A stretch of DNA of 64,000 nt from Phycisphaerae bacterium (GTDB lineage Bacteria > Planctomycetota > Phycisphaerae > UBA1845): NCBI GenBank assembly GCA_963666835.2, contig CAXXGO010000001.1, positions 1,504,001 to 1,568,000 on the forward strand. Reading direction: 5' to 3'. Positions 1 to 64,000 of this stretch are shown here, in pieces; position 1 is the stretch's first letter; each line of letters begins with the position of its first letter. A program made the translations under genes and the position numbers. The notes below the pieces were generated by a model, which ran no database searches, was not told the origin of the DNA, and was given only the letters and a program-made list of their open reading frames with translations.

Positions 1-2
1 TC

Positions 3-314
3 TGGCAAGCCAACCTGGACGAGGCCTTGCAGAAAGCCAATGCGGCCGTCGCCGAGGCACTCGAGGAAGCCGACGCGACAGTCCGGCAATACCAAAACTC
101 CGGCGGTGATCCTCCCGCCATCGCCGCGATAGGGCCTTTCATGCTCGGCAAGCCCCGCCACACCTTTGAGGTGCGCGTGGACGGCACGATCGAGGTCAAA
201 CTCCGTAAGGGAGACTCCGAGCTGATCCAGTTGTACAGCGACGAGGCTGACTTGGCCCAGCGAGCCCCCGAGCTCCATGAAAAATACACAGAGCTGATGT
301 CGGCGGGAGACTGA
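3..314 (+). CDS. 3' part of a hypothetical protein (runs off the window start)
   Basis: Frame is open from base 3 (WQANLDEALQKANAAV...) to TGA at 312-314; no recognisable domain. Confidence 0.7.
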   Translation, partial: WQANLDEALQKANAAVAEALEEADATVRQYQNSGGDPPAIAAIGPFMLGKPRHTFEVRVDGTIEVKLRKGDSELIQLYSDEADLAQRAPELHEKYTELMSAGD

Positions 315-594
315 TAATCTCGCCCGAAAACCTGGAACCCCTTCTTATAGCGCAGGACGGGCGCCGGTTGCTCCGGCGTCCGTCCGTTTTTCATCCGGCT
401 TGGACCGATATCGGCGTCGGTGACCGGACTTAGGCACTTCCAGCCCAACCCGATCCGCAAAAACCCCCAGACTTAACTTGCGTAGCACGAGTTTGTATTC
501 AACGGTGTAGGATGGAGCGCTTCGCGTCCATCCGCAACGTGCGTGCGCGTGGGGGTGGCTCGTCGGCTTCACAAGACAAGAAAGGAGTTACCGG

Positions 595-774
595 ATGATC
601 GCCATTGCACAGCGTGCCAGAGAGTTCTTGCGATCGGAAGACGGGCCTACCGCGGTAGAGTATGCGGTCCTTCTGGCCCTCATCCTCACCGCTGTAATCG
701 CCACAATGGCTGTATTCGGTGAGCGGGTCGACAACCTGTACAACACGATTAACGACTCGGTCGGCGAGAGTTAG
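595..774 (+). CDS. flp: Flp family type IVb pilin, 59 aa (below the ORF-track length cutoff)
   Basis: Translated by hand: MIAIAQRAREFLRSEDG|PTAVEYAVLLALILTAVIATMAVFGERVDNLYNTINDSVGES*. Flp G|xxxxEY motif plus hydrophobic helix; RBS AAAGGAG at 581-587; heads a tad locus. Confidence 0.95.
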   Translation: MIAIAQRAREFLRSEDGPTAVEYAVLLALILTAVIATMAVFGERVDNLYNTINDSVGES

Positions 775-1501
775 ATAAGCCCATGTCGAGAACCAGCCTT
801 CTTCTCAAACGATTGTTCCTGCAGCATTGCGGGGCTTGCCATCCCGTACGTACGGCCAGGCCGCCGCCGGCCTCGTTGACGGGGCAATAATCAGAGAGGG
901 GAATGCGTCCCGGATGGCGAGCTCGAGGCCGGCTCGCGGAGCCTCAAAAACCGCCGGTTCCACGTTGTCCTGCCACTTTCGCCACACCGCGGGGCCATTC
1001 TCCGGGGCTATTGTCGTCTGCCACCCGCGCATTCCATAGGCGGAGGGTGGAAAGCAACTGGAGGCCGATATTATGTCACCGCTTTGCACGTGCCGGAGTT
1101 GCCGGGTTATACACAAGAAGTCGTTTGCCCGGTCTGGGTTTGTTTCTTACATTCAAAAGGACGACGACGGTCGGGATACCGGAGTAGCCGCAGCCGGATT
1201 GCCGTATCGCAAGCCGTCCATCAGACTGCAGTACGCTCGGAGGATACCCTAAAACGTATCCGCAATTAGTGCCGAGGTGCCGTCAGTTGTTGTCCACAGG
1301 GCGGAAACGCAAGACTGCGGCGACTGAAGGATACCGCCAAGAAAGGCTCCCGCGAGCGAAAGGTGGCGGCATAACGCACCAGATGTTTCGCGCCGGAGTC
1401 TACTTGGTAGCCGGGGGGAAGATGCACGGTCGGCCCGGAATACGCCCCATCGGGGGGCGTAGCTGTTCGTCCGTTTCCGAGTTTAGTTCGGAGATAGTTC
1501 A

Positions 1502-2056
1502 ATGGAAAGCGGATTCTGGCAAGTGACCTGTGCTATTCTCGTCCCGGGAGTGCTGTGGGCATCTTGGATTGACTACGCGGAAAGACGCGTGCCCAACTAC
1601 CTGAACCTCGCCCTGATCATCGCCGGGTTCACCGTTCAGGCGATCTACTTCGGATGGTCCGGAATGGGCACCGGATTGCTCGGCCTGCTGACCGGCTTCG
1701 GGTTGTTGATCATCCCCTGGCTCATGCACGGGATGGGAGCCGGAGATGTCAAGCTGATGGCCGCAATCGGTGTCTGGCTCGGTCCGTTGTTGACCTTCTA
1801 CTCGTTTGCGCTGGGGGCGTGCCTCGGGGGAATCGCCGCAGTCATCATGATCCTCTCGACCGGACGCCTGCACTTGGCTTGCGCCAACATCGGGGTCATT
1901 CTGGCAAAATGCACGAACCGCAGCACCGTCTTTAGTGAGTTCGGTTCGGCCAAGAGCTTCGGGGACAGCTCGCAGTTGCTTCCCTACGGGGTGCCTCTTA
2001 CCGGGGGTACGCTCGTAATCTTGGCCGCCAAGATGTTCGGCTGGTGGGGAATCTGA
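1502..2056 (+). CDS. cpaA: Prepilin peptidase, A24 family (CpaA/TadV)
   Basis: WIDYAERRVPN, GMGAGDVKLMAAIG and LPYGVPL motifs; multi-TM; tad context. Confidence 0.93.
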   Translation: MESGFWQVTCAILVPGVLWASWIDYAERRVPNYLNLALIIAGFTVQAIYFGWSGMGTGLLGLLTGFGLLIIPWLMHGMGAGDVKLMAAIGVWLGPLLTFYSFALGACLGGIAAVIMILSTGRLHLACANIGVILAKCTNRSTVFSEFGSAKSFGDSSQLLPYGVPLTGGTLVILAAKMFGWWGI

Positions 2057-2058
2057 TC

Positions 2059-2493
2059 ATGAGTATCCGCAAGCGACGTCGCGTCCGCAGGCCCGATCAG
2101 CACCGGGCCAGAGCCGGGGCAATCGTGGAATTCGCAGTGGTTCTGCCGCTGCTGTTGACCATCCTGTTCGGGATCATCGAGTACGGCTACGTGTTCATGG
2201 TGCGGCAGACGCTCCAGCACGCCGCTCGGGAAGGTGGGCGCTTGGCGTCCTTGCAGACCTCCGAGTATCCGTACACGAATGTCACGGACCGGATAGCTAC
2301 CATCATGGCTCCGACGCGGGTTACGTCGTACACCGCCACCGTAACCCAACCGGCCGATTGCGAGGAGATGGTCACTGTTACGGTCCCGTACGACGACATC
2401 TCCCTGGTGGGCGGCTTCTTCGGCACCCACGGCTACGACCTGACCGGTAGCTGTACGATGCGCAAGGAGGGCTGCACCACGGAGGATGACTGA
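2059..2493 (+). CDS. tadE: TadE/TadG family pseudopilin
   Basis: AGAIVEFAVVLPLLLTILFGIIEYG...AAREGGR; ATG at 2059 directly after the peptidase stop. Confidence 0.92.
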   Translation: MSIRKRRRVRRPDQHRARAGAIVEFAVVLPLLLTILFGIIEYGYVFMVRQTLQHAAREGGRLASLQTSEYPYTNVTDRIATIMAPTRVTSYTATVTQPADCEEMVTVTVPYDDISLVGGFFGTHGYDLTGSCTMRKEGCTTEDD

Positions 2494-2594
2494 TTGAGCA
2501 TCCGCCGCACAAGCGGCTCCCAGGCCGCCTGAAACGAGGCGCTACGTGATGGCCGGACGAAATCATCCGGGCAGACGTCTGCCTGACGGACTGA

Positions 2595-2640
2595 CCGTGT
2601 CCCGCCCGGAACAGATAAGCTGTTCTGTTGCGGGACACGG
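2595..2640 (+). terminator. Strong hairpin after tadE (terminator or processing stem)
   Basis: CCGTGTCCCGC...GCGGGACACGG 11-bp stem plus inner GAACAG/CTGTTC; only a weak U-tract. Confidence 0.4.
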
Positions 2641-2844
2641 CAGTTTGCATCCCCAGGGCCTACTCCCGAGGCCAATAATTTTTCGATGTCGTAGGTCCGA
2701 TGACGCCCGAATCCTTCCGATAAGCGCCCAAGTGGAACCGTGGGTGGCCGGGCAGGTACACCGGTGTGCAGAACCCGCAAAGGGGAAGTCATACGCCGCA
2801 GGGCCTGCCGTAGTGAAGACCCGAGATAACGAACAGGACTCACT

Positions 2845-3966
2845 ATGAACACGAAGGCAATCATTCCGTTGGTCCTCGGTCTCTGTGTCGGTCTCGTAGC
2901 CGTCAAGTACCTGGTGGATACGCTGAAGAAGGCGCGCGGCTCGACTGCCGCCCCAACGTCCACTTTCGTCCGAACGACGCAGGACATCGATAGCTTCCAG
3001 AAGATCACTCCGGAGTTACTCGAGCTCGTGGAGACGACGGACGTTTCTCTGATTCCGTCCAATGAGCGCATCACGAGCATCGACGAGGTCAAAGACCGCG
3101 TGGCCGCAAAGGACATTCCGCAGAACTCCTTGATCGTCCTTTCAATGCTCGCCCCAGAGGGCACCGAGGCCGGCATGAAGGGGCAGATCCCCCCGGGCTA
3201 CCGTGCCGTGTCGGTCAAGATCGACGAGGTAACCGGTGTAGCGTATCAGCTTAAGCCCGGCGATTGGGTGGACGTCATCGTCGTGATGAGCGTGGATACC
3301 GGCCGAAGGAAAAAGGAAACCGTTGCGGAGGTTATCCTCCAGCACGTCGAGGTACTGGCAATCGGGCAGACTACCACGGGACCGACCGGCGAGACCGGTA
3401 AGAGCAAGGCCAAGCCGGCCAAGTCCGCAACCCTGCTTGTACCGGAGGATGACGCGCCCAAGCTGCACCTGGCGGCTACCCGCGGACGAGTGACCTTGGC
3501 GATGCGTGGAGCCGACTCCCTTACCACCGAGGTACCGGCCGTGGCCCGCGAGAGCGAGGATTTCTACAACCCGACCGCCGCGAGTTCGGAAGAAGAGACC
3601 GCCTCTACCGATTCGGGTACTTCATCCGGTCCGGCCGGCTTCCTGGGTACCTTTGTCGCGTTTGCGGCGACTCCGCCCCAGACTGTGCCGGAGCCCGAAC
3701 CCGAGCCCGAGCCACCTCATGGGCTGACAATCTACCGCGGCTTGCCCAACGTCGGCGAGCCCAAGGTAGAACAGGTCGTTTTCGCCAACGGCGCCTCGCG
3801 CACCGTCGTCGGAGTGTCCAGCGGTCCGGTCGCTCGGGCCGTCGCCTCAAAAGACAACAGAGCGGAACGCAAACCGCGTCCGCAAAGGCGTTCCGATCAG
3901 ACGGAACCCGTAAAACCAGACGAGCCGGATACGGACTTTGACTACCAGCCCGAGGAGGTTGAATAA
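2845..3966 (+). CDS. cpaB: Flp pilus assembly protein CpaB (SAF + RcpC domains, low-complexity C-tail)
   Basis: GYRAVSVKIDEVTGVAYQLKPGDWVDVIV...ILQHVEVLAIGQ...ATLLV...LAMR. Confidence 0.93.
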   Translation: MNTKAIIPLVLGLCVGLVAVKYLVDTLKKARGSTAAPTSTFVRTTQDIDSFQKITPELLELVETTDVSLIPSNERITSIDEVKDRVAAKDIPQNSLIVLSMLAPEGTEAGMKGQIPPGYRAVSVKIDEVTGVAYQLKPGDWVDVIVVMSVDTGRRKKETVAEVILQHVEVLAIGQTTTGPTGETGKSKAKPAKSATLLVPEDDAPKLHLAATRGRVTLAMRGADSLTTEVPAVARESEDFYNPTAASSEEETASTDSGTSSGPAGFLGTFVAFAATPPQTVPEPEPEPEPPHGLTIYRGLPNVGEPKVEQVVFANGASRTVVGVSSGPVARAVASKDNRAERKPRPQRRSDQTEPVKPDEPDTDFDYQPEEVE

Positions 3967-5564
3967 TGTCCCAGGGTGTCACGGCAGGCCAAGCGAGCCA
4001 TGCCCGTATCAACAGTACACTTGGTCGAGCGCGCTGCTGCCGGGTGTTAGTACTCGCCTCGTGCGTATGTTGGGCCTCTTTGGCCGCCGCCCAAACGGGT
4101 GCAGCGGAAAAGCCCTTTCGGGTGAACGTGCTCGACATGTCGGACGACTCCCGCGAGGTTGCCGTCCCTCTCAATCGTAGCGTGGTCATCGAGACGTCCG
4201 TAAAAGTCGCCCGGGCCGACGTTGTCGCCAGCCACATCGCTGATGTGCGCGCGGTGAGCCCGACCCAATTGCTCGTCACCGGAAAGAGCTACGGCCATTC
4301 CAACGTGATTCTCTGGGATGACGCAGACAAACAATATCTGCTCAACGTCAATGTCGAGCTGGATCTGGAGCGTCTCAACAAGGCGATCCGTGGAATCGAT
4401 CCGCGCTCGACCGCCGTAGCACGGTCGCTGCTGGGCAATATCGTTTTGTCCGGTGCGGTATCGAGCACCGAGCGGGCCGAACGAATGGTCCAGGTAGCCG
4501 AGTTGTTCCTCCCTCCAGAGGGCGCCGGTGCCAGTGCGACCGTCCGTAATCACCTCGATGTCGCCGGTGAGCAGCAGGTTCTCCTGCGTTGCGTCGTAGC
4601 GGAAATGAGCCGCCGAGCTCTGCGTACCCTCGGTATCAACGGCTTCCTGGCCGGCGAAAACTTCCGTGACGGATTCCTGGTGAACCAGCTCGGCGGAATC
4701 AACCCGATAAACATCGGAGCCGCCGCCGACTCCCTGGTAACCAACAACATCCCGTTTCTAACGGGCGAGGACGGCATTCCCCTGGGCACGGCGTCGACCT
4801 TGTCTCTGGGTTTTCCGCGCGCCCAGACGCAGTTGTTCATCCAAGCTATGGCGGAGAACGGACTCTCCAGCATCCTCGCGGAGCCGAACTTGGTGGCTAT
4901 CTCCGGGGAAACCGCGAGCTTCCTGGCCGGCGGGGAGTTCCCGATCCCGGTACCGCAGGGTAATCAACAGATCACGATCGAGTTCCGCGAGTTCGGCATT
5001 CGCCTGAATTTTACGCCCGTGGTACTGGGACAGCAGCGGATCAGGCTGCGGGTGGCACCGGAGGTCTCGGAGCTGGACTACACCACCGCAGTCCAGGTTG
5101 AAGGGTATGTCGTGCCGGGTCTTACCGCCCGATCCACGGAGACCACTGTAGAGATAGGCAGCGGTCAGACGATTGCGGTTGCCGGATTGCTCAGTGAGCA
5201 GGTCCGTGGAATAGCGAGTCGGGTCCCGGGAATCGGCGATGTGCCGGTAATCGGCGCTCTGTTTCGCTCGGTAGATTTCCAGCGCTCGGTGACGGAGCTT
5301 GTCATTATGGTCACTCCGGAGCTGGTCGCCCCGCTCGAGCCGCATCAGCTAACGCCGTTGCCGGGTGAGGATCGGATGGACCCGAACGACTTCGAACTGT
5401 ATATGCTCGGTCTGCTGGAAGGCACTCAGCAAGCCGACGCGCTCTACTCGCCCGAAGGCGGACCGGACGCCGAACCGGTGTCCCCCGCAGTCCGCACGGA
5501 GCCGGACGAGCTTTCCATACACGGCCCTTGGGGGTATGCCGGAGCAGTCAGTATGCGGCACTAG
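3966..5564 (+). CDS. cpaC: Tad secretin CpaC/RcpA
   Basis: N-terminal pilus domain (VAVPLNRSVVI...LLVTGKSYGHSNVILWD) and secretin core LAEPNLVAISGETASFLAGGEFPIP...VPGIGDVPVIGALFRS. Confidence 0.95.
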   Translation: MSQGVTAGQASHARINSTLGRARCCRVLVLASCVCWASLAAAQTGAAEKPFRVNVLDMSDDSREVAVPLNRSVVIETSVKVARADVVASHIADVRAVSPTQLLVTGKSYGHSNVILWDDADKQYLLNVNVELDLERLNKAIRGIDPRSTAVARSLLGNIVLSGAVSSTERAERMVQVAELFLPPEGAGASATVRNHLDVAGEQQVLLRCVVAEMSRRALRTLGINGFLAGENFRDGFLVNQLGGINPINIGAAADSLVTNNIPFLTGEDGIPLGTASTLSLGFPRAQTQLFIQAMAENGLSSILAEPNLVAISGETASFLAGGEFPIPVPQGNQQITIEFREFGIRLNFTPVVLGQQRIRLRVAPEVSELDYTTAVQVEGYVVPGLTARSTETTVEIGSGQTIAVAGLLSEQVRGIASRVPGIGDVPVIGALFRSVDFQRSVTELVIMVTPELVAPLEPHQLTPLPGEDRMDPNDFELYMLGLLEGTQQADALYSPEGGPDAEPVSPAVRTEPDELSIHGPWGYAGAVSMRH

Positions 5565-5669
5565 AGAAAAACGCCGCACCCATCAAATCGCCCTTCCAGG
5601 AGGCGAGCGTCGTTAGGTGACTCGGAAACGAGTCGAGAACGTTTGACCACCTGCTGAAGGGGAAAGAAC

Positions 5670-7547
5670 ATGTTGACCAAGTATCTTAGGCGGTCTCCGC
5701 TGCGCAGAAAGCGGGCGGTGGTCGCTGCACAAGTCGCCGCCTGCCTGGTGGCGATGGTTGGCTTCGCTGCGCTCACCGTTGACGTGGGGGCAATATACAA
5801 CGCGAAAGCCGACCTCCAACGTACCGCAGATGCCGCCGCCCTAGCCGCCGCCGGCCAACTTGCGGAATATGGAAGTGGCGATCCCATACCACTCGCCACC
5901 GCGGCAGCACTGAACATCACCCACGAGAACCGGGTTCTGGGCCAGACCGTAACGATGAATCTGGAAACGGACCTCGTCTTCGGTCGGGCGTCGTTCAACA
6001 ATGCGGCCAACGAGTACAACTTCGTTGCGACTACGTCGATGCCCAACGCGGTCAAGGTCCGGGTCCGCAAAACTGCAGACTCGCCCAACGATTCGCTGGT
6101 CCTCTACTTTGCGCGCGTCTTCGGGGTCGCCAGTACGGACATCGCCGCCGAAGCAATGGCCGTTATGGTCCCCAGAGATATCTCCATCGTAGCGGATCTC
6201 TCTGCCTCGCACACGGACGACAGCGAGCTGTGTCATTACCAACTGACGGATATTAACCTTCTGGATGTGTGGGCCGGGCTCCCAATTCCGAAGGGTAACA
6301 ACGGAGTAGGTAACGGCATCGACCCGCCCCCTCCGGGAGACCCGGATAACCCCAATGACGATATCGGAACCGGCCCCGGCCACCCCGGCAATCAGGGCGG
6401 TAACCCGGATCCCGGGGCAAGTCCGCTGGGCGGGCAGATCGGTCCGACTTGGGGCTGGATGTACTATTGGGGCAACAACCTGGACGGAGACTTCGACCCC
6501 GCCGTTGATCCCGGTCTGATGCACTTCCCGAGATCCCAGGATTGGACCAACGACGATCTGGTCACTTGGTACCAGCAGGTGGGCTACTCCGCCGACGAGA
6601 TCAACGCTCTTCTGAGCGCTGAGTTCGACGACGCCTCGAGCTCATCTACAGACGCGTGGTCGTGCCGCGTGGCCGTTGCCCTGGGACTCGCCCGGTGGGA
6701 CAGCGGAATACCAGGCGGACTCTGGGAGTCTCTCCCGCCCGGGCTAGCCAACAACGGCAACGGCAACAACTGGGTCGGATCGAGTGAACTTACCTGGTTG
6801 GTCGACTATCCCTTTGATTCGGGCTCGTGGCAAGACTACATCTACAACTATGTCGGCAGCACATCAACGACCATGTACAGCGCCAACAGCGACTTCCGAT
6901 ATCGCTTTGGGCTCAAGACGTTCGTCAATTACGTCCTGGAAAGACGGGTCTCACACAGCCAGACCCCGGAACTCGCGGACACGCCCACACAGCCCATGCA
7001 GGCTGTCAAAGATGCCGTCGATTTCATGGTCACCATGATTGACGGTCTCGATTCGGACGACCAGCTCTCGCTGGAGATCTACGGCCGCACCGCGCATCAC
7101 GAAGTCGATCTCACCCAGGACTACCAGGCGGTCTCCGATCGGCTGCTCGAGATGCAGGCCGGGCACTACGATTCCTGGACGAACATGGGAGGCGGATTGG
7201 AAAGAGCCGTCGAAGAACTGTCGAGCTCCCGGGCGCGTGCATTATCGCACAAGGTCGTCATTCTGTTGACCGATGGTAACGCCAACACCGACGCCTTTGG
7301 GAACTACAGCATGCAGGGTGCAACGCAGTACGCTTTGGAGCAGGCGGAAGCGGCCGCGGCCATCGGAGCGCGGATCTTCGCCGTCAGCGTCGGAGCGGAT
7401 GCGAATCAGAGCATCATGCAGCAGATCGCCGAGATCGGCGACGGGGAACATTTTCACGCGGAAGGTTCGATCGAGGAGTATAGCCAACAGCTTACGGACA
7501 TCTTCCAGCGTCTCGGCTCCAAGAGGCCGGTCGAGTTGATCCAATAA
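5670..7547 (+). CDS. TadG-like pilus-associated protein with split VWA domain (paralog 1)
   Basis: N-terminal Tad motif (AALTVDVGAIYNAKADLQRTADAAALAAA); MIDAS DLSAS; later TNMGGGL and VILLTDG. Confidence 0.88.
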   Translation: MLTKYLRRSPLRRKRAVVAAQVAACLVAMVGFAALTVDVGAIYNAKADLQRTADAAALAAAGQLAEYGSGDPIPLATAAALNITHENRVLGQTVTMNLETDLVFGRASFNNAANEYNFVATTSMPNAVKVRVRKTADSPNDSLVLYFARVFGVASTDIAAEAMAVMVPRDISIVADLSASHTDDSELCHYQLTDINLLDVWAGLPIPKGNNGVGNGIDPPPPGDPDNPNDDIGTGPGHPGNQGGNPDPGASPLGGQIGPTWGWMYYWGNNLDGDFDPAVDPGLMHFPRSQDWTNDDLVTWYQQVGYSADEINALLSAEFDDASSSSTDAWSCRVAVALGLARWDSGIPGGLWESLPPGLANNGNGNNWVGSSELTWLVDYPFDSGSWQDYIYNYVGSTSTTMYSANSDFRYRFGLKTFVNYVLERRVSHSQTPELADTPTQPMQAVKDAVDFMVTMIDGLDSDDQLSLEIYGRTAHHEVDLTQDYQAVSDRLLEMQAGHYDSWTNMGGGLERAVEELSSSRARALSHKVVILLTDGNANTDAFGNYSMQGATQYALEQAEAAAAIGARIFAVSVGADANQSIMQQIAEIGDGEHFHAEGSIEEYSQQLTDIFQRLGSKRPVELIQ

Positions 7548-7632
7548 TATCGCAGGACGTCGTGGCCGATCGCCGCTGATCGGTCCGCTTTTCACCGTCC
7601 GAGAAGCCGGCTGCCCTTACCGAGGTGCCCTT

Positions 7633-7665
7633 ATCGTGCCGGTGCGAGAATCGCACCGGCACGAT
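7633..7665. terminator. Hairpin between convergent genes (likely bidirectional terminator)
   Basis: Perfect 15-bp stem ATCGTGCCGGTGCGA-GAA-TCGCACCGGCACGAT. Confidence 0.7.
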
Positions 7666-7679
7666 TCTGTTATCGGGGA

Positions 7680-8129
7680 CTACTTGTCCAGGTGATCGAT
7701 GTCGTTTACCCAGACGCCCCCTGATGCGGCGTGATAGAGCCAGCCCACCGTGGCAGCGCCGCTAACAACGGTCGGCGGGTTAGCATTTGCAGCAGCCCAT
7801 CCCGTCGCCCCCGTGCGAGGGCCGATCGGACACGGAGGAATCTCGCGTAGATACGGGCCGAACTTGTAGGTGGCCGACGGATTACTGGACATAGCTCCGC
7901 TGATGGACGTGTACTTCGCTATAGCTGTCAAAGCGCCCGGGTAGTTCCCCTCGTGTTCGGCAGCATATACGTCAAGAGCGGTTCGCATGGCAGCTAAGTC
8001 GCCCTCCAACGCAGCCAGCCTCGCACCCTTCGCCGCTTGGGAAATGCGTGGTACCGCGATCGCCGCGATCGTCCCGATGATCACAACCACGATTACCAAT
8101 TCAACGAGGCTGAATCCACGCGTCTTAAT
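7680..8129 (-). CDS. Type IV pilin / T2SS pseudopilin (GspG-like, N-methylation domain); apparent ATT start codon
   Basis: Upstream of the TTG at 8099 the frame reads ATT-K-T-R-G|F-S-L-V-E-L-V-I-V-V-V-I-I-G...AIAVP, with GGAG 7 nt upstream of the ATT; also ALDVYAAEHEGNYP and GPYLREIP. Confidence 0.85.
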   Translation of the reverse strand: MKTRGFSLVELVIVVVIIGTIAAIAVPRISQAAKGARLAALEGDLAAMRTALDVYAAEHEGNYPGALTAIAKYTSISGAMSSNPSATYKFGPYLREIPPCPIGPRTGATGWAAANANPPTVVSGAATVGWLYHAASGGVWVNDIDHLDK

Positions 8130-8833
8130 AAGACGTCTCCAGGGTATAAGTGGGCGCCAGCTACCGGGTGAACAAACTCCGCGGATTGAATATCGGTTGC
8201 GAGAAGCACGGCCAATACCTCGGCGACAACCGTACGCCGAGTAAGAACCCCGCGTGCCTCGATTATCAGGCTAAAGCCCGCCGGAATGCCGCAAGACCGT
8301 CAAGCAACCGCCCAAGGTCAACCGCGCCTCGCGATGTGCTCGACACCTGCTGGCAACCCCAACGTCCGAGAATCCACAGAAACGCTCCGGTACGCAGTTT
8401 TCTTCGTTCGGCATTGGCCTGCGTTGCTCTTTGTATTGTACGTTGAACGTAGCCTATTACTAGGATTGCGCACGGTGCCGCAATGCGGCAGAAAGGGGAG
8501 GGGCCGTAGGCAAAGCAGCTCCTGTAGATTTCGATCGTCAGGGACACCGTTCAGGATCATGATTCTCTCGTGTAGGACCCCATTGGGGGATTACACCTCC
8601 ACCGACTCCAACGCCCGAATCGGGTATGGAGAGGGACTTGGGTTAATACGAGAGAATCTCTTTAGACTCGGCACACCCCATGCATTTGGCGGTGTGTTGC
8701 TGAACGGTTCCGGTCGATAATCGCGGTGTATGCCCGCTCCTCTGTGTATATTAACCAAGCCTCTACCGGGAAACCGGTTCGGGCTTAACTTTGGCTTATT
8801 AGGGTGCCCTCGGGCACGTTGGGGGGAGCAGAC

Positions 8834-10669
8834 ATGACAGGTCATTTCCTGCGAAAGGCAAACAAGAAACAGAAACGAGCGGTGGTGGCCGTACAGGTCG
8901 CAGTGTTCTCAGTAGTGTTGGTCGGCATGGCCGCGTTGACCATCGATGTGGGTGCCATGTACAATGCCAAGGCCGATTTGCAGCGGACGGCCGATGCGGC
9001 GGCACTGGCCGCAGCCGCACAACTCTCGGAATACACCGACGGCCCTCCGATAGACTCAGCAACAGAGGTGGCGCTCCAGTACGTCCAGAATAATCCCGTG
9101 CTGGGCCAGACCGTAACGCTCAACGTGGAAACGGACATTGTGTTCGGCCGGGCAGACTTCATCGAAGGAGAGTACACGTTTACTCCCGACTCGGTGATGC
9201 CGGACGCCGTGCGGGTTCGCGTGCGGAAGACTATCGACTCGCCAAACGACTCGCTTTCGTTGTACTTCGGGAAGGTCTTTGGCATAACAAACACTGAGCT
9301 GTGGGCCGAATCGGTAGCGGTTATGATGCCTCGCGATATCGCAGTTGTCGCGGACCTTTCCGGATCACACAACGACGACAGTGAACTTCGGCAATACAAG
9401 TCGACCGAGGTCAACGTCCACGAGGTCTGGGGCGCATTCCCCGGCGGTGTGGGCGACATAGATTCCTCCTGGGGCCCGGAGGAAGACCTTCCGGCGGATT
9501 GGATTGAGGAGGACGGCAGTATCCCCCAGGCAGCTGGACCGGCTTGGGGGTATATGCGAGAACTGGGGTATGGTACTTTGGACTGGGAACCGGGCGGGCT
9601 TCACGATCCCGACTATGATCCCACGGCGGACGACGGGCTGATCCGACTTCCGTACAATCAAGACTGGTCGGATGCCGAGTTGGAGGCTCACCTCAGCGAT
9701 CAAGGCTATAGCGCAAACGAGATAGACGCTATCATGAGCGATAGCTACGACTCCGACGGCGCATACCAATACCGAGTTGCCGTAGCTCTCGGTCTCGCGT
9801 TCTGGAACAGCGGTAAGTCCGGCGGACTTTGGGAGTCGCGTGGCGTCGATCCTTCAGACACCGGTAACGGCAACAGTTGGATCGGCAGCTCGGAGCTGGA
9901 CTGGATTGAACCCGTCTTCAGTAAGTCCATAAGCACCTCGAAGAGCATCTGGTTGGACTACATCAACAACTACGTGAAATCGAGCTCCACGACGATGTAC
10001 CAAGCCAACCACTCGTTTCGTTATCGCTTCGGGGTCAAGACGTTCACGAACTACCTCATGGACCGACGTCCAAGCCACAGCCAGACTCCGGAGTTAGCGG
10101 AGTCCCATACCCAGCCCATGCAAGCGGTCAAAGACGCTGTCGAGTTCATGGTCGGGTTCGTGGACGAGCTGGACACCGACGACCAGCTCTCGTTGGAGAT
10201 TTACGGCCGCACTGCCCATCACGAGGTTGACCTGACCCAGAACTACGCCGAGGTCAGCAACCGCCTCAACGAGATGCAGGCCGGCCATTATGATACCTGG
10301 ACCAACGTCGGCGGGGGGCTGGAGCGGGCCATCGAGGAACTCGAAAGCGACCGGGCGCGGGCTCTGTCTCGCAAGATGATCATCCTGCTGACGGACGGAG
10401 TCGCCAACACCGATGAGCACGGCAATTGGGACGAGGACGGCGCAGTCGATTACGCCTTGGCCCAGGCCCAAATAGCCGCTGACAATGGCGTGAGAATTTT
10501 TGCAGTGAGTGTTGGAGTGACCGCCGACCAGAGCCTGATGCAGCAGATTGCCGAGCTTGGCCACGGAGAACACTTCCACGCGGAAGGTTCAATTGCCCAG
10601 TACAGCGCCGAATTGGCCGATATCTTCCAGAGACTAGGTAGCCGTCGACCGGTCGAGTTGATCCGGTAG
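8834..10669 (+). CDS. TadG-like pilus-associated protein with split VWA domain (paralog 2)
   Basis: Same architecture as 5670..7547 (DLQRTADAAALAAA, DLSGS, TNVGGGL, IILLTDG); ATG at 8834 with GGAG RBS. Confidence 0.88.
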   Translation: MTGHFLRKANKKQKRAVVAVQVAVFSVVLVGMAALTIDVGAMYNAKADLQRTADAAALAAAAQLSEYTDGPPIDSATEVALQYVQNNPVLGQTVTLNVETDIVFGRADFIEGEYTFTPDSVMPDAVRVRVRKTIDSPNDSLSLYFGKVFGITNTELWAESVAVMMPRDIAVVADLSGSHNDDSELRQYKSTEVNVHEVWGAFPGGVGDIDSSWGPEEDLPADWIEEDGSIPQAAGPAWGYMRELGYGTLDWEPGGLHDPDYDPTADDGLIRLPYNQDWSDAELEAHLSDQGYSANEIDAIMSDSYDSDGAYQYRVAVALGLAFWNSGKSGGLWESRGVDPSDTGNGNSWIGSSELDWIEPVFSKSISTSKSIWLDYINNYVKSSSTTMYQANHSFRYRFGVKTFTNYLMDRRPSHSQTPELAESHTQPMQAVKDAVEFMVGFVDELDTDDQLSLEIYGRTAHHEVDLTQNYAEVSNRLNEMQAGHYDTWTNVGGGLERAIEELESDRARALSRKMIILLTDGVANTDEHGNWDEDGAVDYALAQAQIAADNGVRIFAVSVGVTADQSLMQQIAELGHGEHFHAEGSIAQYSAELADIFQRLGSRRPVELIR

Positions 10670-10685
10670 AGCCGACGCTGCAACA

Positions 10686-10731
10686 CGGGCGCCGGCGAAA
10701 CGGAGGGTTCGCCGGCGCCCGGCGTGTTTTT
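10686..10731 (+). terminator. Intrinsic terminator after TadG paralog 2
   Basis: CGGGCGCCGGCGAA...TTCGCCGGCGCCCG stem followed by GCGTGTTTTT. Confidence 0.7.
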
Positions 10732-10789
10732 ACGAGACGCTCCGCAAGGAGCGCTCCCGGCTGTCAATGAAGGAACGTTGAAACAGCCC

Positions 10790-11977
10790 ATGGGGCAAGA
10801 CGTACGTTTCATCGTGCTGAACACCGACGAGGGTTCCGTAGGGGATCTGCGCGCCCAGGTGCTCGGCGTCGGCGGAGTCAAGATCGTCGCCGAAGTGGAC
10901 GAACCCGCCCTGCTCACCCAGGCGGTCAAGCAGTTTCCCATCGATGTCGTCCTGGTCAATCTAGACCCTACTCCGGACGTGATCCTCCCGGTGATCGCCG
11001 AAGCGGTCCAGGAGTCACCCAACCTGACGATCTTCGCCACGTCCGAGTCAACGGACGGGCAGCTCATTCTCAAAGCCATTCGGGCGGGAGTTAAGGAGTT
11101 CCTCCCCAAACCGATCGACGCCGAAGCTCTGACCGAGGCGATCAGCAAGGTCGCCACCCAACGGACTGACGCCGCCCCGATGGGCACTTTGATAACGGTC
11201 ATGGGTACGGCCGGGGGCGTCGGAGCGACGATGCTCGCGGCTAATCTCGCGACGGAGTTGGCGACGGTCACCGACGGGCGGGTGACAGTAGTGGACCTGG
11301 ACTACCGGTACGGTCAGTTGGCGACTCTGTTGGACGTGGATCCGACCTACACCATTGCCGATCTCTGCGCCACCCCCGAGTTGCTGGAGCCCGAAGTCAT
11401 CGAGCGGGCCCTGGTCCGGCACAGCAGCGGCTTATCGGTCCTGAGCAGGCCGAACAGTCTAGCCCAAGCCGAGACGATCACTGCGGCATCTTGTGTCAGC
11501 GTCCTGTCCAGCCTGCTCCAGCTCAACGAGTACGTGGTGGTCGACGGTCCGAACCGGGTGGATCCCGGTGCGAAATCAGTATTGGACCTCTCGGACGTCA
11601 ACCTGCTGTTGGTCCAACTCCTCGTGCCCACGGTGCGCAACGCGCTCCGTACGCTCGAAGGTCTCCGCGAGAGCGGCGCCAGCCTGCAACGCACCCGACT
11701 CGTCTGCAACCGTATCGGACGTGACGCCGGGCACCTCAGTGTCGACGATGTGTCAGAGACTCTGGGGATGCCGGTATTCTCCTCGATTCCGGATGATTGG
11801 GCGACCGTCAGCGCCGCCATCAACCTCGGAGAGACTCTGCAATCGCATAGTCCGAAAAGCAGAGTTCGCCAGACCATAGAGGAAATCGCCGTTCGGCTGC
11901 ATAGCTCCGGTTCCCCGTCCGATGAAAGGAATACGGAGAAGAAGGGGATACTCGGCCGAATCTTCGCAACAAGCTGA
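10790..11977 (+). CDS. cpaE: CpaE/TadZ (atypical receiver domain + MinD/ParA-like domain)
   Basis: Receiver-like N-terminus (AIRAGVKEFLPKP), GTAGGVGAT loop, VVDLD; precedes cpaF. Confidence 0.9.
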   Translation: MGQDVRFIVLNTDEGSVGDLRAQVLGVGGVKIVAEVDEPALLTQAVKQFPIDVVLVNLDPTPDVILPVIAEAVQESPNLTIFATSESTDGQLILKAIRAGVKEFLPKPIDAEALTEAISKVATQRTDAAPMGTLITVMGTAGGVGATMLAANLATELATVTDGRVTVVDLDYRYGQLATLLDVDPTYTIADLCATPELLEPEVIERALVRHSSGLSVLSRPNSLAQAETITAASCVSVLSSLLQLNEYVVVDGPNRVDPGAKSVLDLSDVNLLLVQLLVPTVRNALRTLEGLRESGASLQRTRLVCNRIGRDAGHLSVDDVSETLGMPVFSSIPDDWATVSAAINLGETLQSHSPKSRVRQTIEEIAVRLHSSGSPSDERNTEKKGILGRIFATS

Positions 11978-12088
11978 CCCGGCGGGCAATCGAGTCCACG
12001 GAGGGTCGTGCCGGCAGCGCGGAATTCCGCAAGGCGCTTGGGCCGAGATTGCGTAAGCCCCGGTCATTAACTGTGTCGGATAACGCTT

Positions 12089-13507
12089 ATGTTCGGCAAA
12101 CGAATGCCCAGCAATATCGCGGCGCCGCCGGCCAAGACGCCCCCGGCCAAACCTGCGACACCCAAACCGGGGACAACGGCTAAGCCGACTGCCCCCGCCC
12201 GGACGGCCGTATCCAAGGAGAAGACCGATCAATTCAACGCCTTGAAGATGAGGTTGCACCGCAAGCTCATCGACCAGCTCGACCTGACCCGAATGGTGGG
12301 CGAGGAAGAGGATCTCCGGGAGCAGGTCCGTGAAATTGTCTCGCAACTCGCCGACCAGGAGAATACGCTGCTCAACTTCAACGAGCGGCAGCGACTCATC
12401 AACGAGGTTCTCGATGAGACGTTCGGCCTGGGTCCTTTGGAGGTAATCCTGGCCGACTCGTCGATCAGCGACATCCTGGTCAACGGGCCGAAACAGGTCT
12501 ATGTCGAGCGCGGCGGAAAGCTCGGCTTGGCTGAGATTCAGTTTCGCGATAACGCCCACTTGATGCACGTGATCGACAAGATCGTCAGCGCCGTGGGACG
12601 ACGTTGCGACGAAACTTCGCCGCTGGTCGACGCCCGCCTGGCCGACGGCAGCCGAGTTAATGCGGTCATCCCGCCCTTGGCTATCGATGGGGCGAGCATG
12701 TCGATTCGTCGGTTCGGTGCCGACCCACTGACATGGGACGACTACATCAACTTCAAGTCCTGCACGCCGCAAATCCGAGATTTTCTGGAGGCGTGCGTTA
12801 AGTCTCATCTGAACATCCTGGTCATCGGGGGAACCGGATCCGGTAAGACCACCCTGCTGAACAATCTGTCGTCGTTCATCCCGGATTCAGAGCGAATCGT
12901 CACCATGGAAGACGCTGCGGAACTGCAGCTTCGCCAGCCGCACGTGGTCCGCCTCGAATCCCGCCCCGCGAACATCGAGGGCAAAGGAAAGATCGCGATC
13001 AGAGACCTGCTTATTAACAGTCTGCGAATGAGGCCGGATCGTATCGTAGTCGGCGAGTGCCGCGGACCCGAAACGCTCGACATGCTCCAGGCGATGAACA
13101 CCGGACACGACGGCTCCCTGACCACCCTCCACGCTAACAGCACCCGGGACACGGTGGCCAGAGTAGAAACCATGGTGATGATGGCCGGGTTTGATCTCCC
13201 CCTTCGCGCCATCCGCCAGCAGTTCGCTTCCGCCATCAACGTAATTGTCCAGGCTCAGAGACTGACCGGCGGACCGCGAAAGATCACCAGTGTTACCGAG
13301 GTCACGGGAATGGAAGGCGACGTGGTGACCATGCAGGACATCTTCGCCTTCGAGCAGTTGGGCGTGAACTCCGCAGGCAAGGCTTTCGGGCAGTTTGTGG
13401 CCAGCGGCATCCGACCCACTTTCCTGGAGAGGTTTGCAGCAACCGGATGCCCCGTCGATCCATCGTTGTTTGAACGCCAAGTGCTGTTGAAGGATGACGT
13501 CGAGTAG
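12089..13507 (+). CDS. cpaF: Tad pilus assembly ATPase CpaF/TadA
   Basis: GGTGSGKTT, EDAAEL, LRMRPDRIVVGECRG, AMNTGHDGS. Confidence 0.97.
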   Translation: MFGKRMPSNIAAPPAKTPPAKPATPKPGTTAKPTAPARTAVSKEKTDQFNALKMRLHRKLIDQLDLTRMVGEEEDLREQVREIVSQLADQENTLLNFNERQRLINEVLDETFGLGPLEVILADSSISDILVNGPKQVYVERGGKLGLAEIQFRDNAHLMHVIDKIVSAVGRRCDETSPLVDARLADGSRVNAVIPPLAIDGASMSIRRFGADPLTWDDYINFKSCTPQIRDFLEACVKSHLNILVIGGTGSGKTTLLNNLSSFIPDSERIVTMEDAAELQLRQPHVVRLESRPANIEGKGKIAIRDLLINSLRMRPDRIVVGECRGPETLDMLQAMNTGHDGSLTTLHANSTRDTVARVETMVMMAGFDLPLRAIRQQFASAINVIVQAQRLTGGPRKITSVTEVTGMEGDVVTMQDIFAFEQLGVNSAGKAFGQFVASGIRPTFLERFAATGCPVDPSLFERQVLLKDDVE

Positions 13508-13531
13508 ACCGGTCCATTAGAGGTTTCACCG

Positions 13532-14563
13532 ATGGTGTCGATTTCCATCCAAGCGTTCGCGAGTTCGTTGTCCGGACCACCGTTGCTGGCGGCCGGCGGT
13601 GACGCGCTCGTGCTGATTCTGCCGATCGTAGGCTCGATGCTGCTCTTCTACGGCATCTTCCAGGTGGTCGTGGAATCACGAACGTCGAACCGCAAGAAAA
13701 TGCAGGACCGCCTTCGCGGACGGCGCACCAAGACCCAGAAGGAACCTTCGTCCATCATGCGCCGCGGAGCGCTGGGCCATTCCAAGTCATTCGCCGATGT
13801 GGTGATCGGAAAGGCCAAATTCGTTCCCAAACTGCAGACCTTGCTGGACCAAGCCGACGTCGACTGGTCGGCATCTCGAATGCTCTTCAACCTGGTCGCA
13901 GTTGCGGTGGTCGCGCTGGTCGGGTTAATTATCTTCCAGTTCAACCCGGTGGTGGCGGTGGCGACCGCAGGCGCCGTTCTGGCCCTGCCGCTGATGTGGC
14001 TCAGCATGCGCCGCGCCCGACGCATGCGCCGGATCACCAACCAGCTCCCGGACGTATTCGACATGATGAGCCAGGCCCTCCGCGCAGGGCATGCCCTCGG
14101 TGGAGCCATCCAGCTCATTTACGAGCAAATGCCGCCGCCGATCGCCACGGAATTCGCCCAGGTCTACCACGAACAGAACCTCGGCATCAGAATCGAAGAC
14201 GCTCTGCAGTCGATGGCCGACCGCGTGGATTCTCTCGACGTCCGGTTTTTCGTAACCGCGGTGATGATCCAGCGTCAGACCGGTGGTGACTTGGCCGAGG
14301 TACTGGAGAACATCAGCGGGGTAATCCGCGAGCGAATAGAACTGGCAGGGTTGGTACGCGGCCTGACTGCCGAGGGGCGGCTCTCGGGCTGGGTGCTCTT
14401 CGCGCTGCCCATTCTAGTGTTCCTGGCCGTCACCCAGCTAAACCCCGACTACGCCACGCCTCTCTTCGAGGAGACCTTGGGCAAAATACTCCTCGCCTTG
14501 GCAGCCGGGATGCAACTGATCGGGCTCGCGATGATTCGCTGGATTGTCAATATCAAGGTCTGA
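13532..14563 (+). CDS. tadB: Tad inner-membrane platform protein TadB (T2SSF family)
   Basis: QLPDVFDMMSQALRAGH...IQRQTGGDLAEVL...LTAEGRLSG. Confidence 0.95.
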   Translation: MVSISIQAFASSLSGPPLLAAGGDALVLILPIVGSMLLFYGIFQVVVESRTSNRKKMQDRLRGRRTKTQKEPSSIMRRGALGHSKSFADVVIGKAKFVPKLQTLLDQADVDWSASRMLFNLVAVAVVALVGLIIFQFNPVVAVATAGAVLALPLMWLSMRRARRMRRITNQLPDVFDMMSQALRAGHALGGAIQLIYEQMPPPIATEFAQVYHEQNLGIRIEDALQSMADRVDSLDVRFFVTAVMIQRQTGGDLAEVLENISGVIRERIELAGLVRGLTAEGRLSGWVLFALPILVFLAVTQLNPDYATPLFEETLGKILLALAAGMQLIGLAMIRWIVNIKV

Positions 14564-14630
14564 ATGTGTCTCTGCTACAGCGTGAACCACTCTCTGACAG
14601 ACAGGCCATGACGGGATTGGAGTCCACGGT

Positions 14631-15563
14631 ATGACGATTTACATGATCGGCGGCATGTTGATGCTCGCGATCGTCCTTATCACCTTCGCCTTGTGGCCCA
14701 GATCGAAGGGTGACGGGGACGCCATCAAACGCCGTATGGCCGGGCGAAGCGCCCAGTCCAATATCGCGCGCGTTCGGCAGCAGGCCAAAGAATCGGTTGC
14801 CAAGCGAGTGATGGATAAGGTTACTCCGATAGCCGTGCGTCCATCTATGGTGACCAACGCGGAGGAGATGTCGAAACTCCGGATCAAGCTGACCACGGCG
14901 GGGTTCCGAAGCGAGAAGGCCCCGATGACCTTCCTGGCAAGTAAGACCGTCGTCGCCATGCTCCTCGGTCTCGCGGTCGCCGCCTACTGCTGGGCCAAGG
15001 GCACTCCCGTGCAGACGGCGGTTGGCGGCGTGATGCTTGGCGCGGGGTTCGGGTTCCTCGCCCCGAACCTCTGGCTAAGATCCGCAACTCAGAAGCGAAT
15101 GGACCAGATCCGCAAGGGGCTGCCGGACACCCTGGATATGCTGGTGATCTCGGTAGAATCCGGGCTCGGACTCGACGCCGCTTTTCAGAGAGTCGGAGAC
15201 GAGCTGCGCAAGGTCCACCCCACGTTGTCTGAAGAGCTTCAACTGGTCACTCTCGAATCCCAGATGGGGATTCCGCGCTCGGAGGCCCTGGGCAACTTCG
15301 CCACCCGGACCGGTCTTGAAGAGTCGAGATCGCTAGTCGGCGTCATCAACCAGGCCGAGCGCTTCGGCACCAGCATCGCCGCTGCGCTGCGCCGGCAATC
15401 CCAGGCGTTGAGAATCAAGCGACGCCAGGCCGCCGAAGAGAAGGCTCAACAGACCACGGTCAAGCTGATGTTCCCGCTCATCTGCTTCATTTTTCCGGCC
15501 ATTCTGGTCGTATTGGCCGGACCGGCCGCTCTGAAGATGATCGAGATGTTCACTAACCAGTAG
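14631..15563 (+). CDS. tadC: Tad inner-membrane platform protein TadC (T2SSF family)
   Basis: LPDTLDMLVISVESGLGLDAA...QAERFGTSI...KLMFPLICFIFP...GPA. Confidence 0.95.
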   Translation: MTIYMIGGMLMLAIVLITFALWPRSKGDGDAIKRRMAGRSAQSNIARVRQQAKESVAKRVMDKVTPIAVRPSMVTNAEEMSKLRIKLTTAGFRSEKAPMTFLASKTVVAMLLGLAVAAYCWAKGTPVQTAVGGVMLGAGFGFLAPNLWLRSATQKRMDQIRKGLPDTLDMLVISVESGLGLDAAFQRVGDELRKVHPTLSEELQLVTLESQMGIPRSEALGNFATRTGLEESRSLVGVINQAERFGTSIAAALRRQSQALRIKRRQAAEEKAQQTTVKLMFPLICFIFPAILVVLAGPAALKMIEMFTNQ

Positions 15564-15663
15564 GTCGGGCTCAGCCCAATGGTACTAACCTCGGGAGACG
15601 AGAGAGTCCTCTCTGATGTGCGGACTGCGTCCCGTCCGAGTACGCCGACGGCGTTGCGCTTTC

Positions 15664-15961
15664 CAGCCCGAAGGGCTCAGATCAAGTAGCCGGGGGCAAG
15701 GCCGCGCAACGGCCGCCGCCCCCGGACTCGGTCCCCGCAACCTCCCTGACCCTGGAGGGGTCAAATAGCCCCAGTGAATGTGCTTCGCCATTGACTTCTG
15801 ACGCATTCTCAAAGAGGCCGGGCAGCCGAAACGGACGCGCGGTTCATCGCCACCGTCTCTTTCACCCTGTCAGCGTGATTGGGATTGTTGGGACCCCATC
15901 CGGGGGCGGCGGCCGCTGCGCGGCCTTGCCCCCGGATATTGTCTTGCAGGCTTTCAGCCTG
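15664..15961. repeat. REPIN-like inverted pair of palindromic REP units
   Basis: 15690-15726 CCGGGGGCAAGGCCGCGCAACGGCCGCCGCCCCCGGA is the reverse complement (1 mismatch) of 15899-15935; flanked by small hairpins AGCCCGAAGGGCT and AGGCTTTCAGCCT. Confidence 0.75.
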
Positions 15962-16371
15962 AACACCGAGCCGGCCTGACGCCGTTCGCTGAAAAGGAAG
16001 CCGCGCCTTGCGGCCTCTGAGACTGAGGATTGGGCCACCGCGGAGTCGGACGGATACGATTCGCTCGCTCGGCAAAGACGGGTAGAACAACGAGGAGCTC
16101 CGCCCGCGGCTAAATGCCTACGTCCTTTCGGGACGGTTGCCCGCATGGTGGCCTGACAAAGGTGAGTAACTCAGCGCGCTTCCACGCTAGGGGCAAGCTA
16201 CATTGCTTTGCGGCCTGCACTCCGCTTGGATGAGTAGTCCGGGCTAAGCCGAACGCCACGCCCCTTTCGCAATCCGGACTTCGCAGTGGTCCATCCACCC
16301 GTCCCCGGTTACACTATCGGACCTGGAACGGACGTTCCGGTGACTCTCGGAGCTTACCCGGCGGATCCGGC

Positions 16372-17583
16372 ATGACCTGGAGCCCGAACACACGGCCGCG
16401 CTTACGCCCCCTGGAGAGCTTCCCGGTTCCTGAAGGTAACGGGATGATGGTTGGTCTGCGCGATCCGTCCGGGCTGTCCGGCGTCGCCCTGGCACTCTCC
16501 CGAGCCGCGCTCGGCATTCTCTCCCTTATGGATGGCAACCACACCTGCCAGGACATCTGCGCGGAGTACGCCGCAGCCACCGGGCAGACTCTTCCGGACG
16601 GCACTCTGCAATCCATGCTCGACTCCCTGGAACAGGCCCACTTCCTCGAAGGTACCGAGTTCGAAACGTACTACGCAGGCCTGGTTGCAGACTATCGCAG
16701 TCAACCAACTCGCGCCGTGCTGGAGGGTTCCGCCCTGGAGATCCTGCACAAATCGCCCGCGCTCTTTGACGAGATTCTCGCCGAAGCCACGCAGGCTCCG
16801 CCCACGACTCCGCTCGTCGGGTTAATCGCCCCCCATCTCGACTATCCGCGCGGACGCCCGGCCTACGCGGAAGCCTACGCAATGTTGCGGAATCGCCCGG
16901 CTCCGGATCGGGTCGTAATCCTGGGGACGAACCACTTCGGCCGGTCCCCGTCGATCGTAGCGACCGCAGCCAACTTCGCCACGCCCTTGGGAATCACGCG
17001 GACTGACACCGACTTTCTCAACCGACTCGAGGAGAGGTGCGGCAATCTGCGAGAGCACGAGCTCGATCATCTGCACGAGCACTCCGTCGAACTCCAAGTC
17101 GCCTGGCTGCAGCATCTGTTCGGCCCGGACACGTTCGAACTGGTGGCCGTTCTCTGTCCCAACCCCGACGGATTCACAAAGGACGAATCTGCCACCGGCT
17201 CCGGCGGCGATCTATCCCTTCTGGCCACAACCTTGGCAGAGTTCATTGCCGAGGACCGCGCCGACACGCTCCTGGTGGCCGGTGCCGATCTGAGCCACAC
17301 CGGAGCCGCTTTCGGAGATGAACACGTTCTTGAACCCGGCTATTTGGAGGAGATTCAACAGCGTGACCAGCGCGCCCTGGACCGGCTGATCAAGCGCGAC
17401 CCTGCCGGCTGGGTCCGCTGCGTGGCGGAAGACGGAAACCCCACAAATGTCTGCAGCGCCGGCTGCATCTACGCGTTGTCCTCAGCGTTACCGACCGCTA
17501 CCGTCCGGCAATTAAGGTATCATCAGGCCGTCGACCATCCCACCCAAACATGCGTGACCTGCGCGGCGGTCGCCTTCTCGTAA
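16372..17583 (+). CDS. amrB: AmmeMemoRadiSam protein B / MEMO1 family with N-terminal extension
   Basis: GLIAPHLDY, ILGTNH, HLHEHSVELQ, ADLSH, NVCSAG motifs. Confidence 0.85.
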   Translation: MTWSPNTRPRLRPLESFPVPEGNGMMVGLRDPSGLSGVALALSRAALGILSLMDGNHTCQDICAEYAAATGQTLPDGTLQSMLDSLEQAHFLEGTEFETYYAGLVADYRSQPTRAVLEGSALEILHKSPALFDEILAEATQAPPTTPLVGLIAPHLDYPRGRPAYAEAYAMLRNRPAPDRVVILGTNHFGRSPSIVATAANFATPLGITRTDTDFLNRLEERCGNLREHELDHLHEHSVELQVAWLQHLFGPDTFELVAVLCPNPDGFTKDESATGSGGDLSLLATTLAEFIAEDRADTLLVAGADLSHTGAAFGDEHVLEPGYLEEIQQRDQRALDRLIKRDPAGWVRCVAEDGNPTNVCSAGCIYALSSALPTATVRQLRYHQAVDHPTQTCVTCAAVAFS

Positions 17584-17590
17584 TATCGAA

Positions 17591-18646
17591 ATGAGTGCGT
17601 TATCGCAATACTACAGGATCATCGCAGGTGAGACCGGGGCGTGGTCGCTGCCAATAAGGGCGGTCCTGCGCGTGCTGGAGCAGGGTTATGCCGCCGGCGT
17701 GGCCCTCCGCAATCAACGTTATGACCGCAAGGGTCCAACGGTCACTCTGCCGTTGCCGGTCATCAGTATCGGCAACATAACTGCCGGCGGCACGGGTAAG
17801 ACGCCGCTGGTCATTGATCTCGCCCAGCGTTTGGAACGAATGGGAATGAACCCGGCCGTTGTCTCGCGCGGCTACGGTTCGGTCGACGGCGGCCCCAATG
17901 ACGAAGAGCGGCTAATCCGTGAGCATTGCCCCGGATTGGTGTGCCTATCCGACCCCGACCGAGCCCAAGCCGCGGAGGACGCCCACCGGCAATTCGGCGC
18001 CGACGTAATCATCCTGGACGACGGTTTCCAGCATCGCCGACTCGCTCGCACCCTCGATATTGTCACTGTCGACGCCACCCGCCCGTTCGGCCATGGGCAT
18101 CTTCTTCCTCGGGGCCTCTTGCGAGAGCCCGTATCGAGTTTACGCCGCGCCGACGTCATGGTGATAACCCGGTGCGACCAGGCTTCCAAGGCCGAGCTCA
18201 ACAACCTGGACGCGCGGCTGGAGCGCATCGCTCCGAGCGTGCCCCGTCTGCGGAGTCGTCACGGAGTTACGGGAATCCACCATCTGGACGGCACACCGTT
18301 CACCCGTCCGTTGGCCGGACTGAAAGCCGCAGCTTTCGCGGCCATCGGGCACCCCGAGTCATTTGTCACGCTCGTTCGCTCATTGGAAATCGACGTAGTC
18401 GCCCGGCGCTGGTGGCCTGACCACCACCACTATCGCCCTGCCGACATTGACTCGCTGTTCAAGACCGGAGCGGCGCCCCCGCATGAGTTCCTGATCACTA
18501 CTGAAAAGGACGCGGTGAAACTGACCGATCTGCCGGGGCTCGATCCGGCTCGCATCCTCGTCGTCAAGATCGCAATCGACTTCCCAACCGGTGACGCTAC
18601 AATCCTTGACGAGCGGCTCCAAGAGATCTTCCAGATGGCGGATTAG
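17591..18646 (+). CDS. lpxK: Tetraacyldisaccharide 4'-kinase
   Basis: SIGNITAGGTGKTP, SRGYG, LDDGFQHRRL, LLPRGLLREP, PDHH, TTEKDAVK. Confidence 0.97.
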   Translation: MSALSQYYRIIAGETGAWSLPIRAVLRVLEQGYAAGVALRNQRYDRKGPTVTLPLPVISIGNITAGGTGKTPLVIDLAQRLERMGMNPAVVSRGYGSVDGGPNDEERLIREHCPGLVCLSDPDRAQAAEDAHRQFGADVIILDDGFQHRRLARTLDIVTVDATRPFGHGHLLPRGLLREPVSSLRRADVMVITRCDQASKAELNNLDARLERIAPSVPRLRSRHGVTGIHHLDGTPFTRPLAGLKAAAFAAIGHPESFVTLVRSLEIDVVARRWWPDHHHYRPADIDSLFKTGAAPPHEFLITTEKDAVKLTDLPGLDPARILVVKIAIDFPTGDATILDERLQEIFQMAD

Positions 18647-18648
18647 GC

Positions 18649-19623
18649 ATGACCCGGCCGTACGGACCAATAGACGACGCGAGAATCAAGACGTACAGCA
18701 TCGCGCAGCGGCACCATAAGGCCGATGTAAACGCCTCGCCGGCGTTACCTGCCGCGCAGGCGTCGGCCGCGGAGTTGCTCAGGTCGTTTCCGCCGTATCT
18801 TGGCGCCGCGGCTTTTCATTCGGTGGTGCGTGCCGTTGTGGCCGCCGTCCGCAACAACCGCCCCGTCGTGGCGGCTTTCGGGGCACATGTTTTGAAAGTC
18901 GGTTGCGGACCAATCGTAGTCGACTTGATCGAACGTGGGATCATCAATGCGATAGCGTGCAACGGCGCTTGCATGATCCATGACGTCGAACTCGCCACTA
19001 CCGGCGAAACCAGCGAAGACGTGGCGGACACAATCCGCGACGGGTCCTTCGGCATGGTCGAGGAGACTTTGTCCTTCTTCGACGCCACCGCCCGCTTGGC
19101 CAAGGCGGAGTCTATCGGTCTCGGGGAGGCCGTGGGGCGGATGCTGCTTGATCGCGGAGCTCCGCACGAACACAACAGCGTCTTCGTTGCGGCGCGGAAG
19201 GCCTCAATCCCCGCCTGCGTCCATGTAGCTCTCGGTACGGACACGGTCCACGCCTCTCCCCACGCAGATGGAGCGGCTATCGGTGCGGCTTCCTTGCACG
19301 ACTTCCGCGTGATCTGCGATGTGGTGTCCGACCTCGGGGCGGCGGATTCGTCCGGGGTCGGCGGAGTCTGGCTGAATATCGGATCGGCCGTGCTACTGCC
19401 GGAGGTATTCCTGAAGGCGGTTTCCGTAGCGCGCAACCTCGGCGCCGATCTTGACGCGATGACCACCGCGAATTTCGACATGATCCGCCATTATCGCCCC
19501 CAACAGAACGTGTTGACTCGCCCCGTGGAGCGCGGGCGCGGGCATCAGGTCGTTGGGCATCACGAGATCCTGCTGCCGCTGCTGCGTCAGGCAATCATCG
19601 AAGAGCTGGATCGGACGAGCTAG
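18649..19623 (+). CDS. Conserved uncharacterised protein, deoxyhypusine-synthase-like fold
   Basis: GAHVLKVG, NGACMIHDVE, TSEDV...GSFGMVEET, NIGSAVLLPEVFLKA, GHHEILLPLL; 2-3 nt gaps to lpxK and gmhB. Confidence 0.75.
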   Translation: MTRPYGPIDDARIKTYSIAQRHHKADVNASPALPAAQASAAELLRSFPPYLGAAAFHSVVRAVVAAVRNNRPVVAAFGAHVLKVGCGPIVVDLIERGIINAIACNGACMIHDVELATTGETSEDVADTIRDGSFGMVEETLSFFDATARLAKAESIGLGEAVGRMLLDRGAPHEHNSVFVAARKASIPACVHVALGTDTVHASPHADGAAIGAASLHDFRVICDVVSDLGAADSSGVGGVWLNIGSAVLLPEVFLKAVSVARNLGADLDAMTTANFDMIRHYRPQQNVLTRPVERGRGHQVVGHHEILLPLLRQAIIEELDRTS

Positions 19624-19626
19624 ACA

Positions 19627-20481
19627 ATGAAGTCACCGGCCGTCTTTCTCGATCGCGACGACACCATCATGGAAGATCGCGGCTACATTGCCGATCCGGA
19701 TGAAGTCTGCCTGCTGCCCGGCGCTGCGGAGGCCGTACGTCGCTTTACCCACGCCGGCCATCTGGTGGTCGTAGTATCCAACCAGTCCGGCATCGCTCGC
19801 GGCTTGTTCACTGAAAAAGAACTGACCGCCGTCCACGCCCGGCTTGAAGAACTCCTCGGTACTGCCGGAGCGCATCTGAATGGAGCGTACTATTGTCCTT
19901 ACCTGGCCGGTCCCGAGGCCACTGTTAAAGCCTACCAGCGTGATAGCGAACTCCGCAAACCGCGCCCGGGCATGCTTCTGCAGGCCGCGGAGGAAATGGA
20001 CATCGACCTGTCACACTCATGGATGATCGGAGACTCCCTTCGCGACGTCCAGGCCGGCGCCGCCGCCGGTTGCCGCACGATCCTCCTCACCGGTGATGAC
20101 TCCCGGCCCTACGACAGTGACGTGATACCGACACACACGGCCCGCGACTTGCTCGAAGCCGCGGACTTGGTGGAGAGTGGAATGGACCGGAAACCTGAGC
20201 GCCATCCCCGAAGACCCTCAGAGAATACCGACGAAGTCGTGGAGCTTCTGGCGAAGATCCACAATCAGCTGGATCAAGCCCGGCGCCAGGACCGGCAACA
20301 GGACTTCTCCGTCATTCGGCTGTTTGCCGCCCTGTTACAGATGTTTGCGATCGTAGCGGCGCTGTGGGGTTTCGTGTGCCTGCTGGACGGACGCTCGGAG
20401 GTGGCTACCGCCCGCCTGCTTCTGGCCTGCTTTCTTCAGCTCGCCGCCGTAAGCGCTTTCGCGATCGACCGCTTCCGCTGA
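19627..20481 (+). CDS. gmhB: D-glycero-D-manno-heptose 1,7-bisphosphate phosphatase (HAD IIIA) with C-terminal membrane extension
   Basis: AVFLDRDDT, VSNQSGIARG, YYCP...RKPRPGML, WMIGDSLRDVQAG; extra ~100 aa containing two hydrophobic helices. Confidence 0.85.
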   Translation: MKSPAVFLDRDDTIMEDRGYIADPDEVCLLPGAAEAVRRFTHAGHLVVVVSNQSGIARGLFTEKELTAVHARLEELLGTAGAHLNGAYYCPYLAGPEATVKAYQRDSELRKPRPGMLLQAAEEMDIDLSHSWMIGDSLRDVQAGAAAGCRTILLTGDDSRPYDSDVIPTHTARDLLEAADLVESGMDRKPERHPRRPSENTDEVVELLAKIHNQLDQARRQDRQQDFSVIRLFAALLQMFAIVAALWGFVCLLDGRSEVATARLLLACFLQLAAVSAFAIDRFR

Positions 20482-20541
20482 CCGGCGTGGGCTCTGCTAT
20501 TCCGGTTACGACGCTTGCGCCTTCTTACGCCTCAAACAAAC

Positions 20542-20576
20542 AGGCGGCGGCAAGACCGACCGTCTTACCGCCGCCT
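20542..20576. terminator. Hairpin between convergent gmhB and HU genes
   Basis: AGGCGGCGG(C)AAGAC...GTCTT(A)CCGCCGCCT; GTTTGTTT follows it on the minus strand. Confidence 0.65.
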
Positions 20577-20621
20577 TCTGAATATCGCGTCACGCTGACG
20601 TAGCTATGACAGTCCGGGCCG

Positions 20622-20960
20622 CTATACCATGTCCTTGAGGCCCTTCAGCGGCAGCACCTTGACGACGTTCCGCGCCGGCTTCGCCTTGAAGACCGTCTCT
20701 TCGCCGGTGAAGGGGTTGATGCCCTTACGTGCCTTGGTGGCCGGCTTGCGAACGACTTTCACCTTCATCAGACCGGGCACCGTGAAGTAACCCGGACCTC
20801 TCTTGCCGAGGTCCTTCTTAATCATGTCGGCCAACCCGTCGAAGATGCACACGACCTGCTTGCGCGTCATATCGTTGGCCTCCGCCAACTCGCCGATGAC
20901 CTGGGATTTTGTTCGCGCCTTCGCCTTGGTGGCCTTTTTTGCCGCTTTCTTCTTTGCCAT
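20622..20960 (-). CDS. HU/IHF family DNA-binding protein with Lys/Ala-rich N-tail
   Basis: TKSQVIGELAE...FTVPGLMK...ARKGINPFTGE...KAKPA. Confidence 0.93.
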   Translation of the reverse strand: MAKKKAAKKATKAKARTKSQVIGELAEANDMTRKQVVCIFDGLADMIKKDLGKRGPGYFTVPGLMKVKVVRKPATKARKGINPFTGEETVFKAKPARNVVKVLPLKGLKDMV

Positions 20961-21377
20961 ATCGAGTTCCTTTCAAAGAACGTCATACCACTCCTTGGAT
21001 GACATGCGCGAGAATCTAAGCTGCCATCTAGCTGAGTTCAAGCATTTTCCTACGAAAAATACTTAAAATACTGGGTTTTCTGCAATTTTCTCGCGCAACT
21101 CAGGAGCGTGATCGTTAGTTAGCTCGTTTTTGCCCTGTTTTTGTCGCACTTCTGCGCGATTCCCCGGCAGGCTCTCGCCGGACAGACCGCGCCGGCCTTG
21201 CTGCCGCGTCTGCCTCCGACGCCGCCGTGTCACGCCCTTCTTTCCCTGCTATGCAGCGTTTTGCGAGGCATTAACGCCCAATCCGGCAACGCCGCGGACA
21301 GTTGCCAAGGGTGATTTAGAACCTCGGCCCGCACGGTCGCAACGACGTCCGGCGGCCCCAAACCGCCCCTGACGAAA

Positions 21378-22106
21378 TCATGACTCCGGGGTCGCCAGAA
21401 GAGGCGGGCGGCGCCGGCGGCGCCGTTTCTTGGGCGCCCCTGGCGGGCGGGTGACATGCTTACGTGGCTCCGCCGCTTCGGCCAGCGGAATGGCTTCACC
21501 GGCGGTCTTGGCGAACAGGTCGGCGTTAACCTCTTTCCACAACCCATCCGCCCGATTGAAAACACCGCCGGAGACCATGACATTCATGGTCGGGTTCACC
21601 CCAATCTCCCGGATCAAGTCGATCAGACGCCGGACCCCGGGCACCCCGCAAGGCTGCGTGCCGAATATTAGCAGAAGATCGGGGCGAAGCTGTCCCACCA
21701 AACTGAGTATCTCATCGTTGGGCACGCCCCCACCGAGGAAGTAGACATCCCAGCCTCGCGATTCGAACAGATCCGCACACATCTGCGCGCCCAACTCCTC
21801 GTGCTCGCCCTCGGCGCAGGCAACCAGCATACGTTTGCCGTTCGAGTCCTCGCGATGAAGGCTCGCCTGAACCTGATCGGCAATCACCCGGTTAATCCGA
21901 GTCGCCATGTGCTCCGAAGCCGCATTAATCCGGTCCGTTCGGTAGAGTTTGTCTACCCGCTCCATCGCCGGCCAGAGCAGATCATGGTACAGCGTGGTCG
22001 GATCGGTGATCTTACTCAACTGCATACTGACGTACTCACGACATGGAACTCGGCTTCCCGCCAGCAACGGGGGCAGATACTCGTCCAGCAAACTCGCAGA
22101 TGCCAT
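21378..22106 (-). CDS. Cobalamin-binding domain protein (four-helix cap + Rossmann domain, no HTH)
   Basis: LLWPAMERV...ASEHMAT, ACAEGEHEELGAQMCADLFESRGWDVYFLG, VMVSGG. Confidence 0.85.
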   Translation of the reverse strand: MASASLLDEYLPPLLAGSRVPCREYVSMQLSKITDPTTLYHDLLWPAMERVDKLYRTDRINAASEHMATRINRVIADQVQASLHREDSNGKRMLVACAEGEHEELGAQMCADLFESRGWDVYFLGGGVPNDEILSLVGQLRPDLLLIFGTQPCGVPGVRRLIDLIREIGVNPTMNVMVSGGVFNRADGLWKEVNADLFAKTAGEAIPLAEAAEPRKHVTRPPGAPKKRRRRRRPPLLATPES

Positions 22107-22509
22107 CGACTACGCTCCAAAGCGCGGACCGGGCCCAGGAGATCCCCACGGGGGAGGGCCTCCTGCCCGTCCTGGAACGCAACCGCGCATCCAAAGGTCT
22201 CGCCGGGTGTCCCACCCGGCTTGTAGCTCAAAGCCCTGATTCTGATACGAACCGCCGAAACTAACCCGAGGAGGTTAAATTAGGCAAATCGGGTATTGTC
22301 GGCAAGATATGTATCGGTGCTAGCGCAAAAAATTCTTGAACGTGTTTGTAGCGTTTTTCAGAGGGTGCCGCCGGAGCGCCTCTCTACCGGTCTATCGCCG
22401 CTGGGACCACAATAATAGCGGTTTCCCGCTGTCTGGGGACAATGAACGCACGACCGGGCTTACGCGCAACTATTGCGCGTTATCGTCTTGTGACGCCGCA
22501 GCCGGGCGA

Positions 22510-22890
22510 TCACCCCATCGCTGCCGTCTGTGCGGCGGCAGGCTCAGACGGACTCAGGGTGCCCCCCATCGTCTCCTCCTCGATGCGCTGGGAGACTGCG
22601 TTCATAAGCTCAACGTAGTCTGCCTGGGCTTTCAGGAGGTTCTTGATGACCGGGCTGGCAATGACCTTCTGGTGAAGATCCGCGAGCTTCCGTTTCTGGT
22701 CCGGCTCAATCGGCTTTCCCGACGCCTCGAGTTGCCCGAGCATGTGTTGCTGGTCCTCGAAATCGCCCAGAAGCTGCCGATCCTCGATACTCTCCGCCAG
22801 CGCTTTGCTCGCGGCGGCCATTCCTTTAGCGCGTGAATCGGCGGCCATCAGTTTGCCCAGCTTGCTGGCAAGCTCTAGGATTTCCTCCAT
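22510..22890 (-). CDS. YlbF/YmcA (Com_YlbF)-like regulator
   Basis: MEEILELASKLGKLM...PVIKNLLKAQADYVELMNAV helical pattern; divergent from rnr. Confidence 0.75.
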   Translation of the reverse strand: MEEILELASKLGKLMAADSRAKGMAAASKALAESIEDRQLLGDFEDQQHMLGQLEASGKPIEPDQKRKLADLHQKVIASPVIKNLLKAQADYVELMNAVSQRIEEETMGGTLSPSEPAAAQTAAMG

Positions 22891-22950
22891 GGTGCGGTCA
22901 CTTTCGTTGTAGGGACTTCGTACTCAACCTCGCGACACGGAGAGCATTGT

Positions 22951-25227
22951 ATGGCCTCAAACAACCTTGCCGAGCGAATTCTCGATTTTGTCCGAGCGAA
23001 AGGCTACCAGCCCCATAAGGTCCAGGAGCTGGCCCGGGCAATGGGGATCGGTGAGGACGAGCACGGGGACTTCCGCTCCGCCTGCAAAGCACTAATGAAG
23101 ACCGGGCGTATCGTACTAGGAGCCGGGCACGCCCTCACCCTGCCCGGTCCGCCCGGGAAGCTACAAGGCACGTTCCGAGCAAACCCGCGTGGGTTCGGTT
23201 TCGTAATCCCGGACACGCCCAACTCACATGGTGATCTCTACGTGCCTAAGGGCGGAACCGGGGGAGCCGTCACCGGAGACACCGTCTTCGCAACGGTGAG
23301 GAAACGCGGCAAACGTGGGGGGAAGATGCTCTACGAGGGCCGAATCGTCGAGATCCTCAAACGCGGTAGAAGCCACTTCGTAGGTGAACTTCGCCGCCAG
23401 TTCAACCGCTGGTATATGTTCCCCGATGGGAATACTCTCCACGTACCTGTCGTTGTGGACGATCCCGGGGCCAAGAACGCCGGCGCCGGCGACCAGGTCG
23501 TCGTCGAGATCACCCAATATCCTGACGGCTCTACCGGTGCCCGCGGAGTTATCATCCGGGTCCTCGGCCCCCGGGGAGAACCGGCGGTCGATGTGCTCAG
23601 CATCATCGAACAATACCAGCTCCCCCACGAGTTTCCCAAGACTGTGGTCCAGGAGGCCCGGGACGTGTCCGCCGAATTCAACCCCCAGACCGCCTACGAA
23701 GGGCGAGAGGATCTGCGTAGCCAGACCGTCATCACGATCGACCCCACTGACGCCCGCGATTTCGATGACGCTATCTCCATCGCAGTCAACAAGAACGGTA
23801 CGACCGAGCTCGGCGTCCACATCGCCGACGTGGCTCACTTCGTCGACGCGGGCAGCGAGCTGGACAAGGAGGCCAAGCTGCGATCGAACAGCGTCTACCT
23901 CTCAAGAACTGTAGTACCGATGCTGCCGGAACTGCTGTCTAACGGCGTGTGCTCCTTGCAGGAACGGCAAGCCCGGCTCACCAAGAGCGTCTTCATCACG
24001 TTCGATCGGCGCGGGCAAGTCAAGAAGGCCCGCCTTTCGAATACGGTCATCCGATCCACCAAACGGCTCACCTATGAGCAGGCGACGCGAATCCTCGACG
24101 GCCGTCCCGGACGAACCAGTGCGAAGGTGGTGGCCTTATTGACGGAGATGGAGAAGCTGGCTCAAACGATTCGCAAACGCCGCTTGCGGGAGGGCATGCT
24201 CGTACTGGATCTCCCCAGTATCGAACTGGTCTACGACGAAGAAGGAGCGGTCGTCGACGTCGAGCCGGCGGACACGAGCTTCTCCCACACAATCATCGAG
24301 ATGTTCATGATCGAGGCCAACGAAGCGGTTGCCCGGATTCTTGACAAGGACGGAGTGCCGTTCCTTCGCCGAATCCACGACGAACCCGAAGAAGGCGGCA
24401 GCTTCAACCTTCAGCGGTTCTTGGGCGTCCTGGGGTACGACCTGCCGGAAGTGGCTGATCGGTTTGCCGTGCAGAAGCTCCTGGATCGCGTCAAGGGGAA
24501 ACCCGAGTCGTTCGCGGTCAACCTGGCCGTGCTGCGGTCGATGCAGCAGGCTGAATACTCGCCGAAGCAGGCGGGGCACTTTGCTTTGGCAAGTGCGGAC
24601 TACTGCCACTTCACGTCGCCGATTCGGCGTTACCCGGATCTGACCGTCCATCGGCTGGTGGATCTTCACTTACAAGGCATGTTGAAGACGGCGAAGGGCC
24701 GTCGGCAAGGGCTAAGCGAGACGGCACTTGTCGCCCTCGGAAAGGAGTGCAGCACGAACGAGCGACGTGCAGAGGCGGCCGAACGTGAGCTTCGCCTGGT
24801 CATGATCTTGCGTCTCTTGGAGCAGCGCCTGGGCGATCAGTTGGAGGGAGTGGTGACCGGCGTCGCCAATGTCGGCGTGTTCGTGCAGCTCAACCACTTT
24901 CTGGTTGAAGGCCTTCTGCGGCTGAATGACCTGCCGGACGACTGGTGGGAGGTCGACGCCGGCCAAGGGGCGGTCATCGGCGAACTCTCGGGGCATCGAA
25001 TCACAATCGGCGAGCGCCTGCAAGTCATCATCGACAAGGTCGACCTGGCTAATCGGCAGTTGGATTTGTCCCTGGCCGCACCGCTTGAGGGTGATCCCGG
25101 AAAGTCAAGCAAACGCGGCAGCGGTTCACGTTCGACCAGAGCTGGTCGAGCGCGCGTGGTCCGGCGGAAAACACCGCGTAATCCAGCTCAGACGAAGAGG
25201 GGAAAACGAAAACGGCGGGGGCGTTAA
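22951..25227 (+). CDS. rnr: Ribonuclease R
   Basis: HTH/cold-shock N-terminus (RGFGFV), TIDPTDARDFDDA, VHIADV, HFTSPIRRYPDL, S1 domain, basic tail. Confidence 0.97.
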   Translation: MASNNLAERILDFVRAKGYQPHKVQELARAMGIGEDEHGDFRSACKALMKTGRIVLGAGHALTLPGPPGKLQGTFRANPRGFGFVIPDTPNSHGDLYVPKGGTGGAVTGDTVFATVRKRGKRGGKMLYEGRIVEILKRGRSHFVGELRRQFNRWYMFPDGNTLHVPVVVDDPGAKNAGAGDQVVVEITQYPDGSTGARGVIIRVLGPRGEPAVDVLSIIEQYQLPHEFPKTVVQEARDVSAEFNPQTAYEGREDLRSQTVITIDPTDARDFDDAISIAVNKNGTTELGVHIADVAHFVDAGSELDKEAKLRSNSVYLSRTVVPMLPELLSNGVCSLQERQARLTKSVFITFDRRGQVKKARLSNTVIRSTKRLTYEQATRILDGRPGRTSAKVVALLTEMEKLAQTIRKRRLREGMLVLDLPSIELVYDEEGAVVDVEPADTSFSHTIIEMFMIEANEAVARILDKDGVPFLRRIHDEPEEGGSFNLQRFLGVLGYDLPEVADRFAVQKLLDRVKGKPESFAVNLAVLRSMQQAEYSPKQAGHFALASADYCHFTSPIRRYPDLTVHRLVDLHLQGMLKTAKGRRQGLSETALVALGKECSTNERRAEAAERELRLVMILRLLEQRLGDQLEGVVTGVANVGVFVQLNHFLVEGLLRLNDLPDDWWEVDAGQGAVIGELSGHRITIGERLQVIIDKVDLANRQLDLSLAAPLEGDPGKSSKRGSGSRSTRAGRARVVRRKTPRNPAQTKRGKRKRRGR

Positions 25228-25259
25228 CCGACTGGGTGCGATCAAACCATGGCCGCCGG

Positions 25260-26045
25260 TCAGACCGGGCTGCGGGCCATATCGGGTACGCTATGATGGG
25301 CGGAGCGTGCCAGTTCCGGCAGTAGCCAGACGGGGCCCTCCATGGGTCCACTAACCTGCTTAGCTTCGTGGGCCGGGACGCCGACAACAGTTGACATCGG
25401 GGCGACATCGGCGATCACAACCGCCCCAGCCCCTACAACAGCCTCGTAACCGACTCGAATGCTCTGGATAACCGTGGCCCCGATTCCCACGAAGGCCCCG
25501 GACTCCACGGTAACGCGGCCCGCCAGGCGCGCGCCCGGGCAAATGTGAGTCGCGGTGCCGATCAACGACTCGTGGTCCACGATGCACCCGGTGTTGAGGA
25601 TCACGGAATCACCAATCTGACAGTGGGCCGACACCAAGGCCCCGGCCGCTATGACGATGTTCCGGCCAAGGGAGACATTACGAGCCAAGTTGGCCGACGG
25701 GTGGATGGCGTTAATCAGTTCCAATCCCGCCGCCTCGATTCGGTCCGCGAAACTGCGCCGGACCCCGTTATCTCCAATCGCGACAATGCCACACTCAATG
25801 CCGTGCTCTAGACAAACCGTGAGCAGGTCGTCAGGGTGCCCCAACACCTCGATCCCGTCCACCCGCCGCCCGTGGACGTTCGGGTCAGAGTCGAGGAAGC
25901 CGACGACGTCAAACCCGCCGGCGTTCACAAGGATATCGAGCACCACCCGGCCGTGTCCGCCACAACCGAGTATTATGCACTTTCTGTTGGTGTTCGAATG
26001 ACAATCTTCGTTCATACTCAACCCACCAGGGGACTCCCTCGACAC
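25260..26045 (-). CDS. NeuD/PglD-type sugar acetyltransferase (hexapeptide repeats); true start may be 26015
   Basis: ILGCGGHGRVV, VAIGDNGVR, AIHPSA, ILNTGCIVDHES, VVGVPA. Confidence 0.9.
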   Translation of the reverse strand: MSRESPGGLSMNEDCHSNTNRKCIILGCGGHGRVVLDILVNAGGFDVVGFLDSDPNVHGRRVDGIEVLGHPDDLLTVCLEHGIECGIVAIGDNGVRRSFADRIEAAGLELINAIHPSANLARNVSLGRNIVIAAGALVSAHCQIGDSVILNTGCIVDHESLIGTATHICPGARLAGRVTVESGAFVGIGATVIQSIRVGYEAVVGAGAVVIADVAPMSTVVGVPAHEAKQVSGPMEGPVWLLPELARSAHHSVPDMARSPV

Positions 26046-26428
26046 GTCCGGCCGGGCGCAGACCCCACCAAATGAGTTATCGGTCGAATACGAACGAATC
26101 TCGACGAAATTGTGAGCGTGTTCCTCGCAAACGGCGAGACCTCATCGTAATCGCGCTCGGTTTGCCGCAGCATGCCCCTCATCGCGTTTCTGAGGGTCCG
26201 CGCCGAGGAGCAATCCTCGGGTTTCCTCTCAATCCTAATTCGGGGGGTAAACACTGCTGCCGCTCGCCACCCTTCTGACTGTCGTGGCGCGATCCCTTGC
26301 CCGATAGCAGTGGTAGCGCCGCGCGTCGACGCCAGCCAGTCCGCGTCTTATGGGCCAAGAACCACTGGGAATATCACCTGCGGCAGGCCGCGGGCGGCAT
26401 CGACACTGCTTTCTCTGGGAGACCCCTC

Positions 26429-27745
26429 GTGCCATACTCGACATGGCCTATAGCCTTGGCAGTGGCAATCGCCGCCCACCTCATTGCGCCGGCGGTGCAG
26501 GCTGAAGATCGCGTTGCGAGTCCGGAGAAGACCGCCGAAGCGCACGCCCGGCTTGCGAAGGCACCTGGATTCGCCGAGCGCGATCGGCTCACCGGGGATT
26601 GGGGCGGCACTCGAACGTGGCTTGAGGAGCGCGGGATAGAAGTGGGCGTGTTCCTGACAACCATCTTCCAGCAGAACGTCCATGGGGGCCTGCAGACCCA
26701 TAACGGGCACCGCATAAGCGGTAGCGCAGATTACGAGATCACCCTCGACTTGGAAACGATGGGGATTCTGCCGGGCGCCACCATTGTCATGTCCGCGGAA
26801 AGCACGTGGAACGATGAGATAGGCGCCGACCGAGTCGGCAGCCTGCTTCCCGTCAACTACGACGGGGGAGGTGATCGGTCAATCGTCGTCGTTGAGGCTT
26901 GGTTTGAGCAGAAGTTCTGGGACGACAAGGCCCGTTTGAAGATCGGCAGAGTCGATATCGGGGCCGACATGGATACGAACAAGTACGCCAACGACGAAAC
27001 CTCGCAGTTTCTGAACCTCGCCCTGCGAAACACCTGCAACATACCCTCGCCTGGAATCGCAATCGTCGCTGAGCTGGTTCTGGAGCCGTGGGATCAGATG
27101 TACGTGGCCCTAGGCGTCGCTGATGCCGAATCGGATGTGCGAGAGACCGGCCTGAACACCGCGTTCCACGACAGCGACTACTTCCTTAGCGGAGTGGAGA
27201 TGGGGCTTAAACCGGAATGGACGACGTCGCGCGGCATCCTCCCGGGCAACTACCGCTTGGGCGTCTGGTATGATCCTCAACCCAAGGAAATGCATCTCGA
27301 TCGCCCTGGCCGGCTCCAACGGGAGGTCCGTCTTAAACGCGATGATATCGGGTTGTATTTGAGCTTGGACCAGTTGCTGTACGACGAGAGCCCGGACGAT
27401 GACGGGGACGAGCAGGGCTTCGGCATGTTCGGCCGCTATGGTTACGCCCATGAAGACGCCAATACCATCGAGCATTTCTGGAGCGTGGGCTGCCAATATC
27501 AGGGACTGATCCCGGAACGCGACGACGACGTGCTCGGGTTCGGGTTTGCGCAGTCGATAATTAGTGACAAGCTGCGGCACTCGACCGGCATGAGCCGCGA
27601 GACCGTTTGGGAATTGTACTACAACGCCCAAGTCAGTCCTTGGCTGTCGATCACCTCCGATTTCCAGTACATCATGGACCCCGGTGCCGACCGTGACGCA
27701 CGGGACGCCTTTGTCGCGGGCATTCGCGTGCAAATGTCCTTCTAA
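26429..27745 (+). CDS. Carbohydrate-selective porin, OprB family
   Basis: LTGDWGGTRTWLEERG, ELYYNAQV, DFQYIMDPG, C-terminal Phe; GTG start at 26429 with GGGAGA RBS gives a signal peptide. Confidence 0.9.
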   Translation: MPYSTWPIALAVAIAAHLIAPAVQAEDRVASPEKTAEAHARLAKAPGFAERDRLTGDWGGTRTWLEERGIEVGVFLTTIFQQNVHGGLQTHNGHRISGSADYEITLDLETMGILPGATIVMSAESTWNDEIGADRVGSLLPVNYDGGGDRSIVVVEAWFEQKFWDDKARLKIGRVDIGADMDTNKYANDETSQFLNLALRNTCNIPSPGIAIVAELVLEPWDQMYVALGVADAESDVRETGLNTAFHDSDYFLSGVEMGLKPEWTTSRGILPGNYRLGVWYDPQPKEMHLDRPGRLQREVRLKRDDIGLYLSLDQLLYDESPDDDGDEQGFGMFGRYGYAHEDANTIEHFWSVGCQYQGLIPERDDDVLGFGFAQSIISDKLRHSTGMSRETVWELYYNAQVSPWLSITSDFQYIMDPGADRDARDAFVAGIRVQMSF

Positions 27746-28020
27746 TGCCGTTTTCGCCAAGGTCGTCGAAGCTCCTTCCCGCCCCTTAACGGGAGGGGAT
27801 CGAGGGGGGTGTATTCCCATGAAGAACAGCCTCCCCCGGCGGTAGCACACCTGGTTTGCGCACAACAGCGCCCCCCACGCCACGCTTATCGGTCGATCGC
27901 ACAACTCTTCACGACGCTACCCCGGGCACTACAGTGGATGTCGGCCGGTGATCCGCCTATCGTCCAATGGCGGGTCGCGTAACAAACCTGCCGCCGAGCC
28001 TTGGAAGGAGGCTTACCACC

Positions 28021-28455
28021 ATGACAATGCAGCGTAGGGACATTATACAAACGGCGCTGGCTGTTGCCTGTTTGAGCCTGGCGTCCTGCACGACCGGGCA
28101 CCGAGACACTGCGGTCACGCAGGTTTCCCCGCGAATGACCGAGATTTCCTCCCTCTATCGGACGGTTACGGCCCACCACCGTCGCCCGTTCAGAAAACCG
28201 ACTCGAGATCGGCATGATCGGGCTCTGCGTCTGCTGTCAGAGAGAACCGCCGTTGTCCTGGGAGAGTACGCTACCCCGAACGAGCAACCGCATCTGACGG
28301 CCGCCCGCGAAACCGAGACTGCGGTCGACCGAAACGAAACGGATTCCTTCCACGCCGCGTTACAGAGGCTCAAGACTGCCGCGGACAACGCAGACCTTGC
28401 GGCCATACGCTTAGCTTACGCCGACGCCATGGAATCTTATCGGCGCCTTCACTAA
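28021..28455 (+). CDS. Hypothetical lipoprotein
   Basis: RBS GGAAGGAGG; MTMQRRDIIQTALAVACLSLAS|C lipobox, possible twin-Arg motif. Confidence 0.65.
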   Translation: MTMQRRDIIQTALAVACLSLASCTTGHRDTAVTQVSPRMTEISSLYRTVTAHHRRPFRKPTRDRHDRALRLLSERTAVVLGEYATPNEQPHLTAARETETAVDRNETDSFHAALQRLKTAADNADLAAIRLAYADAMESYRRLH

Positions 28456-28493
28456 CGCGGTTCCCGGAGTCGGTCGTAGCAACCGCCGACGTG

Positions 28494-28780
28494 TAGGGTA
28501 GGACGGTAGACCAGGTGATTCACCTGCCTTTACCGCAATCTTCATGCGGTCACAATGCCGGGTGCCGGGTGCCATGGCCCACGCTTGCGTGGCCATGCGG
28601 TTTGGTAGACCAGGTCTCGTTCCTCGACCGTGCCCTACCTGACTATCAAGAGGCTCAAACCAGGTGATTCACCTGCCTTCACCGCAATCTTCATGCGGTC
28701 ACAATGCCCACGTCAACACAAATGGTAAAGGCAGGTCGACGACCTGGTCTACGAAGCTGCTCAAGAGCAGTGGCACACCC
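28494..28780. repeat. Cluster of REP-like palindromes including a 50-bp direct repeat
   Basis: 28510-28559 repeated at 28659-28708 (1 mismatch); GTAG-ended palindromes; 28611-28638 matches the 61.8-62.1 kb unit core at 26/28; GCTCAAGAGCAGT(G/T)GCACACCC also occurs near 53134. Confidence 0.8.
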
Positions 28781-28843
28781 GAAACCCCGTTGTGACGTTG
28801 CCGGGGTCTGGCCTGGACACCGGACAGGCCGTAGTCTTTCCCG

Positions 28844-29752
28844 ATGGCACGTAGCACGCACACAAGGCGCGTCTGCCGGTATTCGCTCGGGCGGCGGTTG
28901 GGGCAGAGCTTTCGCCCAAGCCGATCACGGTTCGCGACTGTCGCCGCCGCGTTGGTGGCGGTAACCGGCTGTGGCGACATCGGCTTATTCGCCCCGGCGC
29001 CGTTGTTTACGGTGCCGCTGGCGGTTGAAGGTCGGGATGTCGGCGATGCGGTGATCGACACGGGCGGGGCGTACGAAGTTCTGCTCCGCGACGATTTCGG
29101 GCTGGCGATCGTTGACGAGGTTGAGGTGCTCGTGTTCGGCGGGACCGAGTCGGTCGGCCTGACGGAGGCCTTCGCCTATACGGTGGGGGGCGTTCGTTCC
29201 ACGGCCGATGGGGCGATTGTGGGGATCTCCACCTGCGACTGCAACGGCTTGGGCGTCGAGTTCTTCCGCAAGAGCGACATTGTGTTGGGGATCGGATTCT
29301 CGGAGTGGGGGGCGGCGTTTCTTTCCAGCGTGCCCGGCGGTGGGGGGGCTACGTTCGGATTCGCGGCCCCGCCGGCGCGGTTCGCGGATTTCGATAGTGT
29401 CTTCTTGGACGTCGACGTTGAGGTGCAGGGCGTGTCGCGCCGGATGACCGGCTTGCTCGATACGGGAGCGGCGATGACCGTCATGCGGGCGGAACTTGCG
29501 GGCGAGCTGGGGCTGATATGGCAGAACTCCGTGCCGGCTCAGGTAACGAACGAGCACCTCGGCACCGCCAACATCCGGGTAGGGCTCTTCGAGACGGCCG
29601 ACCTGCCCGACATGATCCTGGGGACCGACATCATGCAAGCCTGGGGCGACCGCTGGTACTTCCAGTTCTCGCAAGTCGGCGGCACCGTCACCGTGTTTGA
29701 GGAACCGGGCAGTCTCATCCCTGACACGCCGGTGTCAGTAGCTGCGTACTAG
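28844..29752 (+). CDS. Retropepsin-like aspartyl protease, two-domain, probable lipoprotein
   Basis: AVIDTGG...GLG and GLLDTGA...ILGTD; lipobox AVTG|C; true start uncertain. Confidence 0.75.
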   Translation: MARSTHTRRVCRYSLGRRLGQSFRPSRSRFATVAAALVAVTGCGDIGLFAPAPLFTVPLAVEGRDVGDAVIDTGGAYEVLLRDDFGLAIVDEVEVLVFGGTESVGLTEAFAYTVGGVRSTADGAIVGISTCDCNGLGVEFFRKSDIVLGIGFSEWGAAFLSSVPGGGGATFGFAAPPARFADFDSVFLDVDVEVQGVSRRMTGLLDTGAAMTVMRAELAGELGLIWQNSVPAQVTNEHLGTANIRVGLFETADLPDMILGTDIMQAWGDRWYFQFSQVGGTVTVFEEPGSLIPDTPVSVAAY

Positions 29753-29832
29753 GAGGGGGGGCCCCGGTGAGGCAATGGTGCATCCGGCAGTGCCGCGGAG
29801 CGTAGCGGCTACTCTCGGCGGGCGGTCGAGGA

Positions 29833-32055
29833 TCAGCCCTGCCTAAGGTCCTCGATGCTCCGTAACAGAATCTCCTTCGTTTGCCCGGGTGGCAGGCCAG
29901 GAAGCAACTCTCGCAGTTCCTTCAGTTGCGCCTCTCTTTTCGGTAGGTCGTTCTTCTCCTTGGCGCGGGCGTACAAGTCGGCCATCAGCAGTGCGAAGAA
30001 CTCCTGAACGTCATTGTTCTCCGGATTGTTCTCTTTGAGCGTCTTGAGTTCCTTGATAAGTTGGACTCCTTGCGGGAGGCCATGTTCCTTCATGACGTGT
30101 GCGATCTTTCGACCTAGGGCGATGGCAAGTCGGTCCTGTACTACGCCGTCTTCCGGATTATCCTCACTGAGTGTTCTGAGTTCACCGATTAGATGATCTC
30201 TACGCGCGAGATCATTCTTATCTTCGGCGCTGACGCACGCGTTGAACAGGCCTTTGGCCAGGCATTCCCGTACGGTGTTGTTCTCGATGTTGTTAGCTGC
30301 GAGTGTTCTCAGTTGAGCAATCAGTTGATCTCCCTGACCGAGGTTGTTCTCCTCTTTGATGAAGAGGCCCATGTTGACCAGGCTCATGGCGAGGCATTCC
30401 TGTACGGTGTTGTTTGCCGGGTAGTGTCTTGCGAGCTTTCTGAGCCCGTCGAACAGTTGATCTACTTGCTCGACGCAGTTTCCTCGTATCGAATCGGCGT
30501 TAAGATTGTACAGGCCCATGGCCACCATCTCCGCCACGCCAGGTGTCGTTGCGGCCAAACCGGCCGACGCTCTTAGGTACGGACACGCTGAGGATGTCTT
30601 GCTTCCGATTTCGGACGGTCGTAGCAGGCTTGCGGCGGCGACGCACAGCCCGGCGTATGGCGCCGTCAAGACCTGGTCGGGCGCAATCAGCCCGAGTTGC
30701 CGCAGTGCTTCGGCGTACGGGACTACTCTTGGTTCAGCGGTGCTAACTTGGGATGCTAGCTCGACGGCGAGCGACTCGGCTTCCTCTCTGGCGAAGGGGC
30801 GGTATCGCTCATCGGTGAAGATGAGGCTGCGCGCGGCATCGTACCGCGTCTTGTGACCGTAGGTCGGTACGCGGGGGGCACGCGCATCTTCCTCCAATAG
30901 GCCGCTTGATTGCAGGTCGGCCAGCGGCGACTCGGCCATGCCGTTGAGGAGAATCGAGCTGAGTGGCCCGAAGTCCTCCTCGGTTTGGAACTCGGGCAGC
31001 AAGGCCAGGCGGATGGCGTACCGCAGAGCGGGCTCGGCAGTCTTCTTCAAGTCACCGAGTCGCGCAGCCAGCTCGGGGTATCGGTGCGCGTGGGCGTCCC
31101 GGGCGATGCCGGCGAGGTCCTCTTTGCTCGCGGGGGTTTGGTCGGGTAAGCCCTGCGAGGCGACCCATCGGTCGATGACGCCGGCGTGGCCGCCGATTAG
31201 CTCCAGAAGTCGATCATTTGGAATGCCCACCGTTGCGGGCACCCTATCGTTGAGGAACTGGGCGAGCGCGTCGATCTCGTCCAAATCGCCGGTGAGGTGC
31301 AGGCCCGGCAAGTCCCAGACGGTGGCTGCCATCGAGGCAGCGGCCAGTCGCTTGGCGCTAAGGAGGGCCTCAGACTCCTTCTCGTTGGCGTCGGGCTTGC
31401 GTGCGGCCAGGAGAATGTGGCAATGGGGCCACTGGTCCAGTCGGCTGAGGAATCGCTCCAAGGTGCCGGCTTCGACCTGCGTCCCACCGCTTTGTTCGAA
31501 GGCGTCGAGGATCAGTACAAAACGCTTGTCCTCACCCGATAGATGGTCCAATAGCCACATAAGATCATGGGCCTGGTCGTAATCGAGGACGGGGAGGTTG
31601 ATACCGCCGGAGAGTAGATCGCGGTTGACCGTGTGGAGACCGTTGAAAAAGCCGCGGACGAGATCACCCATGCCTGCGGCGCCGGTCTGGCCTTCAAGGA
31701 TCTTGCCGAGGGCGCCGCCGATCGTCTTGCCGCCTCGGGTGATGAGGGTGTCCTTGTTCTGATTCCAGATGGCCTGGGCCTGTTTCAGGTAGGAGGCGTC
31801 CGACAGCCAGCGCGTATAGAGGTCTTTGAGGCTCCTCAGGAGCAGGTCGGCGTATTGCCCGGTGGACTCGGCGTACCCGACCAGGGTGTTGTCCGTATTG
31901 GCGAGTTCGTCGCGGAGAGTCTCCAGAAGCCAGGTCTTGCCCGATTGTGGGCGGCCGACGATTGTGGTAAGGCCTTTGTTGGCCGCCCGGTTGTGCAGGT
32001 ATTCGAGGTCCGGCTTTCGGCCGAAAAGCGGGCTTTTGGGTTTCTGCTGGGCCAT
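29833..32055 (-). CDS. P-loop NTPase (STAND/AAA_16-like) with C-terminal ~44-aa helical repeats
   Basis: LFGRKPDLEYL, Walker A GRPQSGKT, Walker B VLILDAFEQ, GGHAG; about five repeats of type V.E.LA..L.N...D.L...LR.L....P. Confidence 0.8.
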   Translation of the reverse strand: MAQQKPKSPLFGRKPDLEYLHNRAANKGLTTIVGRPQSGKTWLLETLRDELANTDNTLVGYAESTGQYADLLLRSLKDLYTRWLSDASYLKQAQAIWNQNKDTLITRGGKTIGGALGKILEGQTGAAGMGDLVRGFFNGLHTVNRDLLSGGINLPVLDYDQAHDLMWLLDHLSGEDKRFVLILDAFEQSGGTQVEAGTLERFLSRLDQWPHCHILLAARKPDANEKESEALLSAKRLAAASMAATVWDLPGLHLTGDLDEIDALAQFLNDRVPATVGIPNDRLLELIGGHAGVIDRWVASQGLPDQTPASKEDLAGIARDAHAHRYPELAARLGDLKKTAEPALRYAIRLALLPEFQTEEDFGPLSSILLNGMAESPLADLQSSGLLEEDARAPRVPTYGHKTRYDAARSLIFTDERYRPFAREEAESLAVELASQVSTAEPRVVPYAEALRQLGLIAPDQVLTAPYAGLCVAAASLLRPSEIGSKTSSACPYLRASAGLAATTPGVAEMVAMGLYNLNADSIRGNCVEQVDQLFDGLRKLARHYPANNTVQECLAMSLVNMGLFIKEENNLGQGDQLIAQLRTLAANNIENNTVRECLAKGLFNACVSAEDKNDLARRDHLIGELRTLSEDNPEDGVVQDRLAIALGRKIAHVMKEHGLPQGVQLIKELKTLKENNPENNDVQEFFALLMADLYARAKEKNDLPKREAQLKELRELLPGLPPGQTKEILLRSIEDLRQG

Positions 32056-32301
32056 GACGCGTCTCGTTCCACCCTGCGAATAACCCAAGTAGACAAAGAT
32101 CGCCCTGCAAGGTCAAGAGAGAATCCACTTCCGTGAGCGGCTGTGCGGCTGCAATTGTACAAAGCCCTCCCCTGTCGATTCGCGCGTGGGGAGTTGGGAG
32201 TGTGTGTTCCTCTACCCTGCCAAAGCAGGCGGTTGGTGGCGCGTATGCCCACGGAGGACGCAATGTGGGGCAGCCATTCTAACTGCCTGCTACCGCCCGT
32301 C

Positions 32302-33948
32302 CTACAGCCGTTTCGGGCCGGCGGCTAGGACTTCATCCGGGCAGCCGGCGGCGAAGAGTTTGAAGTTCTCGATGTAGCGAGCCGCGAGGGCGTCGTATTT
32401 CTTCCAGTAGTCGTCTTTGCTTCCCCAGGTGTTCTCGGGGACGAGGACGCCTTCCGGGACGCCGGGGCACGATACCGGTACGTCGAAGTCGAAGAGCTTA
32501 TCCTTGCGGTACTCGACGTTCTGAAGAGTTCCGTCCAAAGCGGCGTTCAGCAACGCCCGCGTATGGTGGATGCTGATCCGCTTGCCGATGCCGAACTTGC
32601 CCCCGGTCCAGCCGGTGTTTACCAGCCAGCACTGGGCGCCGTGCTTGGCCATCTTGTCCTTGAGCATGTTGGCGTACTTGAACGGATGATGCACCATGAA
32701 CGGTGCCCCGAAGCAGGCACTAAACGTGATTTCCGGCTCGATTCCCAAGCCGACCTCGGTACCGGCCACCTTCGAGGTATACCCGCTAATAAAATGGTAC
32801 ATCGACTGTTCGGGGTTCAAGCGGGCGATCGGCGGGAGCACTCCCTGGGCGTCGCATGTCAGGAAGATGACATTTTTCGGGTGCGATCGGACCGCTCCTC
32901 CCGGTACGACATTCGGGATGAACTCCGCCGGGTACGACGCCCGCGTGTTCTCCGTCAGCATGTCATCGTCCAGGTCGATCCGCCGCGAAGTCGGATCGTA
33001 GACGACGTTCTCCAGAATCGTACCGAAGCTCCGCGTACACTTGTAGATCTGCGGTTCGTGTTCGGCGGAAAGCCGAATCACCTTGGCGTAGCAACCTCCC
33101 TCGAAGTTGAACACGCCCTCATCGCTCCAGCCGTGCTCGTCGTCGCCGATGAGCGCCCGGTTGGGATCGGCCGAAAGCGTCGTCTTGCCCGTGCCGCTGA
33201 GGCCGAAGAACAACGCGGCGTCGCCGCCTTTGCCCACGTTCGCCGAGCAGTGCATGGCCAGCACGCCCTTGCGCGGGAGCAAGAAGTTCATGATCGTGAA
33301 GATCGTCTTTTTGATCTCGCCCCCGTAGCTGGACCCGGCAACGATCGCCAGACGCTCGGCGAAGCTGATCAGCATGGCCGTGCCGGATCGCGTGCTGTCA
33401 ACGCGCGGGTCGGCCTTGAAGCTCGGCGAGGCGATCATCGTGAATTCCGGAACGTGTCTCTTCAGTTCGTCCTGGTTGTTGATGTTGATGAACATGTTGC
33501 GGGCGAACATGCTCTGCCATGCGAGGTCCGTGATGATGCGAATCGGCATCCGGTAGTCCGGATCGGCCCCGACGTAGCAGTCCTGAACGAACAACTCTTC
33601 GCCCTGCAGGTAGGCCTGCAGCCGCCCGCGCAGGGTATTGAACTTATCTTCGGTTATCGGGCGGTTGTACTCGCCCCAGGAGATCTCCTTTTCCGTTGTA
33701 TGCTCGCGCACGATGAATTTGTCCGCGGCGGCCCGCGCGGTGTGTTTTCCGGTATGGACCACGAACGGCCCGCCGTGTACGACGTGCCCTTCACCGCGGA
33801 AGACCGCCTCTTCGTACAGCGCGGACGTGGGGAGGTTCCAGAACACGCGGTCCAGGTGCGTCAGGCCGTGGTTTTCCAGCTTGAAATCGCTGGCCAGTTC
33901 ACCCGCATGCTTGACTGCCGGCGTATCGAATTCGAGGTACTTCGGCAT
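32302..33948 (-). CDS. pckA: Phosphoenolpyruvate carboxykinase (ATP)
   Basis: YGGEIKK, MHCSAN, FFGLSGTGKTTLSAD, LIGDDEHGW, FNFEGGCYAK; ATG at 33948 with AAGGAA RBS. Confidence 0.97.
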   Translation of the reverse strand: MPKYLEFDTPAVKHAGELASDFKLENHGLTHLDRVFWNLPTSALYEEAVFRGEGHVVHGGPFVVHTGKHTARAAADKFIVREHTTEKEISWGEYNRPITEDKFNTLRGRLQAYLQGEELFVQDCYVGADPDYRMPIRIITDLAWQSMFARNMFININNQDELKRHVPEFTMIASPSFKADPRVDSTRSGTAMLISFAERLAIVAGSSYGGEIKKTIFTIMNFLLPRKGVLAMHCSANVGKGGDAALFFGLSGTGKTTLSADPNRALIGDDEHGWSDEGVFNFEGGCYAKVIRLSAEHEPQIYKCTRSFGTILENVVYDPTSRRIDLDDDMLTENTRASYPAEFIPNVVPGGAVRSHPKNVIFLTCDAQGVLPPIARLNPEQSMYHFISGYTSKVAGTEVGLGIEPEITFSACFGAPFMVHHPFKYANMLKDKMAKHGAQCWLVNTGWTGGKFGIGKRISIHHTRALLNAALDGTLQNVEYRKDKLFDFDVPVSCPGVPEGVLVPENTWGSKDDYWKKYDALAARYIENFKLFAAGCPDEVLAAGPKRL

Positions 33949-34069
33949 GGTCGATTCCTTGTGGCTTCTGAGCTGCCCGGCGGCAGCGATCAACTCTCGG
34001 CAACGACGCAGGCCACCACGTCGAATGCCCCGTCGGCCGCTCAGCTTCCGCGGGCGGCCGACAATGCCT

Positions 34070-35287
34070 CTACATCCAGTCCCTGACGAGTTTTCGCTCG
34101 CCAATATACAGTTCGTTGGGCGAATTCGGATCGAGAGCCCATTTCATCCGTTCGACGCCGACGGTGATGTCCTTGATGGCACCGCACGTGGACAACCGCA
34201 GATAGCCTTCCATCCCGAAATCCACGCCTGGAACGGTCGCTACGAGGACTTTCTCCAGAAGGAACTCCGCCAGTTTCTGGGAGTTCTTCTCGTAGACACT
34301 GAAGTCCACGAAGCAGTAGAACGAGCCGTCGGGCGGAGTGGCCCGCAGCCCGTCGAATGCGTTCAGTTGCTCCATCATTACGTTACGGTTGTTCTCAAGG
34401 GTGACGCGCAGATTGTCTACGCCCGACTGCACCCCGTTTATCGCGGCAACTGCAGCCCGCTGCAGCACGACGGACGGCCCGGAGGTCTGGTGCCCCTGAA
34501 TTGTGGTCATCCGCTCGATGAGTTTCTTGTTCGCCACCGCCCAGCCGATCCGGAACCCGGTCATGGCGTACTGCTTGGACACGCCGTTGATGACCACCAA
34601 CTTGGAGTTCTCACCTTGTTCTTTAGCGAAGTCGTAGCAGTTGATCGGCCGGCGACCGTCGAAGATGAGCCGGTGGTAGATGTCGTCCATAATCAGATAG
34701 ATCCCGCGTTTCTCGCAGAACTGGACGATATCGGCGATGAATTCCTTGGAGTACACCGCCCCGGAGGGGTTGTTCGGGCTATTGATGATGACGGCTTTGG
34801 TGTAGGACGTCACACGTTCTTCGAGGTCGGCAAGCCGGGGGTAGAACGACCCGTCCTCGGAGGCCACCGGGACCGGGACCGCCCCGCACAGCTTGACCAT
34901 CTCCGGGTAGCTGACCCAATATGGGGCGGGGAAGATGACCTCTTCTTGCGGGTTGAGGATGGCCTGGAGACAGACCATTAGCGCCTGCTTCGCCCCGCCG
35001 GAAGCCAGGACGTTCTCCGGCTCGACCTTGCGGTTGTAGAAATCGTCCGTGTAGCGAATAACCGCTTGCTTGAGGGCGGGGATCCCATCGGCGGGCGTGT
35101 ATCGAACTTCGCCCGAGTTGAGCAACCCGGCGGCGGCGATGAGCGCATCAACCGGCGCCATGCTCTTCGGCTCTCCACCGCCGAGGTGAATGACCTTCTC
35201 ACCCTTGTCCCGAAGGATGCCCACTTTCTCGTTGATCTTGAGGGTTGCCGACTCCCGGAGTCCCTTGGCAATCAAGCTTATGCTCAT
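34070..35287 (-). CDS. PLP-dependent class I/II (aspartate-type) aminotransferase
   Basis: GGGEP, YTPADGIPALK, PYWVSY, NSPNNPSG, DDIY, SKQYAMTGFRIG. Confidence 0.93.
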   Translation of the reverse strand: MSISLIAKGLRESATLKINEKVGILRDKGEKVIHLGGGEPKSMAPVDALIAAAGLLNSGEVRYTPADGIPALKQAVIRYTDDFYNRKVEPENVLASGGAKQALMVCLQAILNPQEEVIFPAPYWVSYPEMVKLCGAVPVPVASEDGSFYPRLADLEERVTSYTKAVIINSPNNPSGAVYSKEFIADIVQFCEKRGIYLIMDDIYHRLIFDGRRPINCYDFAKEQGENSKLVVINGVSKQYAMTGFRIGWAVANKKLIERMTTIQGHQTSGPSVVLQRAAVAAINGVQSGVDNLRVTLENNRNVMMEQLNAFDGLRATPPDGSFYCFVDFSVYEKNSQKLAEFLLEKVLVATVPGVDFGMEGYLRLSTCGAIKDITVGVERMKWALDPNSPNELYIGERKLVRDWM

Positions 35288-35633
35288 CGCTTTTCCCTTG
35301 ACATTCGCGTCCCCGTCGGCCTTCGCCGGAGTGCCCGACCCCGACGGATTCTGCCGCCGACCGAAGACGGCACCCACTTAAGAGAAACGGCAACATATAG
35401 GGATGTATGCCCGGCATGTCAAGGTCTGACCACAGTCGGAAAACGCAGTTGCGGCGGGCGGCTATCCCGCTCTAATCCCCGCCGCATCCGGCCGGCGAGG
35501 GGGAAGGAGCCCGCTGAAAACGGGGCGGTCTCGGGCCGATTCCTCTTCGCCGCACCAGGGGGCTTAAGCGCGGGGGCTGGTCTCGTCTTTAGCTCGGACT
35601 ATTCGTAAAGCTCGCGCAAGTGCGCCCAACTTA

Positions 35634-35710
35634 CTGTAGCCTCACCCCTGTGGGTGACGCCACTGGAACACAGCGCGCTTCCGCGCCGGGGACAAGCCCC
35701 GACGCTACAG
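35634..35710. repeat. Inverted pair of GTAG-type REP elements
   Basis: CTGTAGCCTCACCCCTGTGGGTGACGC...GCGCCGGGGACAAGCCCCGACGCTACAG. Confidence 0.65.
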
Positions 35711-35915
35711 TGGTTCACGGCCTCTTTTACGTTCGGGTGATCCAGGTTAGAGGAATGACCTGCCACCGCGTCACGCATTTCAAGCGATTGTCGCGGTGTC
35801 TGCCGTCCCTCGACAATACGTCAATGATGACATATTTATGTCACTGAAGGGGCGTCTCGCGCAAAGATACCATCGTGCGCCCCCGGCTCCCACGCGACAT
35901 GAGTTTCCCACTTCC

Positions 35916-38615
35916 TTACGGGCAAGACCCCGGGTCCGAGAACGGGTATGGCTCGCCTCTGAAGGCGTCAACCAGAAGTTGGATGTCCGTGAAGTTGATC
36001 ACGAGATCGACCTCCTCCCCGGCCACGTCCGCCCACGTCCAGGGCGGGGCACCCTCGAGACCGGAGAACGCTTGGAGCGCCGCCTGAATGTCGTTCAGGT
36101 TGACGATCCCGTCCGGGCCGGTCCAGTAGACGTAGACCTTCTCGCCGACGATGTCGCCCCACTCTTTCGGTAGCGGTGCGGAAAGCGTAGCCACCTCGAC
36201 GGGAGACGAGAAGATCGTGCCGTTGCCGGTTGCGCGAATCTCGTAGTGTGCCGCCGGTACGATCTCGCAGTCGCCGAGATAAACCTCCGATTCGGTCCAG
36301 ATTCGATACGTCGGAGTGTCGACAATCCGGGAGACGAATTCACCCGAGCACTCTCCCGGGCAGCCGCGCTCCACCGGTTCACCGAGCCAGCCGACGATGC
36401 CGGGCGTCCCGGGTCCTTCGGTCATTTCAACCTGAAAAGCAACGTTGACGTCCTGGGTCCCGGTACCGATGGCTACGTAGCGGTTGGTGCCGGTGAACTC
36501 AGTCAGCTCCGGGGCGCTTACCTCGCATTCATCCGGTAAGCCGTTGCCGTTCACGTCAAGCGAGGTTCCGCCGGCAATGTCGTCGGCGTCCAGAATGCCG
36601 TTCCCGTTGCAGTCGCCAACGCGCAACAACGCGATCTGGGTTCCCCATTTGTTCACGCTGTGCCCGTATTCCTGGATGGTCCAGAAGTCGCTTTCGTTAT
36701 CGGGGTCCAGCGAGGTGTAGCTGTAGTCTCCCCAGCGGTTGCGTCCGTAGCTGTCGATGTTGTTCTGCGGACCGGTTCCGGCGCGATATTGCACCGGAGC
36801 GGCCATTTCGCCGAGCGAGTCACTTGCCCGGCGTCCGGTGAAATAAGCGCCGGCATATTGCGACGAGCTGGATCCGGTGAAGCCCATGGCCACGTCGCCG
36901 TGGGTGTTGACCATGATGGAGGGGAAGAAGTAGTGCAAAGAGCCGCTGCTGACCGTTCCGCTTTGAATCAGGGTTACTGAGACGGGGTCGATCTCGTACC
37001 AGCGACACGCGGCCCGCCCGCCGTAGTTGATGGTATGGCAGGTCCAGAGTGAACCGTCGCGATACACCGCGTTCATCAATCGGTCGCCGACGGTGTCCAG
37101 GTTTGTGCTGCTACCCAACGCCGGGGCGTCCGGGGGAGAACCAAACGATGGGACACTGACGTTTCCCACGTCCGTAATCGTCGCGGGATTCGTCGAGGCG
37201 TCTATTCTCCGGATGCGCAGCGAGGTCGAAGACCGGGTGGACACCACGTACTCTCCGGCGGGAGTGCCGAAGGTCTGGGCCGGTTGCAGTGCCCCGTCGT
37301 GCGGGAGGTTTCTAAAAGCCGTAACCGTGCCAAGGTACGGCGATGCACCGATCAGGGGATCCTTGTCGATCGCGAAGAGCGTCATTAGGTAGCTGCCCCC
37401 GACCATGTAGGCCCCGACGTAGATTCCGTGGGCGTCGACCCCGAGGGTGGGGTAGTCCGGCCACTTGCCCGTTTCGGCAATGAACGAGCTTTTGTACCAG
37501 CTTCCCGTGGGGTCGTCCGTTAACGAGACTGCTATGTAGATCCGCTCGGTGAAGTCCGAGACGATTACGATCCACCGGCCACTGTGCTGGTCGAATAAAA
37601 CTCGCGGATCGCCGTTAGAGCCCGGAAGGAACGAACCCAAGTACATGCTGGTAATCAACGCGCCAGTGGTCTTGTTGTAAACGGCGAACACGCGGTTGAT
37701 TGTCTCGACGAAGTGGTTCGGGCCGATCGCCCCATGCGTGTCGGGCGGATAACTGGAAGAGCCGCTGTCCCCGCGCTTTACCCCTTCGAAATCCCTTACG
37801 AGGGTGGGTGCGGTGCCTCCGTCCTGCAACGCCATCGCCACCCCACCGGTAGTTGCCTGGGGTCTCTCCGGTTCAGTGCCCGGCGGTAACTTAGGGGCGT
37901 GAATCGCCTGCTCCGGGCCAAAGTCGCCGGTCCCCGTCTCCCAGACCAAACCGTAGTACCGACTCCCGGTGAGCGACGTGCTATAGGTCACGTCCTCGAA
38001 GTCGAGCACGGTGGGCCCTTGCTCCGCTTCAGCGATCCGAGTGAAGGTCAAGTCGTCCAGGGCGTACCAGCCGGCGCCGTCTACGACCGGTTCGGCCTCG
38101 ATCACGATCCGGTTCACACCGCAGAGGTCCATTTCAAACCAAGCGGGCTCCTCTCCTATATTCCTGAACCACTCGGTTTGCTGGGTAGCCTCCCCGTTAA
38201 GGTAACCGGTTACGCGAACGCCTGTCGTCCACGATCCCCGTCCTCCTTGGCCGGCGAAGTACGCTCCGTGGACGTCGACGAGTTCCGGGAACCGAATTCC
38301 CATTTCGGTATCGCCCCATTTGTTCATGGCGTGATGTTCGCCAGATTTCGGCGAGGTGGTCGCCCGGCGGCCTGGAACGATCCAGCTTCCGGCGACGCCG
38401 TTGCGGGTGTGGCGGTCGAGCAGCCATTGTGCGGGGGCGGACGCCTCGCGGGCCAGGGCGTCGTCCAGGGTCTCCGTGACGCCGGTTCCGTACGTCGACT
38501 GGTCCACACGTTCGCCCGAGATTCTCTCCCCAGAGGCGACGGCGAGCGGAGTGGTCGTGCAGATCGCACCCGTAAGAACACCGATAAACGTCAGTATTGC
38601 CTTCTGTTGTTGCAT
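35916..38615 (-). CDS. Large secreted protein: PPD...RWGDYS-type domain, Ca-binding repeats and a dockerin-like C-terminus
   Basis: Signal peptide from ATG 38615; PPDTHGAIGPNHFVETIN, GDPRVLFD, RWGDYS; DCNGNGILD/DVNGNGLPDECE; paired DGIVNLNDI / DLVINFTDI loops. Confidence 0.85.
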   Translation of the reverse strand: MQQQKAILTFIGVLTGAICTTTPLAVASGERISGERVDQSTYGTGVTETLDDALAREASAPAQWLLDRHTRNGVAGSWIVPGRRATTSPKSGEHHAMNKWGDTEMGIRFPELVDVHGAYFAGQGGRGSWTTGVRVTGYLNGEATQQTEWFRNIGEEPAWFEMDLCGVNRIVIEAEPVVDGAGWYALDDLTFTRIAEAEQGPTVLDFEDVTYSTSLTGSRYYGLVWETGTGDFGPEQAIHAPKLPPGTEPERPQATTGGVAMALQDGGTAPTLVRDFEGVKRGDSGSSSYPPDTHGAIGPNHFVETINRVFAVYNKTTGALITSMYLGSFLPGSNGDPRVLFDQHSGRWIVIVSDFTERIYIAVSLTDDPTGSWYKSSFIAETGKWPDYPTLGVDAHGIYVGAYMVGGSYLMTLFAIDKDPLIGASPYLGTVTAFRNLPHDGALQPAQTFGTPAGEYVVSTRSSTSLRIRRIDASTNPATITDVGNVSVPSFGSPPDAPALGSSTNLDTVGDRLMNAVYRDGSLWTCHTINYGGRAACRWYEIDPVSVTLIQSGTVSSGSLHYFFPSIMVNTHGDVAMGFTGSSSSQYAGAYFTGRRASDSLGEMAAPVQYRAGTGPQNNIDSYGRNRWGDYSYTSLDPDNESDFWTIQEYGHSVNKWGTQIALLRVGDCNGNGILDADDIAGGTSLDVNGNGLPDECEVSAPELTEFTGTNRYVAIGTGTQDVNVAFQVEMTEGPGTPGIVGWLGEPVERGCPGECSGEFVSRIVDTPTYRIWTESEVYLGDCEIVPAAHYEIRATGNGTIFSSPVEVATLSAPLPKEWGDIVGEKVYVYWTGPDGIVNLNDIQAALQAFSGLEGAPPWTWADVAGEEVDLVINFTDIQLLVDAFRGEPYPFSDPGSCP

Positions 38616-39090
38616 GACATCCCCTGCTGCGTTTTTGCCTTTTTGAACCGGTCGTCCCTCGCTCCGTTGAGGATTTCGGCCAGACAGACCCATCTAACAA
38701 CATACATGATCGGTTATGGGATTGCCACGGAATTATCCGGCGTGGAAGGTCGCCTTCGCGGGTTTTCCTTAGCGGATCTCGACTGAATTGTAATTGTTAG
38801 TGGTATCTTCGGTATCGCCGGTTTTCTGCGGATGAAGTGTCCATTCTGTTGTGTAACTGTGTCGCGAGGCATGATCGGGCGTTACTTGGTCCTCGGGTTT
38901 GCCAGGCAGCAGGTTATCGGGTAGAATTGGTATTGTGCATCGGGCCAAGTCGGATGGGGTATCAAAGAGGCGCGGAGTACGAAGAGACGGGAGAATCACC
39001 CGGCACGATGTCGGGCGGCTCTTTTATGGGTTGGTCACAGACCAACGGGGCTTAAGTGGCATATCCTGAACGGATTAAAAGGAGTGAATC

Positions 39091-39672
39091 ATGCGTAAGG
39101 TGATGGTTTTGTTAGTGGCAGGGATGGTGGTTGCCTGCGCGGCGCCGAGCTTGGCGTTGGCGGATGGGGCAAAAACGGCGCCGGTACCGGCAACGGATGC
39201 GACGATGAGCCTGAAGCCGTCGCAAGCGACCGTGAGTCCGGGCGACGTTGTAACAGTGGAGGTTCTGGTCAACAACATCAAGGGGCTGGCTTGCTATCAG
39301 GCGGCGGTCAAGGCCGTTGGCGGCGAGAAGGGTAAGCTGAGCGTGGAGGACATTATAATCGACACGGCTCGGGCGGACTACGTTTTCGGTAAGGCCCAGA
39401 AGCTTCCTGCCACGGACAAGGTGGGATTGCGTGCGGGTTGCACGTTGTGGGAGGGGTCAGTCGACGTATCGAAACCAGCCTACTTGGCGACGTTTAAGCT
39501 CCGTGCGTCTGAGGACGCCAAGGGGGTGTTCGAGATCGCCCTCAAGGCTGATCCGGAAGTCACGTTCCTGACGGATCGGGATGTCAAGAAGATTGCATTC
39601 AACAAGGTCGCGGCGAAGGTAACTGTTGAGCAGAAGTCGCCGCTTCGCAGCACGGAACGGAAAGCCGGATAG
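39091..39672 (+). CDS. Secreted single cohesin-like domain protein
   Basis: RBS AAAAGGAG; signal peptide; SLKPSQATVSPGDVVTVEVLVNNIKGLACYQ...YLATFKLRA...GVFEIAL beta-sandwich pattern. Confidence 0.7.
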   Translation: MRKVMVLLVAGMVVACAAPSLALADGAKTAPVPATDATMSLKPSQATVSPGDVVTVEVLVNNIKGLACYQAAVKAVGGEKGKLSVEDIIIDTARADYVFGKAQKLPATDKVGLRAGCTLWEGSVDVSKPAYLATFKLRASEDAKGVFEIALKADPEVTFLTDRDVKKIAFNKVAAKVTVEQKSPLRSTERKAG

Positions 39673-39849
39673 GCCGGGCACTGGTTTCTGCTGATTCCTG
39701 ACAGCGCGTCCGTCAGTTCGCAGACGCGCCGGGAACGCAAAACGGCATTCTATGGCGAGCCGCACCGGTCTACGGGCGGCTCGCCCTTTTTTGGGGCGAC
39801 ACGCGCGCAACATAGTCTTTGGGAGTTTCCCTGCAAGCGCGGACTCGTC

Positions 39850-40827
39850 TTATCCAACCTCGCGTTTCTGAAAAGCCGCGATAGCGATACACACAAGGCC
39901 GATCGTCAGAAGGGCCGCGTAGCCGGTGACCAGCCCCACGTACTTCAAGGGCACGACGGTTTCTACCGTGCCGGCCATCAGGCCATCGACGATCCAGAAT
40001 GGTCCCATATTTGGGATAACCCCATAGGCGATGTCGGCCACGAGGGATGTCTCGGCGTGCTGCCCGAAGGCGTAGTCGGAAATTATTCCGATGCCCAGCA
40101 CGCCGGTGCACGTCACGAGGGTCATCAGTTGCCCGAACCGGGTGGAGGCGGCCAGGGCGACGGTTGCGGTTATCAGAGTCATCAGCCAGACCAGGTACAC
40201 CGCGATGAAGACCTGCCCTCCGACGAAGTTGCTTGCAAAGGGAATGACATCCCAGTGCTCGTCGAACTTGGCGACGATTAGCACGGCGAGGGTAAGCAGC
40301 GGTATCAGGAATGCTATCACCGTCGTCGGGAAGTCCTTGTCATAGAAGTAGTTACAGAAAGCGGCGCAGGCCATGGACAAGACGACACTGCCGATTCCCA
40401 AGGCGAGGACCGGGGCATCCCACGGGTCCGAGGAGTTCTGGAGGACTCCGTGGCGCTGGGCGAGGATGAACACGAGGCTGCACAGGTAGAACGCGACGGA
40501 CAGGGCGGCGATCAGCCCGACGAACTTGCCCAGAATGAAGACCGGTCGGCTGATTGGCTTGGAGATCACCGTCAGTACGGTCTTGTTTTCGATTTCACGG
40601 CTCAACGTCCCGGCGGCACTGAAGGCCGACAAGAACAAACCACTCAACATCAGCGTAGAGAGACCCAGGTCCAAGAGGAGCTTGTCGTCGTCGTCGAGCG
40701 TGAAAGCCGCTAGAGAGACGTTCAGCACCAGAAGGACGGCCGTTGTCAGGAGGATCACGCCGTAGATCGGCTGGCGGAGGGTTTCCACGAACGTGTTTGA
40801 GGCTAACGAGAAGAAGCGCTGGAACAT
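39850..40827 (-). CDS. ABC-2 type permease (PilI/XapB-like)
   Basis: LASNTFVETLRQP, REIENKTVLTVISKPISRPVFILGKFVG, C-terminal FQKREVG. Confidence 0.88.
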   Translation of the reverse strand: MFQRFFSLASNTFVETLRQPIYGVILLTTAVLLVLNVSLAAFTLDDDDKLLLDLGLSTLMLSGLFLSAFSAAGTLSREIENKTVLTVISKPISRPVFILGKFVGLIAALSVAFYLCSLVFILAQRHGVLQNSSDPWDAPVLALGIGSVVLSMACAAFCNYFYDKDFPTTVIAFLIPLLTLAVLIVAKFDEHWDVIPFASNFVGGQVFIAVYLVWLMTLITATVALAASTRFGQLMTLVTCTGVLGIGIISDYAFGQHAETSLVADIAYGVIPNMGPFWIVDGLMAGTVETVVPLKYVGLVTGYAALLTIGLVCIAIAAFQKREVG

Positions 40828-41045
40828 GAGGTCGGGTTGCTCCGTCGAAGCTGTTTCGCTGACACCTTGGTCCGAGTTTGTTGCCGAGCACGCCCCTTGG
40901 GCTGCATGTTGGCACTCGTTGCCAGTTATAGTAAGCTGCCCGCGCGTTTCGACAAGCCGCACGTTGTGGCAGCCAAGTTCACCCTCATGGTACGCCCCGG
41001 TGGGTAGACCGGTTCGAGCCCCCGGGCAGTGAGCGGAATCAACGA

Positions 41046-43145
41046 ATGACCGAAACAGTGACATCTACCGATCGACGCGCCCAACACGTGGCGTTGATGG
41101 GCTTCATCATGCAGTTGGCCGCGTTCGGGACCCTGCTGGGGCTATCTGTCTGGGCGTCATCCGACGCGATAGCTGCGGTGGCGAGGTTCATGGTGATCGG
41201 GGTGCCCGTCTGGCTGGTCCTGTTCCTGGTATTCAAACAGGCTCAGCGAGTTGAGGCGGAGCGGCTGGAGACGGCCGAGCTGAAGCGGGCTCAGCAGTCC
41301 GGCGAGACCGCTTCGATATTTGATGTGGATGACGAGGACCTCCTTCTGGAGCAGAACCGCTTGATGTGGATGGCTCGCTGGCTGTTGCCGGCGGTCACGG
41401 TGGTTCTCTCGGCCTACTTGCTGCTGGGGCACTACCTGTGGTGGGGGTGGCCTCTTGATGTGGAGCAGGTGTTCGACGAAGGAGTAGTCCGGCGCACGCA
41501 GCAGCCCACGCTGATGATGTGGTTCGTTATCGGCGTCGGTTTCTTGTGTTTTCTTTATGCACGATATGCGATCACCCTGGCCCGCATGCGAGAGTGGCAC
41601 CTTCTGCGGGCCGGGGCGACGTGCATGGCGGGTAACGCGTTGGCGTGCCTGGGATTGTCAATAGCGCTGATGGTCGGCGTCACGGCCTCGTGGGCGGAGC
41701 CTCTGGTGGCGTTGTTGATGCGAATCGGCCTGGTCGTATTCGGTCTGGAATTCGCGATCAACTTCATCATGGACTTCTATCGTCCGCGCGTGCCGGACCA
41801 GATTCGGCGACCCTCGTTTGATAGTCGCCTCCTGGGGCTGGTAAGTGAGCCGGATGGGATTGCCAAGTCGATCGCGGATGCGGTTAATTATCAGTTTGGA
41901 TTCGAGGTCAGCTCGACGTGGTTCTATCAGTTGCTCCAACGCTGGCTGTTCCCGGTCGTGGTCGCCACCGCCGTGACTGTTCTGCTGCTCACCAGCGTGG
42001 TGATCGTGGATGCCGACGAGCAGGCGGTGGTTGAGCGATTCGGCAAGGAACCGACGGAGGTTTGGGAGCCGGGTCTGCACTTCAAACTTCCGTACCCGAT
42101 CGACATCGTCTACCGAGTGCCTGCCCGGCGCGTTAATGAGTTGATGGTCGGGGAGGCCGTCGAGGAGGATGACGAAAGTCTGACCAAGCCGGTCGTGTGG
42201 ACGGAAGTCCACGATTACATTCCGGAGCTGATGCTCGTTGTGGCTTCACCTAAGGACGAGGACGCGTCGGACGACTCGGAACTCGAAGCCGAGGAGGGAG
42301 AGGCCGGAGAGAGCGTCGCGGTCAGTCTTTTGCTGGCGTCGGTGCCTATCGAATACCGGATCAAAGATGTGCGGGACTACTTCTACACCTACGACGATCC
42401 CGTGAAGGTGTTGGAAGCGATAGCCTATCAGTACATGTCCGACTTCGCGGCGAGCGTTACTACCGAGGAGCTGATGGGTCCCGGACGCGAGGCGTTTAAT
42501 CGGAGGCTCAAGGAGCATATCCAGCAGCGTCTGGATGACCTCGACATCGGCATTGAAGTGGCCTTCACCGGTTTCCAGGGCGTTCACCCTCCCGCCAAGG
42601 GCGGAGTAGCGTCGGCCTACCTCGGCGTGGTGGCGGCTGAGGTGGGGATGCGAAGCCTGATTAATGCGGCCGAGCGCGAGGAGCTCAAGATCCTGACCGC
42701 TGTTGCCGGGACCAAGGCTCGGGCGGACGAGCTGGATGCTGCCATTCGCGAAAAAGACGCCCTGCGATCGCAATCCAAGCCGGACCCGCAAGCTTTGGCG
42801 GCGGCCGAACAGCGGGTCGAAGACCTTCTGATGGGTAACGTAGCCAAGGGGATTCCTCCGTTGAGCGGTGAAGCGGCGGCTCAGGTTGCCGCGGCGCGGG
42901 CCGAGGCGAGCAAGCTGATCAGCGAGGCGTCCGCGAAGGTCCGGGTGTTCGCGACGGAGGTGGCCGCGTACGAAGCGTCGCCGATGTTGTACAAGCAGCG
43001 TAAGCAAATCAGCGTCTATAAAGACCTTGATGATGTTCGGAAGTACTTGGTTATCGGCGATCCGTCGAACGTGATCGTCATTTTCGACACGAGTGAAGAA
43101 GGCGGGATTGATCGAGTGCTCCGCAAGGCGGGTGAGGACCAGTAA
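41046..43145 (+). CDS. SPFH/Band-7 protein (HflK-like) with a large N-terminal multi-TM domain
   Basis: Several TM segments, then IVDADEQAVVERFG...PGLHFKLPYPID, IEYRIKD, GVHPP, YEASP. Confidence 0.88.
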   Translation: MTETVTSTDRRAQHVALMGFIMQLAAFGTLLGLSVWASSDAIAAVARFMVIGVPVWLVLFLVFKQAQRVEAERLETAELKRAQQSGETASIFDVDDEDLLLEQNRLMWMARWLLPAVTVVLSAYLLLGHYLWWGWPLDVEQVFDEGVVRRTQQPTLMMWFVIGVGFLCFLYARYAITLARMREWHLLRAGATCMAGNALACLGLSIALMVGVTASWAEPLVALLMRIGLVVFGLEFAINFIMDFYRPRVPDQIRRPSFDSRLLGLVSEPDGIAKSIADAVNYQFGFEVSSTWFYQLLQRWLFPVVVATAVTVLLLTSVVIVDADEQAVVERFGKEPTEVWEPGLHFKLPYPIDIVYRVPARRVNELMVGEAVEEDDESLTKPVVWTEVHDYIPELMLVVASPKDEDASDDSELEAEEGEAGESVAVSLLLASVPIEYRIKDVRDYFYTYDDPVKVLEAIAYQYMSDFAASVTTEELMGPGREAFNRRLKEHIQQRLDDLDIGIEVAFTGFQGVHPPAKGGVASAYLGVVAAEVGMRSLINAAEREELKILTAVAGTKARADELDAAIREKDALRSQSKPDPQALAAAEQRVEDLLMGNVAKGIPPLSGEAAAQVAAARAEASKLISEASAKVRVFATEVAAYEASPMLYKQRKQISVYKDLDDVRKYLVIGDPSNVIVIFDTSEEGGIDRVLRKAGEDQ

Positions 43146-43189
43146 CACGCGGGATACAGGGGCCGCGCTACCAAAGGAGTCGTTAGGCA

Positions 43190-44107
43190 ATGAAGAATTT
43201 GGGCACCATTCTGGCTGCCGTGTTTCTCGCCGTCGTGCTGCTGCTGTACATGTGCACGTTCCAGGTGCGATTCACCGAGGTGGCGATCAAGAAGACCTGG
43301 GGCAAACCAGCGGAGCAGGCTATCGTTGATCCGGGTCTCAAGTTCAAGTGGCCGTTCCCGATCCAAAGCGTGGTGCTCTATGACAAGCGTATCCGGATCA
43401 TGGAGGATCGGACGGAGGAGACGCGTACGATTGACGCGAAGAACCTCTTTCTGACCACGTTCACCCTTTGGCGGATCGTGGATCCGGCGAAATTCCACAC
43501 GAACTTCCCGGCCGGGGTTGAGGAGGGTGAGAAGAAGCTCCGCACCACGATAATCACGCACAAACTGGCGGTTACCGGAAGGCACACGTTTGACGAGTTT
43601 GTGTCGACCGATCGTGCCGATCGCAAGATCGGCCAGATCGAACAGGAGATGTGGGACGCGATCAGTCGTGATGCCATCGAAGAGTATGGGGTCGAGATTA
43701 TCGGTTTTGGGATCAAGAAACTCGGGCTGCCCGAATCGGTGACGATGGCCATCTTCGAGAGTATGAAGTCGAACGAGGAGAAGAAGGCGGCGCGGTACTC
43801 GGCGGAAGGTGAGGCCCGGGCGGCGGAGACTCTGGCGAGGGCTCGCGCGGCCGAAGAACGCATCATGGCGACGGCGCGGCAGAAGGTTGCCGAGATCCAG
43901 GCGCGTGCCGAACGGGTGGTCAGCGAGTACTACAAGGAGTTTGACCGCTATCCCGAGTTGCGTATTTTCCTCGACGAGTTGCGTGCGGTAGCTGAGGCCC
44001 TGCGTGAGCGAACGACGTTAGTCATCGACACTAAACAGGCGCCGTGGAACGTCTTCGATGATGCGGCACGCGAAGAGAAAGCTCACCAGCGAGTGGAGCA
44101 GGACTAG
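43190..44107 (+). CDS. SPFH/Band-7 protein, HflC-like
   Basis: CTFQVRFTEVAIKKTWGK...PGLKFKWPFPIQSV..YDKRI, TIDAKN, WRIVDP, YGVEI..FGIKKLGLP..AIFESM. Confidence 0.88.
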   Translation: MKNLGTILAAVFLAVVLLLYMCTFQVRFTEVAIKKTWGKPAEQAIVDPGLKFKWPFPIQSVVLYDKRIRIMEDRTEETRTIDAKNLFLTTFTLWRIVDPAKFHTNFPAGVEEGEKKLRTTIITHKLAVTGRHTFDEFVSTDRADRKIGQIEQEMWDAISRDAIEEYGVEIIGFGIKKLGLPESVTMAIFESMKSNEEKKAARYSAEGEARAAETLARARAAEERIMATARQKVAEIQARAERVVSEYYKEFDRYPELRIFLDELRAVAEALRERTTLVIDTKQAPWNVFDDAAREEKAHQRVEQD

Positions 44108-44178
44108 GGAATTGCTGCAATTGCGAGGGCGGCGCCGCAGGCGACTGCGGGGTACTTAAGTAGATGGATTAGAACACC

Positions 44179-45477
44179 ATGCATATGCACGCGCACCACG
44201 ATCACCACTCTCATCGGGATCTCGATACCAAGGAGGAACCGCTGGATGCGGCTAATCAGTCCTTAGCGGACGCACTGCGGTCCAGCTTCGGGATCCTCAA
44301 GGTGATTATGATGGTTCTGGTGGTCCTGTACCTGGCCTCCAACGTGCGGTGTGTCGACACGCACGAGCAGGCTCTGCATTTACGGTTGGGGGCTCTGCTG
44401 CCCGGGGTTTATCAGCCGGGGCTGGTGTGGGCGTTCCCCTTCCCGATTGATGAGATTGTTCCTTTGCCGGCTAAGTCCAGCAACGAACTGCTGAACGACA
44501 GTCATACGTTTTACCACGGCCGGAGTGACGTGGGGAAGTCGCTAGCCGTGCTCAGCGGTGAGGCGTCCGGAGGAATCGACCCGGTTGGTCCGGGCGGCGC
44601 TCTCCTTACGGCGGATGCCGGACTCGTTCACGCCCGTTGGAAGGTCACCTACAAGATCGACGAGGTCGGTCGGTTTGTCACGAACTTCCTCGGCAACAAG
44701 GTAGAGGCCGCCGACGGATTGCTCGCGGTTGTCGTCGAGAACGCCGGGATTCACGTGGCCAGTGAGATGACCGCCGAAGAGATGATTCGGACCAGGGTGC
44801 ATGACGTACAGGATGAGATGAAGCGCCGTGTTAACGAGTGGCTTCGGAAGTTGGACAGCGGAGTCGTGGTAACCACGATCGAGATGTATGAACCGACGCC
44901 TCCCCTGCAGATCCGGGGAGTCTTCGACGCAACGCAGCGGGCGGAGAACATGAAAAAAAGAGCGATCGACCGCGCTCAACAGGAAAAGACCCAGATTCTG
45001 AGCCGGACTGCCGGCGGTGGGTACCAGGAGTTTGCGGAGCTGCTTGACAAGATTGAGGTTGAGGAGGCGGCCGGCCGGCCGATCAAGGCGCTTGAAGCCG
45101 AACTCGAGCAGTTGCTTGTGGACAAGGCGGAAGGAGAAGCCGGGCGGCTGATTCGAGAGGCCAGCGCCTATCACTCCGTGGTAGTCGGGCAAATGCAGAG
45201 CGACGTCGAACTCTATCGCACGCTGCTGCCGGAGTACGAGCGTAATCCAAAACTGCTGATCGCGCGGCTGTGGGAGCAAACCCGCCGGGCGATCTACGAT
45301 AACCCGGGGGTGACCAAGATATACCGTCCTTGCGAATCCGAGTTCCGACTCAAGATCCCGTTGGATCCGGAGCAGGAGCGGGTAGAAGAAGAGCGCCGAC
45401 TCCAACAGCAGGAGTATGATGTAAGCAAACTCAAAACGCCCAAACAAGTGCCTCTTGGTCCGGGCTACGACGGCTAG
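44179..45477 (+). CDS. SPFH/Band-7 protein (HflK-like) with His-rich N-terminus
   Basis: MHMHAHHDHHSH; DAANQSLADALRSSF; PGLVWAFPFPIDEIV; LLTADAGLVH; PPLQIRGVF; EYERNP. Confidence 0.88.
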   Translation: MHMHAHHDHHSHRDLDTKEEPLDAANQSLADALRSSFGILKVIMMVLVVLYLASNVRCVDTHEQALHLRLGALLPGVYQPGLVWAFPFPIDEIVPLPAKSSNELLNDSHTFYHGRSDVGKSLAVLSGEASGGIDPVGPGGALLTADAGLVHARWKVTYKIDEVGRFVTNFLGNKVEAADGLLAVVVENAGIHVASEMTAEEMIRTRVHDVQDEMKRRVNEWLRKLDSGVVVTTIEMYEPTPPLQIRGVFDATQRAENMKKRAIDRAQQEKTQILSRTAGGGYQEFAELLDKIEVEEAAGRPIKALEAELEQLLVDKAEGEAGRLIREASAYHSVVVGQMQSDVELYRTLLPEYERNPKLLIARLWEQTRRAIYDNPGVTKIYRPCESEFRLKIPLDPEQERVEEERRLQQQEYDVSKLKTPKQVPLGPGYDG

Positions 45478-45539
45478 CCGGCAACGGCCCCGGGCGTCAG
45501 GTGACGGGCGGAGGCGGTTGCCTAACGTGAGTTTTCTCG

Positions 45540-46766
45540 ATGGTTAAACAGTCACTCCCTGTGGTGCAGACCGCGGGGCTCTGCAAGACATTCAAGGACT
45601 TCTGGCGGCGACCTCGGGTCGAGGCGGTCAAGGACCTGAACCTGGCTATCAAGCCAGGAGAAGTGTTCGGATTGCTGGGGCCCAACGGCTCGGGCAAGAC
45701 GACCACGATCAAGATGCTGCTCGGTCTGCTGTACCCGTCGCGCGGGCGGATCTCGCTGTTCGGCAAAGCGCCGACGGATGTCGTGGTCAAAGCGCGGATC
45801 GGGTTCTTGCCGGAAGAGTCCTACCTCTATCGGTTCCTGGTGGCCCACGAGACGCTTGACTACTTCGGACGTCTTTTCCGATTGCCCAAAGCTCTCCGGA
45901 ATGAGCGGGCTGATCGGCTTCTCGATATGGTGGGATTGAAGCACGAGGCCAAACGTCCCCTGGGCGAGTATAGCAAGGGGATGGCCCGGCGGATCGGGTT
46001 GGCCCAGGCGCTGATCAACGATCCGGAGTTTCTGATTCTCGATGAGCCGACGACGGGGCTGGATCCAATCGGAGCGCGGCAGATCAAGGATCTGATTCGC
46101 GAACTTGGGGATAAGGGTAAGACGATCCTGCTTTCAAGCCACGTGCTGGCGGATGTCGAGGACGTCTGTGATCGCGTGACCATTCTTTACGGCGGACAGC
46201 AACGTGCGGCCGGCGACATCGGGGAACTGCTGAGCAAACGCGACGTCACCCAGATTACGACTCCCGCCCTGTCCGAAGAGACGGTTGAGCAGGTCCGCGG
46301 ACTCATCCAGAAGTTGGAGAAGAAGGACATCCTCGACGTGACCCATCCGCACCAGCGTTTGGAGGAGTTCTTCCTGCGAATCGTCGAGGAGGCCCAGGCG
46401 GCCAATATCGTCACCTCCGGAGCCCGGGCGGGGGGGGCCTTGCCCGAGTTTCTCAAGGTGCCCACCGCAGAAACGACGGCGGACGTGGTCGAGACCCTGG
46501 TCGAGGCGGCGGACCGGCCGAGTGTGGCAGTGCCGGTGACCCCGGCCGCGTTGCCGGAGCCGGCGGTGGAACCGTCGCGTGAAGTGCTGGACGATCTGCT
46601 ATCTACCCCGTCCTTGCGGTCGGATGATACCGCAGAGGAGCCTGCGGCACCCAAGGCCGCTACGGAACCGCCGCGGGCCTCGCGGGCGAGACCGGCAGCC
46701 GACAGCGGAGTGATCGACTCTCTGATCCAGCGGGCCGAGGACGGCGAGAACGAGGGTTCGAAGTAA
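45540..46766 (+). CDS. ABC transporter ATP-binding protein (PilH/XapD-like) with low-complexity C-tail
   Basis: GPNGSGKTT, YSKGM signature, ILDEPTTGLDP, SSH. Confidence 0.95.
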   Translation: MVKQSLPVVQTAGLCKTFKDFWRRPRVEAVKDLNLAIKPGEVFGLLGPNGSGKTTTIKMLLGLLYPSRGRISLFGKAPTDVVVKARIGFLPEESYLYRFLVAHETLDYFGRLFRLPKALRNERADRLLDMVGLKHEAKRPLGEYSKGMARRIGLAQALINDPEFLILDEPTTGLDPIGARQIKDLIRELGDKGKTILLSSHVLADVEDVCDRVTILYGGQQRAAGDIGELLSKRDVTQITTPALSEETVEQVRGLIQKLEKKDILDVTHPHQRLEEFFLRIVEEAQAANIVTSGARAGGALPEFLKVPTAETTADVVETLVEAADRPSVAVPVTPAALPEPAVEPSREVLDDLLSTPSLRSDDTAEEPAAPKAATEPPRASRARPAADSGVIDSLIQRAEDGENEGSK

Positions 46767-48181
46767 TGCCAATCTGGGCCGTTGCCAGACAGATGATCGC
46801 CGAAGGCATCAGGATGAAGATTGCCTTGGTTTTTCTGGCGTTGATTGGCGCCGTGATTGTGGGACTGCCCTTCTCGGTTGAGGGAGACAGCACGCTCTCC
46901 GGTGCGGTCCAGAGTTTCATGGCCTACGGCTTCTCTGCGACGGCGGTCCTTTTGAGCATGTTGACGATCTTCATGTCGCGGTCGCTCTCGGACGAGTTGG
47001 TCAACCGTCAGATCTTCCTGGTTATGACGAAGCCGGTATCCCGCTGGCAGTTCGTGGTGGGCAAATGGCTGGGGATCACCTGCCTGAACGCGGTGTTTCT
47101 GGTGTCTGCGGGTCTGACCATCTACGGGATGATCCATTACATCAGAATCAGCCACGGATCAGGCGCAGGCGAGGCTGAGCGGAGTTCGGAAAGGAAGGCG
47201 TTGGCAGAAGAGGTATTGGTGGCGCGGCATGCCCTGCGCGTCGTGCTCCCGGATTTTTCGAAGACGGCGGAGAGGGAATTCGATCGCAATGTTGAGGAGG
47301 GAGCTTACGCGGGAATCCCTGATTTCAATGTCGAGGCGGAGAAGGCTAGGCTTAGGAAGAAGCACGAAGCTCGTTGGCGGGTTGTTCCCCCGTTGAGCAG
47401 TAGGGTCTTTCGGTTCGAGAACGTGCTTTGCGAGCGCTCCCGGGAGGTGTTCATTCATTTGCGGTACAAAGCCGACGTGGTGAACTACGCTCCGGACGAA
47501 GTACTTCGAGCCGCGTGGGTCTTTGGGGACCCCGCCAATGAGACCCCGGAGTACATCGTTCCGATCCGGCACCGAGTCGATCGGTTCCACTCGATTCGCT
47601 TTCCATCAGACGCTGTTGCGGCGGATCACACTCTTCGGGTCGAGTTCGTCAACCGGAATCCGTTCCAGGGCGAGCGCCAGTTCGGCAATGTTATGGACTT
47701 TCGCAAGTCGAACGAGGTGGAAGTTCTGTTCGATGTCGGGTCCTTCGAGGGAAACGCGGTCCGGCTTATGGTCCTGATGATGTGCAAGCTGATGTTCCTG
47801 GCCGCCGTGGCGGTGCTTATGACGACGGTGTTTTCGTTTCCGGTGGCCTCCCTGGGGTCCTTCACCGTGTATGTTATCGCGGGGGCGCGGTCCTTTCTGA
47901 TGGAAGCCGTGGACTTCATGGGGGTCGGTTCGGATTCGATGTTCTCGTCTTTCAGTGCTTTCGCCGGCCAGTTGATCGCACATGTCATCACGATGGCTCA
48001 GTGGGTGGTGCCGGACTTCGGATACTACGACGGGGTGGAGACTCTGGTCAACGGCCGCAACGTGGGGCTGGTGTGGGTGTTGCAGGGGGTCGGCGAGCTG
48101 GTACTTCTGAAGACGGTTATCGTGCTGGGGTTGGCCGTGCTCCTGTTCCACCGGCGGGAAGTGGCGGAAGTTTCGGTGTAG
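46766..48181 (+). CDS. ABC-2 type permease with large extracytoplasmic domain
   Basis: DELVNRQIFLVMTKPVSRWQFVVGKWLG, ~200-aa soluble insert, C-terminal FHRREVA; start overlaps the ATPase stop (TAATG). Confidence 0.85.
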   Translation: MPIWAVARQMIAEGIRMKIALVFLALIGAVIVGLPFSVEGDSTLSGAVQSFMAYGFSATAVLLSMLTIFMSRSLSDELVNRQIFLVMTKPVSRWQFVVGKWLGITCLNAVFLVSAGLTIYGMIHYIRISHGSGAGEAERSSERKALAEEVLVARHALRVVLPDFSKTAEREFDRNVEEGAYAGIPDFNVEAEKARLRKKHEARWRVVPPLSSRVFRFENVLCERSREVFIHLRYKADVVNYAPDEVLRAAWVFGDPANETPEYIVPIRHRVDRFHSIRFPSDAVAADHTLRVEFVNRNPFQGERQFGNVMDFRKSNEVEVLFDVGSFEGNAVRLMVLMMCKLMFLAAVAVLMTTVFSFPVASLGSFTVYVIAGARSFLMEAVDFMGVGSDSMFSSFSAFAGQLIAHVITMAQWVVPDFGYYDGVETLVNGRNVGLVWVLQGVGELVLLKTVIVLGLAVLLFHRREVAEVSV

Positions 48182-48214
48182 ACGAGTCGAAGGCGTTCTT
48201 GAGGGTTTGAGCTG

Positions 48215-50197
48215 ATGTCGGAAACCAGGCCAGGCGTTCTTCCCGATCATCTGCGCGCCCGGCAGACCGCCGAGCGCCGCGAGTTCGGGGTGCAGGTTGT
48301 TGCCATACTTATGGCAGTAGTCTGCTTCTCCGCCGCGGCGTTGTTCACCGACGACATGAACGAGATTCGCAAGGAACGCCAGTTGGTGATCGACCCGGAG
48401 TCAACGAAAGGGCTTCCGTCGGATATCGCTTTGCTGGGGAAGCTCGGTACTTTTCGCGCTTTGGCGATTGACTGGGCTTCGATCCGAGCGGGGCGGCTTC
48501 GAGAGGAGGGCAAGACCTACGAGGCGTTGCAGCTTCATGAGACGATTTGCGTTTTGGCCCCGCGGTTCCCGAAGGTATGGGCCGACGCCGCGTGGAACAT
48601 GGCATACAACATCTCGGTCGAGCAATACTCCCCCGAGGGACGCTGGACCTGGGTGAAAAACGGCATCGAGCTTCTCCGCGACAGGGGTATCCAGTTCAAC
48701 ACGCGGGCACTGCTGCTGTACAAGGAGCTGGCTTACATCTACTGGCACAAAATCGGCGACATCATGGACGACGAGCATCTTAACTATCGTCGGGCCTTGG
48801 CAGTCGATATGGAACGCACCTTGGGCGCCCCCCCGGTCACCGTTGACGACGCGGGGTATATTGATTGGTTCCGCGAGATCGTCGAGGCGCCTCGGAACCT
48901 GCAGGGGTTCATCGAGGGTGACGTAGAAGTAAGGCATTTGGTCTCGGCACTCGAGGCGGTCGATCTTGCCCCGGACAGTTCGCTGCTGGAGTTCGTGGCG
49001 CGGCACGATCGGCCGGAGCTGCGCGAATCCGATCTCATCGAGAATCGTGCCGCATTGGACGCCGACCGGGCGGCCGGGTTGGCGGTCGTTTTCGACGAAG
49101 ACTCCGCCGAAGCACTTAAGCGGCTGCTCGCCGCGGTCAGGTCGAAGGTCCTGCGCGAGAAGCACAAGTTCGATCTGGATATGATGCTCCGCCTGATGGT
49201 CGAGGAGTATGGTCCACTCGACTGGCGCAACAACTTCGCCCATGCGTTGTACTGGGCGAGCCGCGGAGACGAGATGGCGAAGGACTATCACGGGCTCGAC
49301 CGCGCGGACCAGCTCAATACGGCGCGTCTGGTGTTCTTCTCGCTGCAGAGTCTGATCGACCGCGGACGGATGGTCCTCTATCCGGATTTCGATGACCCGT
49401 TCATGTCGTATTTGGATCTTAGCCCGGACACCCGTTATATCCCGTATCTTCACGACGCGTACATGCGGCTGGGGAAGAGGCTGCACGAGGATCACGAAGA
49501 CTACGTGGAGGGTACGCCCGGTCCGAAGTTCATGAACGGGTTTGTCACGGCCATGCAGAACTGGATATTCCTGCTCTACTTCGAAGGCGGAGAGCGGAAC
49601 CTGAAGCTGGCCGAGAACTACTACGCCTGGCTGCGCGAGTACAATCCGCACCCCGACGGTACGACGCAATCGCGATACATGAAGACTCTGGACGAGTTCG
49701 TCATGGGCGATGTTCTGAGCCAGCTTCAAACGTACCGGGCGGCGGGGGCGATCATCCGTAATCTGGTTACAAGAGGTCTGAAGCAGTACTCTTTGGGGCA
49801 AAAGCGAAGCGCTGCCACCTCGTTGGCGCGGGCCCAGTTGTGTCACGACTACTGGATGCAGGATTCGGACGCCGACATTAACGACCGGATGAAACTGGAA
49901 CCGCTGGACCGCATCGTTCGGAACCAGATCATCGACTTCATGAAGGAGCCTACGTTCGAGCCTCTGTTCAAGGCGCGCTTGTGGCGGGAGCTGCCGTTGG
50001 AGTACCGGCAGGTGACTTACGATTCTCTGCGCCAGTACTTCGGCGAGCTATGCGAGAGCCGCTCCCCGGTCTGGTCGGTTTCCGCGGCGTTTCCCGAGCC
50101 TGCGGGAATGAACGCGGCGCGCCGTCGGATGCAGAAGACAGGAGGCCCTTCGGAACCCGGAGCGGACGTCGAACAAGGCGAGAAGCACAAGGACTAA
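48215..50197 (+). CDS. Membrane-anchored helical protein of unknown function (PilG/XapA-like N-terminal domain)
   Basis: One N-terminal TM; LGTFRALAIDWASIRA...ICVLAPRFPKVW...AWNMAYNIS...RWTWVKNGIELLRD motif. Confidence 0.75.
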   Translation: MSETRPGVLPDHLRARQTAERREFGVQVVAILMAVVCFSAAALFTDDMNEIRKERQLVIDPESTKGLPSDIALLGKLGTFRALAIDWASIRAGRLREEGKTYEALQLHETICVLAPRFPKVWADAAWNMAYNISVEQYSPEGRWTWVKNGIELLRDRGIQFNTRALLLYKELAYIYWHKIGDIMDDEHLNYRRALAVDMERTLGAPPVTVDDAGYIDWFREIVEAPRNLQGFIEGDVEVRHLVSALEAVDLAPDSSLLEFVARHDRPELRESDLIENRAALDADRAAGLAVVFDEDSAEALKRLLAAVRSKVLREKHKFDLDMMLRLMVEEYGPLDWRNNFAHALYWASRGDEMAKDYHGLDRADQLNTARLVFFSLQSLIDRGRMVLYPDFDDPFMSYLDLSPDTRYIPYLHDAYMRLGKRLHEDHEDYVEGTPGPKFMNGFVTAMQNWIFLLYFEGGERNLKLAENYYAWLREYNPHPDGTTQSRYMKTLDEFVMGDVLSQLQTYRAAGAIIRNLVTRGLKQYSLGQKRSAATSLARAQLCHDYWMQDSDADINDRMKLEPLDRIVRNQIIDFMKEPTFEPLFKARLWRELPLEYRQVTYDSLRQYFGELCESRSPVWSVSAAFPEPAGMNAARRRMQKTGGPSEPGADVEQGEKHKD

Positions 50198-50224
50198 TGG
50201 TGCCGTTCGGATGTCAGGAGGTTG

Positions 50225-50734
50225 TTAACGTCTCCGGATCGCGGTACGCAGCAAGGCGGTCAGTCTCTCGCAGACGAATTCCCGAAAGACCTTACCGTCC
50301 AGATTGCGCAAGCGCAGCATAGGGCCGCTGACCAGTTCGCCGGCAATGTCGGGGGCATAACGGGTCTCGTGAAACGCGATGGCCTCCGTCGTTACCGTGC
50401 CCAGCAGTTGGGCGCGATACTCCCCGAAGCCGAATTCCATCTTGATTTCCCGTCCGCCGGACAGGAAGTTGGACACATCCAATTCGAGAGACACTCCCGA
50501 CGCTGCGTACTTCTCCTTTATCTCCATGAAGATACCGACGAGTTCATTGATGGTCAGTGTCCGAAGAGCTTGAATTCGGTCGGGCTCGTCGGGAGACGAA
50601 GCGGCCTGGGCCTTCTTCTCTCTTTCCTTAATGACGGTGAGCAGGGAGTCCAACTCGCTCTCCGAGGTGTGCTCCTTTGGCGGCGGAGGCCGGTTCTTCT
50701 CGATCAGCTTCTGATAGTCGCTCAAGGCGCACAC
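50225..50734 (-). CDS. Hypothetical protein
   Basis: 169-aa ORF with protein-like composition and AGGGGA RBS; no domain recognised. Confidence 0.7.
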   Translation of the reverse strand: MCALSDYQKLIEKNRPPPPKEHTSESELDSLLTVIKEREKKAQAASSPDEPDRIQALRTLTINELVGIFMEIKEKYAASGVSLELDVSNFLSGGREIKMEFGFGEYRAQLLGTVTTEAIAFHETRYAPDIAGELVSGPMLRLRNLDGKVFREFVCERLTALLRTAIRRR

Positions 50735-51182
50735 AGAGAGTCCCCTGGGGTTGCCGTCATCGCGCTTTCTCCGCTACCGGGATTATCGGAGGTCGCGCGG
50801 CAGAGGTGGTCCGCGAAGGCGAAGGCGCACCGCTGTCTCTGTGTTGAATGTCGGACTGCGGGCGGAGTTGCTTGACCTCTCAACTTGGGGGGGCGGACTC
50901 GGTCCGGAAGGTGTTTCCCGGACCGACGTACGGGGACCGGGCTGGAGCCAGTCCCTCTTACTTCTTCAACGCATGACCGCATCTCCGGACTTGCGAGCCC
51001 CGTAAAGCTGAAAGGCGAGCCCGCTCTTTCACCTTGGTCATGGGAGGACCGACATAGAGAACGCGGCCTAAGATATACACGGAACGGGGAAGAGGCCTGC
51101 GTTTTCGGGGCGTCGCCCGGGTGCTGCCGGAGCGGGGGGCGGCGTTCGTCCGATAGCATCGTTAGCCGGAGCCGTTGAGAGA

Positions 51183-51210
51183 TTGACATGCCTCGCAGCG
51201 GTTCTAGGAT
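51183..51210 (+). promoter_or_regulatory. Putative sigma70 promoter of the FHA kinase gene
   Basis: TTGACA-N16-TAGGAT about 135 nt upstream of the start. Confidence 0.5.
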
Positions 51211-51343
51211 GGCCGGTCATACCACTCGGTTAAGCAGGAATTCGCGCTGCCCCGCGCGATTCCGGGCGGTCACGTATGGATACCGGCAGGTGAGTAGTTC
51301 CAGTCCTCCGGATGTGCGGTTGAGCGGCCAGGGAGCGTGAGCA

Positions 51344-53008
51344 TTGCCTACCCTTCATGTAATTGAGGGCCCGGACCAGGGTCGCACGTATCAAGTTCCC
51401 GCTGAATCCGCCGTCATTGGGCGGTCGTCGGAGGAGATTCAGTTGTCGGACGCGGGCAGCTCGCGTCGTCATGCGGAAATCCGCCGGGCTAACGGAGGCT
51501 GGCTCGTCGCCGATCTGGGAAGTTCAAACGGTACGCTTCTAAACGGGGAACCGGTGGTGTCGGTGGCGCCGCTGGGGGATGGGGATCACGTCAGAATCGG
51601 CAACACTGTTCTGGTTTTTGCGGCTCAGGAGCACATTGACGGATTCACCGGGGCTCAGCGGATTCGCGACCTGGTGGATCTCGATCTGGACGATCGCGTT
51701 GAGGAATCCGCGATCATTGAGGCCGTGGATACCTCCGAGGACAGTGTCATACTAAAGGCACCTGAGACCGCTGACGCGGTAGCCGCTTGGAACGTTGTTC
51801 ATCGGATTGCCGAGACGATGAGCACGCCGAGGTCCACGGAAGCGTTCCTGGAGAACACCGCAGACATTATTTTCGAGCATCTTGTTGCAGATCGGCTTGT
51901 GCTGCTCACTTGCGCCGGGCGGGGGAAGGAGTTGGTTCCCCAAGTTGTGCGCTACCGGACAACGGACCGCAGTCAACGGCCGCGGATTGTGACTTCGCGA
52001 TCCGTCGTCCAACACGTGGTAGAAACGCGCGACGGGGTACTTTGCGCGAATACGATGACGGAGGATCGTTTCCATCGGCACGGTAACGAGGACAGTATTC
52101 AGCAGATGGGAATGCGCAGCGTGATCTGCGTGCCTATCGTCGCGGGTGACGAGATTCACGGTGTGTGTCACCTGGACTGCGCCACGGCGCATCATACATA
52201 CACTCCGGAGCAGCTTCGCATCGCCGTGGCGATCGGCCGGTTGACCGGCATGGTGATCCAAAACGCGCGGCTAGTCGAAGAGCGGATGCGGACGGAGCGG
52301 TTGGCCGCGGTCGGAGAGGCGGCGGCGTATCTTTCTCATCACATCCGCAACATCTTACAGGGCTTGCAGGGTGGGGCGGATGTAGTGGAGCTGGGTTTCC
52401 GCAAGGAGAACCTCGGAATAACGAAATCCGGCTGGAGGCTCGTTAGCCGGAACCTGGACCGGATCTGCCAGCTCACCATGAACATGCTGACCTTCAGCAA
52501 GAAACGGCAGCCCCGGATCGACGTTACCCAGCTTAATACGATTGTCGAAGAGGTCGTAGGACTGGTGCGGGGACGGGCCGATGAGCGATCGATCAGCCTG
52601 GCGATGAAACTCGGCGATATTCCGGAAATCCCTCTGGACGTGGATGGCGTTCACCAGGCCGTTCACAACATTCTGATCAACGCGATCGACGTGGTTCCGG
52701 CGGATAGCGGTCGCGTCGACATCACCACGGCTCTGGATTCTGTCGGCGGATGTGTGGTGTTGTCGATTAGGGATAACGGCCCCGGCATTCCCCCGGAGGC
52801 GATTGAGACGATGTTCCAGGCCTTCCAGTCGTCCAAAGGGCATGGGGGGACCGGGCTCGGGCTGGCCGCGGCGAAGAAGATTGTCGATGAGCTCAACGGC
52901 CGACTGGAGGCGGACGGCGCGATCGATGCTGGGACGACCTTCCACATACGCCTTCCGCTGGTGCAGCCGAACAGTGGGGAGAATGGCGGATCCGATCCGG
53001 ACGAGTGA
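51344..53008 (+). CDS. FHA-GAF sensor histidine kinase
   Basis: IGRS...SRRHA...DLGSSNGT (FHA); RSVICVP (GAF); LSHHIRN, NILINAID, DNGPG, GTGLGL. Confidence 0.93.
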   Translation: MPTLHVIEGPDQGRTYQVPAESAVIGRSSEEIQLSDAGSSRRHAEIRRANGGWLVADLGSSNGTLLNGEPVVSVAPLGDGDHVRIGNTVLVFAAQEHIDGFTGAQRIRDLVDLDLDDRVEESAIIEAVDTSEDSVILKAPETADAVAAWNVVHRIAETMSTPRSTEAFLENTADIIFEHLVADRLVLLTCAGRGKELVPQVVRYRTTDRSQRPRIVTSRSVVQHVVETRDGVLCANTMTEDRFHRHGNEDSIQQMGMRSVICVPIVAGDEIHGVCHLDCATAHHTYTPEQLRIAVAIGRLTGMVIQNARLVEERMRTERLAAVGEAAAYLSHHIRNILQGLQGGADVVELGFRKENLGITKSGWRLVSRNLDRICQLTMNMLTFSKKRQPRIDVTQLNTIVEEVVGLVRGRADERSISLAMKLGDIPEIPLDVDGVHQAVHNILINAIDVVPADSGRVDITTALDSVGGCVVLSIRDNGPGIPPEAIETMFQAFQSSKGHGGTGLGLAAAKKIVDELNGRLEADGAIDAGTTFHIRLPLVQPNSGENGGSDPDE

Positions 53009-53177
53009 GCATGCGGGAGCAGCGGCAAGGGCAAGTCCGGGGCGGCGTTTGGCGGATTCCCCTTCCTGACGGGCTAGTGCTTTGTCGCACGTAGAGGTTC
53101 GGGGCAATACCCACGGCGCTACGTTCCTGCGCCGCTCAAGAGCAGTTGCACACCCAGAACCCAGTCGTGACTCAGCA

Positions 53178-53552
53178 TTAATCGAACCCAAGTTGGGCGA
53201 GATCTTCCTCGGTGAGGCCGAAATGGTGCCCGACCTCATGAAAGACCGTCTTGCGGATTTGTCGCACCACCTGTCGGCGGTTTCGGCACATCCGCTCGAT
53301 GTTGCGTTGGTAGATGGTGATGTGATCGGGGAGGCTCATGCCCTGTTCTACGCTTCTTTCGGTCAGCGGGGTGCCGCGATAGAGTCCGAGCAGGTTCCGG
53401 CGACTGTCCAGGCCCATCGAGTCGATGATGTGTTCGTCCGGAACCGGTTCGACGTCTACGATCAGCTCGGACATGAACGGGCGCAACGGCTCGGGGATAT
53501 CCTCGAGCGCCTCAGCAACCAGTTTCGCGAACTCCTCGTCTGAAAGCCTCAT
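53178..53552 (-). CDS. Zincin-like metallopeptidase family protein
   Basis: LLGLYRG, PDHITIY, VFHEVGHHFG. Confidence 0.9.
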   Translation of the reverse strand: MRLSDEEFAKLVAEALEDIPEPLRPFMSELIVDVEPVPDEHIIDSMGLDSRRNLLGLYRGTPLTERSVEQGMSLPDHITIYQRNIERMCRNRRQVVRQIRKTVFHEVGHHFGLTEEDLAQLGFD

Positions 53553-53703
53553 GTCGTTTGGTTTCCACGCCGACGGGCGGCATTGCGGTCCCGGTGGTCA
53601 GCCTCAGTCTTCTCGAATAGCATAGCGGTGGATTATCGAGACCGGTAGTGCGGGGGCGGACCTCGCCCCGCGGTTTCGCACAGGTCCATCGGGAGAGCGG
53701 GAC

Positions 53704-54705
53704 ATGGGGCGATTCGGGTTGAGTACGAGGACTTCGACATTCGGGTTGGTCGCACTGTTGTGCGGGACCGTTCTCTCCGGCTGCAGCGCGCCCAGTCTGC
53801 TGATTACTCCCGTGTCCGGCAAGCGCGATCTTGTGGAAACGGTGCTGCAGCGGGACTCGATATGGGCTCGGGACAAGATTGCGCTGATCGATGTGACCGG
53901 GGTCATCATGAACGCTCCGACCCCCCAACTTCTGGGAGAGGGAGAGCACGCGGTCAGTTATCTTCTGGAACAGTTGGCGATGGCACGGCGTGACCCGAAG
54001 GTCCGCGCGGTTATCCTGCGAATAAACTCGCCCGGTGGAAGCGTTGTGGCCAGCGAGCTGATGTACGACGAGATCCGTCACTTTCGCGAAGCCGGGAAAC
54101 CGGTAGTAGCGGTCATGATGGATGTGGCGGCCAGCGGCGGATATTACATCGCCTGCGCTTGTGACGAGATTGTGGCCCAGCCGTCTACGGTAACCGGGAG
54201 CATCGGGGTCGTGATGCAACTGGTCGATCTGAGCGGAACGATGGAGATGATCGGGATTCGCAGCAACGCCATAACCTCGGGCGACTTCAAGGATGCCGGA
54301 TCGCCGTTCCGCGCTCTGCGGGATGACGAACGGAAGCTGTTCCAGGGGATTGTGGACGACATGTACGGCCGATTCGTGAAGGTCGTGGCCGAGGGGCGTC
54401 CGAATCTTGATGAGGCCGCTGTTAGGGAGCTGGCGGACGGGCGGGTCTTCACCGCGACCCAGGCTTTGGAGCACGGCCTGATCGATCGGATTACTATCTT
54501 CCGCGAGGCTATTAAGCAGATTAGGGAACGGATCGGGGCCAAACGGGTCCAGCTTGTAACTTACCGCCGCCGCACGGACTACCGGCCCAACTACTACGCG
54601 CTCGGGCCGCCGAATCCGCCGCAGCAGGTCAACCTGATCCAGTTGGATGTACCGCTAATGTCGAGCGCTCCGCGTTTCATGTACCTCTGGGCTCCGGGGC
54701 GATGA
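53704..54705 (+). CDS. sppA: Signal peptide peptidase SppA (36K type, S49), lipoprotein
   Basis: LRINSPGG, AASGGYYIA, TGSIGV, FKD, DGRVF; lipobox LSG|C. Confidence 0.93.
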   Translation: MGRFGLSTRTSTFGLVALLCGTVLSGCSAPSLLITPVSGKRDLVETVLQRDSIWARDKIALIDVTGVIMNAPTPQLLGEGEHAVSYLLEQLAMARRDPKVRAVILRINSPGGSVVASELMYDEIRHFREAGKPVVAVMMDVAASGGYYIACACDEIVAQPSTVTGSIGVVMQLVDLSGTMEMIGIRSNAITSGDFKDAGSPFRALRDDERKLFQGIVDDMYGRFVKVVAEGRPNLDEAAVRELADGRVFTATQALEHGLIDRITIFREAIKQIRERIGAKRVQLVTYRRRTDYRPNYYALGPPNPPQQVNLIQLDVPLMSSAPRFMYLWAPGR

Positions 54706-54776
54706 CGGGTAACCGATTATCCAATCAGGCCGGCTCTGATTCGCCGCGCGGCTAGCAGGTAACGAGGAGGCTAGTT

Positions 54777-57254
54777 GTGCCGGGTGCTCCGAAGGAACGG
54801 AAAGAAACACGGGGAGAACTCCGGTTGTCTTCGGCGGCGATTGGCGGGGTCAGCCGGCGTGGCGAGTGGCTTGTTCTGAGCGGTATTCTGCTGCTCGGAC
54901 TGGCGTTGCGCGTAGCCTACCTTTCTGAAGCTGCAACTACGCCGGAATTCTCCGCACCGGCAATCGATCCGGGTTACCATGACTACTGGGCTCGAGGACT
55001 GGTTACCGGTGATTGGACTCCACCGGAGGGTCAACCTGATCCGAGGATTACGTCCACTCCATACTTCGTGCCGCCGGGGTATCCATACTTTTTGGCTCTG
55101 GTCTATCGAGTAGCGGGATTGAGTTACGTTTCCCCTCGGGTTATGCAGCTTCTCCTGGGATTGGCGAATATCGGGCTGGCGTTTTGGTTGGCGAGGATCT
55201 GGTATGGCAAGACGGTGGCACTCGTATTTGCAGGGCTCATGTCCGTATACTGGGTGTTGATCTACTATGAGGGCCAGTTGCAAGAGCCGATTCTACTGGT
55301 CTTCTGCATCCTGGTGAGCCTGCACCTGATCGGCAGGTGGTTGAGCAATCGGTCGTGGTGGTGGGCGGCGCTCGGCGGGGTGCTGCTGGGGGCGGCTTCG
55401 CTGGTGCGGCCCAACGCGTTGGTGTTCGTGCCGATCGCAGGGCTCTGGATGTTGTGGGTAGGGCGAGGGCGGGCGGAGCGTCGCCGGAGTTTGCTTGCGG
55501 TTACCGGCCTTGTTGTAGGTGCCGTCGCGGCAATCTCCCCGGCCACGATTCGCAACTATGTGGTAGCGGACGATTTCGTTCTGATCTCGGCGAACGCCGG
55601 TGTTAACCTGTTCATCGGCAACAACGAGGACGCCGACGGTTTCTACTACGGCAGTCTTGGCGGGCTGGGGGAGTTTGGTACGTGCTTCGAGTATCCGCGG
55701 ATCGTCCGGCAAGTAGAGCTGGCGACCGGTAGACCGCTCAAGTACTCCGAGGTCTCTTCGTACTTCTCGGCCCGAGCTGTCAAGTACATTCGTGAGCACC
55801 CCGGGCGGACTCTGCGTATGACGATGAGAAAGGCGGCACTCTTTTGGGGGCCCCACGAGATCTCCCACAACCGCGTCGTCCACTATGACCGCTTGTTTTC
55901 GAAGGTCCTTGGCAACCTGCCCGGGGACTTCCCTTTGGTCGTAGCATTCTTCGCTCTCGGTGTCGCATCCATGTCATTAGAACTGCGAAGAACCACCGTT
56001 CAAGGCGGTGGGTGGACCGAACCGCAGAAGCTCTCGTTGCTGATCCTGCTAATGGTCCTGGGGTACTTCCTTTCGTATCTGCCGTTTTTCAGTACGGCGC
56101 GGTTCCGCGTCCCGATCATTCCGTTTCTTCTCCTTTTCGGAGCTTGCGGTCTGGACATGCTCGGACGGTTGGCGCGAGCGAAGGACTTTCGCCGGATTGC
56201 GGTATGGAGCGTCGTGGTGGGCGGGGTGTACGTGGTGGCGCGAATGTCGCCGGTGTCGTACGAGCCGGATCTTGCCGAGTGGTTGTCTGCTCGCGGAGAC
56301 GCCTGCCACCGGCTCAATGCCCCTGACCGGGCGGCCGTGTTCTTCAAAGAGTCGTTGAAGATCGACCCGGATAATCCGCGCGTCTACTGCAGTTTGGCGA
56401 TATCGCTCATGGAAACCGGGTCGGCGGCGGAGGCTGTGGCGGCTTGGGAGGACGCACTTCTCGTCGATCCCGGCAACGATCGAGCGCACTGTGATCTCGG
56501 CAACGCCTTGCTGCTGATGGGGCGACCGGACGAGGCGGAGCCCCATTTTGAGGCGGCCGTGCAGCTTCAGGCCAATTACCCCGCTCCCTACATCAATCTG
56601 GCTAATCTCAGCGCCGGGCGCGGTGATACGGATAGGGCTCTTCAACTCTACAGGCAGGCCCTGAGGCTGGCCCCCGATGCACCGGAGGTGCATGTCGGCA
56701 TGGGTATGGTGTTGGCCAGGCGCGGAGAATTCCAGGCTGCTGCCGCCAGTATTGAAGAAGCCCTGCGACTTCAACCCGATTGGCCGGATGCCTACGTGAA
56801 TCTGGGCGTGGTCTTCAAGGAGGCGGGGCAATTGCGAGAGGCTGCTGCCAGCTATCGGCGAGCGCTTCAGTTGCAGCCGGCTGACAGCAGAACGCACCAT
56901 AATCTGGGCGTGGTTCTCGAGGAACTCGGCGAGACCGACGCGGCCGTGCGCGAGTTTCTGAGGGCGATCGAGGTGTCGCCGGAGCAGGCCTTGACGTATC
57001 TGCGGCTGGGGGCGTTGATGCTCGAGCAAGGGCAAGCCGAACCGGCCCGGCGATATCTGGAGGTAGCATGCCGGCTGCTGCCCGACAGCGCGGAGGCACA
57101 TTTCGCTTACGCGAAAGCCCTCGAGCGGGAATCCGAAATCGGGGCGGCTCGAGCGGCGTTTGAAGCCGTTCTGCGGATTGACCCGGATCACGGTCCCGCC
57201 GCCGAGGGGCTGACTCGTCTGCGGGAGATGCCGGAAAGGGGTCCACCTCCATAG
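54777..57254 (+). CDS. GT-C fold (PMT/ArnT-like) membrane glycosyltransferase fused to a TPR array
   Basis: IDPGYH, PPGYPYFLA, LVRPN, NLFIGN, ARFRVP; C-terminal TPRs (AHCDLG, PYINLA, AYVNLG, THHNLG). Confidence 0.85.
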   Translation: MPGAPKERKETRGELRLSSAAIGGVSRRGEWLVLSGILLLGLALRVAYLSEAATTPEFSAPAIDPGYHDYWARGLVTGDWTPPEGQPDPRITSTPYFVPPGYPYFLALVYRVAGLSYVSPRVMQLLLGLANIGLAFWLARIWYGKTVALVFAGLMSVYWVLIYYEGQLQEPILLVFCILVSLHLIGRWLSNRSWWWAALGGVLLGAASLVRPNALVFVPIAGLWMLWVGRGRAERRRSLLAVTGLVVGAVAAISPATIRNYVVADDFVLISANAGVNLFIGNNEDADGFYYGSLGGLGEFGTCFEYPRIVRQVELATGRPLKYSEVSSYFSARAVKYIREHPGRTLRMTMRKAALFWGPHEISHNRVVHYDRLFSKVLGNLPGDFPLVVAFFALGVASMSLELRRTTVQGGGWTEPQKLSLLILLMVLGYFLSYLPFFSTARFRVPIIPFLLLFGACGLDMLGRLARAKDFRRIAVWSVVVGGVYVVARMSPVSYEPDLAEWLSARGDACHRLNAPDRAAVFFKESLKIDPDNPRVYCSLAISLMETGSAAEAVAAWEDALLVDPGNDRAHCDLGNALLLMGRPDEAEPHFEAAVQLQANYPAPYINLANLSAGRGDTDRALQLYRQALRLAPDAPEVHVGMGMVLARRGEFQAAAASIEEALRLQPDWPDAYVNLGVVFKEAGQLREAAASYRRALQLQPADSRTHHNLGVVLEELGETDAAVREFLRAIEVSPEQALTYLRLGALMLEQGQAEPARRYLEVACRLLPDSAEAHFAYAKALERESEIGAARAAFEAVLRIDPDHGPAAEGLTRLREMPERGPPP

Positions 57255-57440
57255 TGTGCCGGCGTTGAGGAGGCGGTCTGTCTGTTCGGGCGCCGCAGGG
57301 CGTCGACGTCCGTCCGGCCCGCAGGTATTCGGCTGATTCCCCAGCGGGGCGGGTTTGGCCTCTGCGGCTTCGTCAGCGCGGGCTCCGGGTCGCGGGTGGA
57401 ACGCAACTTCTAGTTGACACGTAGCGTCGGCGCTGTTGTT

Positions 57441-58559
57441 ATGCTTCTCGTGCCTGACGATGATGATAGTTACACTCCGCAAGCGGTAATCGCCGCCGTC
57501 TGTGTCGATGAAGAGGCGTTCGACCGCCTGGGCCGCGTTCTGCGGTACCTGGCCGTAGGATTAGTTGACCAGGCCGTCCACGTTCGCTTGCTGAGTTCAG
57601 ACCGACGTATCGAGAGCTTAAGTCTGGGTCCGATTCAGACAGTGCTCCATGAGCCTATCGTGTGGCCTTTCGAGAACCGGCGGATCTCGAAAGTCTTGGA
57701 GGCGGCGGCGCACCAGGCTCCGACGGTTGTACACGGTCTGTCCGCGGGGTCATATCGGTTGGCCACGGCGTTGGCCGATGCCTTCGATGCCGATCTCGTG
57801 CTCCAGGTCACTTCGTTAACCGATTGCGATCGTATCGCCCAGATGGACCACGGGCGAGTGGGGGCGTTTTTGGCGTTCAGCGGTTCGCTGGCGCGGGTGT
57901 TGGAAGAACAACTGAAGGCGCCGGCGGATCGTATCGAGCTGGTGAGGCCCGGGATCCTGGCGTCGCAACAGATTGCCTGCTTCGCTCGGCCGGAAGGCAT
58001 CACTACGCTATTATGTACGGCCAACTTCGAGCGCGAGCGCGGGGTCGACCGGCTGATCGACGCAATTGACTTGCTGCGGCAGCGGGGTCACGAATTGCTG
58101 GCGTTTCTGTTGGGGCGTGGACGTCAGGAGTCCGCCCTTCGCCGCATGGTGCGGGATAGGAACCTCGCGTCGTACGTGGCGTTCGCTCATCCTCTGGGCG
58201 ATCACGCCGATGCGATGAAGAGCGCGGATATTTTCGTTCGTCCGACTAACGACGGGGTGTTCACCGCCGACGCTTTGCAGGCGATGGGGGCCGGCATGGC
58301 CGTGGTTTCGTTCCCCAGCACGGTTTGCGATTACCTTCGGCATGGCGAGACGGCCGTGATCTGTGCGGAGTCGACCGGGGTTGCGCTGGCCGATGCGTTG
58401 GAGGAGCTGATCGTCAACCGGGATCGGGCTCGGGAGGTCGCCGCCGCCAGTGCCGACTACGTTCGGTCTCACCACGCGATGAGCGCCATGGCCGAGCGGA
58501 CGGCCAACACGTACCGGAAACTCGCCCTCGCCCGGGCTACTTTCCCAATCACGGAGTAG
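57441..58559 (+). CDS. Glycosyltransferase family 4-like protein
   Basis: VRPGI, ERGVDRLIDA, ADIFVRP, AMGAG, HGETAV; start uncertain (57441 or 57450). Confidence 0.8.
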   Translation: MLLVPDDDDSYTPQAVIAAVCVDEEAFDRLGRVLRYLAVGLVDQAVHVRLLSSDRRIESLSLGPIQTVLHEPIVWPFENRRISKVLEAAAHQAPTVVHGLSAGSYRLATALADAFDADLVLQVTSLTDCDRIAQMDHGRVGAFLAFSGSLARVLEEQLKAPADRIELVRPGILASQQIACFARPEGITTLLCTANFERERGVDRLIDAIDLLRQRGHELLAFLLGRGRQESALRRMVRDRNLASYVAFAHPLGDHADAMKSADIFVRPTNDGVFTADALQAMGAGMAVVSFPSTVCDYLRHGETAVICAESTGVALADALEELIVNRDRAREVAAASADYVRSHHAMSAMAERTANTYRKLALARATFPITE

Positions 58560-58597
58560 TCGGGGTGGATTCCGAAGCAGGACCGCATCCGGGTGAT

Positions 58598-61474
58598 ATG
58601 AAGTCCAAAGAGCTCCTTTGGGACACCCTCCGCGCGACCGTCAAGGGAGACGTTCGCACCGGCAATCTCACCAGAACGATCTACGCGACCGACGCCAGTA
58701 TCTATGAGGTCATTCCTGCGGGAGTTGTACTTCCGCGAGACATTGCGGACGTGGTAGCTACGGTAAAGGCGTGTCGAGTTGCCGGGGAATCGGTGGTTGC
58801 GAGAGGGGCGGGGACGGGACTTACGGGCGGGGCGATCGGTCCCGGGGTGCCGCTCGACCTCTCACGATACATGAACCGCATCGGCACGGTCGACGTGGCC
58901 GCTCGCACCGTCGAGGTGGAGCCCGGCGTAGTGTTGGATGAGCTGAACGCCCACCTGGCCGAGCATGGTCTGCAGTTCGGGGTGGACGTTGCCACGGGGA
59001 GCCGGGCGACTATCGGTGGGATGATCGCCAATAACTCCTGCGGCGCCCATTCCATCGTGCAGGGGCGAACGGTGGATCACGTCGTGGAGCTGACCGTTGT
59101 TCTGGCGGACGGGGAAGTTGCGACTTTCAGTCGGTTTGCGTCGTGCGAGGTTGCGTCCTCGTCCGAAGTGGTGCGGAACATCGAGGGCGAATTGGCCCGA
59201 ATCCGCGATACGTATGAGTCCGAGATTAAAGACCGGTTCCCCAAGATCCTGCGCAGTAATGCCGGGTATGGTCTGGACCGGCTGGGCCCGCGTTGCAGTA
59301 CGGTTAGTGCTGTGGATGTATTGTGCGGGAGCGAGGGCACGCTGGGGATTGTGGTGGGAGCCAAGCTGGACCTGGTCGAGCCGCCGCGATGTTGCGCGTT
59401 AGTGGTTCTGCACTTTGACGGTTTGCTCGAGGCTCTCGGGGTGGTTCCGGTGATTCTGCGTCATCGACCGGCCGCTATCGAGCTGGTGGACAAGCTGGTC
59501 CTCGACGCCGGGCGGGTGAACGCGGTGCTGCGGACCCGCTGCGATTTCCTTCAGGGCGATCCCTTGGCGATATTGGTGGTTGAGCTGACCGCCGATACCG
59601 AAGCCGAGTTGGAATCGAAGATCGAGAAGCTTCTTGCCGACCGTGAAGTGTCTGATGCCACGTTTGCGTCATCAACCGTTCGGGAGCCCCATCGACAGGC
59701 GGATGTCTGGAACCTGCGCAAGAGCGGCTTGGGTCTGCTGATGTCGAAGCCCGGAGACGAGCAGCCGTATGCGTTCATCGAAGATTCGGCGGTTGATCCG
59801 CGACGTCTGCGGGACTACATTGAACAGCTTTTGGAGATCTTGAACCGCGAGGGGGTCGAGGCGGGGTTCTACGCCCATGCCAGTGCCGGGTGCCTGCATA
59901 TTCGTCCCGTGCTCAATCTGCGGCGCGGAACGGACGTGGAGCGAATGCGGCGCATTGCCGAGGCGGTGGCGGACCTGGCCCTGCGGTTCGGCGGCACGAT
60001 AACCGGCGAGCACGGGGACGGGATTGTCCGGTCGTGTTGGCTCGAGAAGATGTACGGGGCGCGGATCGTTGAGGCTTTTGCCGAGGTGAAGCGGCTGTTC
60101 GATCCGGACAAAGTGCTCAACCCGCACAAGATCGTGGATCCCTGGCCCATGACCGAGCACTTGCGTTACGGCGCGGAGTTTGCGGCCCAGGCGGTCAAGA
60201 CCCATCTGGACTTCTCGCGGCACGGCGGGTTGGCGGGCTTGGCCAACATGTGCAGCGGGGTCGGACAGTGCCGACAAAAGGGCACAGGGACGATGTGTCC
60301 GTCCTATCAAGCCACCGGAGATGAACGCCATACGACCAGGGCGCGGGCGAATGCCTTACGGGTGGCATTGTCCAATCGAGGGCTTCTTGACGGGCTGGGC
60401 GATCCGGAGCTGGCCGAAGTGATGGACTTGTGCCTGTCGTGCAAGGCCTGCCGGACGGAGTGTCCGACCGGGGTGGATATGGCCCGGCTCAAGGCAGAGT
60501 ATCTGGCCCGGCGCAATCAGACCATGGGGGTCAGCAAGGGGGCGCGGTTGGTGGCTGATCTTCCGCGTCTTTCCCGGTTGGCGAGCCGGTTCCCGAGGAT
60601 GAGCAATCTTATCGCGCAAGCTCGTCCGGTGCGGGCTCTGGTTGAACATCGCTACGGTTTCGATCGGCGGATCCCGCTGCCGCGGTTTGCGAACCGTACG
60701 TTTCGGTCGTGGTTTCGCCGATGCCGCAAGCAAGAATCCGGTAGGGCGCATCCCCGCGGGCCGGTGGTGTTTTTTGTGGATACGTGGACTAATTTCTTCG
60801 TTCCGCAGGTCGGTATCGCCGTGGTGAAGGTGCTCGAGCGGATTGGTCATCGGGTTCTGTGCCCGGATACGGTGTGTTGCGGACGGCCGGCGATCAGCAA
60901 GGGGCTGTTGACCGAAGCCAGGCAGGCCGCCGAGCAGAATATAGCCGTGCTGGCCCCTCTCACGCGATCCGGGACGATGGTCGTCGGTGCCGAGCCGAGC
61001 TGTATTCTCACCTTGGTGGATGAGTATCCGCAACTGGTCCGCACTCAAGCCGCCCGGCGGATTGCGGGGCAGGCGGTGATGATCGAGACACTGCTGCGGC
61101 GCGTGTTGGATGAGGATCCGACGGCCCTCGATCCGCTCCGGCGTGATACGTTGCTGCTATATCACAGCCACTGTCATCAGAAGGCCCTGGTGGGATCCGA
61201 AGACGCGGTGGCGGTGCTGCGGCGTTTCTGTGCCGAGGGGTCGGCGGAGATCGACAGTGGCTGCTGTGGTATGGCCGGGGCCTTCGGGCACGAGGTGGGG
61301 CACTATGAAGTCTCCCGGGCCGTGGGGGAGGAACGGCTCTTCCCGGCCGTGCGTGCCCGCGGCGACGCCGCCATTGCCGCCGCGGGTTTCAGTTGTCGCC
61401 ACCAGATCGAGCACCACACCCATACCCCCGCGCGGCACCTCATTGAGTACCTGGCCGATGCGTTGGAGGGTTGA
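58598..61474 (+). CDS. FAD-linked oxidase / 4Fe-4S / CCG-domain oxidoreductase (GlcD-GlcF/YdiJ-like fusion)
   Basis: YATDAS, RGAGTGLTGG, GSEGTLG, GEHGDG, CSGVGQC, CLSCKACRTECP, VCCG, GCCGMAG. Confidence 0.92.
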   Translation: MKSKELLWDTLRATVKGDVRTGNLTRTIYATDASIYEVIPAGVVLPRDIADVVATVKACRVAGESVVARGAGTGLTGGAIGPGVPLDLSRYMNRIGTVDVAARTVEVEPGVVLDELNAHLAEHGLQFGVDVATGSRATIGGMIANNSCGAHSIVQGRTVDHVVELTVVLADGEVATFSRFASCEVASSSEVVRNIEGELARIRDTYESEIKDRFPKILRSNAGYGLDRLGPRCSTVSAVDVLCGSEGTLGIVVGAKLDLVEPPRCCALVVLHFDGLLEALGVVPVILRHRPAAIELVDKLVLDAGRVNAVLRTRCDFLQGDPLAILVVELTADTEAELESKIEKLLADREVSDATFASSTVREPHRQADVWNLRKSGLGLLMSKPGDEQPYAFIEDSAVDPRRLRDYIEQLLEILNREGVEAGFYAHASAGCLHIRPVLNLRRGTDVERMRRIAEAVADLALRFGGTITGEHGDGIVRSCWLEKMYGARIVEAFAEVKRLFDPDKVLNPHKIVDPWPMTEHLRYGAEFAAQAVKTHLDFSRHGGLAGLANMCSGVGQCRQKGTGTMCPSYQATGDERHTTRARANALRVALSNRGLLDGLGDPELAEVMDLCLSCKACRTECPTGVDMARLKAEYLARRNQTMGVSKGARLVADLPRLSRLASRFPRMSNLIAQARPVRALVEHRYGFDRRIPLPRFANRTFRSWFRRCRKQESGRAHPRGPVVFFVDTWTNFFVPQVGIAVVKVLERIGHRVLCPDTVCCGRPAISKGLLTEARQAAEQNIAVLAPLTRSGTMVVGAEPSCILTLVDEYPQLVRTQAARRIAGQAVMIETLLRRVLDEDPTALDPLRRDTLLLYHSHCHQKALVGSEDAVAVLRRFCAEGSAEIDSGCCGMAGAFGHEVGHYEVSRAVGEERLFPAVRARGDAAIAAAGFSCRHQIEHHTHTPARHLIEYLADALEG

Positions 61475-61480
61475 TAGTGG

Positions 61481-61905
61481 GGTGGCCCATGTTCTATTGA
61501 GTTTCCGGAATGACAATGTCGTGGCAGAACCGTGCGGGGTGCGGTTGCCTGGACATGGGGGAACCGACGACGATGCCCGCCGGCGATCGATGGCAGGTCT
61601 CGTGCCTCGACCATGCCCTACAAGATCAGACGGCAGGTCTCGTGCCTCGACCATGCCCTACGAAGAGTGCCAGTCGGGTGGCATGGGTCAACTTGTTGAC
61701 CCGTGGAGTAACAGCGTGTAGACAGGTGGCCCATGTTCTATTGAGTTTCCGGAATGACAATGTCGTGGCAGAACCGTGCGGGGTGCGGTTGCCTGGACAT
61801 GGGGGAACCGACGAAGATGCCCGCTGGCGATCGATGGCAGGTCTCGTGCCTCGACCATGCCCTACAAGATCAGACGGCAGGTCTCGTGCCTCGACCATGC
61901 CCTAC
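61481..61905. repeat. ~180-bp direct duplication (period 244 bp), each copy ending in REP units
   Basis: 61481-61661 is nearly identical to 61725-61905; palindrome ATGGGTCAACTTGTTGACCCGT lies between them. Confidence 0.9.
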
Positions 61906-62142
61906 AAGAGCAGATGGCAGGTCTCGTGCCTCGACCATGCCCTACAAGATCAGACGGCAGGTCTCGTGGCTCGACCATGCCCTACAAGATCAGACGGCAG
62001 GTCTCGTGGCTCGACCATGCCCTACAAGATCAGACGGCAGGTCTCGTGGCTCGACCATGCCCTACAAGATCAGATGGCAGGTCTCGTGCCTCGACCATGC
62101 CCTACAAGAGCAGACGGCAGGTCTCGTGGCTTGACCGTGCCC
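61836..62142. repeat. Tandem array of 40-bp GTAG-type REP units (8 copies, last one degenerate; 2 more at 61592 and 61632)
   Basis: Unit GGCAGGTCTCGTG(C/G)CTCGACCATGCCCTACAAGA(T/G)CAGA(C/T) starts at 61836, 61876, 61916, 61956, 61996, 62036, 62076 and 62116. Confidence 0.92.
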
Positions 62143-62178
62143 GGCAAGTGCGCATACCAAGCGGCCCACCGCTTTCGC

Positions 62179-62272
62179 GGCCGTTGAAAAAGGGCACAGG
62201 CACCTCGCCGAAAGCGTCGGATGGTGCTGTGAGCGCAAATCCGCTCGGAGCCGGTCCCCTTTTTCAACGGCC
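62179..62272. repeat. Short element with 16-bp perfect terminal inverted repeats
   Basis: GGCCGTTGAAAAAGGG (62179-62194) / CCCTTTTTCAACGGCC (62257-62272), extending imperfectly inward. Confidence 0.7.
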
Positions 62273-62280
62273 TCCCAAGG

Positions 62281-64000
62281 CTACTCCATACCCAGCACGC
62301 GAACCATGAAGGCCCATTCGTCGGCCACTTCCTCGATAGCCATCCAGGTGGGCTTGCCCCCGCCGTGCCCGGCTCTGGTCTCGATGCGAATCAGCGTCGG
62401 GGCCTTGCCGGCCTGGGCGGCCTGCAGGGCGGCGGCGTACTTGAAGCTGTGCGCCGGGACGACCCGGTCATCGTGATCGGCCGTGGTAATGAACGTGGCC
62501 GGGTACTTCGTGCCCGGTTTGATGTTGTGATACGGCGAGTATGCGTAGAGGGCCTTGAACTCTTCCGGGTCCTCCGGTGATCCGTAATCGGAGACCCAAG
62601 CCCATCCGATTGTGAACTTGTGGAACCGCAGCATGTCCATCACGCCGACGGCCGGCAGGCAGGCTCCGAACAGATCGGGCCTTTGGTTCATACACGCCCC
62701 GACCAGGGTCCCGCCGTTACTGCCCCCGCCGATCGCCAGCTTCGCCGGCTTGGTGTATTTGTTGTCGACGAGCCACTCCGCGGCCGCGATGAAATCGTCG
62801 AAACAGTTCTGCTTCTTGAGTTTCATGCCACCTTCGTGCCACTCCTTGCCGTATTCGCCGCCGCCGCGGATGTTGGCCATTGCATAGACCCCGCCCATCT
62901 CCATCCATACCAGCCTGCTCACGCTGAAGTAGGGCGTCAGCACGACGTTGAAACCGCCGTAGCCGTAGAGATACGTCGGGTTCTTGCCATTGAGTTTCAG
63001 GCCCTTCTTATGGGTGATGAACATCGGTACGCGGGTGCCGTCTTTGCTGTGGTAGAACACCTGCTTAGTCACGAAGCTGTCGGGATCGAAATCGACGGAG
63101 GGGCGGAAGAACAGGCTCTGCTTGCCGGTGTCCATGTCGTAGCGGTAGATCGATCCGGGGTCCGTAAAGCCCGTGAACGCGTAGAATGTCTCCGGATCGT
63201 CCTGTCGCCCGCCGAAACCGTAGGCTGACCCGATGCCCGGTAGCTTAACCTCGCGAATGAGCTTGCCGTTTAAGTCGAAGATCTTGACCTGGCTGTGGGC
63301 GTCCTTGAGGTACGAGGCCGCGAACTTGTGTCCGACCACGCCCGCTCCGCGAAGGGTCTCTTTCGCCTCGGGAATGACGTCTTTCCAGTTCGCCCGGTCG
63401 GGGCGGCGAAGATCGACCGCGATTACCCGCGAGCGCGGGGCGTCCTGGTCGGTCGAGAACCAGAACAGCGGACCTTCGTTGCCGGCGAAGTTGTACTGCG
63501 CGTCGAACCCGGTGATCAGCTCGACGACTTCCCCGTTGGGCGATTGCAGGTCTTTGTAGAAGATCTGGTTCTTTCGTTCCGAGCCTTTGTGGACGTTGAT
63601 GACCAGGTATCGCCCGTCCTCAGTTACGAAGCCGCCGAAGCTCCACTCCTTCTCGTCGGCCCGCTGATAGACCAGCCGGTCCTGCGTCTGCGGAGTTCCG
63701 ACCACGTGATAGTACAGCTTGTTGTAGTAGTTGGCGTCCTGCAGGGCCGCCCCTTCCTTCGGCTCGTCATACCGGCTGTAGTAGAAGCCCTTGTCGTCCT
63801 TGGTCCAGGAGACGCCGGAGAACTTGATCCACTTCAGATGGTCGGTGAGGTCCTTGCCCGTGTCGATGTTGCGGACCTTCCATTCGTTCCAGTCCGAGCC
63901 GGCGTCGGAGATGCCGTAGGCCACGAGTTTCGCATTATGGCTGACGGCGGTGCCGGCCAGGGATCTCGTGCCGTCCTCCGAGAACTTGTTCGGGTCGATC
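62281..64000 (-). CDS. Prolyl oligopeptidase (S9A), 5' end beyond the window
   Basis: YGYGGF, RGGGEYG, GGSNGG, DDRV, AGHG catalytic motifs; frame stays open to the window end. Confidence 0.96.
   Translation of the reverse strand, partial: IDPNKFSEDGTRSLAGTAVSHNAKLVAYGISDAGSDWNEWKVRNIDTGKDLTDHLKWIKFSGVSWTKDDKGFYYSRYDEPKEGAALQDANYYNKLYYHVVGTPQTQDRLVYQRADEKEWSFGGFVTEDGRYLVINVHKGSERKNQIFYKDLQSPNGEVVELITGFDAQYNFAGNEGPLFWFSTDQDAPRSRVIAVDLRRPDRANWKDVIPEAKETLRGAGVVGHKFAASYLKDAHSQVKIFDLNGKLIREVKLPGIGSAYGFGGRQDDPETFYAFTGFTDPGSIYRYDMDTGKQSLFFRPSVDFDPDSFVTKQVFYHSKDGTRVPMFITHKKGLKLNGKNPTYLYGYGGFNVVLTPYFSVSRLVWMEMGGVYAMANIRGGGEYGKEWHEGGMKLKKQNCFDDFIAAAEWLVDNKYTKPAKLAIGGGSNGGTLVGACMNQRPDLFGACLPAVGVMDMLRFHKFTIGWAWVSDYGSPEDPEEFKALYAYSPYHNIKPGTKYPATFITTADHDDRVVPAHSFKYAAALQAAQAGKAPTLIRIETRAGHGGGKPTWMAIEEVADEWAFMVRVLGME

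Follow-up and report, generated by a model that had tools for sequence, protein, structure and literature searches.

Seven clustered SPFH and ABC transporter genes of a Phycisphaerae bacterium belong to an eight-gene operon with a P1B-type ATPase

Organization of the locus

The window analyzed here is a 64,000-nucleotide stretch of the genome of a Phycisphaerae bacterium. ORF calls and Pfam searches confirmed seven genes at 39850..50197, corresponding to approximately C1:1543850-1554197. On the plus strand, the genes of three SPFH proteins, S1 (41046..43145, 699 aa), S2 (43190..44107, 305 aa) and S3 (44179..45477, 432 aa), are followed by those of an ABC ATPase (45540..46766, 408 aa), an ABC-2-type permease, permease B (46766..48181, 471 aa), and X660 (48215..50197), a membrane-anchored, all-helical TPR-like protein of 660 residues. 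The successive gaps are 44, 71, 62, -1 and 33 bp. A second ABC-2-type permease, permease A (39850..40827, 325 aa), is encoded divergently on the minus strand. Its listed ORF extends to 41064, and the methionine at 40827 is the start in many orthologues; with this start, a gap of 218 bp separates it from the S1 gene. The gene order is as described in the original prediction, which regarded the SPFH proteins as a cage around an ABC transporter.

Two flanking genes were excluded from the unit. A convergent gene encoding 169 residues (50225-50734) trails the unit only within the family of the host, and a cohesin-like gene (39091-39672) adjoins it in 1 of 60 loci. Scanning the locus for promoters and terminators gave results at chance level. 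None of four Fur/Zur box patterns matched the 218-bp gap exactly, and a planctomycete box may differ from these.

No ftsH was found near the locus, as had been claimed; the sole Peptidase_M41 match of the genome, taken as ftsH, is located at C1:1955424-1955981, about 400 kb away. A separate canonical hflKC-ftsH locus had also been suggested for checking. A canonical hflK/hflC pair, which passes both the hflK and the hflC cut-offs, is indeed encoded elsewhere in the genome, but it is likewise not adjacent to ftsH. Thus, distance from ftsH proves little by itself.

The SPFH trio and the membrane domain of S1

All three SPFH proteins contain a Band_7 domain, and their order is HflK-like, HflC-like, HflK-like. 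Pfam and PDB matches indicate an SPFH domain with an HflK/C-type anchor and a coiled coil, with one TM helix in S2. Among solved structures, E. coli HflK and HflC are nearest to the trio, HflK being the best PDB match for S1. S1, S2 and S3 score 93.6, 98.3 and 112.9 bits, all below the respective cut-offs of 159.4, 134.4 and 159.4 bits (TIGR01933 for S1 and S3, TIGR01932 for S2). The trio shares the SPFH domain, the single anchor helix and the coiled coil with the E. coli HflK/HflC-FtsH complex (PDB 7vhp, 7wi3, 9cz2). However, it comprises three subunits instead of two, one of them fused to a CDF fold, and it falls under the family cut-offs in a genome that encodes the canonical pair separately.

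The AlphaFold model of S1 (pLDDT 85.7) consists of a CDF-fold membrane domain, an extra TM helix, an SPFH domain and a coiled coil. The membrane domain (approximately residues 4-251, plus strand, 41055..41798) matches SLC30A10 (PDB 9kvx; Z 14.4, rmsd 3.4, 178 residues aligned) and ZnT3 (PDB 9jj1; Z 14.1, rmsd 4.5, 202 residues aligned), Z-scores that are close to the chance level of helical bundles. S1 also aligns end to end with a CDF-HflK fusion protein, and 11 of 48 orthologues have weak Cation_efflux matches (best E 0.00044). The HxxxD ligands of the CDF site (TM2 and TM5) are absent from S1, and a histidine occupies the first position in 4 of the 48 orthologues. The columns at the metal-ligand positions contain mostly F/L/Y and G, and L/M, N/T/S/A and A, respectively. 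S1 resembles CDF/SLC30 (ZnT) proteins in the fold of its membrane domain, but it lacks the His/Asp pairs at the site-A positions, and a TM helix and the SPFH domain replace the cytoplasmic C-terminal domain. We conclude that S1 is a fusion of a CDF fold to HflK without the CDF metal site, and that its CDF-fold domain is probably a pseudo-transporter.

S3 begins with a His-rich tail (plus strand, ~44179-44220) that precedes its TM helix; the tail is His-rich in many orthologues, not in all. In paralogous trios, HflK is fused to P1B, CDF or SO_0444-type metal transporters, and one of these trios is located near the zinc chaperone ZigA.

The ABC module and X660

Pfam identifies ABC_tran in the ATPase and ABC2_membrane families in both permeases (PF12679, above cut-off, in permease A). 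The ATPase contains the Walker A, signature, Walker B and H-loop motifs, and its best match among bacterial PDB chains is NosF (E 4e-50). NosY is the sole significant PDB sequence match of permease B (E 1.9e-9), which carries a hydrophilic insert of about 200 residues. Permease A matches NosY at an E-value of only 0.18. HHalign identifies the permeases as paralogues of each other (99.8%), which is compatible with the heterodimer envisaged earlier. The absence of a substrate-binding protein was borne out for the ABC module. A motif-complete ATPase and ABC-2 permeases without a binding protein are features of NosFY-type transporters.

X660 has no Pfam or NCBIfam match. Its model is all-helical (pLDDT 85.3), with no Foldseek match at E<=0.001 and with fold matches to generic TPR proteins only (best Z 11.0). 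Searches for homologues and in the atlas yielded proteins that are unnamed or carry a TPR name, most of them from Planctomycetota, and no family name. A candidate metal site in X660 was not supported: the histidine of its D-x-H motif is retained in 87 of 121 trio-linked sequences.

NosD is a beta-helix, and NosFY moves NosD for copper delivery. The module resembles NosDFY (PDB 7o0y and related) in the relationship of permease B to NosY and of the ATPase to NosF, in having no solute-binding protein and in having an extracytoplasmic partner. It differs in that the two permeases are not identical and X660 is a membrane-anchored helical solenoid; no nosZ or nosL is found at the locus, and no nos genes were found among the 15 ORFs scanned in and around it. 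Another layout of an ATPase, one or more ABC-2 permeases and an anchored TPR-like protein is that of Myxococcus PilGHI and Geobacter XapA-D. The host locus shares this layout, but has no pilin pattern nearby: none of 11 genome matches to one N-terminal type IV pilin pattern, which may miss pilins, is located within 150 kb.

A P1B-ATPase as the eighth gene

According to the comparison of neighborhoods, an old operon found in Planctomycetota and in Lentisphaeria-like bacteria comprises eight genes, in the order permease A, S1, S2, S3, P1B-ATPase, ABC ATPase, permease B, X660, and the window contains seven of them. Outside the clade of the host, where most lineages have the pump gene within the locus or next to it, this gene is located between those of S3 and the ABC ATPase; inside this clade it has been relocated next to permease A or elsewhere. 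In the host genome it is not in the operon of the trio but unlinked, at C6:2512550-2514562, and is the only P1B-ATPase gene found.

The arrangement of the seven genes is not due to chance: within the order of the host (Phycisphaerae), 40 of 46 orthologous loci have all seven in the same succession. Four of the other six are truncated at contig ends, and two are without one gene within the fetched stretch. The synteny of SPFH and ABC genes, whose absence from other genomes had been named as grounds for abandoning the original prediction, extends through this order and across two phyla.

The P1B-ATPase gene adjoins the trio in 20/20 loci of the second phylum (the ABC ATPase in 12/20), is in or beside 17 of 20 Planctomycetota loci selected by S1, and is found at 12 of the 14 trio loci among 40 selected by X660. 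Its absence was left uncounted in loci L131-L210, where the flank often stops at permease A. Across 301 genomes of the phylum, S1 is present in 50 (E<1e-100) and the pump in 55 (E<=1e-125), and all 50 S1 genomes fall among the 55; four of the five extra genomes have a divergent S1. These E-value cut-offs were our choice, that for S1 being set with the scores in view, and the sampled genomes are related. Linkage varies at individual loci: in L247 (genome G240) the pump has traveled with X660 and permease A, apart from the trio, and L246 contains S1 alone.

The host genome encodes a member of the trio-associated pump clade, characterized by CPC in TM6 and usually a histidine in TM8. All stand-alone trio-type pumps (23/23) form one clade (SH-aLRT 98), which excludes seven controls and three fused pumps; it includes the unlinked pump of the host and the pumps encoded in trio operons of Burkholderia and Rhizobium. 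Both trees come from quick IQ-TREE runs, rooted at the midpoint and with SH-aLRT as the measure of support. Complex prediction for the pump and S1 residues 1-320 gave a score of 0.01, without a verdict either way.

Comparison with the HmtA locus

The closest known system is the HflK-HflC-HflC-family-HmtA locus of P. aeruginosa. There, PA2439-PA2434 encode an HflK-family protein, HflC, an HflC-family protein, PA2436 and HmtA in one locus, and HmtA is a P1B importer of Cu and Zn (PMC4542158, PMC8531726, PMC11761036, PMC8456098). Zinc depletion is reported to raise it, and Zur to bind it (PMC4542158, PMC11761036, PMC8531726); one study observed no repression of the hmtA mRNA by zinc (PMC8531726).

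The two systems have in common a row of three SPFH genes with a P1B-ATPase gene behind it, for the present system as arranged outside the clade of the host, and a position distant from ftsH. A long HflK, HflC and a second HflK-family gene are present in a row at the host locus, as in loci of the hmtA type. They are homologous to the trios of annotated Burkholderia and Rhizobium operons, and the long first HflK of these operons matches S1 into the membrane part. HmtA and PA2439 themselves are likened to the host proteins by locus layout, not by sequence. The pump gene is linked in P. aeruginosa but unlinked in the host genome, and the passages on P. aeruginosa describe no ABC ATPase, permeases or X660 there and assign the SPFH genes no role with the pump. 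The literature matches listed, a set mostly without subscription journals, contained no paper on this seven- or eight-gene unit.

Functional implications

We tentatively favor, with slightly less than even confidence, an interpretation of the unit as an undescribed SPFH platform for a metal pump, with an added ABC arm. The steadiest partner of the trio is a metal pump encoded elsewhere, which argues for a metal platform with an attached ABC transporter and not simply for a caged ABC transporter. S1, S2 and S3 would form an HflK/C-type ring of their own on the periplasmic face, with the P1B pump as the main client. The inactive CDF domain of S1 may help the pump to dock, and the cytoplasmic His tail of S3 may buffer or sense metal. 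By analogy with reports on HmtA, the pump would most likely handle Zn or Cu during metal shortage. The NosFY-like ABC transporter and X660 could serve this pathway as its second arm, in which ATP is most likely spent on moving X660, so that metal or a client loaded with it is exchanged with the platform; solute export would be a less likely role. Among the observations that count against the platform, the fused transporters carry efflux-family annotation, which bears on the direction of flux, the ABC genes remained in cis in the clade of the host, from which the pump departed, the pump is apart from the trio in L247, and X660 shows no conserved metal site.

Alternatively, although we consider this rather unlikely, two modules may share one operon. 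The trio and pump would be one device, and the ABC ATPase, permeases and X660 an unrelated envelope machine, presumably resembling Gld, PilGHI or Xap, that joined the trio a single time and was kept as a neighbor by inheritance or shared regulation. The two sets do occur apart. The ATPase, permease and X660-like protein are without the trio in 21 of the 40 loci selected by X660, and the complete ABC set, with a full-length permease A (E<1e-70), is present in 15 of the sampled genomes that have no orthologue of S1. Conversely, the trio and pump are found without ABC genes (L249, L256-L259, L261, L262, L267, L280, L282), and partial splits retain the ATPase without permease B (L243, L244, L265, L268-L270). 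The 15 genomes, together with X660 relatives in 215 of the 301, suggest that the ABC arm is able to function without the platform. However, in two phyla and in many families the ABC genes are neighbors of the trio despite several changes in the order of other genes, and in the clade of the host (the 40 of 46 loci above) they outlasted the pump in cis.

The original prediction, in which a hetero-oligomeric SPFH ring would enclose a heterodimeric ABC transporter and have it, in this lineage, for its main client, appears unlikely. It would be consistent with the tight spacing of the S3 and ATPase genes (62 bp), with the conservation of the seven genes without a pump in cis, with loci in which permease A adjoins S1 without other ABC genes (L245, L264, L266, L281) and with the ability of SPFH rings to hold transport proteins, as the title of PDB 9zd2 (stomatin with aquaporin 1) indicates. 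However, S1 is tracked far more closely by the pump than by the ABC genes, S1 itself contains a CDF fold, and the HflK fusions found all join metal transporters, none an ABC part. The earlier interpretation therefore holds in part: the unit is conserved, untied to ftsH and separate from the canonical pair, but the ABC transporter as client is not supported as stated, given that the most constant partner of the trio is encoded outside the window and that each of the two gene sets exists without the other.

It is quite doubtful that all eight proteins form one machine, in which a three-subunit SPFH ring, docked by way of the inactivated CDF domain, would surround both the P1B pump and a NosFY-like ABC motor with its helical arm, as a periplasm-facing chamber for capturing metal or loading it onto client proteins. 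Least probable is a role of the trio as an additional HflK/C set acting in trans on the only FtsH, for instance by shielding or feeding metal transporters in zinc shortage. Such a role would agree with the E. coli relatives, with a canonical pair that is also away from ftsH and with an interpretation of the trio of P. aeruginosa as interactors of FtsH (PMC11761036), but a separate pair is already above the cut-offs that the trio fails to reach, and the transporter fusions and dedicated pump clade favor a transporter client.

The metal-pump platform would place the trio in an SPFH family with built-in clients other than FtsH: HflK occurs in fusions with three metal transporters that are unrelated to one another, a pump clade is dedicated to the trio, and a transporter fold is retained after loss of its metal site. 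These features bear on the roles of bacterial SPFH assemblies for clients besides FtsH. They also suggest, for the SPFH genes near HmtA, an unusual P1B importer, a role that can be tested, in that the ring may influence the direction of pumping or the supply of substrate. The retention of the ABC-extended form in two phyla suggests an undescribed envelope function. If the eight-protein machine were true, it would be an SPFH cage serving metal handling instead of proteolysis.

Gene organization and conservation

The unit comprises seven ORFs, which the ORF listing of the window places where the original prediction had put them. Permease A (39850–40827, minus strand) is transcribed divergently from six plus-strand genes, which encode three SPFH proteins, namely a long HflK-like protein (S1, 41046–43145), an HflC-like protein (S2, 43190–44107) and a HflK-like protein with a His-rich start (S3, 44179–45477), followed by an ABC ATPase (45540–46766), permease B (46766–48181) and X660, a 660-residue membrane-anchored helical protein (48215–50197). 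The start shared by many orthologues points to 40827 as the most likely start of permease A, which makes the divergent gap 218 bp; the plus-strand genes are spaced by 44, 71, 62, −1 and 33 bp. Pfam identifies Band_7 in S1–S3, ABC_tran in the ATPase and ABC-2 permease families in both permeases, and finds no match for X660. S1, S2 and S3 score as HflK-like, HflC-like and HflK-like, respectively, all below the TIGR cut-offs.

The predicted synteny of the SPFH and ABC genes is borne out. S2 matches occur in 59 of 61 genomes drawn from the family and order of the host, and the 60 loci fetched divide into 46 orthologous and 14 paralogous loci. All seven genes follow the window's order in 40 of the 46; four others end at contig edges, and two are without one gene in the stretch fetched. 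One operon copy (L101) carries inserted genes for a C92 peptidase and a DUF4139/DUF4140 protein (9513–10598 and 1194–3110).

Three neighboring genes were also noted in the window: a 169-residue protein of no known family (50225–50734, minus), convergent with X660 and kept in position in many host-family loci; a secreted-looking 925-residue protein with no Pfam match (35916–38693, minus); and a weakly cohesin-like 193-residue protein (39091–39672, plus) with several paralogues in the host genome.

A P1B-ATPase as an eighth gene

In lineages other than the host's clade, the position between S3 and the ABC ATPase is taken by a P1B-ATPase (the pump; TIGR01525 above cut-off). Among 40 phylum loci chosen by X660, the trio is present in 14, 12 of them with the pump; Planctomycetota loci chosen by S1 contain it in 17 of 20 cases. 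Within the phylum to which a Victivallales record belongs, 74 of 201 genomes contain S1 at E<1e-90. The host has an unlinked pump orthologue (contig C6:2512550–2514562), the only P1B found in its genome (92% complete), with close orthologues (57–78% identity) in most genomes of its order. In a quick S2 tree, an 87-row clade (SH-aLRT 98) contains the window and loci whose pump has either moved next to permease A or left the stretch in view; outside this clade, too, a few loci have no pump in view. A very large protein with FG-GAP-like repeats, judged by eye, precedes the host pump (L211:9551–11566), and such a neighbor recurs in 19 of 30 orthologous pump loci.

Stand-alone trio-type pumps (n=23), characterized by a CPC-like TM6 and mostly a His in TM8, all group in one clade (SH-aLRT 98); among the 23 are the unlinked pump of the host and the pumps of annotated operons from Burkholderia and Rhizobium, while three fused pumps and seven controls fall outside. 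These operons are annotated as long HflK, HflC, SPFH and P-type ATPase, and the match of their long HflK proteins to the S1 profile extends into the membrane region.

Across 301 phylum genomes, S1 (E<1e-100) occurs in 50, all within the 55 that contain the pump (E≤1e-125), at cut-offs that were author-chosen, that for S1 after inspection of the scores, and in related genomes that are not independent. S1 is divergent in four of the five additional pump genomes, and the fifth is an assembly of 1340 contigs. Relatives of X660 are present in 215 genomes and full-length permease A (E<1e-70) in 58, 15 of which have no S1 orthologue. Counter-examples are G240, with pump, X660 and permease A on a different contig from the trio, and L246, with S1 alone.

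Other neighbors were observed. ABC-X660 modules without the trio are often followed by another ion pump, a membrane pyrophosphatase (L111:2572–5004, the one case confirmed by NCBIfam; ORFs in L113, L116, L118 and L126 look alike by eye). At L243:4210–5798, L244:4430–6011 and L108:18006–19471, the module is adjoined by an additional ABC ATPase and by a permease that resembles ZnuB by eye. Upstream of the operon are ORFs that by eye are Fur-family-like (L279:2738–4031 and L272:1055–1462) and, in L279, also MerC-like.

Structural features of S1 and the ABC arm

The predicted model of S1 (pLDDT 85.7) matches cation diffusion facilitators (CDF) over residues 4–251, with SLC30A10 (Z 14.4, rmsd 3.4, 178 aligned) and ZnT3 (Z 14.1, rmsd 4.5, 202 aligned) above ferritin-like bundles (Z about 10), although helical bundles can attain Z values near 14 by chance. 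Weak Cation_efflux matches in 11 of 48 S1 orthologues agree with this fold. S1 also aligns end to end with a CDF-HflK fusion, the SPFH part supplying much of the score; the His/Asp pairs of that fusion fall opposite non-ligand residues of S1, where E72, R105, an invariant E235 and motifs beyond the last CDF helix are conserved instead. The model match, the Cation_efflux matches and the fusion alignment together identify S1 as a predicted pseudo-CDF::HflK fusion.

The first protein was scanned in eight of the 14 paralogous loci and is a fusion of HflK to an SO_0444/ArsP-family protein (4/8), a P1B-ATPase (3/8) or a CDF (1/8). Transporter-fused first proteins of paralogous trios were seen in L071–L083, L089 and L090, with L073 near ZigA. 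The host also has another pair of long SPFH genes (C1:1281074–1283229) and identical-score Band_7 matches at C1:526692–527207 and C1:589829–590344, which either a duplication or a repeat in the assembly could explain.

Permeases A and B are paralogues. Sequence comparison with the PDB gives permease B a single significant match, NosY, and the ABC ATPase its best bacterial match in NosF. X660 is predicted to be an anchored helical solenoid of generic TPR likeness, its widely shared part being the N-terminal 200 residues. No match to the one pilin N-terminal pattern used lies within 150 kb of the locus.

Functional implications

Excerpts of several studies concern the Pseudomonas aeruginosa hmtA locus. 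In a znuA mutant, PA2439, PA2438 and PA2437 (HflK, HflC and HflC-family) and hmtA are up 5.6- to 14.4-fold (PMC4542158), and proteins of the locus increase under zinc depletion (PMC11761036). Zur binds the PA2439 promoter; zinc did not repress hmtA mRNA (PMC8531726). Two further papers describe HmtA as importing Cu/Zn (PMC8456098, PMC11923076). Deletion of a three-SPFH operon in PA14, which we infer to be this same locus, had mild effects, and the excerpts mention neither a pump nor a metal test (PMC13086221). In line with the original prediction, no description of the ABC-extended form was found among the papers listed in literature searches; excerpts of PMC6060248, PMC7997004, PMC9239133 and PMC12892813 contain nothing further on it.

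The six CDF helices of S1 plus one more would place its SPFH domain in the periplasm, alongside those of S2 and S3, and the His tail of S3 would face the cytoplasm, judging from the topology of HflK/C (10.1101/2024.08.09.604662). Gene content, order, folds and co-occurrence are established here. The likeliest arrangement, which we favor tentatively, is that the trio would form a ring that surrounds or adjoins the P1B pump, that S1 would dock through its inactive CDF domain, and that the ABC-X660 arm would act in the same metal pathway. The place of this arm is modelled on NosDFY, which we presume to be analogous.

A rather less probable reading makes the ABC a neighbor unrelated to the trio. 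The conserved seven-gene order counts against it; in its favor are the X660-chosen loci in which the ATPase and permease B accompany a relative of X660 in the absence of the trio (21/40), as well as L249 and L267, within the 87-row S2 clade, with pump and trio and no ABC. The original model, a hetero-oligomeric SPFH cage enclosing the ABC transporter without FtsH, appears unlikely: loci fetched from the Victivallales-record phylum have the pump in 20 of 20 cases, the ABC ATPase in 12, that ATPase together with permease B and X660 in eight, and permease A in six. A single chamber enclosing both pump and ABC is more doubtful still. Least probable is a trio serving as a second FtsH modulator. The unit contains no ftsH, the one FtsH match of the host lying ~400 kb away; a distinct hflK/hflC pair in the host genome passes both TIGR cut-offs and does not adjoin ftsH.

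The module is real, deeply conserved and uncharacterized, an SPFH-trio and P1B system extended by a NosFY-like ABC transporter.
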